A stretch of DNA of 50,961 nucleotides. It comes from Candidatus Omnitrophota bacterium. Lineage in GTDB: Bacteria; Omnitrophota; Gorgyraeia; Gorgyraeales; Gorgyraeaceae. Position 1 is the first letter of the stretch. The number at the start of each line of letters is the position of its first letter. Below are positions 1 through 50,961 of this stretch, in pieces. The notes beneath the pieces are model-generated. The model had not been told where the DNA came from, searched no databases, and saw nothing but the letters and a program-made list of their open reading frames with translations. Location: the NCBI GenBank assembly GCA_013202925.1, contig JABMRA010000058.1, positions 1-50,961 of the forward strand, read 5' to 3'. A program made the translations under genes and the position numbers.

Positions 1-115
1 ATGACGTGAACATCGTTCTCGCAATGACGTGAACATCGTTCTCGCAATGACGTGAACATCGTTCTCGCAATGACGTGAACATCGTTCTCGCAATGACGTG
101 AACATCGTTCTCGCA
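1..115. repeat. Tandem array: 5 identical copies of the 23-bp unit ATGACGTGAACATCGTTCTCGCA (may continue left of the window)
   Basis: Read directly. Units start at 1, 24, 47, 70 and 93 with no mismatches. Each unit junction recreates CTCGCAATGACG, the terminal motif of the inverted-repeat elements at 132-520 and 30078-30204. Confidence 0.95.
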
Positions 116-143
116 ATGACGAGGAGCTCGTCGTCATTGCGAG
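110..143. repeat. Perfect 13-bp inverted repeat CTCGCAATGACGA (110-122) / TCGTCATTGCGAG (131-143) with an 8-nt loop, joining the tandem array to the GIY-YIG cassette
   Basis: Read directly. The loop GGAGCTCG is itself partly self-complementary. Confidence 0.9.
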
Positions 144-520
144 GTGACCAACAAATTGACCCTACGAAGCAATCTCATCATATAAATCTCTAAATTCTGC
201 GTTCGAGCTCTTGATCAAATTTATCTTCCTTTGCCGAGAACCTCCTTTAATCTGTTTCTCTCTTAAAATTGCATTCTCTATATCATCAAATACTTCATAA
301 TAGACTAACTTGTCAACATTGTAGCTCTTACTAAATCCATCCGCCATTTTCTGCTTGTGTTCGTAAATCCTCTTTACTAAATCACTAGTAATACCGGTAT
401 AAATAACCGAGTTTGTCTTATTTGTCATTAAGTAAACGTAACTATGTCGTTGTATCATTTGTTTTGCTCACATGCGATTGCTTCGTAGTGCTCTCTATTC
501 AAACTCTCCTCGCAATGACG
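132..520 (-). mobile_element. GIY-YIG gene cassette bracketed by nested inverted repeats (candidate small mobile or selfish element)
   Basis: Outer IR is CGTCATTGCGAGG (132-144) / CCTCGCAATGACG (508-520). Inner IR is CTACGAAGCAATC (162-174) / GATTGCTTCGTAG (476-488). The same two-tier IR architecture without a gene occurs at 30078-30204. No transposase is present. Confidence 0.5.
162..458 (-). CDS. GIY-YIG nuclease family protein (UPF0213/COG2827-like, 98 aa)
   Basis: N-terminal YVYLMTNKTNSVIYTGITSDLVKRIYEHK matches the GIY-(10-11)-YIG signature plus the R and E-H-K motifs. The C-terminal codons (DEIAS) lie inside the inner inverted repeat. Confidence 0.85.
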   Translation of the reverse strand: MIQRHSYVYLMTNKTNSVIYTGITSDLVKRIYEHKQKMADGFSKSYNVDKLVYYEVFDDIENAILREKQIKGGSRQRKINLIKSSNAEFRDLYDEIAS

Positions 521-521
521 A

Positions 522-1910
522 TTACGCCTTTTTGGTACGCTCCAGCTCCTCCACTATCTGCTCCATCTTCATGGCGCGTGAACCCTTCACGAGAATCGTG
601 TCGCCCTTTTTAATCAGATTCGCAACCGCCCCGCAGGCCTCTTTGGTAAGATTGCAGAGCTTTATCTTTTTCTCGTTCATCCCTGCCTCCTGGGCGCCTT
701 TTGAAACGTGCTCGGCGAGTTTACCGACGGCAACTATCAGGTCGATCCCCGACTCTGCTGCCTGCCTCCCGACCAGATGGTGGAACCTACCGGCAAGATT
801 GCCCAGCTCAAGCATGTCACCGGCGACCAGTATCTTCCTGCCCTTTGTGGTTATATCCTTCAACGACTCTATTGCCGTTTTCATCGACAGCGGGTTGGAA
901 TTGTACGAATCATTTATGATCCTTATATCGCCTATCCTTTTTACCTCCATCCTCATGTTCGGGACCCTGAACTCGCTCAGCGCCTCTCTTATCTCATCGA
1001 TAGTAACGCCAAAATCCCAGCTGGCTGCTATGGCGCCAAGGACATTGTAGACGTTGTGCCTGCCGACCACGCCCAGGCTTATCTCGTGCTTGCCGTTCAA
1101 CCTGAAATTTATCCCGTCCGGCTCGAGGTTCAGCTTGTCTGCGTAAAAATCGTATGCCTTGTCCAGTCCGAACGTTATCGTCTTCAGTTTTGTCTTTACG
1201 CTGTCCAGTAATTCATCGTCGGCATTCAGCACGACCTTTGCGCCCTTGTCCTTATCCAGATACTCCAGGATCTCGCACTTGGCCTTTAACACTGTCTTTG
1301 TATCCTTTAGATATTCGAGGTGAGACGGCCCGATATTCGTAATCACGGCCATGGTGGGCCTGGCCACTTCAGAAAGCCTCCGTATCTCGCCGAGGTGATT
1401 CGCGCCCATCTCCAGGACAGCCACCTTGTGTTCGGGCCTGAGCCGCATGAGCGTAAGCGGCACGCCGATGTGATTGTTCTCTGTGCCGAAATTCTTCAGG
1501 ACGCTGAACCGCTTGCTGAGAATCGCTGCTATCATCTCTTTGGTCGTGGTCTTGCCGTTGGAGCCGGTGATACCTATAAGAGGCACCTCAAACCTTGAGC
1601 GGTGAAGATTGGCAATGCTGCCCAGCGCCTTTATGCTGTCAAGGACCGAGATAAAAGAGATGTCGGGTATCTTGAAATTTGAATTTGTAATGCACCCCTC
1701 CTGCACGAGTATGCCGCCCGCGCCCCTGGACACAGCATCCAGGATAAAGTTGTGGCCGTCAAACCGTTCCCCTTTTATGGCCACAAAGAGCTCGCCGCCT
1801 TTTAAGCGGCGCGTGTCAGTGGACACGCCTGTCAGCATGTCTTCTTCTTGCTTCGCGCTTGATAAAAGCCTTCCCTTTGTCGCCTTTAATATATCCTTTA
1901 CTGTAAACAT
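522..1910 (-). CDS. murF: UDP-N-acetylmuramoyl-tripeptide--D-alanyl-D-alanine ligase
   Basis: Mur ligase P-loop GITGSNGKTTTKEM, 462 aa, position directly after murE in the dcw cluster. Confidence 0.93.
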   Translation of the reverse strand: MFTVKDILKATKGRLLSSAKQEEDMLTGVSTDTRRLKGGELFVAIKGERFDGHNFILDAVSRGAGGILVQEGCITNSNFKIPDISFISVLDSIKALGSIANLHRSRFEVPLIGITGSNGKTTTKEMIAAILSKRFSVLKNFGTENNHIGVPLTLMRLRPEHKVAVLEMGANHLGEIRRLSEVARPTMAVITNIGPSHLEYLKDTKTVLKAKCEILEYLDKDKGAKVVLNADDELLDSVKTKLKTITFGLDKAYDFYADKLNLEPDGINFRLNGKHEISLGVVGRHNVYNVLGAIAASWDFGVTIDEIREALSEFRVPNMRMEVKRIGDIRIINDSYNSNPLSMKTAIESLKDITTKGRKILVAGDMLELGNLAGRFHHLVGRQAAESGIDLIVAVGKLAEHVSKGAQEAGMNEKKIKLCNLTKEACGAVANLIKKGDTILVKGSRAMKMEQIVEELERTKKA

Positions 1911-1913
1911 GTC

Positions 1914-3425
1914 TCACTCTCCTTTTATAAGCTGTAAGCTATCTTGTTTTTGCGAATTTAATATTCTCCTTACTGCCTGTCTGTCGTCAAAGGGAAGCGT
2001 CACGTCCCTGAATACCTGGTATGCCTCATGGCCTTTGCCAGCCACGAGCACCACGTCTCCCTTTTTCGCCTCCTTCAAGGCCTCTTCAATGGCCTTGAGC
2101 CGGTCCACTTCGACAACGTAATTTTTTTTGTGTGCAATGCCCTCTATGATCTGTTTTATAATATCCGCCGGGTCCTCGTTTCTCGGGTTGTCGCTTGTTA
2201 TGAAGATCCTGTCTGAAAGCTCTGAGGAGATCCTCCCCATCTCAGGCCTCTTTGATTTATCCCTGTCCCCGCCGCAGCCAAATACAGTCAGGATCCTTTT
2301 TGGTTTCAATTCGCGCACTGTCTTCAGCGCGTTCTCAAGGCCGTTCCCTGTGTGGGCGTAATCCACGAATACCAGAAAATCCTGGCCGCAATCTATCTTC
2401 TCGAGCCTGCCAGGCAGGGCCGCGATCCTCTCTATGCCTGATTTTACCTGATTGAGGTCCATGTCCATGGCAATGCCGGCCGAGGCCGCAGCCAGGATAT
2501 TGTAGACATTGTGCCTGCCGATCAGGTGTGAGGCGATTTCAATAGAACCGCCTGCAGCGCAAAGTTTGAATTTCAGGCCTTTGGCTGAAAATTTAATTTC
2601 TCTGGCAGAGACATCCGCCTCCTGCTCGATGCCGTACGTGATCACGCCGGCCTTTTTCTCTGAGCGCACCTTTTTTATGATCTTCTCCGCATGCGGATCG
2701 TCCTTATTTATTACTGCGTAACCGCCCTGTTTTATTTTTGTAAACAATATTGCCTTTGACGCAAAATAATTTTCCATATCTTTGTGATAATCCAGGTGTT
2801 CGCTCGTCAGATTCGTGAATATTGCGATATCGAAACTCAGGCCGTCCACCCTGCCCTGGTCCAAGGAATGCGAAGAGACCTCGAGTATGCAATTTTTTAC
2901 CTTCTCCTTTTGCATGTTGCTCAAAAGTGAATACAGGTCCAGCACGCCAGGCGTGGTATTTGAGGCAGGTATAAGACGCTTTCCAAATCTATAATTTATG
3001 GTGCCGATGATGCCGGCCTTTTCAGATCTTGCGTCAAACAGGCCTTCCAGCAGATACGTGGTGGTGGTCTTTCCATTCGTGCCGGTCACGCCGATCAGCC
3101 GCATCCTGCTAGAGACATCGCCATAGAAGGCGGCAGCGACTTCAGACAGCGCGCGCCTTGCGTCATTTACATATATAAAGGTACTGCCCCGCGTAAAACT
3201 AAATGTCTTTGCCTTTGCGTATTCCAATACTACCGCACAGGCACCCCTGTCTATTGCCTCATTTATAAAATCCCCTCCATTGAAACACGCGCCTTTGATC
3301 GCAATGAAAACATACGCATCCTTGACCGACTTTGAATCGCAGCTAATGCCCTTTATCTCCAGAGAGGCCTTGCCATCTACCTTTTTCACATTGCTCAACG
3401 CCTCTATTAATCTTTTAAGCTTCAT
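1914..3425 (-). CDS. murE: UDP-N-acetylmuramoyl-L-alanyl-D-glutamate--2,6-diaminopimelate ligase
   Basis: GVTGTNGKTTTTYL P-loop. The DNPRNEDP (DNPR) motif is typical of meso-DAP-adding MurE. 503 aa, dcw context. Confidence 0.93.
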   Translation of the reverse strand: MKLKRLIEALSNVKKVDGKASLEIKGISCDSKSVKDAYVFIAIKGACFNGGDFINEAIDRGACAVVLEYAKAKTFSFTRGSTFIYVNDARRALSEVAAAFYGDVSSRMRLIGVTGTNGKTTTTYLLEGLFDARSEKAGIIGTINYRFGKRLIPASNTTPGVLDLYSLLSNMQKEKVKNCILEVSSHSLDQGRVDGLSFDIAIFTNLTSEHLDYHKDMENYFASKAILFTKIKQGGYAVINKDDPHAEKIIKKVRSEKKAGVITYGIEQEADVSAREIKFSAKGLKFKLCAAGGSIEIASHLIGRHNVYNILAAASAGIAMDMDLNQVKSGIERIAALPGRLEKIDCGQDFLVFVDYAHTGNGLENALKTVRELKPKRILTVFGCGGDRDKSKRPEMGRISSELSDRIFITSDNPRNEDPADIIKQIIEGIAHKKNYVVEVDRLKAIEEALKEAKKGDVVLVAGKGHEAYQVFRDVTLPFDDRQAVRRILNSQKQDSLQLIKGE

Positions 3426-3427
3426 CT

Positions 3428-5104
3428 CTAGCGGGGTTCGATCTTGTAATAGCCCATTAACTGGGCTGCGACTTTTTTAAAAACAGGGGCGCAGACAGTG
3501 CCGCCGTAATACTGGGGCCTGGGCTCGTCCATGGTAACTACCACGACAAACCGCGGCTTGTCGTACGGCAAAAAACCTATAAAAGACGCCGTAAAGTTCC
3601 GATGCGAGTATGTGCCGTTGGGCTCGACCTTCTGGGCGGTGCCGGTCTTACCGGCAGGGAAATATCCCTCTACCTCGGCAAACCTCCCTGTGCCGCCATC
3701 CACCACGCCCCTTAAGATCTGCCGCATCTTTTCAGCCGTGTCTTCAGAAACGACCCGGTGCATCTTTTTCGGCTCAAAATGTTCCAGGACATTGCCTGTC
3801 CTGTCCTGGACCCTGTCAATGATATTTGGCCTGACAAAATAACCGCCATTTGCAATGCTGGATATTGCGCAGGCAAGCTGAATCGCCGTGACTGCCACCT
3901 CCTGGCCCATGGACATACTGCAAAGCGAAAGTTTTGACCATTGGTTCGGGTGCCGCATTATGCCTGTGACCTCGCCCGGAAGTCCTATGCCGGTCTTTTT
4001 TCCAAACCCAAACCGCTTCATATACCTGTATAATCCGCTACTGCCTAATTTAATCGCTGACTTCATGGTGCCTATGTTTGAGGAATATTTAATAACGTCT
4101 CTAAAAGCCAGCCAGCCGTACGGCTTGTGGTCGTGGTAGGTGTGACTGGACCATTTGAATTCGCCGTTCTCGCAAAAAAATTCATCACCGGCATCAACCA
4201 CGCCTTCCTCGAGCACAGCGGTTGCGGTAACTATTTTAAAACTGGAACCCGGCTCAAAGAAATCACATATCGCGCGGTTGCGCCTCGCCTCAGCCGGGTA
4301 TGCCTTTATATCGTTCGGGTCGTAGGTGGGCCTGCTGGCAAGCGCCAGTATTGCGCCTGTATAAGGATCCATTACAATGATGTTGGCGCCTTTTGCATTG
4401 TATTTTTTAAATGAGTTGTCCAGCTCCTTCTCTGCAATGGCCTGCACCACATTGTCTATGGTAAGCACCACGTCATTGCCGTCAGCCGGCGGGATCTCCC
4501 TGTATTCATAACCAGGCACCTCGCGCTGCTTGGCATCCCTTATTGAGTACCTCCACCCAATGGTGCCTTTCAGATGATCATCAAACAAGAGCTCAACGCC
4601 TTCCAGCCCCTCGTCGTCCAGCCCTACAAAGCCGGTTATGTGACTGGCCAGTGTAGCGTTGGGATACACCCGCTGCGGCTCTTTTATAAAATCCACTCCT
4701 TTAATATGCAGGTTCCTCGCGGCCCTTTCCACGGCAGGATCGAGTTTTCGCGCCAGCCATACAAAACGCTTATCCTTGTTGAGTTTTTGGAGTATCTTTT
4801 CCGCATCGATCCCCAGGACGCCGGAGAGTTTTTGCGCCGCGGATTCTTTGTCCTCAACCAATTCAGGGTCTAAAAATATAGAGTTGAGGTTTATGGATAC
4901 AGCTAGTTCCCTGAGGTTGCGGTCGTATATCACGCCGCGCTTGGGGAGAAGGCGCACATAGGTCTTATATTGGTCAGATGCGAGTTTTGATAAGGGTTTT
5001 GCGGCGCCGAGCTGCACAAACATGAGCCGCAGGGACAGAAGGAGGAACAATGTTAATAAAGAATATAGAACTCTCCTGATTCGGGGGGTAACTAGTTCGT
5101 GCAC
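3428..5104 (-). CDS. ftsI: Peptidoglycan D,D-transpeptidase (class B PBP, FtsI-type)
   Basis: N-terminal TM anchor; SxxK (GSSFKI), SxN (YSSNIG) and KTG (AGKTGTA) motifs; sits between ftsL and murE. Confidence 0.9.
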   Translation of the reverse strand: MHELVTPRIRRVLYSLLTLFLLLSLRLMFVQLGAAKPLSKLASDQYKTYVRLLPKRGVIYDRNLRELAVSINLNSIFLDPELVEDKESAAQKLSGVLGIDAEKILQKLNKDKRFVWLARKLDPAVERAARNLHIKGVDFIKEPQRVYPNATLASHITGFVGLDDEGLEGVELLFDDHLKGTIGWRYSIRDAKQREVPGYEYREIPPADGNDVVLTIDNVVQAIAEKELDNSFKKYNAKGANIIVMDPYTGAILALASRPTYDPNDIKAYPAEARRNRAICDFFEPGSSFKIVTATAVLEEGVVDAGDEFFCENGEFKWSSHTYHDHKPYGWLAFRDVIKYSSNIGTMKSAIKLGSSGLYRYMKRFGFGKKTGIGLPGEVTGIMRHPNQWSKLSLCSMSMGQEVAVTAIQLACAISSIANGGYFVRPNIIDRVQDRTGNVLEHFEPKKMHRVVSEDTAEKMRQILRGVVDGGTGRFAEVEGYFPAGKTGTAQKVEPNGTYSHRNFTASFIGFLPYDKPRFVVVVTMDEPRPQYYGGTVCAPVFKKVAAQLMGYYKIEPR

Positions 5105-5152
5105 AGAAAATACCTTATTTTAGCGCCTCGTGCGCGGCGCAAGTTTTAAATA

Positions 5153-5551
5153 TTAATGACTGATTGGAGTATAACTATTAATATTCGGGCTGGCCTCAGC
5201 TTCCCGACCAATGATAAATAGACTGGCAAAGAGACCTCTTTTTGCTGCGTCCTTGCGGACGATTTTTGTCGGGGAACTCTCGATTTTGACCACCTGCCAT
5301 TTGCGGGGCATGTTCAACTCTACCTTTTTTGCCAAAAGCCTTGTCTGGAGGCTGACAGGTGACTTCAAATTAAGGACATTATATCCTAAAATCCTATTGT
5401 GGTCAACAAGCTTTGAATAAATCTGGTAATTTTCTTTCACACTGAGGCCCATCTGGTAGATAAGGGCCTGCTGGTTGACGTAGACGAGCGCGATAATGGT
5501 CAGCGTAAATATGTAAACGAGGATTTTGTGTGCCTTCAGGATATCTTTCAT
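5153..5551 (-). CDS. ftsL: FtsL-like cell division protein (132 aa, single N-terminal TM)
   Basis: Small bitopic protein (ILVYIFTLTIIALVYV TM) in the conserved slot between rsmH and ftsI, with a 4-nt overlap with the rsmH stop. The call rests on position and topology only. Confidence 0.6.
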   Translation of the reverse strand: MKDILKAHKILVYIFTLTIIALVYVNQQALIYQMGLSVKENYQIYSKLVDHNRILGYNVLNLKSPVSLQTRLLAKKVELNMPRKWQVVKIESSPTKIVRKDAAKRGLFASLFIIGREAEASPNINSYTPISH

Positions 5552-6447
5552 GCTATCCTCTCTGCGACACGGAGTTTTGCGCTTCTTGCGCGAGGATTCG
5601 TTAGGGTTTCATCCTCTCTTGGCCGCAGTATCTTTTTCGTAAGAATACGCAAAACTCCTTTTGCCGCAAATTCCTTGAAAACATTCTTTGCAATCCTGTC
5701 TTCGAGCGAATGAAACGATATTACGCATACACGCCCGCCCTCTTTAAGGACGCCTGGCGATGCGCGGAGCGCATCTTCCATGCTGGCCAGCTCGTCGTTT
5801 ACCCTGATGCGAAGCGCCTGAAAGGCCCTGGTGGCCGGGTGGATCCGCTGGCGCCTGTATCTGTAAGGCACTCTGCTGGAAATTATCTCCGCCAGCTCAG
5901 CGGTTGTCTTTATACGGCGTTTCGCACGCGCCGCCACTATTGCCCCGGCAATCCTTCTGTGAAAACGCTCCTCGCCAAAATCCCTTATCAAAGATGAAAG
6001 TTCGATTTCGCTTAAATCGTTTACCAGGTCCTCTGCGCTAATGCCCTGGCTTCGATCCATGCGCATGTCCAGAGGGCCGGCATTCTTTATACTGAATCCC
6101 CTCTCCGCTGTCTCCAAATGAATGCTAGATATGCCCAGATCAAATAAAATGCCATTTACTTTTCCTGCCTTTATCTCTTCAAGTATTTTTCTGATATCCC
6201 TGAAATTTTTATTTATCGGTTTAAATGAGTCTTGAAACGGGTTTAGTCTTTCCTGGGCTAACTTCAGCGATTCAGCATCTCTATCTATACCAACAAGCGT
6301 TCCGCCGGGGCTAATTCTTCGAAGGATTTCTTCAGCATGTCCGCCCCCGCCCACCGTAGCGTCTATGATGATGTCTCCGGGCGCGGGGTTTAAAAAATCT
6401 ATGACCTCGTCCAGCAGGACGGGATTATGTAAAGATCTTTCTTCCAT
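5548..6447 (-). CDS. rsmH: 16S rRNA (cytosine1402-N4)-methyltransferase
   Basis: HNPVLLDEVIDFL...DATVGGGGHAEEIL signature, 299 aa, follows mraZ. Confidence 0.93.
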   Translation of the reverse strand: MEERSLHNPVLLDEVIDFLNPAPGDIIIDATVGGGGHAEEILRRISPGGTLVGIDRDAESLKLAQERLNPFQDSFKPINKNFRDIRKILEEIKAGKVNGILFDLGISSIHLETAERGFSIKNAGPLDMRMDRSQGISAEDLVNDLSEIELSSLIRDFGEERFHRRIAGAIVAARAKRRIKTTAELAEIISSRVPYRYRRQRIHPATRAFQALRIRVNDELASMEDALRASPGVLKEGGRVCVISFHSLEDRIAKNVFKEFAAKGVLRILTKKILRPREDETLTNPRARSAKLRVAERIA

Positions 6448-6626
6448 TATTGCTTTTTAAGATCTTGTATACTTCCCAGCTGACGCAACGCGAACGTTTG
6501 TCGATATTCAGGGACCTGGTCTTTCGTATGCATTCTACCGGGATATTGAAACAATGCATGCGGTCTTCTTTGGTTCCTATGTGCTTGGTATGAGTATGAG
6601 TGCGGCGATGCATGACGACCCCTTTC

Positions 6627-7067
6627 TTATTGCAGCTCTATTAATTTTTCTGCCACTTCCTCGAACGAATCCTTGGACGCCGAGTAATACCCCTTCCAAT
6701 CTTCCCGGCTCCATATCTCGATTCGGTTTGACACGCCTATGATATATACGTCTCTTTTTATATTGGCGTAATCTTTTAGATAAGACGGGATAAGGATCCT
6801 CGCCTGTTTGTCCGGCACCAATTCGCCCGCGCCTGAAAAATACAATCTGTTGAAGCGCCTGTATTCTGATTTGGTGAATGACATGGATTTGAATTTCTGT
6901 TCCTGTGTCTTCCATTCGTCCTCGCTGAACATAAAAAGACATTTGTCGAGTCCGCGGGTAATAAAAAGGCGCTCTATATAGTGCTCCTTGAGCGCCTCTC
7001 TGAATTTCGCAGGGATGATGAGCCTACCTTTTCTATCCAATGTATGTTCATATTCGCCGTAAAACAT
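6627..7067 (-). CDS. mraZ: Transcriptional regulator MraZ
   Basis: MFYGEYEHTLDRKGRLIIPAKFR start and a duplicated SpoVT/AbrB-like half; first gene of the dcw cluster. Confidence 0.93.
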   Translation of the reverse strand: MFYGEYEHTLDRKGRLIIPAKFREALKEHYIERLFITRGLDKCLFMFSEDEWKTQEQKFKSMSFTKSEYRRFNRLYFSGAGELVPDKQARILIPSYLKDYANIKRDVYIIGVSNRIEIWSREDWKGYYSASKDSFEEVAEKLIELQ

Positions 7068-7074
7068 AGCTCAC

Positions 7075-7099
7075 TCCACTTTGTTCTACTTTAACCCAC
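7075..7099 (-). promoter_or_regulatory. Three direct pentamer repeats at exact 10-bp spacing (minus strand GTGGG-N5-GTAGA-N5-GTGGA), candidate MraZ boxes
   Basis: Plus-strand CCCAC 7095-7099, TCTAC 7085-7089, TCCAC 7075-7079. They lie between the predicted -10 and the mraZ ATG. E. coli MraZ is known to bind three TGGGN repeats with 5-nt spacers. Confidence 0.55.
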
Positions 7100-7110
7100 T
7101 GTGTAATAAG

Positions 7111-7139
7111 AGTTTACCCTAATGGCGATTTTATGTCAA
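7111..7139 (-). promoter_or_regulatory. sigma70-type promoter of the dcw cluster: TTGACA-17 nt-TAAACT
   Basis: Minus strand reads GCTTGACAtaaaatcgccattagggTAAACT. The -35 is at 7134-7139 and the -10 at 7111-7116, about 44 nt upstream of the mraZ ATG. Confidence 0.55.
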
Positions 7140-7215
7140 GCCCTAAATGCGCATTTTTTCAACTTACACAATATGATGGGGTTAGGACAGAAAAGGAGTG
7201 CTAAATATGGGGTGG

Positions 7216-8115
7216 TTACCTGGCCCTGCGGATGTCGTTCTCGATCTGTTTTCGCAAGGCCTCTGCGGAGGAGAATCTTCTTTCGTCTCTTATCTTTCTC
7301 TTAAATGTTATCTCTACATCTTTCCTGTATATATCTTTTTTAAAATTAAATATATGCAGTTCGATGGTCGGCTCCCTGTCTTTTCTGAATGTCGGCCTGG
7401 TGCCGATGTTCAATATGCCTTTGTAATTTTTTTTGCGCAGCTGCACGTTCACTGCATAGACGCCGCTGGGCGGGATCGCCTCGTGATGAGGATCTATGTT
7501 CGCCGTGGGAAACCCCAGGCGCCTGCCGAGCCGCTGGCCTTCCACGACTGTGCCGAGGACCGTCACAGGCCTCGCCAGCATCAGCGACGCATTCTTCAGA
7601 TCCCCTTTTTCAATGGCGCAACGGATCCTCGTGCTGGAGATGTATTTTGATTTCATCCTCACGGGCCGGACGCCGATGAGCCGGAAGCCGTATCTCCTGC
7701 TTAATCTTTTTAGCGCCGGAAAATCTCCTCCGCCCTTACTGCCAAACAGAAAATTCTCTCCCACGACAAGGGTCTTTATATCAAGTTTATCTACCAGGGC
7801 GCCTTTTATAAAATCCTCTGCTTTTATCCTCGAAAATGCCTTTGTAAATTTTATGACAAGGAAAAAATCCACACCCCTTTCCTCTATCAGTCTCAGCCTG
7901 TGTTCCAGTGAAATCAAAAGCGGGACCTTTGCGCCGGGATTCAAGACCTTGCGCGGGTGAGGGAAAAATGTTATGACAAGGGCTTTTGTCTTTAGGCGCC
8001 TTGCCTCGCTGACGAGTTTTTTCAGGATTCCCTGGTGTCCGCGATGCACGCCGTCGAATATGCCTATGGTGGCGGTGACTCCCTTTATCTTATATAGACC
8101 GTATATCCTTTTCAT
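7216..8115 (-). CDS. ribF: Bifunctional riboflavin kinase / FMN adenylyltransferase
   Basis: IGIFDGVHRGHQ nucleotidyltransferase motif, C-terminal riboflavin kinase half (GFPTANI), 299 aa. Confidence 0.92.
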   Translation of the reverse strand: MKRIYGLYKIKGVTATIGIFDGVHRGHQGILKKLVSEARRLKTKALVITFFPHPRKVLNPGAKVPLLISLEHRLRLIEERGVDFFLVIKFTKAFSRIKAEDFIKGALVDKLDIKTLVVGENFLFGSKGGGDFPALKRLSRRYGFRLIGVRPVRMKSKYISSTRIRCAIEKGDLKNASLMLARPVTVLGTVVEGQRLGRRLGFPTANIDPHHEAIPPSGVYAVNVQLRKKNYKGILNIGTRPTFRKDREPTIELHIFNFKKDIYRKDVEITFKRKIRDERRFSSAEALRKQIENDIRRAR

Positions 8116-8746
8116 GGATGGTATCCAGGTGACTGGCGTGCGCCAATGAAAATCTTCCCGAACGCGTCCTTACAAGTCCTGACATGTGCGCAGGGTATCC
8201 TAAAAGCCTGCCGATGTCCTCGCACAGCGTCCTCACGTACGTACCCTTTGAACATCTTACGCGGAATATGATCTCCGGCGGGGTAAAGGCAAAGAGTTCG
8301 ATCTCGTGTATCCTTATCGTGCAGGATTTTCTAGGAATCGTCTTTCCCTTTCGGGCGAGCTGGTATAATTTTTTCCCTTTATATTTTTTGGCAGAGACCA
8401 TGGGCGGCGTCTGCTGACGCTGCCCCAGAAAAGAATCGAGGGCATTTTTGACGGCTTTTATATCCAGTCCGTTCACCTCTTTTTCCTCGATTACCTTGCC
8501 CGTAGAGTCCTGCGTGTCCGTGCGTTTTCCGAAAAAAAGTGTGGCAACGTATTCCTTGTCATCGGAAGAAAAGGTGCTTGAGAGTTTTGTTGCCTTTCCC
8601 AAAAGAAGCACGAGCACACCCGTGGCCATCGGGTCCAGCGTACCTGCGTGTCCGATGCGGCTCATGTTGAACCTTCGCCTCGCTATATCCACCACGTCGT
8701 GCGACGTGATGTCCTTTGGCTTATCTACCACCAATATCCCGTCCAT
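8090..8746 (-). CDS. truB: tRNA pseudouridine(55) synthase
   Basis: GILVVDKPKDITSHDVV and the catalytic GHAGTLDPMATGVL motif; 26-nt overlap with ribF. Confidence 0.92.
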   Translation of the reverse strand: MDGILVVDKPKDITSHDVVDIARRRFNMSRIGHAGTLDPMATGVLVLLLGKATKLSSTFSSDDKEYVATLFFGKRTDTQDSTGKVIEEKEVNGLDIKAVKNALDSFLGQRQQTPPMVSAKKYKGKKLYQLARKGKTIPRKSCTIRIHEIELFAFTPPEIIFRVRCSKGTYVRTLCEDIGRLLGYPAHMSGLVRTRSGRFSLAHASHLDTIHEKDIRSI

Positions 8747-8751
8747 ATTTC

Positions 8752-8833
8752 GCGGAACCTCTGCGGAACGTAACGCTGAACCTATGCGGAACTTCCGCGT
8801 TTGTTCCGCGTACAGTTCCGCGTAAGTTCAGCG
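8752..8833. repeat. Array of 7-mers: GCGGAAC x3 (8752, 8763, 8786) followed by GTTCCGC x2 (8803, 8815), a central GCGGAAcTTCCGC palindrome, and CGCTGAAC (8774) / GTTCAGCG (8826)
   Basis: Read directly in the 94-bp truB-nrnA spacer. Several repeats are spaced 11-12 bp apart. Confidence 0.85.
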
Positions 8834-8840
8834 ATTAAAA

Positions 8841-9809
8841 CTATATATCTCTTGCCATGCCCTGGGCCTTTGCCAACACCTTTTTCTCCACTGCTTTCAT
8901 CTTTCCAAACACAGTACAGCCGCTCGCGGTAACGTGCCCGCCGCCGCCAAAAAATGCGGCGAGTTTATTTACGTCTACCTTACCCTTTGAGCGAAAACTT
9001 ACCTTTATCCTGCCTTCAGTACCTGTCTCGCGAAAAAGCATAGCGATCTCCACGCCCTCTATGGAACGCGCGAAATTTATTATTCCCTCTGTGCCCTCAA
9101 GAGATGCCTTTGTCTTCTTCAGCATCTCTTTGGTGACCCAGAGCCATGCCACTTTTCCGTCGTCCGTCAATTTCAATGTCTGAAGCGCTTCACCCAGGAG
9201 ATTTATATCCTGGAGGCTGCTGGTCTCGTAGATCCTGCCAAAGGCCTCGTATGGATCCACGCCCTTATCTATGAGTTCCGCCGCGATCCTGTGTGTCCTG
9301 GAGGTAGTATTCGTGTATCTGAAAGAGCCTGTATCGGTCATGATAGCCACGTACATTGCCAGGGCCTCGTCATATTCTATCTTTAGTTTAAAGGCCTTGA
9401 ACAGGTCGTATATCATCTCTCCTGTGCTTGAAATATTCCGATCCACCCAGTTGTGTTTTCCAAAATTTTCATTGGAGATATGGTGGTCTATATTTATGAC
9501 GACCTTGTCCGGCGTGATATACTCCGAGACCCTTCCTACGCGGGACAGGTCCGGGCAATCCAGAATGACCGCTGCCTGAAAATTAAAATCGGCCGGTATC
9601 TCCTTTAGGACGTTCTCCGTGCCTTTCATAAACTGCAGTACGTGCGGCACAGGGCTCTCGTTCAACATCACCGCCTTTTTTCCGAGGCGCCTCAATAAAG
9701 ACACCAGCGCGAGCTGGCACCCTATTGCATCTCCTTCAGGATTGATGTGAGAAGATATCAGGAATTTATTGAACTTCTTTATTGCCGTCTTGATTTTGTT
9801 CGCGCTCAT
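8841..9809 (-). CDS. DHH/DHHA1 family phosphoesterase (NrnA-like oligoribonuclease / pAp phosphatase)
   Basis: DHH motif (NIDHHISN), DHHA1 GGGH motif (FFGGGGHVTASG), 322 aa. Confidence 0.85.
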   Translation of the reverse strand: MSANKIKTAIKKFNKFLISSHINPEGDAIGCQLALVSLLRRLGKKAVMLNESPVPHVLQFMKGTENVLKEIPADFNFQAAVILDCPDLSRVGRVSEYITPDKVVINIDHHISNENFGKHNWVDRNISSTGEMIYDLFKAFKLKIEYDEALAMYVAIMTDTGSFRYTNTTSRTHRIAAELIDKGVDPYEAFGRIYETSSLQDINLLGEALQTLKLTDDGKVAWLWVTKEMLKKTKASLEGTEGIINFARSIEGVEIAMLFRETGTEGRIKVSFRSKGKVDVNKLAAFFGGGGHVTASGCTVFGKMKAVEKKVLAKAQGMARDI

Positions 9810-10146
9810 TTTTTAACCTCTCGAATGTCTTTTCCAGGTTTATGCTGTACTCTATGGATTTATCCAGTTTAAAAGAAATCTCCGGCACGTATTTCAGTTT
9901 CAATCTCTCTCCGATGAGCCTGCGGATGTAGCCGACAGCGCTCTGTATGCCTTCTGTGCTGGATTGTTTAGCTGCCTCGTCGCCAAGCACGCTGAAGTAG
10001 ACCTTTGCGTATCTAAGGTCGCCTGTGAGGTCGATCCTTGTCAGGGTCACAAATCCGATACGCGGGTCCCTTAGGTCCTCCTGCAATATCAGGGATATCT
10101 CTTTTTTCAGCTGGCGCTGTACCCTTTCCGAGCGCATTCCCATCAT
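9766..10146 (-). CDS. rbfA: Ribosome-binding factor A
   Basis: RSERVQRQLKKEISLIL...RIGFVTLTRIDLTGDLRYAKVYFS is the RbfA signature. The true start may be the fourth codon (ATG at 10137), which has better SD spacing to GGAGGG. Confidence 0.9.
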   Translation of the reverse strand: MMGMRSERVQRQLKKEISLILQEDLRDPRIGFVTLTRIDLTGDLRYAKVYFSVLGDEAAKQSSTEGIQSAVGYIRRLIGERLKLKYVPEISFKLDKSIEYSINLEKTFERLKNEREQNQDGNKEVQ

Positions 10147-10197
10147 CCCTCCTGTAAGTTTATATTTCCTGCATTGCCGAAGCTGTCTATCGCCCGG

Positions 10198-10902
10198 TCA
10201 TATCAACTTAGAAAACGCCTCCAGACACTTCATCGGCCTTTTCTCGTTGAGAAACAACTCTACTTCTTTTTTGATCCTGCCGCGATTCACCTCGCCTAAA
10301 AATCCGGCCAGGAGCGTCTTTTTTATCAGTGCCTTCGTATGCGGTTCGATCCTGAAACCCAGCCTCGTCGAAAACCTGACAGCCCTGAAGATCCTGGTGG
10401 GGTCGTCTATAAAACTTTTATCGTGCATCACCCGGATCACGCGTTTCTTCAGATCCCTGAGGCCGTTGTAAAAATCCACCAGTTCTCCGAAATCTTTCCT
10501 GTTTATGGACACGGCCATTGCGTTTATGGTAAAGTCCCTGCGGAATAGATCCTGTTTTATCGTGCCTGGTTCCACATCAGGGTATGACGCCGGGGCCGCG
10601 TAGGATTCGCTCCTGGCAGTAACCACGTCTATCCTGAGCGTCCCGGAGACAATGGTCGCTGTCTTGAAGGCGCGGTGCGTAGTTAGTTTGCCTCTCAGCG
10701 TCTTGTTCAGGTCCCCGGCAAATCTTATAGCGTCGCCCTCGACGACAAAATCCAGGTCATAGTTTGGCGCCTTGAGAAAAATGTCCCGGACAGGCCCGCC
10801 CACGATGTATGCGGAAAGCCCTTCCCTGTCAGCCGTTGCGCCTACGGTTTTTATAATGCTGGAGATCCTTTTTGGAAATTTCTTCTCTGGATTTACATTC
10901 AT
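10198..10902 (-). CDS. Short class II tRNA nucleotidyltransferase / poly(A) polymerase family protein (head plus neck only, 234 aa)
   Basis: GGPVRD, DLDFVV, RRDFTINAMA and DDPTRIFRAVRF motifs. The protein ends about 150-200 aa earlier than typical CCA-adding enzymes. Confidence 0.75.
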   Translation of the reverse strand: MNVNPEKKFPKRISSIIKTVGATADREGLSAYIVGGPVRDIFLKAPNYDLDFVVEGDAIRFAGDLNKTLRGKLTTHRAFKTATIVSGTLRIDVVTARSESYAAPASYPDVEPGTIKQDLFRRDFTINAMAVSINRKDFGELVDFYNGLRDLKKRVIRVMHDKSFIDDPTRIFRAVRFSTRLGFRIEPHTKALIKKTLLAGFLGEVNRGRIKKEVELFLNEKRPMKCLEAFSKLI

Positions 10903-12035
10903 TGCTCTATCTTTCCTCTTGCCACAAATCCGGCTATTGCCCTTGCGGCATCAGGGTATGCCAGGAGATTTATCCTTGCCCTCATGCCGATTATCTTCTC
11001 GGGAAAAGACAGGAAATCCTTTACGTGATCTATTACCTGCCCGACTGTATTCGCGCGCACCGCAGTGCCATAGCCGGTAAGGATCCTGCAGTTTCTGGTC
11101 TCCTGGCCCGGTATGGGCTGTATTATGATCATCGGGAGTTTCTTTGAAAGAGATTCTGAGACAGTCAGGCCGCCTGATTTTGTTATTATGCAGTCCGCGG
11201 CCTCCATGAATTCGTCGATATTATTCATGTATCCGAAAACGCACAGCCTGAGGCCCGGGTCTGATTTCTTTTTGCTCAACTCCTCGAATAATCTTTGGTT
11301 CTTTCCGCATATAACGATCACCTGCAATTTTTCTCTTGTGCGGGCTTCGATATCGTAAATAGCGTGGACAATTTTTTTTACCGGTCCTGTGCCAAAACCG
11401 CCGCCCATGATCAATAGATTAAAAGGCCCGTCGTCGAGCCCGAGTTTTTTTATCAATTGCCGGCGGTCCCGGGAAACGCCGAATTTGGGTTCGCACGGTA
11501 TCCCTAAAACCTTTACGCGGTCCTCTTTTATGCCTCGCCGCACCAGGTCCTGCCTGGTTCTTTCAATCGCGCCGATAAAATAATCCGAGGCCCTGGCCAT
11601 CCAGAAGGAATGTGCCAGGAAATCCGTGACGACTGTTATGAGGCGGCCCTTGAAAAGGCCCTTTCTTTTTAATCCTGAGACGATATCAGCCGGAAGAAAA
11701 TGTGTACAGACGACTGTATCAGGATCCTTCTCAAGCACAAGCCTTGTAAATCTTTTTGCGTTAAGGCTGTGGACAAGCCTCCGCATAGGGGCCAAAAAAA
11801 CGTCCACCGCCCTTAGATCTAATAAATAATATAAAAATCCCCAGGCCAGCGGCACCCTGTTTATCAGAAACAGATATACGCGCGGGTATGAAAACTTAAA
11901 AAAGGCATTTGTGTAATCCAGCGCGTCTACTGTGGTCAGTTCGACTTCTTCAAACCCTGCCAGGGCATCCCGGATAGCCTCGGCAGCCTTTTTATGGCCA
12001 ATCCCTGCATATGCGTGAGCGAGAAGGATCTTCAT
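10899..12035 (-). CDS. MGDG-synthase / GT28-family diacylglycerol glycosyltransferase
   Basis: MKILLAHAYAGIGHKKAAEAI N-terminus and a C-terminal GT28-like half (ITKSGGLTVSESL), 378 aa. Confidence 0.75.
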   Translation of the reverse strand: MKILLAHAYAGIGHKKAAEAIRDALAGFEEVELTTVDALDYTNAFFKFSYPRVYLFLINRVPLAWGFLYYLLDLRAVDVFLAPMRRLVHSLNAKRFTRLVLEKDPDTVVCTHFLPADIVSGLKRKGLFKGRLITVVTDFLAHSFWMARASDYFIGAIERTRQDLVRRGIKEDRVKVLGIPCEPKFGVSRDRRQLIKKLGLDDGPFNLLIMGGGFGTGPVKKIVHAIYDIEARTREKLQVIVICGKNQRLFEELSKKKSDPGLRLCVFGYMNNIDEFMEAADCIITKSGGLTVSESLSKKLPMIIIQPIPGQETRNCRILTGYGTAVRANTVGQVIDHVKDFLSFPEKIIGMRARINLLAYPDAARAIAGFVARGKIEQ

Positions 12036-12036
12036 A

Positions 12037-12204
12037 TTAAAATAATGTGTAAATAAACGGCGCTACTGCGGATGATTGTGTAAAGAATATCAGAAGCCCG
12101 AATAAGAGAAGCACTATCACGATCGGCATCATCCACCACAATTTCCTCTCCCATAAAAACCTAAAAAGTTCCCCGACTATCCTTATCCTTGCCTTAATAC
12201 CCAT
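12037..12204 (-). CDS. Small membrane protein, DUF5989-like (55 aa); absent from the supplied ORF track because it is under 60 aa
   Basis: Hand translation gives MGIKARIRIVGELFRFLWERKLWWMMPIVIVLLLFGLLIFFTQSSAVAPFIYTLF. GGAGG lies 7 nt upstream of the ATG. The stop is 1 nt from the downstream ATG. The basic-helix / WW / TM / APFIYTLF layout matches my recollection of the DUF5989 family. Confidence 0.7.
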   Translation of the reverse strand: MGIKARIRIVGELFRFLWERKLWWMMPIVIVLLLFGLLIFFTQSSAVAPFIYTLF

Positions 12205-12728
12205 CCGACTGCCTCCATTAGATCCTTTTTTATAAAATCAGGTCTTATCTCCCAGTTTTTCACATCTGCCGGATTTTCCTTTCCGGTCAGGACCAGGATC
12301 GTCCTGCATCCCATGGCCTTACCGGCGCCGACATCATGGCGGCTGTCGCCGATAAAATATGTATTTTTAAAATCTATATCCAGGCCGGCTGTTGCTTTTT
12401 TAATCATGCCTGGCATGGGCTTCCTGCAGGCGCATCCCTCGTCTGTAGAGTGGGTGCAATACGTGACAGAGCGGATCCTTCCGCCCTGCCTGTTGATCCC
12501 TGCGAGCATGTTCCTGGTAATCTCATCGAGGGCAGCTTGCGTAAAGAGGCCCTTTGCCACCCCTGCCTGATTGGAAATCACAAATATCTCGTAGCCATTT
12601 TCATTGAGTCCTTTAATGGCGTCTATCGCGCCGGGCAAAAACTGGAATTCGCCCCAGCTCTTTATGTAATCTCCGAACCCCGGATCTCTATTTATCACAC
12701 CATCCCTGTCCAAAAATATCGCCTTCAT
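12183..12728 (-). CDS. gmhB: D-glycero-D-manno-heptose 1,7-bisphosphate phosphatase (HAD-IIIA)
   Basis: FLDRDGVIN HAD motif I, Zn-binding C-x-H...C-x-C-RKP (YCTHSTDEGCACRKP), 181 aa. Confidence 0.85.
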   Translation of the reverse strand: MKAIFLDRDGVINRDPGFGDYIKSWGEFQFLPGAIDAIKGLNENGYEIFVISNQAGVAKGLFTQAALDEITRNMLAGINRQGGRIRSVTYCTHSTDEGCACRKPMPGMIKKATAGLDIDFKNTYFIGDSRHDVGAGKAMGCRTILVLTGKENPADVKNWEIRPDFIKKDLMEAVGWVLRQG

Positions 12729-13510
12729 AATTCTTCCTTCTTGGTGCGTTTGAGCTCCCAGTATTTTGCGTAGCTCATGATCTGGTAGAGCGCGCCGTGC
12801 ACCGCGATCACAAATCCCACCATGCCGTCCCTGAAACCCTGCTTCCTGACATAGGAGCGGAAAAACCTGTCACAGGCCTTCCAGAGCATCTTTGCTATGC
12901 CAATCTTTCTATTCTCATTATACCATTTCTCTGCCTCAAGGTCTGTCTGTCTGTTCAATCCGTAAAAAAGGTCTGAAAAATCCGCATAGCCCTTGTGTAT
13001 GATATCTTTTTTCAAATGGCCGCACTTGCCGTCGAGGATTACGCAGGGGTGCACGCCCACTTCTTCATATTTAAACTTCGACTTTTTAAAAAGCCTGAGC
13101 TTTCCGGCCGGGTACCAGCCGCCGTACCTCACCCAGTAATCGCCTATGTAGGTCTGAAGCGGGATGCTGTAGGCATTGAACTCGCTCTCCTGCGAGATAG
13201 CCTCGGCTATCTCTTTTTTTAATCCCTCCGTAACTGTCTCGTCCGCGTCCAAACTCAACACCCACTCGTTTTTTGCCTTCTGATACGCCCAGTTCCGGTG
13301 CACGCCTTCCACATCCATCCGCCTCTGAAAGATCTTATCCGTATATTTACGGGCCAGCTCAACGGTCTTATCATGGCTAAGATCATCCACTATGATATGT
13401 TCATCTGCCCAGCCCTGTGTGCTCTTGAGGCAGTCCTCAATCCTTTTTTCTTCGTTATAAGCGATCGTGACTACTGATAAAGGGATTCTAGTCATCTTTT
13501 CCTCTCGCAT
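12725..13510 (-). CDS. Family 2 glycosyltransferase (LPS-core type)
   Basis: LSVVTIAYNEEKRIEDCL and LDADE motifs, 261 aa. Confidence 0.8.
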   Translation of the reverse strand: MREEKMTRIPLSVVTIAYNEEKRIEDCLKSTQGWADEHIIVDDLSHDKTVELARKYTDKIFQRRMDVEGVHRNWAYQKAKNEWVLSLDADETVTEGLKKEIAEAISQESEFNAYSIPLQTYIGDYWVRYGGWYPAGKLRLFKKSKFKYEEVGVHPCVILDGKCGHLKKDIIHKGYADFSDLFYGLNRQTDLEAEKWYNENRKIGIAKMLWKACDRFFRSYVRKQGFRDGMVGFVIAVHGALYQIMSYAKYWELKRTKKEEL

Positions 13511-14199
13511 ACAAATATAAAATTCCTTGCAAAATAAAATGGCGTAAGAAAATAAAGAAACAACTTCCTGAAAAACTTTCTCAGCGAACGAACCTTTCCG
13601 TCCTTGAAAAACACGGGGACCTGGTTATGCTTAAATGCCTTTAAAACCTTAAGTTGATTCTGTTCCAAAAAATGCCTCCATTCATTAAAACTTGCCTCGC
13701 GCTCTATTATCTGAAATCCCTTATCTTGAGGCCCTCCCTTAAACAGGATATCCAGAAGCCTATGCATTGAGAATTGATTTGGAAGAAGAATCACGGCCTT
13801 TCCATTATCCTTTAAGAGTCCCGCGATCTCCCTACAGCCTGCTTCAGGGGATCCAAAATGTTCCAAGCTCCCCAGACAGGTCACGTAATCAAACTTAAAA
13901 TTAAAACATATCCTTTCTCCTTCGCTCAAGGCAAGACGTGAACGAGGACTGTTCATCCTCGCCTTCTTCAGGCTCTCTTCGGACATATCCAACCCGAATG
14001 TATTCGCTCCTTTCTTCTCCGCCTCTCTCAACAGGATCCCTTCTCCACAAGCAACATCAAGCAGCGTCTTTCCTTCCAGATATCCAAGAATAGAAACAAT
14101 GAGTTTATAGTAATGCTCGCCTTCGCGCAATCCATGCTGCAAAAAAATCCTGTCATAATGATCCGCTACTTCTTTTTTGGACCTTGTCTTTCTGTTCAT
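13492..14199 (-). CDS. Class I SAM-dependent methyltransferase
   Basis: Motif I LLDVACGEGILL, 235 aa. Confidence 0.8.
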   Translation of the reverse strand: MNRKTRSKKEVADHYDRIFLQHGLREGEHYYKLIVSILGYLEGKTLLDVACGEGILLREAEKKGANTFGLDMSEESLKKARMNSPRSRLALSEGERICFNFKFDYVTCLGSLEHFGSPEAGCREIAGLLKDNGKAVILLPNQFSMHRLLDILFKGGPQDKGFQIIEREASFNEWRHFLEQNQLKVLKAFKHNQVPVFFKDGKVRSLRKFFRKLFLYFLTPFYFARNFIFVCERKR

Positions 14200-14208
14200 A
14201 TCAACTTT

Positions 14209-15852
14209 CTATCTTGCCCTTAATATCTTGATATTTGTATACGACCTCACTATGCTATAATTTTCATCAAGGTATTCCGTGACCTCGTCGAGATACATCC
14301 CAAGGACCGGCCTGAATGGCTCAAGCCTCGAAAAATTTGTCGCACAGATAACATATCGCGGTTTCTCGCGCTTCAAATCAGACATGAGCTCTTCAAACCA
14401 CGCTGGATGTAAAAATGAGAACTCTGCTGTGTAAAACCTGCCCAGAGGAGGCCTATCAGTAAAGAAATTGTAGGCGCCGAGATCCGGAAATGTAAAAACT
14501 GTCTCGCGCTCGTCTGTATACAATCTGATATATTCCACTGCCAGGTCTATATCCCTTGCCTGATGGCTGGGTACGATCACGCCTTTTGCGCGGCCAGATT
14601 CTATTGCCAAAGGCTCAGGTTCACTATAAGGAATGGCTGTATGCCTCCTGTCCGCCACAAGACTCTTTACTTCCTTAAAAATAAAAAATCTCTTGTTGTA
14701 TTTGTAGAGCGAAAACACGACTGAATAAAGCGGCACGAGTACGATGAATAAAACAGCCAATGCCTTTTTCAAAAAGGCCGCTGACTTTATATTTTTAACA
14801 TAGATATACGCGCGCTCTAAATAAAAGAACATCAGCAGCAATAGCGGCTGAAGCGCAATCCTGTATTGCGGCCCTTCTATGTCCCTGAAGGCAGCTTTAT
14901 ATAAAAGCAATCCGTAGATAAATACCGGTATCATTGCAATATCAAAAAGCGTATTGTTCCTCTTTATAATCCTGAAAAATAAATAAATGCCCACCGGGAC
15001 ATACAGGAGGGTAGGCAGTGTGTATTTAAAATTGTGATTTGTCGGCGAAAAGGCCAGGAGAAACTCCTTGAAATTCCTGGGTGTTTCAAAACAGAGTGCC
15101 GGGTCAAAGACATCTGTCCTGCAAAGCGCGATCAATGTAGTCTTCAGCGTGGATACAAAAGGGATAAAGGCGCTATGGGAGACCAGATAAAATATAAAAG
15201 GAAATGAAACTATAAGGATCCCTATAATATAAGTAAATAAGGGCCTTATAGCCGTCTCTATATCCTTTTCAAAATATGCAAAGAAGCAGATCATTGCGAT
15301 AATCGAAATAATACTAAAGGCCCCTATCTCAAAACTTGTCCAGAAGCCGATGCCGGACACTATTCCAGCAAGAAATAACCACAGCGTCTTCCTTGTCCTT
15401 AGAAAATTTACAGCCAGAAGGATCGCCAATATCCCGAACCCGAACCGTATCCCGCCCCATACAGCAAAGGTAATCCTTGGAAATGTCCTGGCTACCAGAA
15501 CCAGTGCAAAAAGATAAGCAAATCCTCTTGTCTTAAAAATCTTCAAGGCAAAAATCGCATAGATTATCAGCGTCAGGACCGTGCCAAAATAAAAATACGC
15601 GTTCAGCACCCCGATGTGCTTTCCGAAATGTTCCATCAAATAGGCAGGCATCAATATCTCAAGGGGCCCCCTCAGCACAAACATATCCCTGTAAAACACC
15701 TTTCCATGAAAGAATTCGCTTATCTGCGGGAGATAGATCCCTGTCTCGTAAAAATTTATAGCGCCATGCATAAAATGCGGCTGCAGCGTAACCACCGAGA
15801 CAATCAGCGCAAGCGCTAACCAATCTAAAATTGCCGCCCTATTATTCTCCAT
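14209..15852 (-). CDS. Polytopic membrane protein with a C-terminal soluble domain; possible GT-C-type glycosyltransferase or polymerase
   Basis: About 12 hydrophobic segments over the first ~390 aa, then a hydrophilic tail. Lies inside the glycan cluster. No firm family motif recognised. Confidence 0.4.
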   Translation of the reverse strand: MENNRAAILDWLALALIVSVVTLQPHFMHGAINFYETGIYLPQISEFFHGKVFYRDMFVLRGPLEILMPAYLMEHFGKHIGVLNAYFYFGTVLTLIIYAIFALKIFKTRGFAYLFALVLVARTFPRITFAVWGGIRFGFGILAILLAVNFLRTRKTLWLFLAGIVSGIGFWTSFEIGAFSIISIIAMICFFAYFEKDIETAIRPLFTYIIGILIVSFPFIFYLVSHSAFIPFVSTLKTTLIALCRTDVFDPALCFETPRNFKEFLLAFSPTNHNFKYTLPTLLYVPVGIYLFFRIIKRNNTLFDIAMIPVFIYGLLLYKAAFRDIEGPQYRIALQPLLLLMFFYLERAYIYVKNIKSAAFLKKALAVLFIVLVPLYSVVFSLYKYNKRFFIFKEVKSLVADRRHTAIPYSEPEPLAIESGRAKGVIVPSHQARDIDLAVEYIRLYTDERETVFTFPDLGAYNFFTDRPPLGRFYTAEFSFLHPAWFEELMSDLKREKPRYVICATNFSRLEPFRPVLGMYLDEVTEYLDENYSIVRSYTNIKILRAR

Positions 15853-15902
15853 ATCCCCTTCCCAAAATACTTGACAAAAAAGTCATTGACTAAAATGTAA
15901 AC

Positions 15903-16610
15903 TTATTTATGGCACATGGCCATGAAGTCAACGCAGTGGCGCAGGCCCTGTTCCTTCCAGACAAATTCAGCCACTGTTATATTATTATAAAACCCGCTGA
16001 CAAATATACCAAGTTTTTTCAACCGCTCGTAAAACCTGAGCCGCGGCCCGTAAAAAAGGCCGTGTATCTCGTATTCCGGGAATACCCCTTTTATCAATGA
16101 GTCAAATTCAGCGTAAGTAAATTCCTTGATATGAAAAGGGTTTTTTTCGTATGGCCGGTTCGGCTTTTTATTCTTATCCAGATTCAAAGTGGAGATAAAC
16201 GCAGTACCGCCCTTTTTCAATACCCTATTTATCGCCTCCAGGGATTTTACCAGGTCTGCCTCAGGGATATGCTCGATCACATGGAAGGCCACGACTGCAT
16301 CAAAGACCTCATCGCTGAAATGCAGATCCCCGCACGATGCCTGCCTGAAATCCAGGGTGTTCCTTTTATATTTGGCGCTGGCAAGCTTTACGTTTTTCTC
16401 CAGGGCATCTACTGCCATTACGCTATTGGCATGGCCCGCAAGAAAATCCGCGCCGTATCCGTCGCCAAAACCTATTTCCAGCACGTCCTTTGCCTTTAAA
16501 TAAGGGAGCGCAAAGTGATAGGCGCTGAGATGCCCTGCCAAAAACTTGGGCGGCGTCTCTTCAGGCAATATGCCGGAGCCTCCTGGTCTTAGACTTTCGT
16601 GTATCGTCAT
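15903..16610 (-). CDS. Class I SAM-dependent methyltransferase
   Basis: Motif I VLEIGFGDGYGADFL and a downstream VVAFHVIEHI motif, 235 aa. Confidence 0.8.
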   Translation of the reverse strand: MTIHESLRPGGSGILPEETPPKFLAGHLSAYHFALPYLKAKDVLEIGFGDGYGADFLAGHANSVMAVDALEKNVKLASAKYKRNTLDFRQASCGDLHFSDEVFDAVVAFHVIEHIPEADLVKSLEAINRVLKKGGTAFISTLNLDKNKKPNRPYEKNPFHIKEFTYAEFDSLIKGVFPEYEIHGLFYGPRLRFYERLKKLGIFVSGFYNNITVAEFVWKEQGLRHCVDFMAMCHK

Positions 16611-17464
16611 AAAATCTTAAACCTATCCTTAATAATATCCAGCATCTGGCGTGTCCGCTGCACATATGTATGCTTCTCTACAGTAAGGGCGTAGCCCCTC
16701 TCTGCTATCTCTTGCCTCTCTTTATGGTTGGTGAGATAATGATCTATCGTTCTGAACAGGTCTTTTGGGCCATCGAATATCACTATATTCTTCCTGTCTA
16801 TGAATCCCAGCCTTTCAGCGCTGTCGTCCCTCAATCTCTTCATAAGAAGCATGGCCCCGCACGCCATGATCTCATAATTCCTCATGGTAAAACATTCGCC
16901 CCTGACAGGAAAACTAAAACCTATCTTGGATGAACTGTATATCCTGCTCATTTCCATGTGATCAGCAGGCCCTATCAGGCTATTCGGATATCTCTCTCTT
17001 ATTTCCTGAAGATAAAATTTTCTGGGTACCCCTCCGTCTGTCCCCACAAAACCTATATCGCAACTCCTCTCAATACTCAACCTCTTGTGTATCTCGGTAT
17101 CGCAGCCCGCGTTCATCCATATTATCTCAACAGGGGATCTTTTTCTGAGTATATCTATCTCTCTCCTCATGGGGCAAAATACAAGATCATACGCGCCGCC
17201 ATATATATGTCTTTTTATCTTCTTAAAAGGGCCTTTTAAATGCACATCTGAAACATAATAGATCCTGGGCGAAAGGGTCTTGGGAATAAGATAATCGTAA
17301 TACCCGTCATCTATACGAAAATAAAGATCAAACCCGGGTTTTATTTTAGCCATGTCCTTTGGCCAAAAATGCTCTACATCATGACGTAAACTCTTAAGCG
17401 CCTTTTCAAAATAAATACCCAGTGTATCGGACCGTTCTTTGCTGAATATAAGCGAGATCTTCAT
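16607..17464 (-). CDS. CgeB-like / Glyco_trans_1_2-type glycosyltransferase
   Basis: C-terminal FTMRNYEIMACGAMLL resembles the CgeB-family GT-B C-terminal motif, 285 aa. Confidence 0.5.
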   Translation of the reverse strand: MKISLIFSKERSDTLGIYFEKALKSLRHDVEHFWPKDMAKIKPGFDLYFRIDDGYYDYLIPKTLSPRIYYVSDVHLKGPFKKIKRHIYGGAYDLVFCPMRREIDILRKRSPVEIIWMNAGCDTEIHKRLSIERSCDIGFVGTDGGVPRKFYLQEIRERYPNSLIGPADHMEMSRIYSSSKIGFSFPVRGECFTMRNYEIMACGAMLLMKRLRDDSAERLGFIDRKNIVIFDGPKDLFRTIDHYLTNHKERQEIAERGYALTVEKHTYVQRTRQMLDIIKDRFKIL

Positions 17465-17826
17465 ATGTTAAACAGGGGCTTTCTTTCTACTTTGATTTTC
17501 TTGAATATTTTCTGTAATCTAGCTAGGCGGCTGTAAGTCTTTTCTTTGCTTGCAAATAATAGCAGCTGTTTTCTTAAAAATATATTCAAAAAAATATACA
17601 TGAACAAAAATGGGGTAAAACCCTTTTCCGGAACAAAGATATTATTTATCCCATAATGCCTTGTTATCATACGCCTTACCTTTTTACCGGGAAAGCCTTT
17701 TATAATAACGGTGGATGGAACCTTTCTACTAATTAACTCCAAAGAAAACTCTCTCATGTGACGCCATCCAGAGTCGCAAGCAAGAATATATTTTTCAGCC
17801 ATAATTATATTATTCCGATCCTTCAA
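17461..17826 (-). CDS. Hypothetical protein (121 aa)
   Basis: ORF in operon register (4-nt overlap downstream) with one hydrophobic segment (FTPFLFMYIFLNIF). No recognisable family. Confidence 0.4.
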   Translation of the reverse strand: MKDRNNIIMAEKYILACDSGWRHMREFSLELISRKVPSTVIIKGFPGKKVRRMITRHYGINNIFVPEKGFTPFLFMYIFLNIFLRKQLLLFASKEKTYSRLARLQKIFKKIKVERKPLFNI

Positions 17827-17856
17827 ACAATGTTTTTATATTTTCAAAAATCATAC

Positions 17857-18840
17857 CTATGTACCTAGCCACTTATGAAAAGTAACGCATGTTGAAATAA
17901 CCTTAAAATCATGCTTATTGTGAAGCCTGAAAGATGCTAAGTTTCGCATACTGATTCCAGAATCTATAATATCCAAACCTTCTTTCCTATGATAATACAT
18001 GAGAGCAGTAAAAAAATCAAACCCTAAACCTTTTCCTCTTTTTTCAGGGTCTACTAAACACAACTTCCACATAGCAAATTGAGTATTAAAATACTTTCTA
18101 AGGTCATTTTTATAATAAACCATAAAAGCTGCTGGTTTGTTTTTAATATCAAGTACTAATATTTTTTGTTTGTGGTCTGTGAAAGCCGTCGAAATCCATT
18201 TTTCATAAAGAGACTCTGCTTTATCCTGAGGGATACAAGGGTCGGCATGAAACCTTTGGGTAACAAACGCACCCTTAGCAAAATGGACCATTTTAGATAA
18301 ATCCGAAGAAGAGGCTAATCTTAGCTTATAAGGCCGCTTTTTGAATTTACCAAGGCTGTCCAAATCATATTTGTTATATATCCGGCTTCCAATATAACCA
18401 AATCCGCATTGTTCTAAACTATGTATAACTGAAAGGTCCAGCGCTGATACCCTAATTGAAACAAAACGGACATTAGAAGTTTTGCACCAAAGATGTAACT
18501 GTTTTAAAATAGCACCTGCTACATTAAGTTTATTGAAATAATCCGACTCTTTTATTATTATTGAATCAATTATAGCCACTCTGTAGCCAAAATGGTCTGT
18601 ATCCCATTTTGATATCTTAAAGGTTGCCATGCCAAGAATTTCTCCGGAAAAAGAAAAAACTGCAACACATTGAGCATCATCATGGGCTAAATATGCTTTT
18701 ATAGAATCTAATATAAATTTACGGGACATCTCGATTGGCAAACTTGGATCTTCGCAATATCTACCATATCTGTACTGCTTAAGCAAATTGCTCAAGCCTT
18801 CATCTTCTATTTTTGGGTTAACCTTTATCTCTAGATCCAT
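17857..18840 (-). CDS. GNAT-type N-acetyltransferase, tandem-domain, WecD/sugar-amine acetyltransferase-like
   Basis: The KWDTDHFGYRVAIIDS motif resembles the WecD-type N-terminal region. The C-terminal half carries the acetyl-CoA loop RGKGLG. Neighbouring DegT aminotransferase. Confidence 0.55.
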   Translation of the reverse strand: MDLEIKVNPKIEDEGLSNLLKQYRYGRYCEDPSLPIEMSRKFILDSIKAYLAHDDAQCVAVFSFSGEILGMATFKISKWDTDHFGYRVAIIDSIIIKESDYFNKLNVAGAILKQLHLWCKTSNVRFVSIRVSALDLSVIHSLEQCGFGYIGSRIYNKYDLDSLGKFKKRPYKLRLASSSDLSKMVHFAKGAFVTQRFHADPCIPQDKAESLYEKWISTAFTDHKQKILVLDIKNKPAAFMVYYKNDLRKYFNTQFAMWKLCLVDPEKRGKGLGFDFFTALMYYHRKEGLDIIDSGISMRNLASFRLHNKHDFKVISTCVTFHKWLGT

Positions 18841-18905
18841 AAATATAACTGGCTACTCCTTGCCAGGCCACCTGCTGCTAATATCACAATCCTCATAACT
18901 TATAT

Positions 18906-19868
18906 CTATTTTCTGTTACGATAGTATTCTATGGTTCTTTTTAATCCTTCCTCTATAGATATCTTCGGCCGCCAATTAATGCATTTTTTTACCTTAGTTG
19001 TGTCCGGAACACGCCTTGGTATATCCTCGTAGCCTTTGCCAAATACCTTTTTATGCTCTATAAATTTGAACTTTGATTTAAACCCGCCCACCTTTTTCAT
19101 GATCTTCGCGAATTCATACATACTGTATTCTCTTGGCGTCCCTATGTTAAAAACCTGATTCTCCGCTTTTTTATAAAATGCTAATTTTATAACAGCGTCT
19201 ATCGCGTCATCAACATAGATAAACGTCCTTGTCTGTTTTCCGTCACCATGAACAGTAATATCCTCGCCATTCAGAAATTGTTTTAAAAAAATAGAGACCA
19301 CCCTGCCGTGGCCCAGGTCATCAAGCTTGGGTCCATACACATTGAAAAATCTATAGATAATAAACGGCACCCTTTCTTCCTTATGCAAGGCAAAAAGATA
19401 ATGTTCGCACGCCGCCTTTGAGGTAGAATAGCACCATCTATTTATGCTGGTAGCGCCCAGCACCCTATCGTCGTCCTCGCTCCAGGGGACATCCTTGTTT
19501 CTGCCAAATACCTCTGACGTAGACGAAAACACTATCTTCATCTTGTTTTCGGCCGCTATCTTAAAGATATTTATAGCTGCCAGTAAATCCACCTCCATGA
19601 CATTGAGGGGGTTGGTGACATACTTAAGGGGGTCTGCGATCGCAGCCAGATGAAAAATCATATCCATATCTTTCATCTGGTGCTTCATTAAAGAGAGGTC
19701 ACATACTGAATCCTGGATAAATGTGAACTTCTTATCAGACACAAGGTGTTCGATTTTCTTGCCGTCTGCCATGTCAATAGCAGTCACCCTATGCCCCTTC
19801 TTAAGCAGTTCTTCGCATATATAGGAACCCAAAAAACCCGCACCGCCAGTAACCAATATCTTCTTCAT
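18906..19868 (-). CDS. NAD-dependent sugar epimerase/dehydratase (extended SDR)
   Basis: ILVTGGAGFLGSYI Rossmann motif and the YSTSK catalytic motif, 320 aa. Confidence 0.85.
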   Translation of the reverse strand: MKKILVTGGAGFLGSYICEELLKKGHRVTAIDMADGKKIEHLVSDKKFTFIQDSVCDLSLMKHQMKDMDMIFHLAAIADPLKYVTNPLNVMEVDLLAAINIFKIAAENKMKIVFSSTSEVFGRNKDVPWSEDDDRVLGATSINRWCYSTSKAACEHYLFALHKEERVPFIIYRFFNVYGPKLDDLGHGRVVSIFLKQFLNGEDITVHGDGKQTRTFIYVDDAIDAVIKLAFYKKAENQVFNIGTPREYSMYEFAKIMKKVGGFKSKFKFIEHKKVFGKGYEDIPRRVPDTTKVKKCINWRPKISIEEGLKRTIEYYRNRK

Positions 19869-20089
19869 CTCGCCATTCTCCTAATCTACCTGCTATATAT
19901 ACTAAATTTACCTTATAGACTAAGTATAGATTTTATCACAAAAACTGCCCTAAAAGCAATAGATTTAAGATAGTTAAAAGGGGTGGGTCAGGTACGGGGA
20001 CCTTTACATGTTTTGGGCTTTTTTGTGCGGAAAAAGAGATGGTTTATTGTATTACCTGCAAACGTATCCGGGGCATGGTTGAATATTAT

Positions 20090-21571
20090 TCATAGAACCC
20101 TCTCGACAAATGACTTTATCCCAAAGATGGCCCTATGCAAAAACCCCTCTATAAATAAAAAGAAGAACTGATTCCTGAAACGAAATCTCGCTATTGGATG
20201 ATAAAGAAGGAATATTATTCTCATGTATAGTTTTGTGAATTTATAGCTGACATTCTGATTTGCAAAATATGAAACAAAACTCAGGGCCTGCACCCTTTTT
20301 ATCTCTTTTTTATTCAGCCAGTTGGGATACTTCTCAAGCCATCCGTCAAGTTGGAGGTATCTCCATTCCTCCAGGCCTTTAGGTTCTTTAAATCCGTACT
20401 CAAGGGCCAGTTTATAAAATTCAGTCCCCACGATAGGCGCGAAAACAAAGAATAAGGTATAGGCATTTTTATTTTCTCTGCAGAGATTGATAGCAAAATT
20501 TACGCTCTCTCCGACCTCTCTCTCTGTCTCTGTCGGGAATCCTGCCATAAAGGTGTACTTTGCTATAATCGGGTAATGGGCCAGTTTTTTGTTGGCTGAG
20601 GCAATGGTATCCAGGCTTTCATCTTTTCCTATAAACTTATTTACCCTCTGGCTTCCGGATTCAACGCCTATATCCAGATCATGGCAACCGCTCTCCAAAA
20701 GAATCTTCATATCGTCGTCGGTTAATTTATCTATTGCGTCCGCCCTGATACCCAAAGTCCCCCACCTGATCTTTTTATCCATAGAGGCCAGCCGGCCAAT
20801 AAGCTCTCTGAACCTGGACAAGCTCCCGGCCAGATTGTCGTCCTGAAAATATATATTGGACATACCATATCTTTCCTGCAGGAGCTTCACGTTCTCCATG
20901 ACCCTTTTTACCGAGAATGGCCTCCAGGTAGGGCTGACCACAGGTGAAGCGCAGAATTTACACCTATAAGGACATCCTCTGCTGGTAAATACAGTAGCTG
21001 AACGGCCTTTGCCTATCTCAAAGACGCTATATCTATCCATTGAAAGTATTTCATAGGGCAACATCGGCAAAGAATCCAGATCTTTTATCATATCTCTTTT
21101 GCCAGTGTAGATTACGCTTCCCTCTTTCTTAAAATATATACCTTTAACATCATAAAGATCCTTTTTTTCATACAAGGCTTCTGCAATCTCATAAAGGGCG
21201 ATATCGCCTTCGCCCTCGCATACCACATCAACTAATGGATGTTCAACGGATTGCCTCGGCAAGATGGTCGCATGGATTCCGCCAAGGACAGTTGGAACAG
21301 AAGAAACTCTCTTTACAGCCCTTAGGACGTCAAGCATATAGCCTATCTGTTCCCCTGTCATAGATGTAATACCCACTAAAACAGGCTTCTTGGAGAGAAG
21401 TTTGACCAGGGTCGTCTTCCATCTCCTGTCCAGGCGCTGATCTAAAAGATCTACTTCGTATCCCTTTTGGCGCGGCACAGCTGCCACAGCAAGCAAAGAT
21501 TCAGGGAAACGCATAGACATAACATCCCAGGAACCTGTTCTGGGCTGGATCAACAATATCCTCTTGCTCAT
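20090..21571 (-). CDS. B12-binding-domain radical SAM enzyme
   Basis: N-terminal cobalamin-binding-like domain, then the SRGCPYRCKFC (CxxxCxxC) radical SAM cluster motif, 493 aa. Confidence 0.85.
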   Translation of the reverse strand: MSKRILLIQPRTGSWDVMSMRFPESLLAVAAVPRQKGYEVDLLDQRLDRRWKTTLVKLLSKKPVLVGITSMTGEQIGYMLDVLRAVKRVSSVPTVLGGIHATILPRQSVEHPLVDVVCEGEGDIALYEIAEALYEKKDLYDVKGIYFKKEGSVIYTGKRDMIKDLDSLPMLPYEILSMDRYSVFEIGKGRSATVFTSRGCPYRCKFCASPVVSPTWRPFSVKRVMENVKLLQERYGMSNIYFQDDNLAGSLSRFRELIGRLASMDKKIRWGTLGIRADAIDKLTDDDMKILLESGCHDLDIGVESGSQRVNKFIGKDESLDTIASANKKLAHYPIIAKYTFMAGFPTETEREVGESVNFAINLCRENKNAYTLFFVFAPIVGTEFYKLALEYGFKEPKGLEEWRYLQLDGWLEKYPNWLNKKEIKRVQALSFVSYFANQNVSYKFTKLYMRIIFLLYHPIARFRFRNQFFFLFIEGFLHRAIFGIKSFVERVL

Positions 21572-22317
21572 AGCTCTTTCCCGGGTATAGATTCAGATGC
21601 GATCAAAAGAAATGGCAAAAACTTATTCAAAATAGGTACCCTCTCTAGCATCCTCTCAAATTTAAGCACGGATGGAAAACGATTTATTATCTGCGGCGGG
21701 AAAAAACCAAAATTTTTAAAACGCGGTGCCGCGTAGCAAGCCGACTCTAAACTCTTTTTCAGAAAACGTCGTGATAATTTCAGCAGGCCTTTCTCAAGAT
21801 GGAAATCCATATCTTTTTGAAAAAAAGTCTGAAGGATAAAAAGTACATTCAATCTGTTGGGCTCTAAAAAACATATCTTTTTCTTGTCTTTAAATAATTT
21901 ACGAAACTTTGAGAAGTATAGTTTTATGTTATCTGTGTCCAAATGGTGCAATATAAAAAAACCTACTATAACATCATACCTTCCCTCCACTCGAGCAGCG
22001 ATATCTTCTATAGACATACAATACGTCTTTAGCCTATCTTCTGCGAGGCCGGCCTTTTTTGCGTCCTTGCGTAATCTCCAAAGCTGCGCTTCTGAAATAT
22101 CCACGCATGTTACATTAAACCCTTCCCTAAGCAGATGGATCGTAAACCTCCCTGCGCCAGCGCCTATCTCAAGGATCTCATCATCCTTACTGATATCAGT
22201 AAAATCGCGCAAATACTTACACAGGTTTTTAGCATACGCATCCTCTGCTCGATAACGTAAATAGCTGTGCTCCTTATCTGTGGAATAATATTTTTCCTGT
22301 AACTCTTTCTGCTCCAT
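21568..22317 (-). CDS. Class I SAM-dependent methyltransferase
   Basis: Motif I ILEIGAGAGRFTIHL; 4-nt overlap with the radical SAM gene. Confidence 0.8.
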   Translation of the reverse strand: MEQKELQEKYYSTDKEHSYLRYRAEDAYAKNLCKYLRDFTDISKDDEILEIGAGAGRFTIHLLREGFNVTCVDISEAQLWRLRKDAKKAGLAEDRLKTYCMSIEDIAARVEGRYDVIVGFFILHHLDTDNIKLYFSKFRKLFKDKKKICFLEPNRLNVLFILQTFFQKDMDFHLEKGLLKLSRRFLKKSLESACYAAPRFKNFGFFPPQIINRFPSVLKFERMLERVPILNKFLPFLLIASESIPGKEL

Positions 22318-22344
22318 AAGATTAGGTCCTCAAAAAAATTTCTA

Positions 22345-22373
22345 TTGACAGATATACTATTTTAATTTACCCT
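22345..22373 (+). promoter_or_regulatory. Possible promoter TTGACA-17 nt-TACCCT, ending 7 nt before the ATG at 22381
   Basis: -35 at 22345-22350 and a weak -10 at 22368-22373. No SD upstream of the ATG. The AT-rich region offers alternative -10 boxes. Confidence 0.3.
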
Positions 22374-22380
22374 AAATGAT

Positions 22381-23103
22381 ATGTCAATAAGTATAGTCAT
22401 TCCGGTATATAACGAAGAAAAAAGAATAATACCTACCTTAAAAAGTATCATAAACTACTTTTCCCAAAAAGAGATTTCATATGAAGTCGTTATAGTAGAC
22501 GACGGCTCTACCGATAATACGGTCAAGGTGATAGAAGAAATGAAAGATAGATACCCTGAAATCTCTATATTTAAGATGGGCCATAATTCTGGAAAAGGAG
22601 GAGCTGTCAGAAAGGGCATGCTAAAAGCTAAGGGAGACTATATTTTATTTATGGATGCCGACAGTTCAACTGCAATAGAAGAATTTGAAAAATTCCTGCC
22701 TAGTTTAAAACAGCATAAAGACGTTATAATAGGCACAAGAAAAGCCAAAGGAGCTAATATAATCGAATATCAGCCCTTTTTCCGGGAATTCATGGGAAAG
22801 GGTTTCACGTGGCTGTCAAAGGTCGTGACCGGAGCGAAGGTCTCTGATTTCACTTGTGGCTTTAAATGCTTCTCCAGAAAAGCGGCAAAGGCCGTATTTT
22901 CAAAGGCCATAATAGATGATTGGTCATTTGACGCGGAGATACTATTCCTTGCGGAGAAATTTGGTTATAAAATCACAGAGATCCCCGTAAGGTGGAAAAA
23001 CGACAGGGCGTCAAAGGTAAACATGCTGCGTGACACGATAAATTCGCTAAAAGGCCTGTTGCGCCTTCAGATATATAATATCAAAGGGGTGTATGAAAAA
23101 TAG
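22381..23103 (+). CDS. Polyprenyl-phosphate glycosyltransferase (GT2; ArnC/GtrB/DPG-synthase-like)
   Basis: SIVIPVYNEEKRI, VDDGSTDNT and FMDADSS motifs, 240 aa, immediately followed by a GT-C membrane protein. Confidence 0.8.
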   Translation: MSISIVIPVYNEEKRIIPTLKSIINYFSQKEISYEVVIVDDGSTDNTVKVIEEMKDRYPEISIFKMGHNSGKGGAVRKGMLKAKGDYILFMDADSSTAIEEFEKFLPSLKQHKDVIIGTRKAKGANIIEYQPFFREFMGKGFTWLSKVVTGAKVSDFTCGFKCFSRKAAKAVFSKAIIDDWSFDAEILFLAEKFGYKITEIPVRWKNDRASKVNMLRDTINSLKGLLRLQIYNIKGVYEK

Positions 23104-24700
23104 ACGCATCACATATATCCTTTTAGGATTACTATTAGTATTGGGTCTTTTCCTGACCTTTAAAAACCTATCCAATAATTATCTCTGGCAGGATGAAGGA
23201 GAAAGCGCTGTTTACGGAAGAAATATCATCAAATACGGATACCCGCGCGCCTTCGACGGCACAAATCTACTAAAGGCCTATCTTTCTACCTTCGGAGAAA
23301 ATTATGAGTCCAAATTCCATCCATGGCTGCATTTTTACCTTATTTCCCTATCCCATATTGCTCTCGGCATAAACACCTTTAGCTCGAGGCTGCCGTTCGC
23401 GATCTGCGGGTTTCTTTCGATCATCATCATATTCTTTCTGGCAAAAAGATTCTTTAAAAAGGACAGCATCGCTCTGCTTTCGGTATTATTCATCTCGACC
23501 TCCATACCGTTTATACTACATGTGAGGCAGTGCAGGTACTATGGGCTGCAGGTATTTCTTGTGCTCGCAATTATGTGGATATATCTAAATATACTTGAAA
23601 AAAGGAAGGGGCATCTGTGGACCCTTGGCTTCCTGCTGTGCGCGTTATACTACACAAATCACGGCGCGTTCATGCCTGTATTCGGGACTATATGCATCCA
23701 TTTCTTCTGGTTCAATAAAGAAAAGGCGTTAAGGAAAAAATTTATCTTTATGTGTATTGCTGTAGTATTGGTGGCGCTTCCATGGGCTATCTACTCTTCT
23801 ATCTCGCCGCAATATCTCGCCGTCCTAAAACCCATGGTGCTGAAGAAGAATCTTGGATTTCAGATAAGGGTGCTCAATAAATACATCTTCCCTCTATTCT
23901 TTTTTGCAGCATTATATGTATTCCGTTCTATAAAAAACAAGGACTGGAGGATCTCCGTCCATAAAGATGATAAGGCAGGGCTTAAATTAATATTGCTCTT
24001 TATAGCGATCAACCTTTGCTTCTACACGATAGCGGAACAGCGTACGATACGCTATTACGTGCACATATTCCCTTTCCTGTATATACTCCAGGCATGGATA
24101 TTTGTAAGGTTTTTTTCAAAAAAGAAAATATTGGCGGGCGCCCTGGCTGCGGTATTTATCTTTACAAATATAGCGCATAACTCCCTGCCATATCTTCTGG
24201 AGGCAGGCATGCCGTCCAAGAGCCCTGAAGAAAGAAAAGAATTGATAAAGGAAGTCGATTTCTACCTCCTGGAATATATCTATGAGATCACCCATGACTA
24301 CGACGGGCCCATCGAAGGGACTGTTGAATTCCTCAGGCAACATGCAAAACCAGGCGATAGGGTAAAGATAGCTTATGGCGACGCCTCTCTGATCTTCTAT
24401 CTTCCGCACTTAAAAATAGACAATGACCATTTCTTTAACAAAAAGGACTTTCCTGAATGGATCGTGTGGAGGGATTACTGGATCAATGAATATAAATCAT
24501 ATCATAAGGACTACGCCCATCAGATATTAAGCGGGTATGATGAAGAATACGTCCGGGAAATAAAAAAGAGGTACATCGCTCACGAGATCCCATATCCTGA
24601 TATAATATGGGAGAACAGGCCCGATGACTTAGAGTATCATAAATTCAGGACTGTCAGGGGAGTCAGGAACGTTATAATCTATGAAAGGAGGGATTTGTAA
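23093..24700 (+). CDS. GT-C fold membrane glycosyltransferase (ArnT/PMT_2-like)
   Basis: First-loop motif NYLWQDEGESAVYGRNI, more than 10 TM segments, C-terminal soluble domain; paired with a polyprenyl-P GT2. Confidence 0.6.
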   Translation: MKNRRITYILLGLLLVLGLFLTFKNLSNNYLWQDEGESAVYGRNIIKYGYPRAFDGTNLLKAYLSTFGENYESKFHPWLHFYLISLSHIALGINTFSSRLPFAICGFLSIIIIFFLAKRFFKKDSIALLSVLFISTSIPFILHVRQCRYYGLQVFLVLAIMWIYLNILEKRKGHLWTLGFLLCALYYTNHGAFMPVFGTICIHFFWFNKEKALRKKFIFMCIAVVLVALPWAIYSSISPQYLAVLKPMVLKKNLGFQIRVLNKYIFPLFFFAALYVFRSIKNKDWRISVHKDDKAGLKLILLFIAINLCFYTIAEQRTIRYYVHIFPFLYILQAWIFVRFFSKKKILAGALAAVFIFTNIAHNSLPYLLEAGMPSKSPEERKELIKEVDFYLLEYIYEITHDYDGPIEGTVEFLRQHAKPGDRVKIAYGDASLIFYLPHLKIDNDHFFNKKDFPEWIVWRDYWINEYKSYHKDYAHQILSGYDEEYVREIKKRYIAHEIPYPDIIWENRPDDLEYHKFRTVRGVRNVIIYERRDL

Positions 24701-24701
24701 T

Positions 24702-25685
24702 CTAGATCTTTTGTACGCGGTAACCCAATACCTTAAAAAACCCTGCCAAAAATCCTGAATCAGTCATTACCTCGCTAAATCTCTTCTTACGTTTAATGAC
24801 GCGCCATAATACCTTTATCGCAAAACCAAACTTTCCGATCTCAAATATGCTGAGGGAAGTGTGTTCCGGCATGTCTATTTTCCGGGAAGACTTTCTAAAA
24901 ATAACCCATACCCAATCGCCTTTTTTTAAAAATTCCCTGACGCCTCTTTTAATAACGTCGAGATTACCCCCTCTATCCTCTCCTATAACATAGACGATCC
25001 TCTCTGGCGCGCCCCACCTCTTATTGAAAATCTCCCGGTTCCTCTTAAAACCTTTATTCCAATCCTTTCTTTTCTTAAAAGAGGTGTTTTCTTCATGATG
25101 GACATATGCGCCTCGCGCCATCACGCATTTATAACCTGCCCTGATAGCCCGTTTAGAAAAGTCCGCGTCCTCGAAATTTCCCGGGCTGTATATTTCATCA
25201 AAATTACCTATTTTTTCAATAAGCGTCCTTTTGATCAACATGCAAAAACCAGTACACATCGCCATCTCGATCCATTTTCCGGAAAAACCCGGCTCAGGGC
25301 CTTTTTGTCCCAGATTATTGCTCGCGGGATTGACGATCCCTATGGAGCTGTCTCCTTCGGCTATCAGGATCATCTCCCTCAGCCAGCCTCTGTAAACCGC
25401 TGTATCATTATTCAAGATGCACGCATACGGCGCATCCAGAGAAGCCATGCCCTGATTCACCGCGGCCGGAAAGCCCAGATTCCTCTCATTACGTATAAGG
25501 GTTATCCATCCTTTTTCAGATAACCCCTTCAGGCATTGGGCTGTTTCAACACTGCTGGCATTATCTATTATAACGATTTTATAGGGCAAGGAAGTGTTTT
25601 GCCTTATGCTGTCGACACACTTTTTGGTAAGCCCCGGTTCATCCCAAACCGGGATAATGATGTCACACCTTATATCCGATCTCAT
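24702..25685 (-). CDS. Family 2 glycosyltransferase
   Basis: DIIIPVWDEPGLTKKCVDSI, IDNASS and NNDT motifs, 327 aa. Confidence 0.8.
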   Translation of the reverse strand: MRSDIRCDIIIPVWDEPGLTKKCVDSIRQNTSLPYKIVIIDNASSVETAQCLKGLSEKGWITLIRNERNLGFPAAVNQGMASLDAPYACILNNDTAVYRGWLREMILIAEGDSSIGIVNPASNNLGQKGPEPGFSGKWIEMAMCTGFCMLIKRTLIEKIGNFDEIYSPGNFEDADFSKRAIRAGYKCVMARGAYVHHEENTSFKKRKDWNKGFKRNREIFNKRWGAPERIVYVIGEDRGGNLDVIKRGVREFLKKGDWVWVIFRKSSRKIDMPEHTSLSIFEIGKFGFAIKVLWRVIKRKKRFSEVMTDSGFLAGFFKVLGYRVQKI

Positions 25686-26565
25686 GAAATTCGTCCTTTA
25701 GCAACCCAATGCCTTTATCAACACCGATAAGCAGTCCCCCTAAAAATTTTCCTGCCTTATCTGTATTAAGGCCGGCCTTTAAAGGCCGCCTCGCGGTTAA
25801 ATGCAGATCTTTCAATGAGACCTTTTTGATCAATGTCTTTTTTAATCCAAAGATCTCTGAGATCTTGGAGACATAGCTATATCTATCTGTAAAATCTTTT
25901 CCCGCAATATGAAATATACCTGTGTGCTTTTTTTCAATTAATTTTATGATCGATCCTGAAAGCGCGCCTGCATAGGTAGGCGTTGAGTAAAAATCATACG
26001 CCGCGGAGACCTCTTTATTGTTTCGCATGTTCTGTATTATCTTAACAGCGTAATTTTTGCCGCGGTGATTGACGCCGTAAAGCTGGGCAGTCCTGATTAT
26101 CAAATAGTCGTGAGAAATACCCCTGACGGCTGTTTCTGCTTCCAGCTTGGTCCTGCCGTATATATTTACAGGCTCAGGCATGTCTTCTTCTTTGTAAGGC
26201 CCGTTCCGGCCGTCAAATATATAATCCGTGGATAAAAATACCAGCCTAGCGCCGCATGCCCTTGTTTTTTTTATTACATCCAGCGTGCCTTTTATGTTTA
26301 CCTCTTCGGCAAGGCCGGGCCTTTTTTCGCACAGATCCACGTCCGTGATGCCCCCTGCAAGGATCACGACCTCTGGATTGAAAAAATTAAAGACCTTTTC
26401 GATGCTTTTTCTTTGCCTTAAATCCAGGCGGAAAAGCCCCTCATGCTCATGGGAACAATACGTGCCCAGGATATCCCACTTCTTTTTTATCACATCATTA
26501 TACAGCCTGCTTCCCAACACCCCGGAAGCGCCGACCAGCAGCAATTTCATAATACTCCATCCCAA
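25663..26565 (-). CDS. dTDP-4-dehydrorhamnose reductase-like SDR (RmlD substrate-binding family)
   Basis: LLLVGASGVLGSRL, STDYIFDG and YGRTK motifs. The start may be the ATG at 26550 (MKLLLVG). Confidence 0.75.
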   Translation of the reverse strand: MGWSIMKLLLVGASGVLGSRLYNDVIKKKWDILGTYCSHEHEGLFRLDLRQRKSIEKVFNFFNPEVVILAGGITDVDLCEKRPGLAEEVNIKGTLDVIKKTRACGARLVFLSTDYIFDGRNGPYKEEDMPEPVNIYGRTKLEAETAVRGISHDYLIIRTAQLYGVNHRGKNYAVKIIQNMRNNKEVSAAYDFYSTPTYAGALSGSIIKLIEKKHTGIFHIAGKDFTDRYSYVSKISEIFGLKKTLIKKVSLKDLHLTARRPLKAGLNTDKAGKFLGGLLIGVDKGIGLLKDEFHEIGYKV

Positions 26566-26568
26566 AAG

Positions 26569-27672
26569 TTACAGTATGCCAGCAAGTGTCTCTACTACAT
26601 ACCCGATCTCTTCTTCGCTCAGTTCAGGATACATCGGCAGACTCAGGATCTCCCCGCAGCATCTCTCCGAAACAGGGAAATCGCCTTTTTTGTGGCCAAG
26701 GTCCTTGTATGCCTCCTGTAGATGTATTGGTATCGGGTAATGTACCAATGTGCGCACGCCATTGTCCTGCAGCTTCTCCATTACCTTGCCTCTATTTTTC
26801 ACCCTTACCGCATAAAGATGATAGACGTGCCTTGCGTATTCTGCCTCGTACGGCGTAATTATATCCAGCTGTTTCTCTTTGAATAATTTTGTGTAAAGCG
26901 CGGCGTTTAGCCTCCTTTTTTCATCCCATTCATCCAGATGCCTGAGTTTGATCCTTAGTATTGCAGCCTGCAGCGTATCAAGTCGTGAGTTGTATCCCTT
27001 CATGATATGCTCGTACCTGCCTTTTCTTCCGTAATCGCGCAGGAAGACGAGTTTTTCTTTTATCTTTTCTGAGCTTGTCATGACCATGCCGCCGTCACCA
27101 AAGGCGCCCAGATTCTTGGTCGGGTAAAATGAAAAGCAACTCGCGTCTCCAAAGCTGCCTACCTTTTTATTTTTATACAACGCCCCGTGCGCCTGGGCGC
27201 AGTCCTCGATGACCTTTAGGCCGCGCTTTTTGGCAATCTCCATCAACGGGTCCATGTCCACGGGATGCCCGTAAAGATGCACAGGCAGGATCGCCTTTGT
27301 CTTAGCAGTGATCGCCTTTTCTATCTTCGAGATATCAATGTTGTAGGTCTTTTCATCTATGTCCACGAATACAGGCCTGGCGCCTGTCATGGATATAGCA
27401 AGCGTAGTGGCTATATAGGTATAAGGCATGACTATTACCTCATCCCCTTTTCCGATGCCGCAGGCAAGGCACGCCAGGAACAATGCGTCTGTACCGGAAT
27501 TTACACCTACGCCGTATTTGACGCCGCAATATTCGGCGAATTCCTGCTCGAAAAGCTTTACATCCTCTCCGAGGATAAAACCGCCTGACTGCATGACCTT
27601 TTCAATCGGGCCTTTTATTTCTCCCTTTATTGCCTCATATTGCCTCTTAAGTGTAAAAACATCTACCTTCAT
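26569..27672 (-). CDS. DegT/DnrJ/EryC1/StrS family sugar aminotransferase
   Basis: [23 protein letters not shown], the [13 protein letters not shown]-lysine region, 367 aa. Confidence 0.88.
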
Positions 27673-28748
27673 AAACCCTCCGATAGATACTTTGTAACTG
27701 CGTTAAAGACGGTGTTGACTGAAACCCCCTCCAGGCAAATCCTTTTATCGCACTTCGGCAGCTTGAAACGCTTATAGCACGGTCTGCATTCTACGTCTGA
27801 TGCAATGACCAGATTATCCCTGCCGGGCGGATACGGGCCGTAGACCTTTTCATCCACTGCGCCGAATATAGATAATGTCTTGACGCCCTGACTGGCAGCG
27901 ACGTGTAGCGGCCCTCCCTCGCTGCAGATCACCATCCTGCATCTTTTGCACAGGGCAGCCATCTCTCTTATGCTTGTCTTTGGCGCAATCAATGGCTTCT
28001 CATTCATGAGGCCTGCTATTTTTTCAACAAGATCTTTCTCCACAGGGCCCCATATTAAAATTATCCGGGCGTTGAATTTCTCGACGATCCTATCCGCGAG
28101 TTGGCTGAATCTCTCCGCTCCCCACCTTCGTCTCTCAATATTCCCTGCGCCAAAACTATAACCACCCCCAGGCGCAACGCCAATAAGCACATCCTCTGTT
28201 TTAATTCCGGATTTTTTTAAAAAGTCTCTTATATGCGCTTTGTCGTCGTCCGTAGGCAACAAGACTGTACCCTTGTCGCATATTGCTTGTCCCTTGTCGC
28301 TAACTAGATCCATATAATACTCAGCCACAGGCTTGTCATTGAACCCGTAAAAAGGGATTCTATGCGTGAGGAATCTGCCGCGACCCCTGTAATCAAAGCC
28401 CCTTCTCTCTTTTATGCCAACCATCCAGCATAAAAACGCATATTCCTTGCCCAGCGAAAGGTCAAACACCCGGTCAAATCTCTTCCTGCGGATCCTTTGC
28501 CAAAAATTGAAAAATTTCTTTATACACTCTATCTTTTTCTTATTCCAGAGCGCCCTGTACTCATCTCTTTCAAACACAAAAGTCTCTGCAACGTCAGGAT
28601 TGGTCTCGAGCATATCCTTTGTCCTACTATTACATATATAAGCTATATAGCACCCATGATAGGACCTTTTTAAGGCAGAAACCAGGGGAGTCGAAAACAA
28701 TACATCCCCTATCCCGAATGGGTTTATTATCAGTATCTTTTCCGTCAT
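27669..28748 (-). CDS. Family 9 glycosyltransferase (heptosyltransferase-like)
   Basis: [19 protein letters not shown]-terminus and a C-terminal EGGPLHVAA motif, 359 aa. Confidence 0.8.
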
Positions 28749-28825
28749 ATGGAAATATTATTGTATCATGAAACCCAAAATTAGACCATACCTTTTTGCC
28801 ATGCCTGGTTTTTCTGAACGCCTCA

Positions 28826-28854
28826 TTGCAATTACCTGTATTATCTGCTATACT
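28826..28854 (+). promoter_or_regulatory. sigma70-type promoter TTGCAA-17 nt-TATACT, ending 8 nt before the ATG at 28863 (leaderless or near-leaderless mRNA)
   Basis: -35 at 28826-28831, -10 at 28849-28854, and no SD between the -10 and the ATG. Confidence 0.5.
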
Positions 28855-28862
28855 CCTTTTCT

Positions 28863-29996
28863 ATGAGAAAGGACTTTAAGCAGGAATACCAGAAGGCCCA
28901 GGCAGAGCTGGCAATGCTCTATGAGATAGGCGATGCCATGCACACCACCCTCAACCTGGAGGAGATCCTTTATATAATACTCACTGCCGTGACGTCGCAT
29001 GCGGGCCTGAGCTTCAACAGGGCAATGCTTTTTCTGGTAAACGAGAAAGAGCAGCGGCTCGAGGGCAAGATGGGCATCGGGCCTGACAGCGACGAGGACG
29101 CAAGCGCGATATGGTCCCATATAGAAAAACACAAGTTGGGGTTTGACGATCTCATAGAGACGCAGAGTAAATTTGAACACCTGAAAAGATCCCAGCTGAA
29201 TAAAATTGTCCGATCAATAAAATTGCCTATAAAAGAAGAATCCGGCATAATGGCGCTCGCGGTAATGGAAGGCATGCCCTTTGCAATAAATACCGAGGAG
29301 GCAAAACAAAAGGCGCGGAATGAACTGCTTGAGCCCCTTAATCTCGAGAATTTTGTCGCAGTCCCCTTAAAGGTAACGGACAAGGTGACAGGCGTAATCG
29401 TAGCGGATAACCGATTCACAGGCAAGGCGATAATGCCAAACGACATCCGCATGCTTACGATGTTCGCTAACCAGGCAGGCCTTGCAATAGAAAACTCACG
29501 GCTTTACGAAAGGACTGTTGTCCTCTCCAATCAGGACTCCCTGACAGGGCTGTGGCACCACGGATATTTTCAGTATCTTCTGGGGGAGCACGTGAAAATG
29601 TCTGCTTCGAAAAAGCAGTGCTTTACCATGCTCATGATCGATATGGACAACTTTAAAGATTTTAATGACGGCCACGGGCATCAGGCTGGAGACGCCATTC
29701 TCAGGAACATCTCAGACATATTCAGGGATGTCTCAAGAAAGATAGATATCATCGCCCGCTACGGCGGCGAGGAATTTGCAATAATCCTCCCCAACACCAA
29801 GAAGGAAGAAGCGCTGTTCCTGGCTGAACGCCTGAGAAAATCCGTTGAGGAAAAGGATGTTATGAAGGGGCTGACCATCAGCATCGGCGTGGCATCATTC
29901 CCTGAGGACGGAGAGAAAAAGGAAGACCTTGTCTCGCAGGCGGACAAGGCGCTGTACGAGGCAAAAAGGACCGGTAAGAACAAAGTCTGCACCTGA
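28863..29996 (+). CDS. GAF-domain diguanylate cyclase (GGDEF) with an intact I-site
   Basis: GGEEF at 29763-29777. RKID (RxxD) at 29736-29747, exactly 5 residues upstream. N-terminal GAF-like region of about 200 aa. Confidence 0.88.
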   Translation: MRKDFKQEYQKAQAELAMLYEIGDAMHTTLNLEEILYIILTAVTSHAGLSFNRAMLFLVNEKEQRLEGKMGIGPDSDEDASAIWSHIEKHKLGFDDLIETQSKFEHLKRSQLNKIVRSIKLPIKEESGIMALAVMEGMPFAINTEEAKQKARNELLEPLNLENFVAVPLKVTDKVTGVIVADNRFTGKAIMPNDIRMLTMFANQAGLAIENSRLYERTVVLSNQDSLTGLWHHGYFQYLLGEHVKMSASKKQCFTMLMIDMDNFKDFNDGHGHQAGDAILRNISDIFRDVSRKIDIIARYGGEEFAIILPNTKKEEALFLAERLRKSVEEKDVMKGLTISIGVASFPEDGEKKEDLVSQADKALYEAKRTGKNKVCT

Positions 29997-30077
29997 CCCT
30001 GCCCCAAAAAAATCGCTCGTGTCCAAATTAGGTCTGCAATTACCGTCACTAAACGTATTTTGAGATTCGGTTTTACA

Positions 30078-30204
30078 TCGTCATTGCGAGTCGACTTAAA
30101 GTATTGACTCAGGAAGCCCGCTTCGCCCGCGAAGCGGGGCGAAGCAATCTCAGCTCACATGAGATTGCTTCGCAGGGTCAGTAAGAAGGGCACCTCGCAA
30201 TGAC
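30078..30204. mobile_element. Gene-less nested palindromic element (MITE-like) related to the GIY-YIG cassette ends
   Basis: Outer IR CGTCATTGCGAG (30078-30089) / CTCGCAATGACG (30193-30204). Inner 13-bp perfect IR GCGAAGCAATCTC (30138-30150) / GAGATTGCTTCGC (30160-30172) with a 9-nt loop. An extra GC hairpin lies at 30116-30137. Sits between convergent genes. Confidence 0.6.
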
Positions 30205-30261
30205 GGGGGGCGATTTCTCCATTAGACGCATATTTTGGACAGCTATGGACAAAAATGTAAA

Positions 30262-33200
30262 CTATTTTTTGGCAGCGGGTTCGCGCTTCCTGGCTTCGTG
30301 GAACTTCACTGAAACGACCTTAGAGACGCCTGACTGCTGCATGGTGATGCCGTACATCACGTCTGCCATGTCTATGGTCTTCTTGTTGTGGGTGATGATG
30401 ATGAACTGGGATGTCTTGGTGAATACCTCAAGCGAGCGCGAGAAGCGGTCAACGTTTGACTCGTCGAGCGGCGCGTCTATCTCGTCGAGCACGCAGAACG
30501 GGCTCGGCTTTACCTTGAATATTGCAAAGATAAGTGCTATGGCGGTGAGGGCCTTTTCCCCTCCTGAAAGAAGGGATACGTTCTGAAGCCGTTTTCCCGG
30601 AGGCCTTGCTGCTATCTCTATGCCTGACTCCAGGACATTGGATTCGTCCAGGAGTATCAGTTCGCCGTCCCCGCCGTTGAAAAGAAGCTTAAAGAACTTC
30701 CTGAACTCCACCTGTATACTCTTAAATGTCTCGATGAAAAGGTCTTTCGTGATCTTGTTTATCTTGGCTATGGCCTTTAAGAGCGCATCCTTTGCCTTTA
30801 ATAGATCATCGCATTGATGGGTCAGAAACGCGTATCTGTCGCGGAGCTCTGTCTGCTCCTCGATGGCCGCCAGATTCACGGCTCCCATGGAATCCAGTTT
30901 CGCGCGTTTCTCCTCCACCTCGTTCTTGAGCTGTGACTGCTCTATGTCCTGCCAGTCATTGGCAATCTGCACCTCGTCCAGGTCGAGTTTATAGACATCC
31001 TTTATGCGCTGTTTGAGACTGGTTATGCTGTAATTGGTCTCTGCCTTTTTAAGGTCTGTCTCGTGCAGGCTGGAACGAAGGTCATTGATCTCTTTTTCTG
31101 ACTGCCTGAAAACACCCTCGCTGCGCTCTATCTTCTGCATTATCTCCTTATACGCCTCTTCCACACCGCCGAGTTCTGTATTTTTATCAACACTATTCAT
31201 GGAAAGTGTTTCTATATTCTTCTCGAGATCCCATATCTCCTGTTCCAGCTCATTTACCTTGACGATAGAATCCTTTACTTCGATCTTTCGCGACTCCAGG
31301 CTGTCCTCCGCATCCTTTAAAGAGGATTCCAGTATGTTAAATGTGCTGGACAGGCCTTCTTTTTTGCTCTCCAGGGAGCCAAGTTCTGTCCTCTGCTCCG
31401 CAATCTCTATGAGGAGCTGTTCTTTTTCCTTTGTGAATTTCACGATCAGGTCTTCGCTCGTCTGTATCCTCTGTTCGTTAAGCTGGGCATCTTTTTCTGC
31501 CTGGGCCAGGGCAATGGCAACAGAGGCCTCTTCCTCCCTGAGCATCTTCATCTCAGTGGTCACCTCTTCTATCTCGAGGTTTACAAGAGAGATCTCGTCC
31601 ATGACGCCTTTTATATTTTCTTCAATATTGGAGCTCCGGCTCCTGGCATTGGCAAGGAGGATCTCTTTTTCATTCAAGTTCCTGCTCAGGTCCCCTAATT
31701 TGCTTTCTAACGCGGATTTTTTCTCCTCTGCCTTCGATCTTTCATCTTCTGCCCTTTGGGAATCTTTCTCGAGCACGGCTATTGCCTCTAAAAGCTCCTT
31801 TATCTGCGCGTCTCTATTTATGAGGGTGACGCCTTCTTTTGCCGCGCCGCCTCCGGAGATAAAACCGTTACGGACGATCTCTCCGATAAGCGTCACAAAG
31901 GCGCATTCTTTTGCCGAGCGGTTTTGTTTTAAAACATATTTTGCATCTTCCAGGTCCTTTACTATGAAGATATTTTTCAGGAGATCCTTTAACACGGGCT
32001 TAAGCCCCTGGTCTGCGTCTACGAAATCTACTGCCCTGCCCAGGACCTTTTCATCATTTAGATTTGCCTCTTTTACCTTTGCGGCGGTATCAAACGAACC
32101 AGGATGCATAAATGAGGTCCTGCCGCATGAATTTTCTTTTATAAAATCAACTGCCTTTTCTGCGGCCTCTGTGGTATCCACGATGACGCACTGCAGGTAA
32201 TCCTGGAGGGCTGATTCTATGGCTGCCTCGTAGCCCTTGTTCACGCTTAAGAGATTTGCCAGCACATCGCGCACGCCGTCTATGGCGCGTTGGCCTTCGG
32301 CCTCTCCGGCCTTTCCCATGATCGCCTTTACGCCTGAAGAAAATCCCTCATACCTTGCCTTTGCCTCTTCGAGCACCTCGAGCCGGGATTTATTTGTGGC
32401 CAGTATCCTGTGGGCCTCCTTTGAATCTTCTATTAGTTTTTCTACGCGGCTTGTCAGATCAGAAATGGCCTCAGAGATCTCGTCCTTTTCTTCCTTTAAG
32501 GAGGCTGCCTCGCCCTCTATGGAGCTGATTTCTTCTTTGGCTCCGCTGAGTTTGGCATCAAAGGTATTTTTTTCCTCCTGGACAGTTTGCTTTTCTGTAT
32601 TTAGCCTCTTGAGCCTGGCGTCATGCGTGGTCAGCGTAGTGGAGATCTTCGCTGCCTGGTTCCTTAATCTGGTCTCGTTCGATGCAATGTCTATTACATT
32701 TGCCTTTGAGGTGGAGATGGTTGTTTCATTGTCGGTTATGGCCTTTGAGGTCTCCTGCAGTCTCTTTTCTTTTTCTGAGAGTACAGTGGCGCGCTTCGTG
32801 TCCTCGCTCTCCAACACAGATAATTTTTCTCTCAAACTCGCCGCCTCTTTTTGTCGAGACTTCACGTTCTCTTGACTTTTCTCTATCTCGGATTCGAGGT
32901 CCACGCGCCTCTTCTTTAATTCGGCTATCCTCTCCCTGTTCATGGAAAGTTTATCCGTGGACTTTGATACCCCTGAATCCATCTCCATTATGCCGGATTT
33001 GAAATCCATCCTTCTGGTTTCGATCTCAGAGCGTTCCCTGTTCGATTGGGAAAGTTCGATGGAGAGTCTCTGCAATTCTGAATTGAGCGCTGCCTCTTTT
33101 GTCCTGAATTCATCCAGGTTATCATTGGTCCCTGAAAGTTTTTGATTCAATATCTCCAATTCTATCCTCGAGATCTTCAGTTCCAGTTCTTTCAATTCCT

Positions 33201-33858
33201 CGTACCTCTCCCTGTAGCGCTCTGCCTTTTTGGCCTGCCTCTCAATGGAATTTATCTGGCGTTTTACCTCCTGTATGATGTCGTTTATCCTGACGAGGTT
33301 CTGCTCTGTGTCATCGAGGCGGCGCATGGCCTCTCTCTTTTTTGCCTTGTATTTCGTGATGCCGCTGGCCTCTTCAAAGACCTCGCGCCTCTCTTCGGGT
33401 TTGGAGCTGAGGATCTGGTCGATGCGGCCCTGCTCGATAAGCGAATAGGCGCTGGTGCCGATGCCAGTGCCCATGAATAGTTCATTTATATCCTTTAACC
33501 TTACAGGGGTCTTGTTCAGCAGGTATTCGCTCTCGCCTGAGCGGTAGAGGCGGCGGGTGACAGTGATCTCGTCGTATTCGATAGGGAGCATGCGGTCCTG
33601 GTTGGCCAGCGTAAGGGAGACCTCGGCGTAGCTCACTGGCTCTTTGCCGTCGGTACCGTTGAATATCACGTCCTGCATGGCCCCGCCGCGCAACACCTTT
33701 GCGGACTGCTCTCCCAGCACCCACTTTATGGAGTCGGCAATGTTGGATTTGCCGCAGCCGTTCGGGCCCACAACAGCGGTTACGCCGGGCTCGAACTCCA
33801 GGCGTGTCCTCTCGGCAAACGACTTAAATCCGAACAATTCCAGTGATTTGAAATGCAT
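30262..33858 (-). CDS. smc: Chromosome partition protein Smc
   Basis: N-terminal FKSF...GPNGCGKSN Walker A, long coiled coils, hinge, C-terminal LSGGEKALTAIAL...VLDEIDAPLD; 1198 aa. Confidence 0.95.
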   Translation of the reverse strand: MHFKSLELFGFKSFAERTRLEFEPGVTAVVGPNGCGKSNIADSIKWVLGEQSAKVLRGGAMQDVIFNGTDGKEPVSYAEVSLTLANQDRMLPIEYDEITVTRRLYRSGESEYLLNKTPVRLKDINELFMGTGIGTSAYSLIEQGRIDQILSSKPEERREVFEEASGITKYKAKKREAMRRLDDTEQNLVRINDIIQEVKRQINSIERQAKKAERYRERYEELKELELKISRIELEILNQKLSGTNDNLDEFRTKEAALNSELQRLSIELSQSNRERSEIETRRMDFKSGIMEMDSGVSKSTDKLSMNRERIAELKKRRVDLESEIEKSQENVKSRQKEAASLREKLSVLESEDTKRATVLSEKEKRLQETSKAITDNETTISTSKANVIDIASNETRLRNQAAKISTTLTTHDARLKRLNTEKQTVQEEKNTFDAKLSGAKEEISSIEGEAASLKEEKDEISEAISDLTSRVEKLIEDSKEAHRILATNKSRLEVLEEAKARYEGFSSGVKAIMGKAGEAEGQRAIDGVRDVLANLLSVNKGYEAAIESALQDYLQCVIVDTTEAAEKAVDFIKENSCGRTSFMHPGSFDTAAKVKEANLNDEKVLGRAVDFVDADQGLKPVLKDLLKNIFIVKDLEDAKYVLKQNRSAKECAFVTLIGEIVRNGFISGGGAAKEGVTLINRDAQIKELLEAIAVLEKDSQRAEDERSKAEEKKSALESKLGDLSRNLNEKEILLANARSRSSNIEENIKGVMDEISLVNLEIEEVTTEMKMLREEEASVAIALAQAEKDAQLNEQRIQTSEDLIVKFTKEKEQLLIEIAEQRTELGSLESKKEGLSSTFNILESSLKDAEDSLESRKIEVKDSIVKVNELEQEIWDLEKNIETLSMNSVDKNTELGGVEEAYKEIMQKIERSEGVFRQSEKEINDLRSSLHETDLKKAETNYSITSLKQRIKDVYKLDLDEVQIANDWQDIEQSQLKNEVEEKRAKLDSMGAVNLAAIEEQTELRDRYAFLTHQCDDLLKAKDALLKAIAKINKITKDLFIETFKSIQVEFRKFFKLLFNGGDGELILLDESNVLESGIEIAARPPGKRLQNVSLLSGGEKALTAIALIFAIFKVKPSPFCVLDEIDAPLDESNVDRFSRSLEVFTKTSQFIIITHNKKTIDMADVMYGITMQQSGVSKVVSVKFHEARKREPAAKK

Positions 33859-33860
33859 AA

Positions 33861-33895
33861 TTCGTCGTTCGTGATTCGTCGTTCGTGATTCGTGA
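33861..33895. repeat. Tandem repeat: 14-bp unit TTCGTCGTTCGTGA x2.5 (heptad TTCGTSR x5), starting 3 nt upstream of the smc ATG
   Basis: Read directly: 33861-33874, 33875-33888, 33889-33895. Confidence 0.9.
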
Positions 33896-33930
33896 TTTGA
33901 TACGAGACACGAGCCACAAACAAAAAATCA

Positions 33931-35139
33931 CTATTTTTTTAGTACTTCCTTGAATTTCTTTGTCAATTCCGGCAAGACCTCAAAGAGATCAGCCACTATG
34001 CCGTAAGTCGCCACGTTAAAAATCGGCGCATGCGGGTCTTTGTTTATTGCCACTATTATATTCGACGACTGCATGCCCACGAGATGCTGGATCTGTCCTG
34101 AGATGCCGCACGCGATATATATCTTGGGGCACACGGTCTTGCCTGTCTGGCCGACCTGATGCGAATAACTCTTCCACCCGGCATCCACTGCGGCCCGGGA
34201 AGAGCCGACTGCGCCGCCCAGGACCTTTGCCAGGCCCTCTATTAGTTTAAAATTTTCCGGTTTCTGCAGGCCTCTTCCGCCTGAGACAATGATGTCTGCC
34301 TCTGTAAGATTAACTGTCTCCTCTATTTCCTCAACGATATCCAGGAGTTTTGTGCGCGAATAATATGTGTCGCCCTCGTAGCTGACCTCGATGATCTTGC
34401 CTCTGTGGTGATTGTTTATTTCGGCCTCCTTCATCACCTTGTGCCTCACTGTTGCCATCTGGGGACGGTGATTAGGGCAAATGATCGTGGCCATGATGTT
34501 GCCGCCGAACGCGGGACGTGTCTGCAGGAGCAGGCGATTCTCTTTGTCGATGTCCAGGCCTGTGCAGTCTGCTGTAAGGCCTGCATGGATCCCTATTGCC
34601 ACGCGGGATATCATTGACCTGCCGATGAAGGTTGCGCCGCAGAGGACTATCTCCGGCCTGTACTCCTTTATCAATTTGACCAATGTCTTTGAATAGGGTT
34701 CGCTCTGATAATGTTTGAGCTTTGGCGAATCCACATGGTAGACCCTGTTCGCTCCCCGATGAATAATCTTCTGCGCCTCCTGCTTCATGTTCTCGCCCAG
34801 GAGCACGCCGCACAGATCAACGCCGAGGATGTCCGCAAGTTCCCTGCCCTTTCCCAGAAGTTCGTACGAGATGCTCTGGATAACGCTGTTTTTCTGCTCG
34901 CAAAACACCCAGATGTCCTTGTGCTCTTCGAGTTTTTTTGGAAAATCTATGTCTGACGGGCTTATCTTGGTAAGCACTATCGCATCAAATTTGCACGGTT
35001 CTATGCAGGCGCCGCACAGGGTGCATTTGTCCAGGTCAATGACTGCCTTTTTCTTCACCCATTCAATGGCTGCGAAAGGACATGCCTTGATGCACAGCTT
35101 GCAACCCGTACATTTCTCATTAATAATCTTTATCGACAT
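33931..35139 (-). CDS. etfA: Electron transfer flavoprotein alpha subunit with an N-terminal 2x[4Fe-4S] ferredoxin domain
   Basis: CTGCKLCIKACP and CTLCGACIEPCK cluster motifs in the first ~60 aa, then an EtfA/FixB body, 402 aa. Confidence 0.9.
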   Translation of the reverse strand: MSIKIINEKCTGCKLCIKACPFAAIEWVKKKAVIDLDKCTLCGACIEPCKFDAIVLTKISPSDIDFPKKLEEHKDIWVFCEQKNSVIQSISYELLGKGRELADILGVDLCGVLLGENMKQEAQKIIHRGANRVYHVDSPKLKHYQSEPYSKTLVKLIKEYRPEIVLCGATFIGRSMISRVAIGIHAGLTADCTGLDIDKENRLLLQTRPAFGGNIMATIICPNHRPQMATVRHKVMKEAEINNHHRGKIIEVSYEGDTYYSRTKLLDIVEEIEETVNLTEADIIVSGGRGLQKPENFKLIEGLAKVLGGAVGSSRAAVDAGWKSYSHQVGQTGKTVCPKIYIACGISGQIQHLVGMQSSNIIVAINKDPHAPIFNVATYGIVADLFEVLPELTKKFKEVLKK

Positions 35140-35186
35140 ATAATCACCAGAAAAAACCGGTGTTTGTGGAAAGTGTAAGGTGAAAG

Positions 35187-35213
35187 GTGAAAAGCAAGTC
35201 TTGCACTTTTCAC
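35187..35213. repeat. Imperfect hairpin built from GTGAAAG-type repeats in the etfB-etfA spacer
   Basis: Core 8-bp stem GTGAAAAG (35187-35194) / CTTTTCAC (35206-35213). Flanking GTGAAAGG repeats extend it imperfectly to about 35173-35227. Confidence 0.6.
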
Positions 35214-35231
35214 TTTTAACCTTTCACTAAC

Positions 35232-36026
35232 TTAGATCACCTCGTTCTTTAACAGCCCGACGAGTTTCTGACTGATCTCTGCGGCATCGCCCTCTAAGAT
35301 CTGGCCCTTTTTCCTGGGCGGCGGCGTAAATATCTTTACTACCTTTGTAGGAGAACCATTGAGCCCTATCAGATCAGGGTCGAGGTCCAGGTCCTTTGCC
35401 TCCCATTTTTTTATCTCAGCCTTTTTGGCGCGCATCTTGCCTTTTAAAGACGGCAGGCGCGGCTCATTTATCTCTTTTACAACTGTAATAAGACACGGCA
35501 TCGGCGATTCAATGATCTCATAGCCCTCTTCGGTCATGCGCTCTGCGCGCATATGTTTATTTTCGGGGCCGAGATTCACCTCCTCGATCTTCTTCACGTA
35601 TGTAATCTGAGGGATGTCGAGGTGTGATGAGATCCCTGGCCCTACCTGCGCGGTATCGCCGTCGATCGCCTGTTTTCCGCAGATCACCAGATCATAATCG
35701 CCTATTTTATGAATGGACCTTGAAAGCGTATAACTTGTAGCCCATGTGTCACTGCCTGCAAACGCGCGGTCTGAGACAAGTATTACCTCGTCAGCGCCGA
35801 GCGAGACTGCCTCGCGCAATGCCTCTTCTGCCTGGGGCGGCCCCATTGTCAGGACAGTCACCCTGCCTCCGAACTTTTCCTTCAGGCGTATGGCCTCTTC
35901 GATAGCGTACATGTCAAACGGATTTATGATAGACGCTACCCCGCTCCTGATAAGCGTGTTTGTCTCAGGATCTATCCTTACATCTGTTGTATCAGGGACC
36001 TGCTTAATGCATACTATTATATTCAT
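35232..36026 (-). CDS. etfB: Electron transfer flavoprotein beta subunit
   Basis: MNIIVCIKQVPD start, 264 aa, adjacent to etfA and acyl-CoA dehydrogenase. Confidence 0.93.
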   Translation of the reverse strand: MNIIVCIKQVPDTTDVRIDPETNTLIRSGVASIINPFDMYAIEEAIRLKEKFGGRVTVLTMGPPQAEEALREAVSLGADEVILVSDRAFAGSDTWATSYTLSRSIHKIGDYDLVICGKQAIDGDTAQVGPGISSHLDIPQITYVKKIEEVNLGPENKHMRAERMTEEGYEIIESPMPCLITVVKEINEPRLPSLKGKMRAKKAEIKKWEAKDLDLDPDLIGLNGSPTKVVKIFTPPPRKKGQILEGDAAEISQKLVGLLKNEVI

Positions 36027-36046
36027 CGTCTAAATAGCACCCCAAA

Positions 36047-36087
36047 ATGCTTGCCCATTTAGTCCTGGACTGAAGTGTCAAGCATTC
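36047..36087. repeat. Imperfect palindrome of the AATGCTTGaCA...TGTCAAGCATT family (inner TTTAGTCCtgGACTgAAG)
   Basis: Read directly in the acd-etfB spacer. Outer arm AATGCTTG and inner TAGTCC/GGACT are shared with the palindrome at 42073-42105. Confidence 0.8.
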
Positions 36088-36088
36088 G

Positions 36089-37240
36089 TTAGGCGGCCTT
36101 TTCCTTTAACAGCGCATTCGCTATGATGCCGCGCTGTATCTGATTCGTGCCTTCGTATATCTGCGTGATCTTTGCGTCGCGCATATACTTCTCAATAGGA
36201 TAATCCCTCATGTAGCCATAGCCGCCGAAAAGCTGCACGCAGTCGGTCGTGACCTTCATTGCCATGTCTGATGCGAAAACTTTTGCTATTGCGGAATCCT
36301 TGGAGACCTTCTTGACGCCGGCGTCTATCATCCTCGCGCAGGCGTATATCAATGCCCTTGCTGCCTCGATCTCCGTGGCCATGTCCGCCAGCATAAACTG
36401 CACGCCCTGGAACGAAGAGATGCTTTTCCCAAATTGCCTGCGCTCCTTAACGTACCCAACGGTTAAATCCAGCGCGCCCTGCGCAATGCCAAGCGCCTGA
36501 GAAGCCACGCCCGGCCTTGACTGGTCGAATGTCTTCATTGCCACGATAAATCCCATGCCCTCTTTGCCCAAGAGGTTCTCCTTGGGGATCTTGCAGTCTG
36601 TAAAGACAAGTTCTCTTGTGGCAGACGCGCGTATGCCCATTTTATCTTCCTTCTTCCCAAACTCAAATCCCTCTGTGCCTTTTTCAACGATAAATGTGGC
36701 TGCGCCGCGCGCGCCCTTTGAGCGGTCCACCGAGGCCACTACTGTATAGACCTCCGCCTCTCCGCCGTTTGTAATCCACTGCTTGGTGCCGTTTAATACA
36801 TAATGGTCGCCTTTTTTCGCGGCTGTAGTCGCAACAGCCGCTGCATCGCTACCTGCGCCTGCCTCGGTCAATGCAAATGCCGCCAGTTTTTTTCCTTTGG
36901 CTATGTCAGGAAGATATTTCTGCTTCTGTTCGTCGCTGCCGAACAGGATGATCGGATATGTCCCGAGCGCAGTCGCAGCCAATGCCAGCGAAATTCCGCC
37001 ACAGGCCTTGGACAACTCCTCTGTCGCGATCACCAGGTCCATTGAGCCGCCGCCAGTGCCGCCGTATTTCTCCTCGATGTAGATGCCGAAGAGGTCGCTG
37101 TCTGACAGGACCTTTACGATGTCCCACGGAAACGTGCCCTCAACATCATACTGGGCAGCAACAGGCCTGATCTTCTCTTTTGCAATCTGCCTCGCTAAAT
37201 CTCGAATCATTATCTGTTCTTCGGTTAATAGATAATCCAT
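36089..37240 (-). CDS. Acyl-CoA dehydrogenase (short-chain / butyryl-CoA dehydrogenase type)
   Basis: 383 aa, typical ACAD N/M/C organisation. The C-terminal YEGTNQIQR motif places the catalytic Glu as in Bcd/SCAD. Confidence 0.9.
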   Translation of the reverse strand: MDYLLTEEQIMIRDLARQIAKEKIRPVAAQYDVEGTFPWDIVKVLSDSDLFGIYIEEKYGGTGGGSMDLVIATEELSKACGGISLALAATALGTYPIILFGSDEQKQKYLPDIAKGKKLAAFALTEAGAGSDAAAVATTAAKKGDHYVLNGTKQWITNGGEAEVYTVVASVDRSKGARGAATFIVEKGTEGFEFGKKEDKMGIRASATRELVFTDCKIPKENLLGKEGMGFIVAMKTFDQSRPGVASQALGIAQGALDLTVGYVKERRQFGKSISSFQGVQFMLADMATEIEAARALIYACARMIDAGVKKVSKDSAIAKVFASDMAMKVTTDCVQLFGGYGYMRDYPIEKYMRDAKITQIYEGTNQIQRGIIANALLKEKAA

Positions 37241-37251
37241 GACCTGCCTCC

Positions 37252-38235
37252 CTATTTTATATTATAGACCAATGTCTTTGCTTTGCCTTCGCGGACAATA
37301 TCTACATTTAGCGCCTTGATATTTCTATCTGACTTCAGATCCATGCATACCTTGAATATGCCGTAGAGCGTGTTGACCGGCCGGCCGTTTATGCCCTTGA
37401 TCAGATCGCCCTGTTTTATGCCGGTCCTTTCTGCAAGCGCCGCAACAGCCAGGTTCTGAACCAGGAACCCTTCTCTATTTAAAACAACATCCCCTAATCC
37501 GCAATTGAATTTCAAACTCGGGCCTTCCCCAAATCTAAACTGGGGCCTGACGCCTTTTATCACCGAGACGAGCGTCTCTTCTGTGTTGGAAATGGCCTCG
37601 GCCGCGCTCTTTTTGTCAACGGCCCAGGCATCACGCCCGACCTTCTCGATCTTTATATTTTCAAAAAGCCCTGCCTTGATCTTTTTGCTGTCGCTGTTTC
37701 CGGCCCGGGGGGATTTAAACATCTCCATTTCCTCCCCTGGAAGATCCTTTAATAAGGCGTCCCTGTCGTATGCCTTTCCAAGCACTATCCTGCCGCCTTC
37801 CATATCCATGACAATAAAATCTTCTGCGCCGCCTTTGCCGGATTCCCTGGAATCCTTATATCTGTATTCCAGGACCGCTGACTCCACTGTCTTTTCAAAG
37901 ATTATCTCAGCGCCCTCCAGCGGGATCCGCTCGCCCGGATTTACCGTATAATTCTCTTCTGAATTAACGCCTGTCAGTATAAGCATGTCTTTCTTTATAT
38001 CCTTTATGCGCAGGCAGTTTGTTATGTCGCTATTGGAACAAAATATATCGCCCTTGGTATACAGCCTTTTTTTTCCGCCATCCATAATAGCGACTGCGTA
38101 CCGGGCAGGTTCCCCGTCTGTAATGGTCCCGACTACGCCTGCGTCATCGCCGCCCCTCGCATCTCCTGCAGCGGCAAAGGAACCTAATATGAAAGATAGC
38201 ATTAATATTGTAACTATATATCTTAAATGGCGCAT
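37252..38235 (-). CDS. GspC-like secretion system protein: N-terminal signal/anchor, HR-like domain, C-terminal PDZ domain
   Basis: PDZ-like LAERTGIKQGDLIKGINGRPVNTLYGIF at the C-terminus and an HR-like YAVAIMDGGKKRLYTKGDIF near the N-terminus. Directly downstream of the secretin. Confidence 0.5.
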   Translation of the reverse strand: MRHLRYIVTILMLSFILGSFAAAGDARGGDDAGVVGTITDGEPARYAVAIMDGGKKRLYTKGDIFCSNSDITNCLRIKDIKKDMLILTGVNSEENYTVNPGERIPLEGAEIIFEKTVESAVLEYRYKDSRESGKGGAEDFIVMDMEGGRIVLGKAYDRDALLKDLPGEEMEMFKSPRAGNSDSKKIKAGLFENIKIEKVGRDAWAVDKKSAAEAISNTEETLVSVIKGVRPQFRFGEGPSLKFNCGLGDVVLNREGFLVQNLAVAALAERTGIKQGDLIKGINGRPVNTLYGIFKVCMDLKSDRNIKALNVDIVREGKAKTLVYNIK

Positions 38236-38244
38236 GTCTTTTTG

Positions 38245-38272
38245 ATTATATCAATTATTTCCCGTTCGTCAA
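38245..38272 (-). promoter_or_regulatory. sigma70-type promoter TTGACG-16 nt-TATAAT, ending 9 nt before the ATG at 38235
   Basis: Minus strand reads TTGACGaacgggaaataattgaTATAATcaaaaagacATG, with no SD. Confidence 0.45.
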
Positions 38273-38308
38273 GTCAAAACGTGCTGTCTGCCACCCAGGA
38301 CAGCATAA

Positions 38309-40315
38309 CTACTCATACCTCACCACTACACTGAACTCTGCCTCGTCTTTTTTCATTGTCCGCGGAAATGCAGGGAATGGCGCGACCTGTTTGACGCAAT
38401 TGACTGCGGAGCGGACAAGCGTCAAATCCGGATTGTTCAATACAACAGGGCCCCTTGTTACAAAACCCTCTTTATCCACTGTAAACTGCAGATCCACCTC
38501 GCCTTTGAGGCCGGAGACATCCTGACGGGCTGCCGCGGCATTTATCTCGTCTCTTATTGCCAGGAAGTAATCCTCGTAAGGCGTCCTTCCCCTGACAGGG
38601 GAACTGGCTGATTTTTTCCTTGTCCTGTATCGAGGCTCGGGTCCTTTTGTGGAACGCGCAAGAGAGATGGTCTCCCATTGCTGCTTCGGCCTGGTCCTGC
38701 GCGCAGCATGGCCTCTGTCCTCTCTTGCCTCTGCCGGTTTCCCATCAAGCATCTTTGAAGCGTCAAATTTTAAATCATCCGACTTTTCGATATTGCCATA
38801 TGCCTTTTTCTTCTTCCATTCGTCGAGATAAAACTGCGCCTCCCCTGTTGTCCTATCCCCCTCTATGATATGCGGCGTAAGGAATATCACGAGCTCTGTC
38901 TTTTCCTTGCTCTTTCCTGTCGTGGAAAATAATTTTCCCAGGAGAGGGATGTCGGAGAGAAAGGGCACCTTTTCCTTGTGGTCCACTATGGTATCCTTCA
39001 TCAGGCCGCCTATTATGAGCGTGGTATTGTCTTTGACAAGCACCGTGGTCTCTACCTCGGACGTGGTGACATACGGGACAACGGTACGGGTCGAGCCGTC
39101 GGGATTCGTCAATGTAACTGTCTTTGTGGGATCCGCAGTGCTCACCTCTGGTCTTATCTTCAACTTTATATAGCCCTCTCTGTTTATCTCAGGCGTGACC
39201 TTGAGCCGCACGCCCACGTCGACAAACTGGACATGGTCTGTGGTGTGGTATGTGCCGCCCGAGGTGGTCGTTACATCACTCGTGACATAGACCTCTTTGG
39301 CGCCTACCAGGATCTTTGCCTCTTCTCTATCGGCTACGGTGATCCGCGGCCTTGAAAGCACATTGGTCTCGCCAAATGTCTTGAGAAGGCTTATCACTGT
39401 TGCGTAGTTTCCGCCCACGGAAGCGATCGTCAGGGTGCTCGGCGTGGTGCCTGAGAGGCCGGCAGAGATATTCGTATTGGCTGTCACGCGCACGTCTGCC
39501 ATCTGGGCCACATCTGCCCAGTCAATGCCGTAACTGTATTTATCCGCGAGCGTCACCTGGATAATATAGGCGTCTATGACCACCTCGCGTGTCTTCTCGT
39601 CAAATGCCTCTATCACATTTTTGATATCCTCTATCTTCGCAGGCGTATCCTGCACCACCACCTTATTTGTCCTTTCGTCAAATCTTATACTGCCTATGTC
39701 CGGTGAGACCATCTTCTCCAATTTATCCTTTATGGGCTCGGCCTTTGCGTAATCGAGAGGGAAGATCTCTGTGGCCAGCTGAACGTCCATCTCTGAGATG
39801 GCATCCGTCATCTGCTTTATATTCTCGGCGTTATCTATCAGGACTATTGTATTGGAGCGGTCGTCCGGGATGATCTTTCCGAGTTTGCTTTTCATCTCTT
39901 TGATGCCCTTTGTCACTTCAGACGCACTGGCGTAATCGAGCTTTACGATCTCTGTCTTGGCCTTGTCCCTGAACCTCCTGCCGTGCAGCTTCTCATATTT
40001 TCCATTGGTCATGATGGTTATAAGCGTGCCTTCCTGTTCGTAGGCCAGGCTGTTTGTCGAGACGATTATGTCCAGGGCATCCATGACCTCCACGTCCCTG
40101 ACATAAAGCGTTACCGTGCCCTTCACGTCTTTATCGGCAACTATGTTCAGCCCGCTTTTCTGGGACAGGATCTTCAGGACATCCTTTATGTCCATGCCCT
40201 TCAGGTCCAAAGAGATCAATTCTGCCTGGTATTCGTATTGCGCCGTCGCGATGGGTATCGCTGAAAAAATGGATATGGAAAATACGAGCGCACACACAAT
40301 GATCCTCTTTACCAT
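38309..40315 (-). CDS. Secretin (GspD/PilQ/MshL family) fused to a C-terminal TonB_C-like domain
   Basis: Start moved to the ATG at 40315 (AAGGAGG 5 nt upstream; signal peptide MVKRIIVCALVFSISIFSAIPIATA). Contains an N0/STN-like domain, two N1 repeats and a secretin core (VLSRPRITV..., VPFLSDIPLLGKLF, ELVIFLTPHII), followed by a ~90-aa basic linker and a ~91-aa TonB_C-like end. Confidence 0.85.
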   Translation of the reverse strand: MVKRIIVCALVFSISIFSAIPIATAQYEYQAELISLDLKGMDIKDVLKILSQKSGLNIVADKDVKGTVTLYVRDVEVMDALDIIVSTNSLAYEQEGTLITIMTNGKYEKLHGRRFRDKAKTEIVKLDYASASEVTKGIKEMKSKLGKIIPDDRSNTIVLIDNAENIKQMTDAISEMDVQLATEIFPLDYAKAEPIKDKLEKMVSPDIGSIRFDERTNKVVVQDTPAKIEDIKNVIEAFDEKTREVVIDAYIIQVTLADKYSYGIDWADVAQMADVRVTANTNISAGLSGTTPSTLTIASVGGNYATVISLLKTFGETNVLSRPRITVADREEAKILVGAKEVYVTSDVTTTSGGTYHTTDHVQFVDVGVRLKVTPEINREGYIKLKIRPEVSTADPTKTVTLTNPDGSTRTVVPYVTTSEVETTVLVKDNTTLIIGGLMKDTIVDHKEKVPFLSDIPLLGKLFSTTGKSKEKTELVIFLTPHIIEGDRTTGEAQFYLDEWKKKKAYGNIEKSDDLKFDASKMLDGKPAEAREDRGHAARRTRPKQQWETISLARSTKGPEPRYRTRKKSASSPVRGRTPYEDYFLAIRDEINAAAARQDVSGLKGEVDLQFTVDKEGFVTRGPVVLNNPDLTLVRSAVNCVKQVAPFPAFPRTMKKDEAEFSVVVRYE

Positions 40316-40337
40316 AACTGCCTCCTTAAATGAGGCC

Positions 40338-40360
40338 ATCATCCGCCTTAGGCGGATGAT
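40338..40360. repeat. 10-bp perfect hairpin ATCATCCGCC-tta-GGCGGATGAT
   Basis: Read directly. The CATCCGCC...GGCGGATG core is shared with the palindrome at 42200-42237. Confidence 0.85.
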
Positions 40361-40364
40361 TCGG

Positions 40365-40443
40365 CCGAATTTGACCCCCCCCTGTTTCGTTTTGTTTCGT
40401 TTTACTCAACAAAACGAAACAAAACGGGGAGGGGTAAGTTCGG
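40365..40443. repeat. About 79-bp long palindromic intergenic element, copy 1 (GAATTTGAC-C8-TGTTTCGTTTTGTTTCGTTTT-actcaac-AAAACGAAACAAAACGG-GGAGGGG-TAAGTTCGG)
   Basis: Second copy at 50882-50958 at roughly 90% identity. Differences between the copies are compensatory in the stems. Confidence 0.9.
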
Positions 40444-40447
40444 TCAA

Positions 40448-40482
40448 ATGAGTTATGTCAATCAAAGATTGACATAACTCAT
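40448..40482. repeat. Perfect 16-bp-arm hairpin ATGAGTTATGTCAATC-aaa-GATTGACATAACTCAT, 8 nt downstream of the preceding stop codon
   Basis: Read directly. A related hairpin lies at 50819-50853. Confidence 0.9.
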
Positions 40483-40490
40483 GACCTCTC

Positions 40491-40991
40491 TTATATTTTT
40501 AATTCTATCTCTTCTCCTTTATATTCCAGTATCACTGCGCTTTCCTTTATATCAGAAAGCGTGAATTCTCCGAAACTATCGCCGCGATAAAGAAAATATG
40601 TCTTGCTGGCGGCCTTGTCTTCTATCACGGCCTGGTCTTTATCTCCCGCAATGATGCCCAACAGGCTCAGGTCTTCGGCCAGGTCTTTTTTTGAAACAGC
40701 GGATTTTTCTTCATACTCATAGACATCCTCGTCAAACTCAAATGCATCAGGCAGGGCCTCTGCAGCATCTTTCCCTTCCGGCAGATCAAGGCCAAGCCCC
40801 ACATCTATCTCAGGCATCTTATAATTAAAGGTAAATACGTCAACTAAAAAAATCGCCAGCACCAGTATTATCAGGCCGATTAGAATGCCATTTATTTTTG
40901 TAAAGACCTTGAGATCCTTTTTGAACCGCAGTTTTCCCTGGGCCTGCTTAATAAGATCCAGGAGCTTTTTTTCAGGGGTCATGCCGGTCAT
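40491..40991 (-). CDS. GspB/PilP-like bitopic protein (166 aa)
   Basis: Single TM (INGILIGLIILVLAIFLV), an acidic linker, and a C-terminal HR/PilP-like beta domain (LLGIIAGDKDQAVIED...YFLYRGDSFGEFTLSDIKESAVILEY). Translationally coupled to the exeA-like gene, as exeB is to exeA. Confidence 0.5.
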   Translation of the reverse strand: MTGMTPEKKLLDLIKQAQGKLRFKKDLKVFTKINGILIGLIILVLAIFLVDVFTFNYKMPEIDVGLGLDLPEGKDAAEALPDAFEFDEDVYEYEEKSAVSKKDLAEDLSLLGIIAGDKDQAVIEDKAASKTYFLYRGDSFGEFTLSDIKESAVILEYKGEEIELKI

Positions 40992-41818
40992 TGGATTAAC
41001 TCCACCTCCCTGTCGCGCTCTACTATTTCCATTATTATATCTTCTTCCACTGTATTTCTATCCTTCATCACAAGTTCTTCCAGGGCGCTGTGGCAGAGAT
41101 TGGTTATCTTGCGCGGATATCCCTGGGTGTGCTGGTAGATCAGATCCGTTGCCTTTTCAGTAAACAGCTTCTCTCCTGAATCGTAGCCTGCCTGTTTTAA
41201 TCTGAAGTCTATCATGTCCTTTGTCTCGTTCACATCCAGGGGATTGAGGATATATTTCAGGCTGACCCTGTCCGCAAAATTCCTTATCCTCTGCAGCCTG
41301 GGCAGGAGTTCCATCTGGCCTATGACCACAAGCTGGAGGAGTTTATATTCGTTTGTCTCGTAATTCAGGAGTGTCCGCAGGATTTCCAGGGACGACGGCG
41401 TTAGTTTTTGCGCCTCGTCAATGACGAGCACCACGATATTTTCCTCATCAACGCATTTTTTGAACAGGAATCTCTCTATGGCCTCTTTGTAATCCAGGAC
41501 AGAGCGGAAGGCCGGCCTTATGCCGAACACCTTTGCCAGATACGTAACGAATTGGAACTCTGAATCATAGGCAGGATCGAATATCATGTGCGAGATAATC
41601 CCTGTTTCCTTGCTCAATACCTGGATCAGCGCCCTTGACAGGGTCGTCTTTCCAGTGCCAACGTCGCCCAGGATAAGGCTCATGCCCCTTTTTAACCTGA
41701 CCGCTATTTCGAGCCGCTGGAGCGCCTGCCTGTGGGATATGGACGGGTAAAGAAAGTAAGGGTCTGGGCTTGTTGAAAACGGCTCTTTATTGAGTTTGAG
41801 CACCTTGTAATACGGCAT
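40988..41818 (-). CDS. ExeA/GspA/MshM-like AAA ATPase (ATPase domain only)
   Basis: Walker A GDVGTGKTTL, Walker B VLVIDEAQ, 276 aa. No peptidoglycan-binding C-terminal domain. Confidence 0.75.
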   Translation of the reverse strand: MPYYKVLKLNKEPFSTSPDPYFLYPSISHRQALQRLEIAVRLKRGMSLILGDVGTGKTTLSRALIQVLSKETGIISHMIFDPAYDSEFQFVTYLAKVFGIRPAFRSVLDYKEAIERFLFKKCVDEENIVVLVIDEAQKLTPSSLEILRTLLNYETNEYKLLQLVVIGQMELLPRLQRIRNFADRVSLKYILNPLDVNETKDMIDFRLKQAGYDSGEKLFTEKATDLIYQHTQGYPRKITNLCHSALEELVMKDRNTVEEDIIMEIVERDREVELIQ

Positions 41819-41825
41819 ACCTGCT

Positions 41826-42050
41826 TCAGCCTCCTATGAGTTCCTTTATCTCTGCCAGGGACTTGTGCTCCCTGCGCAATGCGCGTATCTTCTGCAGCAT
41901 CTCCAGGGTCGTATTGTCAAAATATCTAAATTTTGTCTCCGGGCTTCTGCCTATCTCCCTTATCAGACCAAGATTAAGGTAATACTTTATGGTATAAATA
42001 GTATGTCCGCTCAACCTCGCCAGATCCTTTATCAGATATATACAATCCAT
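41826..42050 (-). CDS. MerR-family helix-turn-helix protein (74 aa, DNA-binding domain plus a short helix)
   Basis: IYLIKDLARLSGHTIYTIKYYLNLGLI is a MerR-type wHTH. Start set to the ATG at 42050 (AGGAG 9 nt upstream) rather than the track's GTG at 42080, which lies inside a hairpin. Confidence 0.7.
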   Translation of the reverse strand: MDCIYLIKDLARLSGHTIYTIKYYLNLGLIREIGRSPETKFRYFDNTTLEMLQKIRALRREHKSLAEIKELIGG

Positions 42051-42072
42051 GCCGCATCTCTCCTGTGAAATG

Positions 42073-42105
42073 CTTGACACTTTAGTCCTGGACTAAAGTG
42101 TCAAG
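42073..42105. promoter_or_regulatory. Perfect palindrome CTTGACACTTTAGTC-ctg-GACTAAAGTGTCAAG in the 5' UTR of the MerR-like gene (candidate operator or RNA hairpin)
   Basis: 15-bp perfect arms, read directly. It lies between the predicted promoter (42156-42184) and the SD. Confidence 0.6.
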
Positions 42106-42155
42106 TTTATGCTGTCTGAGTAGATAGCGATAGCGCACTCTCTATTTAGAGAGTA

Positions 42156-42184
42156 AGTATACCTTATGATTCCCGTGCTGTCAA
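42156..42184 (-). promoter_or_regulatory. Near-consensus sigma70 promoter TTGACA-17 nt-TATACT internal to the secretion cluster
   Basis: Minus strand reads TTGACAgcacgggaatcataaggTATACT, with the -35 at 42179-42184 and the -10 at 42156-42161. Confidence 0.6.
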
Positions 42185-42199
42185 GGTAAGCACGCGCCA

Positions 42200-42237
42200 A
42201 AATGCTTGACATCCGCATAGGCGGATGTCAAGCATTT
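42200..42237 (-). terminator. Perfect 17-bp-arm hairpin AAATGCTTGACATCCGC-atag-GCGGATGTCAAGCATTT overlapping the gspM-like stop codon (terminator or attenuator candidate)
   Basis: Read directly. On the minus-strand RNA the stem ends in UUU followed by U. It lies just upstream of the internal promoter. Confidence 0.5.
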
Positions 42238-42745
42238 AGATTATTGGTTTGGATAAGATCAGGGTGCCTTTTAGGCGGGAAGGAACTTCTCCTGTGCCTC
42301 TGAGGTCGAACTTCTTTATGCTGATGTATGCGGGTGATTTGATAAGGCCCGCGGCAAACCTATTGATGGCTGAAAAATCGCCCTCTAACTGCAGCTCGAT
42401 GACGTACTCCTTGTAGAGCCCTTGTTGAATCGCTGGACTTGGCCTTATATTGGCTGTCTTGATGCCCGAAGAATCCGCCTCTTTCTCTATGTAGCCCAGG
42501 ATTTCTGACATGCCCTTGAGGGACCGCGCATAGGTATTGTATTGATCGATGATGACATCCTTGTCTTTTAATAACCTCAGGCCCTTTTTGAATTCTATGC
42601 TTTTTGCGATTATCTCGCTGTCGAGGCTTCTCCATTTTCTGAAAAAGGGCCTGAATACAAGGCCGTACACTATAGCCAGACCCAAAAAAGCCACAGCTAC
42701 AATAAAGACATATCTCTCGCGCCTTGAAAGATTCAAGCGGATCAT
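42236..42745 (-). CDS. PilO/GspM/MshJ-like bitopic assembly protein
   Basis: N-terminal TM (YVFIVAVAFLGLAIVYGLV), coiled-coil region, and a C-terminal ferredoxin-like YKEYVIELQLEGDFSAINRFAAGL pattern typical of PilO. Confidence 0.55.
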   Translation of the reverse strand: MIRLNLSRRERYVFIVAVAFLGLAIVYGLVFRPFFRKWRSLDSEIIAKSIEFKKGLRLLKDKDVIIDQYNTYARSLKGMSEILGYIEKEADSSGIKTANIRPSPAIQQGLYKEYVIELQLEGDFSAINRFAAGLIKSPAYISIKKFDLRGTGEVPSRLKGTLILSKPII

Positions 42746-43890
42746 AGGTCCTCACCCGTGTTTAAGCGGCAATGGATATTGAAATCAATAAAATCCTCAC
42801 CTTTTACATTTTTCTTGGCAGCGTATTCGACCTCCGCGCTTTTAAAATATTTTAACCCTTCAAGGGTTTTTACAAATGCGAGGGTAGAAGGCATGCCTTT
42901 CGATGTCCCCTTATAAAACACATCCCCCTTGCCATTGTAATCCAGGCCGGATATCGAGATATCCGCAGGTATTAGACTATAGAAACGCTGCAGCATCTCG
43001 ACGATAAATAGCCCCTCTTCCGTGCGTTCCCTGGCAACATCTGTCCTTTTGATGAACTTATTCAGCCGTTCTATCTCGGACTGCATCCGGACCACCCGCG
43101 GCGAAAACACCCCTAGAAATCTCTTTTTCTCATAGATCTTAAAAGAGAGCGCTGCAAAAGATAGTATTACAACAAATGCTGTAAGGGAATACGTTACCAG
43201 GTTTGCCTTTCTCTTCTCCAAGCGCATCCTTTTGCCGCTGATCTCCCCAGGCAAAAGGGTGATCTTTGCCGGAAGGCCCGCAGCTGCCAGGTCGTCGGTA
43301 TATTCGCAAAAACTTGCCGGAATAGTAAAATGTTTTTCTATATGCGGCCTCGCCTCCTGGAGATCCACGCTTGATGAATACGTTACAACAATATTTTCAA
43401 TCGCAGGCGCGGCCTTTGCCTTTTCATAGGCCAGGACCGAGCGGTCTATCTCTTCCAAAAACCTCTCGCTATTTTTGAATCCCCTTGAAAAGATAGGCCG
43501 GGCCTTATCTATTACCATTATCTCTGAATCCTTCTCTCCGATATGGATGACGAAATTTACCTTATCCTGCGCCAGCACGCCTTTTTTTAACAAGAATAGA
43601 TATAATAATTCGGTATGCAGGCGCACATCATCCACATGGCCCCTGCCTGAGGTGACATCCTGGACTGTGGCCTTATTCGCAACCGCCAGCATGATGGATG
43701 AAAAACCAGGCCTGTACGAGCCGAGGATCCGGTATCCCACGACCATCTCCTGCCTCGGATACGGGATATCCTTTACGGCCTGGAAACCCACCATATTCCT
43801 GATCTCAGGATCATCAGTAGAAGGTATATCTACAAACCTAAGGAAGACCAAATGCCGCGGGATTACGAGGATGTTTTTTTCTTTGGCCAT
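42742..43890 (-). CDS. PilM-PilN fusion (GspL/MshI-like) assembly protein
   Basis: Start set to the ATG at 43890 (GGAAGGA SD; TGATG overlap with the gspK stop). Cytoplasmic PilM-like half, TM (LVTYSLTAFVVILSFAALSF), periplasmic PilN-like half. Confidence 0.55.
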   Translation of the reverse strand: MAKEKNILVIPRHLVFLRFVDIPSTDDPEIRNMVGFQAVKDIPYPRQEMVVGYRILGSYRPGFSSIMLAVANKATVQDVTSGRGHVDDVRLHTELLYLFLLKKGVLAQDKVNFVIHIGEKDSEIMVIDKARPIFSRGFKNSERFLEEIDRSVLAYEKAKAAPAIENIVVTYSSSVDLQEARPHIEKHFTIPASFCEYTDDLAAAGLPAKITLLPGEISGKRMRLEKRKANLVTYSLTAFVVILSFAALSFKIYEKKRFLGVFSPRVVRMQSEIERLNKFIKRTDVARERTEEGLFIVEMLQRFYSLIPADISISGLDYNGKGDVFYKGTSKGMPSTLAFVKTLEGLKYFKSAEVEYAAKKNVKGEDFIDFNIHCRLNTGEDL

Positions 43891-44714
43891 CAATATTCCT
43901 TCCAGTGATAGATCCTGCCTGTCCTGTCTATTACTGCCTCTATGCCCCTGAACGACTCTTTGTCTTCTGAGAAAAATGACTTTGCCCATATCCTGAAGCA
44001 GCTGGATCGCACGCTAAATAAGGCAGGGTCCAGCCCTGCTATCATACTGATATCGCTTGCGTCCCTGAATATGCCGTCGTCCTCAGTGCCCTGGTTTCCG
44101 TCAGGGCCTCTCCTGTATTCCCATACACCCTGAACCAGGCCCCGGTCTCCCAGAACTGCATAGAGTACCTTCTCGGTCGCGGTATTTATATTGACCCTGG
44201 CATCTGCACCTCTATGGATCGTGACAGAATCCCTGATCAACGAAAAGACCTCGCGCGTCATGTCCTCTACCAAAAATAATTCTTCAATGAATTCAAAGCC
44301 CTCAGCGCCCTTTTTATTCCTGTAATCCAGGATCTTTCCGGCAATGTAGCCGTCCATGCCAAGCCTGGTAAACTGGGCCTCCTGCAAGGTGCTGCTGTTC
44401 AGATTGAGCCGGCTGTCTTCGTCAGAGGCACCGTAGAATACGGTGTCGTCCCTCAATATGAGTTTTTTGGGATCTCCCTCGTCCCTGCACCAGTCCTCAT
44501 TCAGGCTGTCATACGAATTTGCATCCCTGGCAATCTCCGTAAGCATCTTCATGACGCCTGCCCTTGCCAGATACGTGGACTTTAGGCTGCGGGATTCGTG
44601 CCTGGCCAATTTTACGTCACTGGCGGCGCGACGGGAAAGGGCTATGCTCAATATCGCAAGGATGAGCAATATCCACAGGGTAAATATCAGGATGCTGCCT
44701 TTTTGCCTTGTCAT
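43890..44714 (-). CDS. gspK: GspK-like minor pseudopilin
   Basis: GSILIFTLWILLILAILSIAL N-terminus without the conserved Glu5, and the helix-hairpin-helix-like VNINTATEKVLYAVLG typical of T2SS protein K. Confidence 0.7.
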   Translation of the reverse strand: MTRQKGSILIFTLWILLILAILSIALSRRAASDVKLARHESRSLKSTYLARAGVMKMLTEIARDANSYDSLNEDWCRDEGDPKKLILRDDTVFYGASDEDSRLNLNSSTLQEAQFTRLGMDGYIAGKILDYRNKKGAEGFEFIEELFLVEDMTREVFSLIRDSVTIHRGADARVNINTATEKVLYAVLGDRGLVQGVWEYRRGPDGNQGTEDDGIFRDASDISMIAGLDPALFSVRSSCFRIWAKSFFSEDKESFRGIEAVIDRTGRIYHWKEY

Positions 44715-45304
44715 TTTTCTCCAAGTTCTCCGTGCGGGAGGAAGATCACTTTATTATAAAATCCCTTGCCCTCGTCTGCTGCCATGGAAATCCTCACGCC
44801 GGAAGGAAGCGCGCCTTTTTTCTTGCCGTCCCAAAACGCCTGCCATTCAAATTCATTAGATGGTCCTTCTGCCTTGTATGCATAGGCAAATTTTATCTCG
44901 TTCACTAAAGGGGAGACCTTTTTAATTTTTTCTTTGGTCCCTTCTATGTCTTCAGAAAAATCCCTCTCTTTTCTTACCAGTTCCTTGAGCCCGGCGCGGC
45001 TGTCTATGTTTACACTATAGGTAATGATACAGGCCCTGTCTCTGTCTCCTGCCGGGATGGTTAACGGAAAAACCATTTCTTTGTCAGTGCCGCTGAACGG
45101 TATGCCGGAAAAAAAGAAGGTCTCCTTCAATTCCTTCTCTACCCTTAAAAGGGCCAGTCTGACTTTCTGAAGAGACCTCTCATCCTCGCTCCTGCGCCAC
45201 GTCTTTATCCCCAGATTAAAGGCGCTGTAAACAGCGATGATCACTATTGTAAATATTGTAATGCTGACTATGAGTTCGATAATGGTAAATGCGCTGCGCT
45301 TCAT
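44711..45304 (-). CDS. Minor pseudopilin (GspJ-like) with a prepilin-type N-terminal methylation motif
   Basis: RSAFTIIELIVSITIFTIVIIAVY, 197 aa. Confidence 0.65.
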   Translation of the reverse strand: MKRSAFTIIELIVSITIFTIVIIAVYSAFNLGIKTWRRSEDERSLQKVRLALLRVEKELKETFFFSGIPFSGTDKEMVFPLTIPAGDRDRACIITYSVNIDSRAGLKELVRKERDFSEDIEGTKEKIKKVSPLVNEIKFAYAYKAEGPSNEFEWQAFWDGKKKGALPSGVRISMAADEGKGFYNKVIFLPHGELGEK

Positions 45305-45672
45305 TTGAAATATGTCATGATCGAGAGGTCGTATTGCGCGTTTCTTTTGTCCCAGAGGATCTTCAGCGTGACCTCATCGAGCTCCTCTTTCTCCAATTCC
45401 ACCACATCCATGCGCCAGGAAAAGGCCGAGTCAAAACCGCTCAATGCCCCGGCTGACGAACCTTTTTTTCTTTCAGCATTGCCTGCCTCGTAGATCTTCT
45501 CTTCGAGCAAAAGGCCTGCCTTAAAATAATCCTCTGAAGAATCTATTGCCCTGAGGGATATTACAAAAGAATGCAGCGCCAGCAGGATCCCTACAGAAAG
45601 GATAGCTACCGACACCATTACCTCCAGCAATAAAAATCCCTTATTCTTTTTCTTCCCAGCTGGCAATGTCAT
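45301..45672 (-). CDS. Minor pseudopilin (GspI/GspH-like)
   Basis: KGFLLLEVMVSVAILSVGILLAL prepilin motif. Start trimmed to the ATG at 45672 (or TTG at 45666). It still overlaps gspG by about 30 nt in another frame. Confidence 0.6.
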   Translation of the reverse strand: MTLPAGKKKNKGFLLLEVMVSVAILSVGILLALHSFVISLRAIDSSEDYFKAGLLLEEKIYEAGNAERKKGSSAGALSGFDSAFSWRMDVVELEKEELDEVTLKILWDKRNAQYDLSIMTYFK

Positions 45673-46054
45673 CCCCGCCGCCTTGTTTGCCGTCAGGGCC
45701 GTAGGAATACAGGTCATAGTCCGGACTGTGGTCGCCCGGTGATGCATACACATACGGATTTCCCCAGGGGTCGCTCGCCTGTCTTTTAAGATACGGCCCT
45801 TTCCAGTTTCTGACGGAAGCCGCTTTTGTGCTCAAACCAGACAGGCCTTCTTCTGTAGTCGGATATCGTCCATTGTCCAGCTCGTACAGATCGAGCGCCA
45901 CAGAGATATTGGCGTGTATATCTGCGGTGGCTGCGGATATCCTTGCCTCTTCTGAGCGGCCCACGAGCCGCGGCATCACCATTGAGACAAGCACACCTAT
46001 AATAATCACAACGAGCATCAGTTCGATCAATGTAAAACCTCGGCTAGATTTCAT
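45641..46054 (-). CDS. gspG: Major pseudopilin GspG
   Basis: RGFTLIELMLVVIIIGVL, ...DLYELDNGRYPTTEEGL...WKGPYL...DPWGNPYVY is the classical GspG signature, 137 aa. Confidence 0.9.
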   Translation of the reverse strand: MKSSRGFTLIELMLVVIIIGVLVSMVMPRLVGRSEEARISAATADIHANISVALDLYELDNGRYPTTEEGLSGLSTKAASVRNWKGPYLKRQASDPWGNPYVYASPGDHSPDYDLYSYGPDGKQGGGDDIASWEEKE

Positions 46055-46082
46055 TGAAACCCCCCTTTTTAGCCTTAAGTTA

Positions 46083-46124
46083 TAAGTTGTAAGCTATATT
46101 TAACCTCTTACAGCTTACAACTTA
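46083..46124. repeat. 13-bp perfect inverted repeat TAAGTTGTAAGCT / AGCTTACAACTTA (16-nt loop) in the gspF-gspG spacer
   Basis: Read directly. Flanked by further TAAGTT/TAAGCT-type direct repeats. Confidence 0.85.
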
Positions 46125-46143
46125 AAGCTTATAGCTATTTCTA

Positions 46144-47340
46144 TTAATGCGCGGCTAGCGATATCTGGAATACAGGCAGGAGCATTGAGAGGACGATGAA
46201 GCCCACGATAAGGCCCATGGCCAAGATCAGGACCGGCTCCAAAAGAGAAGACATTACCTTGATGGCCCTGTCAGTCTCTGTCTCGTAACTCTTTGCCACT
46301 CTTAAAAGCATCTTGTCCAAATGGCCTGCCTCTTCTCCGACTGCTGCCATGTTCACCACGAACCGCGGAAATGCGGAATTGTTCCTTATTGCCGCGGACA
46401 GCAAACTGCCTGCCTTGACATCCGCGTAAATGCGATTTATGTCCTGCCTGACAGTTTCATTGGCCGCCACTTCAGACGTTATTTTCAATGAATAGAGTAT
46501 CGGCACGCCGCTCTTTAAAAGCATGGAGAGCGTCCTCGAAAACCTCGCGAGTTCCACATCCTTTACCAATGCACTGATAATAGGTAATTTAGACACTGCC
46601 CTGCCTGAACCGCCTGTGCTTTTAATAAAAAATATCCCTACTCCTGCCAGCGCCAGCAATAAGATCCAGAAACGCCTTACGAAATCGCTCAGCCCGATGA
46701 TGATCCTCGTGGGAAGCGGCAGGACCTCGCCCATTTCAACAAACACACTGGCCAGCCTCGGTATGACAAACGCCATTAAAATAAATATCGTCACAATGCC
46801 CACTGCCGCCATCAGCGCAGGATATGCCAGGGCCATACGGATCCTGGACCTGATCAACGCCTCCTTGTCCAGAAAATCCGAGATATTGGACAGGGCCTCG
46901 CTCAACGCGCCCGAGGCCTCGCCAGCACGCACCAGGCTTACGTAGAGATTGGAAAAGATATGGGGATGGCTGGCCAGGGATTCTGAAAACGTGCTGCCCT
47001 GTTTTATCCTGTCTCTTACAGTGCGTATGATTTCTTTTAGATACGGGTGGGTTGTCTGCGTCTCAATGATACTCAGCGCGTCAAAAAGCGCCAGCCCTGA
47101 ATCCACAAGCTCTAAAAGCTGCCTTGTAAAATTTGCCAGGTCCCTGACTGCGACCCGCTGATTTGAAAAAAAAGCGTCTCTGGATTTTCTGTCAGCTGCA
47201 GAAGGCGCTTCTCTGATCCATATAGGATGACAGCCGGATGCGAGCAATCTATTTACAGCGGCAGTCTCCGAATCTGCCTCAATGTTTCCCTCTAAAACCT
47301 CGGACGGTCCTTTTTTTGCCTTGAAGAGAAAACGGCCCAT
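46144..47340 (-). CDS. gspF: Type II secretion / type IV pilus platform protein GspF/PilC
   Basis: Two T2SSF repeats and three TM segments, 398 aa. Confidence 0.9.
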   Translation of the reverse strand: MGRFLFKAKKGPSEVLEGNIEADSETAAVNRLLASGCHPIWIREAPSAADRKSRDAFFSNQRVAVRDLANFTRQLLELVDSGLALFDALSIIETQTTHPYLKEIIRTVRDRIKQGSTFSESLASHPHIFSNLYVSLVRAGEASGALSEALSNISDFLDKEALIRSRIRMALAYPALMAAVGIVTIFILMAFVIPRLASVFVEMGEVLPLPTRIIIGLSDFVRRFWILLLALAGVGIFFIKSTGGSGRAVSKLPIISALVKDVELARFSRTLSMLLKSGVPILYSLKITSEVAANETVRQDINRIYADVKAGSLLSAAIRNNSAFPRFVVNMAAVGEEAGHLDKMLLRVAKSYETETDRAIKVMSSLLEPVLILAMGLIVGFIVLSMLLPVFQISLAAH

Positions 47341-47353
47341 GCGGGAGTGAAAG

Positions 47354-49051
47354 TCAATCTTCTTTGGTGACCCTTATTACCTCGTTCATAGTGGTCAGAC
47401 CCTGTTTTATTTTTTCCCATCCATCCATGCGAAGCGTGCGCATGCCTGATCTCAGGGCCTTATTTTTTATCTGATCGGACGATGCCCTGCGAAGCACCAG
47501 ATCGCGGATATCCTCGTTCATAAACAGGAATTCATAGATGCCGGTGCGGCCCTTGTAGCCGCTAAACTTGCAGGCCTCGCAGCCCTTGCCTTCGTAAATA
47601 ACCAAGTCTTTTGGATTTCTGTCTATGCCAAATTCTTTTAACACCTTTTTATCCGGTTTCTTTTCGACCCTGCACTCCGGGCAGAGAAGCCGCACGAGTC
47701 GCTGGGCAATGAAGCACTCCACGGAACTTGACACGAGGTACGGCTCAACGCCCATGTCCAAAAGGCGCGTAATAGCGCCCGCGGCATCATTCGTATGCAA
47801 GGTGCTGAACACCAGGTGTCCTGTCAGGGCAACGCGGATAGTGGTCTCCACTGTCTCAAAGTCCCTCACCTCTCCCACCATCATGACGTCAGGGTCGTGG
47901 CGAAGCATGGAGCGGAGCCCTGTTGCAAAACTCAAACCTATGCGTGGGTGGATCTGGACCTGCGTCACGCCTTTTAATTGATATTCTATGGGGTCTTCTA
48001 TTGTTATGATCTTTTTGTCTTTTTGATTTATTTTGGACAGGCACGAATAGAGCGTGGTGGTCTTACCGCTGCCCGTAGGCCCTGTTACAAAAATAATGCC
48101 GTGGGGCTTGTGTATAAGTCTCCCCAGTCGCGCGAGGTCAAAATCGGAAAGCCCTAATCTTTTCAGGCTGTACAGCATACTGCCCGAAAGGAGTCTGATA
48201 TCAACGCTCTCGCCGAATTGCGTTGGCAGGATAGAGATCCTCAGGTCCAGCTCCTCTCCGCCCATTTTTATCTTGACGCGGCCGTCCTGGGGGAGCCTGT
48301 GCTCTGCTATATCCAGGCCAGCCATGATCTTTATCCTTGATGTGATAGCGGACCGGAAATATTTTATATTCTGCGGGATCGGGATATCGTATAGTATGCC
48401 GTCCACCCTGTATCTCACCCTCAATTCATCCTCGTAGGGCTCGATATGGATATCGGTGGCCCTGTCCCTGACTGCCTGGCCAAGGATCTGATTTACAAAT
48501 CTTATCATAGACGCGTCCTCTGCGACATCTTCTATGTCTTCTGTCCTTGCCCTGGACAATAAGATCTCCTCGATGTCTTTTCCGGCATGCATGATCTTTT
48601 CTATTGTCTCCGCGCCTACGCCGTAATATCTCCTGATGGCATCGACTATGTCTTGCCCGCCCGCCAGGACAGCATTGATATCGCAGCCCAACAGCAGCCT
48701 TAAGTCATCTAGTATCTCTATGTCCAAGGGGTCTGTAAGCGCGACGGTCAGCGCATTGTCATTAAATTTTACCGGCATGAATCTATAGTGGCAGGCAAAC
48801 CTGGCAGGGACCTTTTCAAAGACCCTCGTATCGATGCTGACGTCCTTCATCATCACGTACGGGATATTCAATTGCTCGGAAAGCGCAGGGTACAATGCCT
48901 CTTCCTTGATAAGGCCCAATTTTATCAGGGTAAGGCCGAGAAACTCGCCTGTCTTTTGATGCCCTTCCAGGCCAGTTGCCAGTTGGCTACGCGAGATCAG
49001 GCCTTTTTGAACCAGGGTCTCGCCCAGAAATACAGTCCTTCTGACCAGCAT
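47354..49051 (-). CDS. gspE: Type II secretion / type IV pilus assembly ATPase GspE/MshE with an N-terminal T2SSE_N (MshEN-like) domain
   Basis: Walker A VTGPTGSGKTTTLY, Asp/His boxes, tetracysteine CPEC...CEAC. The N-terminus carries two LGxxLVxxGLIxxxxL motifs. Confidence 0.92.
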   Translation of the reverse strand: MLVRRTVFLGETLVQKGLISRSQLATGLEGHQKTGEFLGLTLIKLGLIKEEALYPALSEQLNIPYVMMKDVSIDTRVFEKVPARFACHYRFMPVKFNDNALTVALTDPLDIEILDDLRLLLGCDINAVLAGGQDIVDAIRRYYGVGAETIEKIMHAGKDIEEILLSRARTEDIEDVAEDASMIRFVNQILGQAVRDRATDIHIEPYEDELRVRYRVDGILYDIPIPQNIKYFRSAITSRIKIMAGLDIAEHRLPQDGRVKIKMGGEELDLRISILPTQFGESVDIRLLSGSMLYSLKRLGLSDFDLARLGRLIHKPHGIIFVTGPTGSGKTTTLYSCLSKINQKDKKIITIEDPIEYQLKGVTQVQIHPRIGLSFATGLRSMLRHDPDVMMVGEVRDFETVETTIRVALTGHLVFSTLHTNDAAGAITRLLDMGVEPYLVSSSVECFIAQRLVRLLCPECRVEKKPDKKVLKEFGIDRNPKDLVIYEGKGCEACKFSGYKGRTGIYEFLFMNEDIRDLVLRRASSDQIKNKALRSGMRTLRMDGWEKIKQGLTTMNEVIRVTKED

Positions 49052-49125
49052 GCCATTTTTCTCCGGTTCCTGTTGCGCGGATTATGTAATGAGATGGAAA
49101 TCCTTCGGGTCTTCATGTAAATTAG

Positions 49126-49154
49126 ATTTTAACATAAAGCAGCGGGCGTGACAA
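49126..49154 (-). promoter_or_regulatory. sigma70-type promoter TTGTCA-17 nt-TAAAAT upstream of gspE
   Basis: Minus strand reads TTGTCAcgcccgctgctttatgtTAAAAT, with the -35 at 49149-49154 and the -10 at 49126-49131, about 75 nt upstream of the gspE ATG. Confidence 0.5.
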
Positions 49155-49188
49155 CATAAAAGCAGACACAAAAACCTGCCGGATTTGC

Positions 49189-49219
49189 TTTACACTTTTG
49201 ACATTGTTAAAAGTGTAAA
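49189..49219 (-). terminator. Hairpin TTTACACTTTT / AAAAGTGTAAA (9-nt loop) 3 nt downstream of the fabF stop
   Basis: 11-bp perfect arms, read directly. A T-run follows only after about 14 nt, so intrinsic-terminator status is uncertain. Confidence 0.4.
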
Positions 49220-49221
49220 CT

Positions 49222-50463
49222 TTAGGGGGTGAATTTTTTCAGGGCAATGGTGGCGTTGTGGCCGCCGAAACCAAGAGAATTGGAAATACAGATATTGACC
49301 TTTGACTGCCGCGCCTTGTTCGGTACGTAATTGAGGTCGCAGTCAGGGTCTGGGTTTTCGTAGTTGATGGTGGGCGGGATAATACCTTTTTCAATGGCCA
49401 TGCAGCATGCGGCAAACTCCACGCCCCCTGCAGCGCCAAGGAGATGGCCTGTCATGGATTTCGTGGATGAGATTGCAACCTTCCTTGCGCTGTCGCCGAA
49501 TACCTTTTTTATGGCGAGCGTCTCTACCTTGTCATTCAAAAGCGTGGATGTACCATGGGCATTTATATAGGAGACGTCTTCTGGTTTTACGCCCGCGTCT
49601 TTTAATGCGCTTGACATGCACCTGGCAGGGCCTTCGCCTGAAGGGTCAGGCGCTGTTATGTGATAACCGTCTCCGGACATGCCGAATCCAATGACCTCTG
49701 CATGGATCTTTGCGTTTCTCTTTTTTGCATGCTCGAGCTCCTCCAGGATTGCAATGCCAGCACCCTCTGCCATGACAAACCCGTCTCTCTCTTTATCAAA
49801 AGGACGGCTTGCGCGCTCTGGCTCGTTATTCCGGGTAGAAAGCGCCTTTAATGCGCAAAAACCTCCGACGGCGAGGGCCGTAATGCAGCTCTCTGTGCCG
49901 CCTGAGATCATTACATCCGCATCGCCATGCTGGATGATCCTGAAGGCATCTCCAAGGGCATGCGTACCTGCTGCGCATGCCGTAGTAGTGCAGGAGTTCG
50001 GGCCTTTTACATTGAACATTATAGATATATGGCCGGACGCCATATTTACGATAAGCATGGGGATGAGAAAGGGCGTTATCTTCGCAGGGCCTTTATCAAG
50101 GATGACCTTGTACTGCTCCTCTATTATCCTTAGACTTCCTATGCCTGAACCCACGAGGACGCCTACCTTAAAAGGGTCCTCTTTTGATATGTCCAGGCCT
50201 GAATCGTCCACAGCCTCCTTTGCGGCAGTCACTGCAAACTGCACGAATTTCTCCATGCGGCGCAATTCTTTTTTGGGTATAAACGGGTGGGGCGTGAAAT
50301 CCTTTACCTCGCCTGCTATGCGCGAAGTGTAATCCCTGCAGTCAAAGCTGGTCATAGGCCCGACCCCGTTCTTTCCGTTTGCAAGGCCAGACCAGAACGC
50401 TTCCTTGTTATTGCCTATCGGCGAAATCACGCCTAATCCTGTGACTACTACCCTTCGCGTCAT
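49222..50463 (-). CDS. fabF: 3-oxoacyl-ACP synthase II
   Basis: RRVVVTGLGVISPIGN start, active-site Cys region (TACAAG), HGTST and GHLLGAAG motifs, 413 aa. Confidence 0.95.
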   Translation of the reverse strand: MTRRVVVTGLGVISPIGNNKEAFWSGLANGKNGVGPMTSFDCRDYTSRIAGEVKDFTPHPFIPKKELRRMEKFVQFAVTAAKEAVDDSGLDISKEDPFKVGVLVGSGIGSLRIIEEQYKVILDKGPAKITPFLIPMLIVNMASGHISIMFNVKGPNSCTTTACAAGTHALGDAFRIIQHGDADVMISGGTESCITALAVGGFCALKALSTRNNEPERASRPFDKERDGFVMAEGAGIAILEELEHAKKRNAKIHAEVIGFGMSGDGYHITAPDPSGEGPARCMSSALKDAGVKPEDVSYINAHGTSTLLNDKVETLAIKKVFGDSARKVAISSTKSMTGHLLGAAGGVEFAACCMAIEKGIIPPTINYENPDPDCDLNYVPNKARQSKVNICISNSLGFGGHNATIALKKFTP

Positions 50464-50475
50464 AACCGACTCCTT

Positions 50476-50527
50476 AAAAACAAAGGGTTAGAGAGAGATA
50501 AAATTAAAATCTTTCCTCCTCTAACCC
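50476..50527 (-). terminator. Candidate attenuator between acpP and fabF: 9-bp stem GGGTTAGAG / CTCTAACCC with a large loop, followed on the mRNA by UUGUUUUU
   Basis: Stem at 50485-50493 / 50519-50527. Plus-strand AAAAACAA at 50476-50483. The fabF SD (AAGGAG) follows immediately. Confidence 0.4.
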
Positions 50528-50554
50528 CTCTATGCCAAATCTCTGGCAGCTCTA

Positions 50555-50794
50555 TTATTTATTCCCTGCCTTCTCTTCTATGTATTTAATGACATCGCCG
50601 ACATTGGTGATCTTTTCCGCGTCCTCATCAGGGATCTCTATGCCGAACTCCTCTTCAAGGGCCATGACGAGTTCCACGGTGTCGAGCGAGTCTGCGCCGA
50701 GGTCATCAATAAAAGAGGCCTCTGGAGTCACTTCCTCCTGTTTTACGCCCAGCTGTTCTGCTACTATAGATTTTACTTTTTCAGCAACTGCCAT
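50555..50794 (-). CDS. acpP: Acyl carrier protein
   Basis: [26 protein letters not shown] with the phosphopantetheine Ser, 79 aa; GAGGAGG SD. Confidence 0.97.
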
Positions 50795-50818
50795 AATCTT
50801 TCCTCCTCAAATGAGTAC

Positions 50819-50853
50819 TTTAGTTATGAAAATCTCTGATTTTCATAACTAAA
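50819..50853. repeat. Perfect 16-bp-arm hairpin TTTAGTTATGAAAATC-tct-GATTTTCATAACTAAA upstream of acpP
   Basis: Read directly. Shares AGTTATGnnAATC...GATTnnCATAACT with the hairpin at 40448-40482; the two differing positions per arm are compensatory. Confidence 0.9.
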
Positions 50854-50881
50854 TCTTCCGTGAACTTCTTCTCTGAAGGTA

Positions 50882-50958
50882 CGAATTTGACCCCCACTGT
50901 TTCGTTTTGTTTCGCTTTGCTCAACAAAAGCGAAACAAAACGGTGGGGGTAAGTTCGG
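50882..50958. repeat. About 77-bp long palindromic intergenic element, copy 2
   Basis: Aligns with 40365-40443. CCCCCAC pairs perfectly with GTGGGGG. The CGCTTT/AAAGCG change relative to copy 1 (CGTTTT/AAAACG) keeps the stem paired. Confidence 0.9.
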
Positions 50959-50961
50959 ACA

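Follow-up and report, generated by a model that had tools for sequence, protein, structure and literature searches.

The window analysed here, one entire contig of 50,961 nt from an uncultured Omnitrophota bacterium, carries a 12-kb cluster of 13 genes, E-F-G-I-J-K-L-M-merR-A-B-D-C, all on the minus strand and in the order originally predicted. Each gene assignment of the original prediction was upheld by profile searches, including those of the PilM-PilN, PilO-like and ExeA-like proteins. Pfam scans took in every large ORF of the window, and the searches for missing parts cover that contig. All features below lie on the minus strand, except the repeat between B and D, which is given without strand.

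The first gene encodes a gspE-like assembly ATPase of 565 aa (47354..49051) with an MshEN-type N-terminus (Pfam T2SSE 440 bits, MshEN 68 bits; c-di-GMP motif NF053729 52 bits, cut-off 38). It reaches 612 bits with the GspE model TIGR02533 (cut-off 630) versus 594 bits with PilB. Against PDB sequences its core scores 438 and 425 bits to PilB and 412 bits to GspE, delta-proteobacterial T4aP PilB being slightly above Vibrio GspE. The protein stands 45-55% from PilB, GspE and MshE-like ATPases alike, and its tree placement is unstable, grouped with PilB in one tree and unresolved in another. The gspF-like inner-membrane platform protein (46144..47340, 398 aa) has two T2SSF domains, and its best NCBIfam model is GspF (TIGR02120, 376 bits, versus 281-300 bits for PilC models). 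Judged by sequence, the affinity of E and F appears ambiguous.

The pseudopilins are clearer. The major one, gspG (45641..46054, 137 aa), scores 143.8 bits with TIGR01710 (cut-off 88.85) and is without a Cys-bounded D-region; its family profile gives 145 bits to E. coli GspG versus 26 to PpdD and 29 to pilins of MSH type (MSH being the mannose-sensitive haemagglutinin pilus system, mshIJKLMNEGF plus pilins). Just upstream of its ribosome-binding site, the gspF-gspG gap holds a strong hairpin with 29-nt arms (46055..46143; RNA fold -29.2 kcal/mol, z -4.4). The GspI-like minor pseudopilin (45301..45672) has an N_methyl motif, with the leader MTLPAGKKKNKG followed by FLLLE, and its true ATG, read off the sequence, is at 45672. 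It matches GspI (TIGR01707) at 26.5 bits and XpsI at 23 bits, and its family profile matches the Comamonas and E. coli I proteins at 32 and 20 bits. The GspJ-like protein (44711..45304, 197 aa) likewise has the N_methyl motif of a prepilin N-terminus and scores 23 bits with TIGR01711 GspJ, and its profile gives 33 bits to the Comamonas and 25 bits to the E. coli protein. The GspK-like protein (43890..44714, 274 aa; NF037980 GspK 51 bits, HHH_3) is missing the Glu at +5, and its profile matches GspK proteins only (E. coli 47 bits, Comamonas 49 bits).

The next gene encodes a PilM-PilN fusion, L (42742..43890), whose start codon was chosen from homologue lengths, giving 382 aa. A PilM-like cytoplasmic domain is followed by a TM segment at 229-247 and a PilN-like periplasmic domain. 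In PDB sequences the L profile has PilM as its sole match; the family profile gives 55 bits to MSH-type MshI of Desulfobacterota and leaves E. coli GspL unmatched, and the Amuc_1101 PilM-like model NF045709 gives 43 bits here and 91 bits for the L of the deep relative L034. In Foldseek searches the AF2 model (pLDDT 83.7) matched PilM (5.6e-13), the cytoplasmic domain of GspL (TM 0.44-0.49) and the periplasmic domain of XcpY (TM 0.71). L as modelled has the topology and size of GspL. The PilO-like protein M (42236..42745, 169 aa) has an N-terminal TM segment and matches Pfam PilO at 30.9 bits (cut-off 22) and T2SSM at 19.6 bits; its likeness to characterised GspM is weak. In structural terms, GspL and GspM amount to just such a PilM-PilN fusion and a PilO-like protein.

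Downstream of gspM lies a perfect hairpin with 17-bp arms (42200..42237), possibly a terminator or boundary element; the hairpins claimed at 42073-42237 and 40343-40490 proved real. The unit that follows starts with a MerR-like helix-turn-helix protein, 74 aa from an ATG preceded by an AGGAGA site (41826..42050; MerR_1 48.9 bits, DNA-binding part only), with orthologues of 49-83% identity at the equivalent position in 35 loci. The second gene encodes an MshM/ExeA-family AAA+ ATPase, A (40988..41818, 276 aa; TIGR03015 189 bits), with AAA_22 (62 bits) as its sole domain and no TM segment; as claimed, the peptidoglycan-binding domain is absent. The A family profile gives 291 bits to a Desulfobacterota MshM-like protein and no match to E. 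coli GspA, to which Hhalign covered the P-loop alone. The closest relatives of A found outside the phylum belong to Desulfobacterota clusters whose genes follow the MSH order I-J-K-L-M-E-G. Overlapping the A gene by 4 nt is that of a B-like bitopic protein in the XpsC/GspB position (40491..40991), with a conserved cytoplasmic TPExKLLxLI motif, one TM segment, an acidic linker and a C-terminal HR-like domain. Its similarity to GspB is under threshold (T2SSB 18.7 bits), and its three best PDB matches are GspC HR domains (3oss_C at E 0.011).

The secretin (38309..40315, 668 aa), starting with an ATG behind an AAGGAGG site, comprises N0/STN, two Secretin_N domains, the secretin domain, a linker and TonB_C in Pfam. 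It ranks GspD (TIGR02517, 276 bits) above PilQ (256) and MshL (202), and in PDB GspD 5wln (147 bits) above PilQ (127). The linker is basic and contains Pro (K/P/E-rich in orthologues). The TonB C-terminal-like domain (38312..38605) scores 28.7 bits (cut-off 24.6), and its profile finds the TonB C-terminal domains 6sly and 5lw8 at 8e-5. Secretins of the main Omnitrophota clade and of L032 keep it; those of L034-L037 and MSH-type secretins are without it. The last gene encodes a GspC-like protein of 327 aa (37252..38235), laid out as an N-terminal TM segment or signal, an HR-like beta domain (~32-110), a linker and a C-terminal PDZ domain (PDZ_2 and PDZ at 250-322, below Pfam cut-offs; NF041515 GspC_delta 38 bits). 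Its AF2 model (pLDDT 70.7) finds the PDZ domains of EpsC and PulC at TM ~0.5 in Foldseek, and residues 32-88 align in Hhalign to the HR domain of the B-like protein (E 0.0025). The likeness of B and C to characterised GspB and GspC is weak.

How is the cluster transcribed? The predicted sigma70-like sites were recovered exactly, at 49154-49126 5' of gspE (TTGTCA, 17-nt spacer, TG-extended TAAAAT; 10 of 12 matches), 42184-42156 before the merR-A-B-D unit (TTGACA, 17-nt spacer, TATACT; 11 of 12) and 38272-38245 before the PDZ gene (TTGACG, 16-nt spacer, TG-extended TATAAT; 11 of 12). Across the region, the number of such sites does not exceed chance (22 found versus 18 expected). These three are the sole minus-strand sites of at least 10/12 inside an intergenic gap, and the orthologous loci of other Omnitrophota conserve each of them. 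TTGTCA-N17-TGnTAnAAT recurs 5' of gspE in L005, L021, L025 and L028, and is similar in L034 and L038. At the PDZ gene, 9 nt separate TATAAT from the ATG, and CTTGACG..TATAAT with 9-11 nt to ATG is conserved in more than 15 loci; the transcript would by its sequence be leaderless-like. Directly past the -10 box of merR (42111..42154) stand two tandem palindromes, ACTCTCTAAATAGAGAGT and GCTATCTACTCAGACAGC, a putative operator or else a 5'-UTR hairpin pair. This tandem site occurs once within the window and is conserved throughout the phylum, promoter and palindromes forming an ungapped motif in 31/39 other Omnitrophota loci, including the deep L032, L034 and L035. The arms of the second palindrome covary, from CTATC/GATAG to CTCTC/GAGAG.

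What kind of machine do these genes encode? The original prediction held that they mix T2SS and MSH parts and fit neither textbook system. The mosaic is real at the sequence level: G, I, J, K and D are best versus T2SS, their family profiles ranking T2SS references top, and L and A match MSH-type proteins. The claim that no known system fits did not stand. The experimentally validated Xps T2SS of Xanthomonas has the order E, F, G, H, I, J, K, L, M, C, D, with the prepilin peptidase gene outside the cluster and several promoters in use (PMC11981180). Its order is shared by the Omnitrophota cluster, down to the small protein with an HR domain (XpsC, once named XpsN) immediately before the secretin. 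So are the lack of a prepilin peptidase gene within the cluster and separate promoters for E and later genes, those of Omnitrophota being predicted. The NCBIfam models XpsF, XpsI, XpsH and GspM_XpsM match Omnitrophota proteins, and the N-terminal domain of XpsE (2d28) is weakly matched by the GspE N-terminus. A Comamonas odontotermitis plasmid (NZ_CP083452.1) likewise has a PGAP-annotated T2SS of the same order, namely gspE, F, gspG, GspH/FimT, two pseudopilins, GspK, a 'PilN domain-containing protein', gspM, a small hypothetical protein and gspD. Its gspE is matched over the full length, N-terminus included, and the Omnitrophota profiles match its E at 567 bits and its L at 26 bits, and also its I, J and K. 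The order also equals that of E. coli gspE-M. Further against that claim, PilMNOP homologues are reported from both T2SS and MSH (PMC6668835), GspL and GspM have the structure of a PilM-PilN fusion and a PilO-like protein, in line with the AF2 matches of L, and the A/B-type assembly pair (Aeromonas ExeA-ExeB, GspA-GspB) is already described as an accessory module of T2SS (PMC4098917). As in ExeA-ExeB, an AAA+ ATPase gene is paired with that of a bitopic protein and adjoins the secretin gene, and the periplasmic domain of the partner is of the class binding secretin N0/N1. Therefore the cluster is probably (a probability of about 0.65) a native, vertically inherited T2SS, laid out as Xps E-F-G-(H)-I-J-K-L-M-[HR protein]-D. 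We infer that it secretes proteins; the window holds no secreted substrate.

There are differences from these relatives. Unlike Xps, this Omnitrophota lineage is without GspH, has two added genes between M and the HR protein, merR and that of an MshM-type ATPase (GspA/B are absent from Xps), carries TonB_C at the C-terminal end of the secretin, encodes an additional HR+PDZ protein with its own promoter, and has an L recognisably PilM/PilN-like by sequence. The Comamonas cluster has GspH, no merR, MshM-like ATPase or PDZ protein, and a secretin of 817 aa. The Omnitrophota ATPase, unlike ExeA, is without TM segment or peptidoglycan-binding domain and, beyond the P-loop, has no detectable similarity to GspA of E. 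coli; that of its partner to GspB is sub-threshold. Scores of E, F and D are slightly under the T2SS equivalog cut-offs of the NCBIfam models. The real oddities are the PilM/MshI-like L, the short MshM-type ATPase, the internal merR, the TonB C-terminal domain of the secretin and the lack of GspH. The cluster is a phylum-wide T2SS-style variant with a few unusual extra parts, and no novel machine type.

Might it instead build a surface pilus of the T4aP/MSH kind for host or prey adhesion, with the GspG-like protein as true pilin and no secretion? Omnitrophota are reported to be T4aP-rich and to live as epibionts or predators, and a TXSScan survey of the phylum lists T4aP and Tad, T2SS being unmentioned (PMC10066038). 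MSH has a short ExeA-family ATPase (MshM), a PilM/N-type MshI, a PilO-type MshJ and a locus without prepilin peptidase (PMC6668835, PMC4624765). It also shares the ATPase with an MshEN N-terminus, and T4aP of Myxococcus, Geobacter and Pseudomonas share the E core closest to PilB, the L cytoplasmic domain best matched by PilM, and the PilO match of M. However, gene order is that of T2SS/Xps, neither MSH nor T4aP (PMC11981180); the major subunit is a textbook GspG, the minor ones, a GspK among them, are of I/J/K type, none of these pilins is of MshA type, the secretin prefers GspD over MshL, and an HR+PDZ GspC-like protein is encoded. Neither the MshN TPR protein nor a PilA-type pilin is in the cluster, the window encodes no PilT-type retraction ATPase, and PilM and PilN are fused, unlike in T4aP. 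A surface pilus is thus possible but unlikely. The pilus-like cluster Amuc_1098-1102 of Akkermansia (PVC group) is also similar, L matching NF045709 and the secretin NF042912 (Amuc_1098); the comparison covers these two models, and scores are far under their cut-offs of 650-750 bits.

Another explanation is a true chimera, in which a T2SS pseudopilin/secretin set was recombined with an MSH-type platform (MshI-like L, MshM) in an Omnitrophota ancestor. The alternative is a single lineage that merely retained ancestral T4aP-like features. In favour of recombination, affinities differ among the components: T2SS is closest for G, I, J, K and D and MSH for L and A, E and F being ambiguous. Yet the Comamonas T2SS shares the order and has a PilN-domain L protein, so a PilM/N-like L inside a T2SS requires no MSH donor. 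Moreover, the MshI/GspL and MshM/ExeA families overlap, because V. cholerae MshI finds its closest likeness in GspL, and MshM shares 43% identity with ExeA (PMC4624765). The GC content of the cluster is native and its composition uniform, it is kept in every Omnitrophota lineage sampled, and relative to Xps merR and A are the sole clear insertion. Such a chimera is improbable.

The gene content, homology, synteny and promoter conservation of the cluster are directly observed. The full cluster was seen in about 20 of the fetched Omnitrophota loci, most flanked by fab on one side and acyl-CoA dehydrogenase/ETF/smc genes on the other; the main clade has the same housekeeping neighbours at comparable identities (A 71-81%, ACAD 83-92%). 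Then why is GspH missing? The scans found, as predicted, neither a GspH-sized pseudopilin nor a prepilin peptidase in the window. Deep Omnitrophota lineages retain G-H-I-J-K, with a GspH-sized pseudopilin and a clear GspK, and therefore the absence is a lineage-specific loss. In L034, G, an H-sized pseudopilin, I, J, K, L and M were all found: K scores 75.8 bits with Pfam T2SSK_1st, above the cut-off, and 111 bits with the GspK model, L has PilM_2 and PilN domains, and M matches PilO, T2SSM_b and GspM_XpsM. Is the cluster then a decaying or non-functional remnant? Besides the loss of GspH, the K and L proteins of deep lineages are longer (367 aa versus 274 aa here for K, 476 aa versus 382 aa for L), F-G-I-J-K are deleted at the corresponding locus of some relatives, and a repeat element is inserted between B and D. 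However, every ORF is intact with its motifs conserved, identities are at housekeeping level over dozens of independent assemblies, and the promoters and putative operator are conserved, which makes decay very improbable.

How might this T2SS work? We infer its protein contacts and regulation. From established T2SS knowledge, hexameric GspE would dock onto GspF and the PilM-like cytoplasmic domain of L. By analogy, ATP hydrolysis would power the assembly of GspG, below a tip of GspI-J-K, into a short pseudopilus in the periplasm, and this would drive folded proteins from the periplasm through the secretin to the outside. L and M would form the platform with their PilN/PilO-like periplasmic domains, and two HR-domain proteins, the small B-like and the PDZ-bearing C-like one, would join it to secretin N0. 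The MshM-type ATPase gene is translationally coupled to the B-like gene; the ATPase probably binds the conserved cytoplasmic N-terminal peptide of the B-like protein, and the pair probably acts as ExeA-ExeB in secretin assembly or gating. The TonB-like linker and C-terminal domain of the secretin may give cell-wall or partner anchoring in cis, and may replace the role that the peptidoglycan-binding domain of ExeA has elsewhere. The two palindromes overlap the point where transcription of merR-A-B-D would start, and are probably bound by the MerR-like protein from this same operon.

The three hairpins between B and D (40343..40490) form one copy of a dispersed palindromic repeat, with a second copy at 50800-50961. 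The repeat is incidental to the machine; in L001 and L003 the B-D gap is just 15-40 nt.

What does the cluster at 37252-49154 encode? Thirteen consecutive ORFs were found on the minus strand of this region, in the order that the original prediction had proposed: gspE, gspF, gspG, the I-, J- and K-type pseudopilin genes, the PilM-PilN fusion gene (L), a PilO-like gene (M), merR, an ExeA-like ATPase gene (A), the gene of a B-like protein (B), the secretin gene (D) and the gene of a GspC-like PDZ protein. Each assignment is backed by Pfam and NCBIfam profiles, including the PilM-PilN, PilO and ExeA-like identities, which these searches upheld. In Pfam terms gspE has T2SSE and MshEN domains, and gspF has two T2SSF domains. 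Three gene starts were corrected: that of L to 43890, because its homologues are all 370-390 aa long; that of the I-like gene to 45672, by reading of the sequence; and that of the secretin gene to 40315, with an AAGGAGG site just upstream. The components reported as missing are indeed missing: a GspH-sized pseudopilin is encoded nowhere in the window, and Pfam scans of its 50,961 nt, which make up a complete contig, returned no peptidase A24 (prepilin peptidase) gene.

Which system do these genes belong to? The order E-F-G-(H)-I-J-K-L-M is that of gspE-M in E. coli K-12, from which the cluster differs in having no H and in the insertion of merR and A. With the gene for a small protein of the HR type directly before the secretin gene, the order equals that of the experimentally studied Xps system of Xanthomonas, where XpsE comes first and F, G, H, I, J, K, L, M, C (once called N) and D follow (PMC11981180). 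The Xps prepilin peptidase is encoded elsewhere, and there are separate promoters for E, F and G-D (PMC11981180). A Comamonas plasmid cluster, annotated as T2SS by PGAP, has the same order, and its gene in the L position is named only 'PilN domain-containing protein'. We take an Xps-type T2SS to be the most likely reading of the cluster, with a probability of roughly 0.65.

Family profiles of the Omnitrophota orthologues were compared with the Gsp and Hof proteins of E. coli, with the Comamonas proteins and with an MSH-type cluster of Desulfobacterota. The GspG protein reaches 143.8 bits with TIGR01710 (cut-off 88.85), as a GspG-type major pseudopilin should, and the G profile gives 145 bits with E. 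coli GspG and at most 29 with every other pilin. The I, J and K proteins have prepilin-type N-termini, and their best specific models are GspI, GspJ and GspK, with weak scores; the top matches of the I and J profiles are GspI and GspJ. Matches of K to HHH_3/ComEA are not taken as a sign of DNA uptake, since GspK is a member of the helix-hairpin-helix superfamily and the family profile matches GspK only. Pseudopilins of the T2SS type are favoured by L034, a locus of a deep Omnitrophota lineage. It encodes G, a 154-aa H-type pseudopilin, I, J, and a K of 367 aa that passes Pfam T2SSK_1st and scores 111 bits with the GspK model; its L (476 aa) has PilM_2 and PilN, and its M matches PilO, T2SSM_b and GspM_XpsM. 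An H-sized pseudopilin is kept in L034 and in two other loci (L032 and L037), and is lost in the main clade, the window included.

Could the cluster instead encode an adhesive pilus of the MSH or T4aP kind? This is the main rival, and we regard it as unlikely. It draws on the lifestyle of Omnitrophota, which are uncultured and ultra-small and many of which are thought to be predatory or parasitic, and on the affinities of E, L and A. The L profile gives 55 bits with MshI-like proteins, 26 with the Comamonas L and no match with E. coli GspL; the A profile gives 291 bits with the MshM-like protein of L047, a Desulfobacterota locus with an MSH-type cluster, and no match with E. coli GspA. A short ATPase of the MshM type and an ATPase bearing MshEN are both features of the MSH pilus. 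The profiles of the remaining motor genes are more evenly placed: F gives 330 bits with MshG-like and 309 with GspF, and E gives 567 with Comamonas GspE and 561 with MshE-like, above E. coli GspE at 463, which is without the N-terminal domain. In NCBIfam, E is matched best by GspE (612 bits against a cut-off of 630) and F by GspF (376 against 424), and the E core scores 438/425 bits with solved structures of PilB and 412 with GspE. With one taxon sampling, an NJ tree of the ATPase core placed Omnitrophota with PilB at 100% support, while the deep nodes fell to 6-16% and were unresolved after Comamonas GspE was added. These trees are rough and their topology changes with taxon sampling, so they were discarded as a classifier. 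Because of the slight lead of PilB and the unstable trees, E was treated as uninformative for classification. What speaks against the adhesive pilus is the presence of GspG/GspK pseudopilins and of a GspC-like protein, together with the gene order. The MSH pilus has the order mshI-J-K-L-M-N-E-G and MshA-type pilins, and the cluster differs from it in both respects; Desulfobacterota loci with the MSH order served as the comparison. Nor does the window encode a PilA-type pilin, a PilT retraction ATPase or a separate pilM-N-O-P-Q operon, as T4aP would have; M and N are fused.

The MSH order itself was observed at L047 5255-14711 and in about 25 other Desulfobacterota loci, with a 626-aa PilM-type MshI, J, K, secretin and a C-terminally extended MshM of 570 aa, followed by E, G and pilins. 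This suggests that Desulfobacterota commonly have MSH-type pili, including taxa not listed in PMC6668835.

How can the PilM/PilN-like L protein be placed in a T2SS? It is 382 aa long, with weak PilM and PilN matches and one TM segment. In its AF2 model (pLDDT 83.7), a cytoplasmic domain with an actin-like fold (some 210 residues) is followed by a single long TM helix and, in the periplasm, by a ferredoxin-like domain. PilM is the top Foldseek match (E 5.6e-13); equal target-normalised TM-scores (0.44-0.49) are reached by the cytoplasmic parts of GspL, EpsL and PulL, and the periplasmic domain resembles that of XcpY, a GspL (TM 0.71). From these structure and profile matches, L is, as modelled, a GspL by architecture that is still PilM/PilN-like in sequence. 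The M protein is PilO/T2SSM-like in Pfam, and the pair is compatible with GspL/GspM in topology, size and fold, with sequences of the PilM/PilN/PilO families. This agrees with the finding of PilMNOP homologues in both T2SS and MSH (PMC6668835), and V. cholerae MshI is most similar to GspL (PMC4624765).

The B-like protein is small and bitopic with a marginal T2SSB match. Its family shares an invariant cytoplasmic TPExKLLxLI motif and a TM segment; after a variable acidic linker comes a C-terminal domain, about 55 residues long and conserved. GspC HR domains take the first three places among the PDB matches of the family profile, weak at a best E of 0.011. The model of the PDZ protein (pLDDT 70.7) weakly matches the PDZ domains of EpsC and PulC, and its residues 32-88 align with the B-like HR domain in a weak profile-profile match (E 0.0025). 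Both are plausible HR proteins, though the assignments are weak. The number of HR-domain connectors would then seem to be two: a protein in the XpsC position, and another that has the HR plus PDZ layout classical for GspC. Single E. coli K-12 sequences were also tried as references in hhalign: against GspA, GspB, GspC and GspL they gave nothing, the P-loop only or a marginal HR alignment, and were set aside as too insensitive to decide membership.

Does the cluster then fit neither textbook system, as the original prediction held? In part: L and A are MSH-like and E is ambiguous, but order and pseudopilins are those of T2SS/Xps. The known kinship of T2SS, MSH and T4aP, together with the Xps layout, accounts for most of the composite appearance. 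A further possibility, which we consider rather improbable, is an early-diverging T2SS lineage still using a motor and platform of T4aP/MSH type; a PilB-like ATPase with MshEN, the PilM-PilN-like L and the MshM ATPase may be the retained parts. If so, the cluster would be a living intermediate showing the origin of T2SS from pili. It might also reveal a new kind of secretin anchoring or gating, in which a TonB-like linker and C-terminal domain, fused to the secretin, act with an ATPase-coupled HR protein. The combination of T2SS order and pseudopilins with a PilM/N-like L and an MshM-type ATPase bears on the divergence of T2SS, MSH and T4aP.

The A protein (276 aa) consists of AAA_22 alone, with no TM segment. 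The original prediction was right that it lacks a peptidoglycan-binding domain; ExeA has both this domain and a TM segment. Its similarity to E. coli GspA is confined to the P-loop, and it is an ExeA/MshM family member of the short MshM type. The A and B-like genes overlap by 4 nt. For the secretin, GspD is the best model at 276 bits, below its cut-off of 351, with PilQ at 256; against PDB it scores 147 bits with GspD 5wln and 127 with PilQ, and its family profile gives 213 bits with E. coli GspD, 174 with HofQ and 159 with MshL-like. Its C-terminus matches Pfam TonB_C at 28.7 bits (cut-off 24.6), and the C-terminal profile finds TonB C-terminal domains in PDB at 8e-5, which marks it as a genuine TonB_C domain. 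The linker before it is basic and Pro-containing in the window and K/P/E-rich in most orthologues. The domain is present throughout the main clade and in L032, and absent from the other deep lineages and from MSH-type secretins.

Is the cluster divided into three transcription units? A scan returns sigma70-like sites exactly where the original prediction had placed them, before gspE, merR and the PDZ gene. Transcription would be expected to start some 7 nt past 49126, 42156 and 38245, respectively. Promoter-like sites in the region number 22, close to the shuffle mean of 18, so the case rests on intergenic position and conservation. All three are conserved in relatives, and the comparison with orthologous loci thus supports the split. 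The gspE promoter, TTGTCA-N17-TGnTAnAAT, recurs upstream of gspE in several loci. The PDZ-gene promoter, CTTGACG..TATAAT, is conserved at window 38235-38250 and in orthologous loci. The ATG follows 9-11 nt after it, with no Shine-Dalgarno in between, a layout that suggests a leaderless PDZ/GspC-like mRNA, conserved across the phylum. The gap between gspM and merR is the best-conserved non-coding sequence of the locus. In it two palindromes, ACTCTCTA-nn-TAGAGAGT and CTATCTA-nn-TAGATAG (42111-42154), come directly after the merR promoter, cTTGACA-N17-TATACT. The motif recurs ungapped in 31 of the 39 other Omnitrophota loci, deep lineages included, and both arms of the second palindrome covary (CTATC/GATAG to CTCTC/GAGAG). 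The MerR-like protein matches MerR_1 in its HTH part, at 48.9 bits over profile positions 1-66 of 69; being only 74 aa long, it has no effector domain. Promoters activated by MerR typically have spacers of 19-20 nt. Since the spacer here measures 17 nt and the palindromes extend over the point where transcription is expected to begin, we infer repression or autoregulation by the 74-aa protein rather than MerR-style activation; alternatively, the palindromes may form a 5'-UTR hairpin. A wider MerR regulon was rejected, because the operator palindrome occurs once only in the window.

How old is the cluster? Homologues of the secretin number more than 100 (50-71% identity), and all with a named source are from Candidatus Omnitrophota; at the sensitivity of the search used, L-like and PDZ proteins have homologues in this phylum only. 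A survey of one genome per species, anchored on ATPase A, gave 80 loci, which were mapped by tblastn together with three further loci. The full E-F-G-I-J-K-L-M-merR-A-B-D string is found in about 20 Omnitrophota loci, with the PDZ gene next in most and missing in four loci. Neighbours are constant in the main clade: fab genes precede the cluster, and acyl-CoA dehydrogenase, ETF and smc follow it. Main-clade identities are 71-81% for A, 69-83% for merR and 64-75% for E, and 83-92% for the adjoining dehydrogenase; the GC content equals that of the remaining contig. From this synteny, the housekeeping-level identities and the matching GC, the cluster is judged native, ancient within the phylum and under selection. 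The same evidence led us to reject recent import, and an assembly artefact was rejected because dozens of independent assemblies have the identical arrangement. F-G-I-J-K are missing at three loci (L001 5039-8217, L026 and L029) and E to J at L004; in these and in L033 the loss is clean, and E/L/M, merR, A, B, D and C are retained. Either the lost genes have another location in these genomes, or platform and secretin form a module with a use of its own.

How might the machine work? Gene content, homology, synteny and promoter conservation are what the analysis shows; secretion and every protein contact in the following scheme are inferred from what is established for T2SS. Driven by E, F, L and M, GspG would polymerise beneath an I-J-K tip, and the HR proteins would link platform and secretin. 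Secretin assembly, anchoring or gating might be the task of the A/B pair and of the TonB_C domain, and the mini-MerR might control the secretin operon. A core syntenic T2SS would be an obvious export route for hydrolases used on hosts or prey. The features that would be new are an MshM-type ATPase inside a T2SS, the mini-MerR operator and the secretin-TonB_C fusion; the latter two give concrete hypotheses on secretin regulation and anchoring, and literature searches found no paper describing either. The searchable Omnitrophota literature likewise yielded no description of the cluster. Surveys of the phylum stress Tad and type IVa pili and give no description of the cluster (PMC10066038; 10.1101/2023.11.21.568195); the 'T2SS-like' locus near giant genes is a different one, which includes rcpC (10.1101/2023.11.21.568195).

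Several side observations should be recorded. On E, both MshEN and the c-di-GMP motif model score above cut-off. A GAF-GGDEF diguanylate cyclase gene (28863-29996, plus strand) adjoins smc, with the same layout in L001 and in L003 (Ca. Gorgyraea atricola). It could feed the MshEN-type N-terminus, but no Omnitrophota GspE retains the Arg of either RLG motif, Phe standing in its place in the window and Leu or Ile in orthologues; from some orthologues, 508 aa long, the motifs are missing altogether. A palindromic repeat of about 85 nt occurs at 40343-40490 and 50800-50961, with G/C-capped ends CGAATTTGACCCCC...GGGGTAAGTTCGG and an adjoining AGTTATGnnAATC/GATTnnCATAACT hairpin in each copy. In appearance it resembles dispersed elements of the REP or MITE kind, and one copy has inserted between the B-like and secretin genes. 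A regulatory role for the palindromes in that gap was rejected: given the second copy and their absence from orthologous loci, they are incidental. A permissive Rfam scan of 36000-50961 returned no known RNA family, the matches of hairpins to miRNA models being far below threshold. In the gspF-gspG gap, a hairpin at 46055-46143 with 29-nt arms (-29 kcal/mol, z -4.4) lies directly before the gspG ribosome-binding site, and may serve the processing or the stability of the major pseudopilin's mRNA. Operon boundaries in many Omnitrophota genomes share a palindrome of about 35 nt, AACTTTACAyTT...AArTGTAAAGTT. It occurs as TTGACA variants at 49186-49222, 42200-42237 and 42073-42105 of the window, and among other loci at L003 8299-8329, L010 9659-9691 and L025 9716/13223/17540; a terminator-like element, or a site bound by a protein, may have been conserved here throughout the phylum. 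Upstream of gspE at L003 1-289, at a distance of about 1.5 kb that takes in one AAA_14/DUF4143 gene, lies the gene of a 2003-aa protein with subtilase, beta-helix, PKD and dockerin domains. It is a possible secreted substrate, and in the window it is not conserved at this place. Finally, window positions 14000-26000 form a low-GC island (0.38-0.43, against about 0.49 elsewhere) with glycosyltransferases, methyltransferases, a B12/radical-SAM enzyme, sugar epimerases and two large polytopic membrane proteins, which is probably a variable surface-glycan locus.

Follow-up and report, generated by a model that had tools for sequence, protein, structure and literature searches.

The window analysed here, a 50,961-nt stretch of contig JABMRA010000058.1 from a Candidatus Omnitrophota bacterium, carries at 38309..40315 a gene for a secretin of 668 aa plus stop codon, with Pfam matches to Secretin, Secretin_N (two), STN and TonB_C; this and every other feature located below by coordinates lies on the minus strand. 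The longest ORF spans 38309..40342, the called product and all homologs beginning at its second ATG (MVKR..., 40315). Reading of the sequence predicts an N-terminal Sec signal peptide (residues 1-25, 40241..40315) with a putative cleavage site between ...PIATA and QY, which AF2 renders as a helix at residues 2-18 followed by a low-confidence stretch; judged by its residues, this segment is not a TonB-type membrane anchor. An N0/STN domain follows (residues 33-103, 40007..40219), recognised by Pfam STN (28.7 bits against a cut-off of 28.4), type_II_gspD_N0 and the AF2 secondary-structure elements, then two Secretin_N ring domains (residues 120-240, 39596..39958; Pfam E = 8.6e-24, 84 bits over two stretches, and AF2) and the secretin beta-barrel core (residues 311-485, 38861..39385; Pfam Secretin, PF00263, E = 4.5e-50, 170 bits against a cut-off of 27.5), whose closest folds in Foldseek are PulD, GspD and ExeD, PulD being matched at E = 3e-23. 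No AMIN domain was found in Pfam and NCBIfam scans of the secretin. The N0/STN domain had been taken in the first-pass annotation as a hint of TonB-related signalling; the domain is present, but it is ordinary for secretins and carries no special link to TonB. Scores against the NCBIfam models for GspD (TIGR02517, 276 against a cut-off of 351), PilQ (TIGR02515, 256 against 284) and MshL (TIGR02519, 202 against 250) are all below cut-off, and the secretin therefore belongs to none of these three named subfamilies.

The secretin forms one operon with GspE/MshE, GspF, GspG, minor pseudopilin and PilN/O-like genes and belongs, as the outer-membrane component, to a T2SS/MSHA-like type IV filament machine. 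Upstream lie a GspB-like protein with a TM segment and a C-terminal HR-type domain (40491..40991; weak T2SSB and T2SSC matches at residues 104-165), found in 49 of the 50 tailed loci, and an ExeA/MshM-like AAA+ ATPase of 276 aa (40988..41818; AAA_22, pepcterm_ATPase at 189 bits), found in 46 of the 50, in which Pfam and NCBIfam scans detected no periplasmic peptidoglycan-binding domain. The remaining genes of the type IV filament cassette, identified with Pfam, occupy 41826..49051 and encode MerR, PilO-like, PilN-like and GspK-like proteins, two minor pseudopilins, GspG, GspF and a GspE/MshE ATPase with MshEN; the order PilN-PilO-MerR-ExeA-GspB-secretin is syntenic on a 561-kb contig of a relative. 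Downstream of the secretin is a GspC-like protein (37252..38235; PDZ_2, NCBIfam GspC_delta) with a TM segment, a C-terminal PDZ domain and, as judged by eye, an HR-like segment; its gene is present in 26/50 tailed loci, the length of the flanks having limited this count. Genes for Mur ligases, a PBP and a heptosyltransferase in the window imply that the cell has peptidoglycan and LPS.

Past the end of the secretin core, ...ELVIFLTPHIIEGD, the same ORF runs on for about 180 codons. The first-pass annotation had divided this extension into a linker at residues 488-577 (38585-38854) and a C-terminal domain at residues 578-668 (38312-38584), coordinates that are exact, and had read the whole as a secretin to which a TonB/TolA-type domain is joined by a long, flexible linker, an arrangement on which Pfam/NCBIfam, the profile comparison with PDB sequences, AF2 and Foldseek now agree. 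As anticipated there, a Pfam scan of the 668-aa protein returned both Secretin and TonB_C, and TonB_C/TolA-like matches were obtained at the level of profile and of fold. The domain, of 91 aa and ending ...VVVRYE-COOH, scores 28.7 bits against Pfam TonB_C within the whole protein and 31.4 bits as tail alone (gathering cut-off 24.6); against NCBIfam tonB_Cterm (TIGR01352, cut-off 27.1) the tail alone reaches 27.5, and the whole protein 24.5, below the cut-off. Compared with PDB sequences, the tail profile matched the H. pylori TonB-CTD 6sly at E = 3.7e-5. AF2 models the tail as alpha-beta-beta-alpha-beta with a pLDDT of 89.5, and the best Foldseek match of this model is again 6sly (TMq 0.70, probability 1.0), then HasB, FusB and TolAIII; the top 19 PDB matches, and 23 of the first 24, are TonB, HasB, FusB or TolA C-terminal domains. 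By profile and model the tail domain has the TonB/TolA C-terminal fold. In the full-length AF2 model (pTM 0.40) the tail was placed on no part of the same chain, N0 included. Its ...RYE-COOH terminus, considered as a ligand for the PDZ domain of the downstream GspC-like protein, was rejected; the last strand belongs to the confidently folded sheet in AF2, and this ending is ancestral to the fold because free-standing TonB proteins end alike (...FE[IV]E). No second TonB_C domain was found anywhere in the window, nor was a TonB-box-like motif in any of its ORFs when searched with the pattern L[ED]KIVVTP, taken from an Omnitrophota receptor.

The region between core and C-terminal domain had been described as a long, basic, low-complexity linker, and this holds in part. 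It is K/R-rich in the window copy, with a net charge of +10, but across homologs the linker ranges from 35 to 156 aa, from -12 to +28 in net charge and from 0 to 13% in proline, so that being basic is no family trait, the linker being instead charged and disordered; a basic linker as a functional feature is ruled out by the same range of charge. Most of it is indeed predicted to be disordered (AF2 pLDDT about 30 throughout residues 507-575), but it opens with a conserved amphipathic helix of ~17 residues, EAQFYLDEWKKKKAYGN (residues 492-508, 38792..38842; AF2 helix 491-507), in the position of an S-domain, and the motif ..Y.x[DE]W.. within the helix stands at a constant offset in nearly all close homologs. 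Pfam and NCBIfam scans of the cassette proteins gave no match to a pilotin-like family; the one conserved helix occupies the S-domain position. The remaining ~70 residues (509-577, 38585..38791) make up a disordered, charged tether of variable length, again at a pLDDT of about 30, which holds a short linear motif at residues 542-553 (38657..38692). The family consensus of this motif, PK.KW[AT]P[LI][FL]G, occurs in 104 of 119 close homologs at a median of 27 aa before the TonB_C domain; it is duplicated in homolog P0120, degenerate in the window copy (RPKQQWETISLA), and missing from deep-branching fused secretins in which the domain is still present. Column conservation in the homolog alignment is 0.63-0.77 for the tail domain and 0.23-0.41 for the linker, which, with the presence of the tail in all listed homologs, goes well beyond a chance resemblance.

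The join is real and recurs in relatives, orthologs on dozens of independent assemblies encoding the tail in the same ORF. The tail is present in all 120 homologs among the matches listed, and at 54 of 79 GTDB genome loci, collected by a genome scan with full-length secretin alignment, deep branches of 35-48% identity included. An origin of the extension by frameshift, chimeric joining or read-through from one gene into another has a next to negligible probability. Two GTDB loci could be read in this way, L032, where the tail lies in another frame, and L039, where an in-frame TAG precedes it; however, the frame of L032 is shifted by a masked N-run, L039 has a single stop codon in one MAG, the 52 other loci and the 120 listed database homologs have one uninterrupted ORF in independent assemblies, and no break in GC content is seen at the junction. 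Conservation across independent assemblies rules out an assembly or frameshift artefact. In conservation the tail matches the secretin body, in contrast to the freely varying linker, and these sequence comparisons indicate that the secretin-TonB_C fusion is old and under purifying selection. All tail carriers with a phylum-level name are Omnitrophota, and the relatives from other phyla (9/9), Vibrio MshL among them, end 4-36 aa past the core. The module is not indispensable for a working secretin, since it has been lost from a close ortholog with the same gene neighbours (L033) and the 11 Omnitrophota secretins that make up a paralog clade are tail-less. Some Omnitrophota secretins end in a linker and TPR repeats, and database matches show LysM, AMIN or TPR modules on secretins of other phyla.

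The closest free-standing relatives of the tail are the TonB proteins of the Omnitrophota themselves, and by sequence the tail is a paralog of their C-terminal domain. Its profile matches 120/120 relatives of one free-standing Omnitrophota TonB over the full length (median 48 bits), the two have a common C-terminal end, and in two genomes the gene for that TonB immediately follows one for a Plug + TonB_dep_Rec receptor. True TonB proteins of the Omnitrophota possess an N-terminal inner-membrane helix with an S..H motif. The fused protein has instead a cleavable signal peptide and secretin domains, with no helix to engage ExbB/ExbD, and its charged, predicted disordered linker (0-13% proline) does not match the proline-rich, periplasm-spanning spacer of TonB; an energy transducer TonB it is not. 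A second family of fusions consists of Tad/CpaC-type secretins with TonB_C, whose named members are Omnitrophota and which lack N0/STN. Their TonB_C is 25% identical to free TonB and 20% identical to the window-type tail, group identities that are given in place of a rooted NJ tree, the tail profile covering E. coli TonB over too few positions to root one.

We propose a model in which the tail is a periplasmic docking module that would bind its partner by beta-strand addition and serve the secretin channel as a passive dock or tether, a reading in favour of which we find the balance slightly tipped. A secretin channel comprises 12-15 subunits, and would thus carry a skirt of 12-15 tethered TonB_C modules in the periplasm, on the assumption, made by analogy with T2SS secretin structures, that the C-terminus lies on the periplasmic side. 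An extended strand of the partner would be added to the edge of the beta-sheet of each tail, as in other characterised members of the fold; beta-strand addition is the binding mode of TonB-type domains given in PMC12204202. Being anchored at the outer membrane and not on an ExbBD motor, the module itself would not transduce the PMF. Because TonB_C is found on two unrelated secretin classes, a general component of the envelope is a likelier target than a part peculiar to one machine, be it GspC, GspB or N0, as long as the two fusions have one and the same function; as partners these three are made less likely by the Tad-type secretins, which lack them and carry TonB_C all the same. Bound in this way, the module may position, stabilise or help assemble the channel, the job done in other phyla by AMIN/LysM domains, by the S-domain with its pilotin and by GspA/GspB scaffolds. 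There is room for such a role at this locus, where the secretin is without AMIN and the ExeA-like ATPase without a peptidoglycan-binding domain. Counting against the model are the tail-less Omnitrophota secretins, the full-length AF2 model with its undocked tail, the lack of a TonB-box-like motif in the ORFs of the window, and the extracellular C-termini that one study reports for T4P secretins (PMC4453517).

Other readings of the same domain have to be weighed against a passive dock. The tethered TonB_C might mark, in the manner of a Rosetta stone, a direct contact of TonB-type domains with secretin machines which the Omnitrophota have hard-wired onto two secretin classes, a reading we consider rather unlikely. 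TonB C-terminal domains can dimerise, and the tail might pair with a real TonB C-terminal domain or fill the site of a TonB paralog on the secretin, with the channel thereby connected to a PMF-driven motor of the ExbBD/Poc type or released from it. The presence of TonB_C on two secretin classes and the paralogy between the tail and the Omnitrophota TonB C-terminal domain point this way, as do the need for PocAB-TonB3 in T4aP assembly and localisation in P. aeruginosa, for which a contact between TonB3 and the N0 of PilQ has been proposed (PMC5285504), and the need for TonB2 in transformation of A. baumannii (PMC8811193). However, N0 cannot be the shared target because the Tad-type secretins are without it, AF2 does not place the tail on N0, and a gene fusion hints at an interaction without proving it. 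The domain could also fix the channel directly in the cell wall, in place of PilQ's AMIN domain or of the peptidoglycan-binding domain that ExeA/GspA carries. Here the secretin is without AMIN and the 276-aa ATPase without a periplasmic domain; the organism makes peptidoglycan, and LysM or AMIN domains are found on other secretins. TonB itself is said in an older report to associate with peptidoglycan, which we take as a lead only. Secretins commonly need peptidoglycan anchoring (PMC9239104; PMC4098917), but the mode of binding documented for this fold in PMC12204202 is addition of a protein strand, and its reference list points to ExbD rather than to TonB for the peptidoglycan role in the Ton system, leaving a direct anchor of this kind unlikely.

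A further alternative places the partner within the secretin, the module binding its own or a neighbour's tether motif, or the periplasmic rings, in a daisy-chain collar that would stabilise the oligomer or control gating. The tether motif invites this reading as a conserved hydrophobic island within variable sequence, whose spacing from the domain varies little in most close homologs and which is doubled in one of them. Yet the window copy has only a degenerate form of it, deep-branching fused secretins have dispensed with it and kept the domain, and AF2 leaves it undocked at a pLDDT of about 30, and we judge self-binding to be decidedly unlikely. If the C-terminus were instead to emerge on the cell surface, the modules might grip host or prey proteins around the pilus or secretion pore. 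To our knowledge, all known TonB/TolA C-terminal domains are periplasmic, and the closest paralog here, a TonB with a receptor as its partner, is periplasmic too. Extracellular C-termini have been reported for the T4P secretins BfpB and PilQ, whereas those of T2S and T3S secretins are not exposed (PMC4453517), and Omnitrophota have been proposed to be pili-reliant epibionts or predators (PMC10066038). The best structural matches of the present protein are T2SS secretins, however, and we regard a surface adhesin as very unlikely.

The docking module we favour would extend what is known of secretin biology, in which the targeting, anchoring and alignment of the channel differ by lineage and are achieved with pilotins, AMIN/LysM domains or GspA/B scaffolds. 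The fusion would add a fourth solution, a strand-capturing TonB-type domain on a flexible leash, which is phylum-wide and found on two secretin classes. A full-text literature search found no paper that describes it, in keeping with the first-pass annotation, so that a secretin-TonB_C fusion is apparently undescribed. Copies are nevertheless numerous in databases, several of them named 'energy transducer TonB' by NCBI; these are secretins, and they inflate the TonB counts of Omnitrophota genomes. The bacteria of the uncultivated phylum Omnitrophota are ultra-small and probably depend on hosts, and a central part in their lifestyle is ascribed to pili and secretion systems. Furthermore, the fusion offers independent genomic evidence that TonB-type domains and secretin machines may work together, which is relevant to why pilus assembly in Pseudomonas requires TonB3/PocAB. 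Were the Rosetta-stone reading true, it would provide a testable mechanism for the need for PocAB-TonB3 in Pseudomonas and TonB2 in Acinetobacter in type IV pilus assembly, and would imply that mechanical coupling to a PMF-driven Ton-type motor, or independence from one, is possible for a secretin.

Set beside known systems, the Omnitrophota secretin has in common with GspD/PulD/ExeD of the T2SS and MshL of the MSHA system a signal peptide, N0/STN, Secretin_N rings and the secretin barrel, and like them it is encoded among GspE, F, G, K, PilN/O, ExeA-like, GspB-like and GspC-like genes. It differs from them in having only three periplasmic domains and in its ~180-residue tail. The fold and topology of the tail are those of TonB/TolA C-terminal domains (PF03544, PF13103), and its extra N-terminal helix is shared with the longer constructs of H. 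pylori TonB and HasB. Unlike TonB, the tail is joined to an outer-membrane channel rather than to an ExbBD-engaging inner-membrane helix, and its tether is charged rather than proline-rich; the 'SSG' motif of the Tad-fused TonB_C copies is absent from it as well, and on these grounds the tail is no energy transducer. In the role we propose for it, the tail would resemble the AMIN domain of PilQ, the LysM of some CpaC-type secretins, the S-domain with its pilotin, TPR pilotins and GspA/GspB (the function of GspB is described in PMC9239104), each an extra module tying or targeting the channel to an envelope component, and it is C-terminal as the S-domain is. From these modules it is set apart by its fold and by its expected ligand, a protein strand rather than a glycan or lipoprotein. 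Finally, PocAB-TonB3 of P. aeruginosa and TonB2 of A. baumannii likewise tie a TonB-type protein to a secretin-containing type IV filament machine, but do so through a separate inner-membrane TonB with its motor, whereas in the Omnitrophota the C-terminal domain alone is carried, covalently, on the secretin itself.

The longest open reading frame on the reverse strand of the secretin locus spans 38309..40342, and its start codon in the gene caller's product and in all homologs is the second ATG at 40315 (MVKR...), giving a protein of 668 aa. The first-pass annotation had read this protein as a secretin ending in a TonB_C-like domain, and the Pfam scan returns both above cut-off: an STN/N0 domain, two Secretin_N domains and Secretin (E = 4.5e-50) are followed at the extreme C-terminus by TonB_C, which clears its gathering cut-off of 24.6 both in the whole protein (28.7 bits) and with the tail alone (31.4 bits). 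The coordinates it assigned are exact, with residues 578-668 (38312-38584) forming the domain and residues 488-577 (38585-38854) the linker. The NCBIfam tonB_Cterm model passes narrowly with the tail alone (27.5, cut-off 27.1) and falls below its cut-off with the whole protein (24.5). The C-terminal module is almost certainly a domain of the TonB/TolA fold. Searched against PDB sequences, a profile built from 39 tails finds first the H. pylori TonB-CTD (E = 3.7e-5) and then HasB and TonB2, and the single tail sequence already reaches 0.004. AlphaFold2, run from the tail alignment, yields a model with a mean pLDDT of 89.5, comprising a helix (8-25), two strands (34-43 and 48-54), a second helix (60-73) and a final strand (87-96), and the full-length model repeats these elements at pLDDT 87-95. 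When the tail model is compared to the PDB with Foldseek, the C-terminal domains of TonB, HasB, FusB and TolAIII make up 19/19 top matches and 23 of the first 24, led by 6sly (E = 2.3e-4, TMq 0.70, probability 1.00), which bears out the fold originally proposed.

The segment joining core and tail was first described as a basic linker, which holds for the copy in the window and fails for the family, as homologous linkers range from 35 to 156 aa, are rich in K/R and D/E alike, and carry net charges from -12 to +28. Residues 507-575 are predicted at pLDDT ~30 in the full-length model, indicating disorder. Preceding them is a conserved amphipathic helix (residues 492-508, 38792-38842; ..Y.x[DE]W..) that lies at a fixed offset past the core, in the position of the S-domain.

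Recurrence of the fusion in related genomes is extensive. The best 120 database homologs of the secretin are 50-71% identical to it, with 93-100% coverage in all but three (77-91%), and every one of them, drawn from many independent assemblies, keeps the tail, nearly always ending ...VVRYE. Per-column conservation drops to 0.23-0.41 in the linker, against 0.63-0.77 in the tail and 0.65-0.95 across residues 41-480, the folded secretin domains; judged from these sequences, the tail is under selection. Scanning one genome per GTDB species gave 79 loci. The tail lies in the same ORF in 52, including deep branches at 35-48% identity, is encoded but apparently split in two, and is absent from 12 Omnitrophota-type loci, namely one close ortholog and a paralog clade of 11; four loci are cut by a contig end and so uninformative, and the remaining nine, from Vibrio (MshL), Nitrospirales, Nitrospinota, Desulfobacteraceae, Deltaproteobacteria and Gallionella, end 4-36 aa past the core. 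All tail carriers with a phylum-level name are Candidatus Omnitrophota/Omnitrophica, including Ca. Gorgyraea, Ca. Saelkia and Ca. Taenaricola; for some ENA bins whose secretins share 55-69% identity, the title says no more than 'uncultured Planctomycetia' or 'uncultured bacterium'. An assembly or frameshift artefact is ruled out by the presence of the tail in the same ORF across many independent assemblies, and there is no GC-content break at the junction. Of the two split loci, L032 owes its break to a masked N-run. In the other (L039:6440-6500), from a single MAG, an in-frame TAG stands 14 codons past the core, and beyond it the same frame encodes a short linker and an intact TonB_C domain; a sequencing error, a recent pseudogenisation and a genuine split would each account for the TAG. 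The tailless close ortholog (L033:3295-4833, 703-bit body) ends 22 aa past the core with a GspC-like gene adjoining downstream, having lost the tail, so at least one lineage can do without the module.

Searching 1.84 billion representative proteins with the tail profile gave 1,482 matches at E <= 1e-3. Ranked past the secretin tails and fragments are more divergent secretin fusions of 560-850 aa and then many proteins of ~200-240 aa whose N-terminal TM helix with an S..H motif marks them as true TonB proteins. Relatives of one such free-standing TonB are, where named, Ca. Omnitrophota, except for one bin labelled Patescibacteria group. In two genomes (L082:4913-7702, L083:5038-7696) this free-standing TonB (~230 aa) directly follows a Plug + TonB_dep_Rec receptor with the TonB box L[ED]KIVVTP, and in the same arrangement in both the pair lies near a CobA/BtuR-family gene. 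All 120 listed TonB relatives match the tail profile from end to end, with a median of 48 bits, a better fit than generic Pfam TonB_C has to the tail, and tail and TonB domains have in common an N-terminal Y..YY..R..I helix, a PFP.FPK motif and the C-terminal end. The tail and the C-terminal domain of the phylum's TonB are therefore paralogs.

A second class of secretin carries the module. The 1,091-aa protein P0170 is of the Tad/CpaC type, with T2SS-T3SS_pil_N and Secretin followed by two TonB_C domains (80 bits); its family, which includes P0415-P0420, spans ~840-1,110 aa, and its named members are Ca. Omnitrophica/Omnitrophota. Its TonB_C domains share 25% identity with the C-terminal domains of free TonB and only 20% with the GspD-type tail, which weakly suggests that this fusion was acquired separately. 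There seems to have been an expansion of TonB_C domains in Omnitrophota. The tail is duplicated in one secretin homolog (P0121, 851 aa), and P0149, named as Omnitrophota, and P0163 hold four or five tandem TonB_C/TonB_2 repeats. At loci in two Omnitrophota genomes (L064:6427-8541, L065:6344-8419) tandem second secretins end in a long linker and TPR repeats, without TonB_C, and at L061 the second secretin runs off the contig within a long charged extension. Together, the GspD-type and Tad-type fusions and the TPR endings indicate that tethering a module to the C-terminus is a general design of Omnitrophota secretins.

The secretin gene sits within a complete type IV filament cassette on the reverse strand. 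In transcription order, a GspE/MshE ATPase with an MshEN domain (47354-49051) is followed by GspF, GspG, two minor pseudopilins and a GspK-like protein, PilN-like and PilO-like proteins, a small MerR-family regulator (41826-42080), a 276-aa ExeA/MshM-like ATPase and, directly before the secretin, a short GspB-like protein with a TM helix and HR-type domain (40491-40991); an HR-type GspC-like protein with a C-terminal PDZ domain lies downstream (37252-38235). The core order is syntenic with a 561-kb contig of a relative, and among 50 tailed loci the GspB-like gene neighbours 49, the ExeA-like gene 46 and the MerR gene 41. A GAF-GGDEF diguanylate cyclase (28863-29996, forward strand) is encoded a few genes away, as it is at L001, and MshEN is a c-di-GMP-binding module, which hints that the filament machine is under c-di-GMP control. 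Elsewhere in the window, no Pfam family matches a 547-aa ORF (14209-15852, reverse strand) at E <= 1e-5.

We propose, by analogy and tentatively, at somewhat less than an even chance for the mechanism as a whole, that the tails act as docking modules. A secretin channel has 12-15 subunits, so the pore would bear a skirt of tethered modules, which may serve in positioning, stabilising or assembling the channel. Binding by beta-strand addition is the mode of all characterised TonB/TolA C-terminal domains (PMC12204202). The occurrence of the module on two unrelated classes of secretin favours a general envelope partner over machine-specific ones. A less likely alternative is that the tail binds peptidoglycan and anchors the channel directly; Mur ligases, a PBP transpeptidase and a heptosyltransferase in the window indicate a cell with peptidoglycan and LPS, and the ExeA-like ATPase lacks the periplasmic peptidoglycan-binding domain that Aeromonas ExeA has.

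Alternatively, the tail may bind a motif in its own tether, where an island, PK.KW[AT]P[LI][FL]G, occurs in 104/119 close homologs, with a median distance of 27 residues to the TonB_C domain that follows; the window copy is degenerate (RPKQQWETISLA, residues 542-553, 38657-38692), and fused secretins of deep branches have shorter linkers with other clade-specific islands, such as DGAVAKMVKGEVI. Coupling of the channel to a Ton motor is a further candidate. Hanging from an outer-membrane channel rather than from an ExbBD-bound helix, the tail would itself be unable to transduce energy, and the NCBI name 'energy transducer TonB' on some homologs is a misnomer. The tail might instead be exposed on the cell surface, as one study reported extracellular C-termini for T4P secretins and not for those of T2S or T3S (PMC4453517); the secretin body here falls below the NCBIfam cut-offs of GspD, PilQ and MshL, and its closest folds are the T2SS secretins PulD, GspD and ExeD.

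As judged by sequence comparison, the secretin-TonB_C architecture is real, conserved and phylum-wide. Literature searches found no description of it: it goes unmentioned in a broad evolutionary study of TonB/TolA (PMC12204202) and in the main Omnitrophota genomics paper (PMC10066038), and a 2026 preprint on complete Omnitrophota genomes gives only 'TonB-domain content' near secretion genes, although the architecture is already in public databases under automatic names. In P. aeruginosa, assembling type IV pili and localising them to the pole require the ExbBD-TonB homologs PocAB-TonB3, through a mechanism that has been called enigmatic and for which a contact between TonB3 and PilQ N0 has been proposed (PMC5285504), and transformation of A. 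baumannii requires TonB2 (PMC8811193); a further search found no resolution of the PocAB-TonB3 mechanism. Natural fusions like that of secretin and TonB_C are often a mark of interaction between proteins, and this one suggests direct experiments. Secretins of other phyla in the database carry LysM, AMIN or TPR modules, and the docking role proposed for the tail would be akin to that of AMIN/LysM domains, of the S-domain with its pilotin and of the GspA/B scaffolds (PMC9239104).
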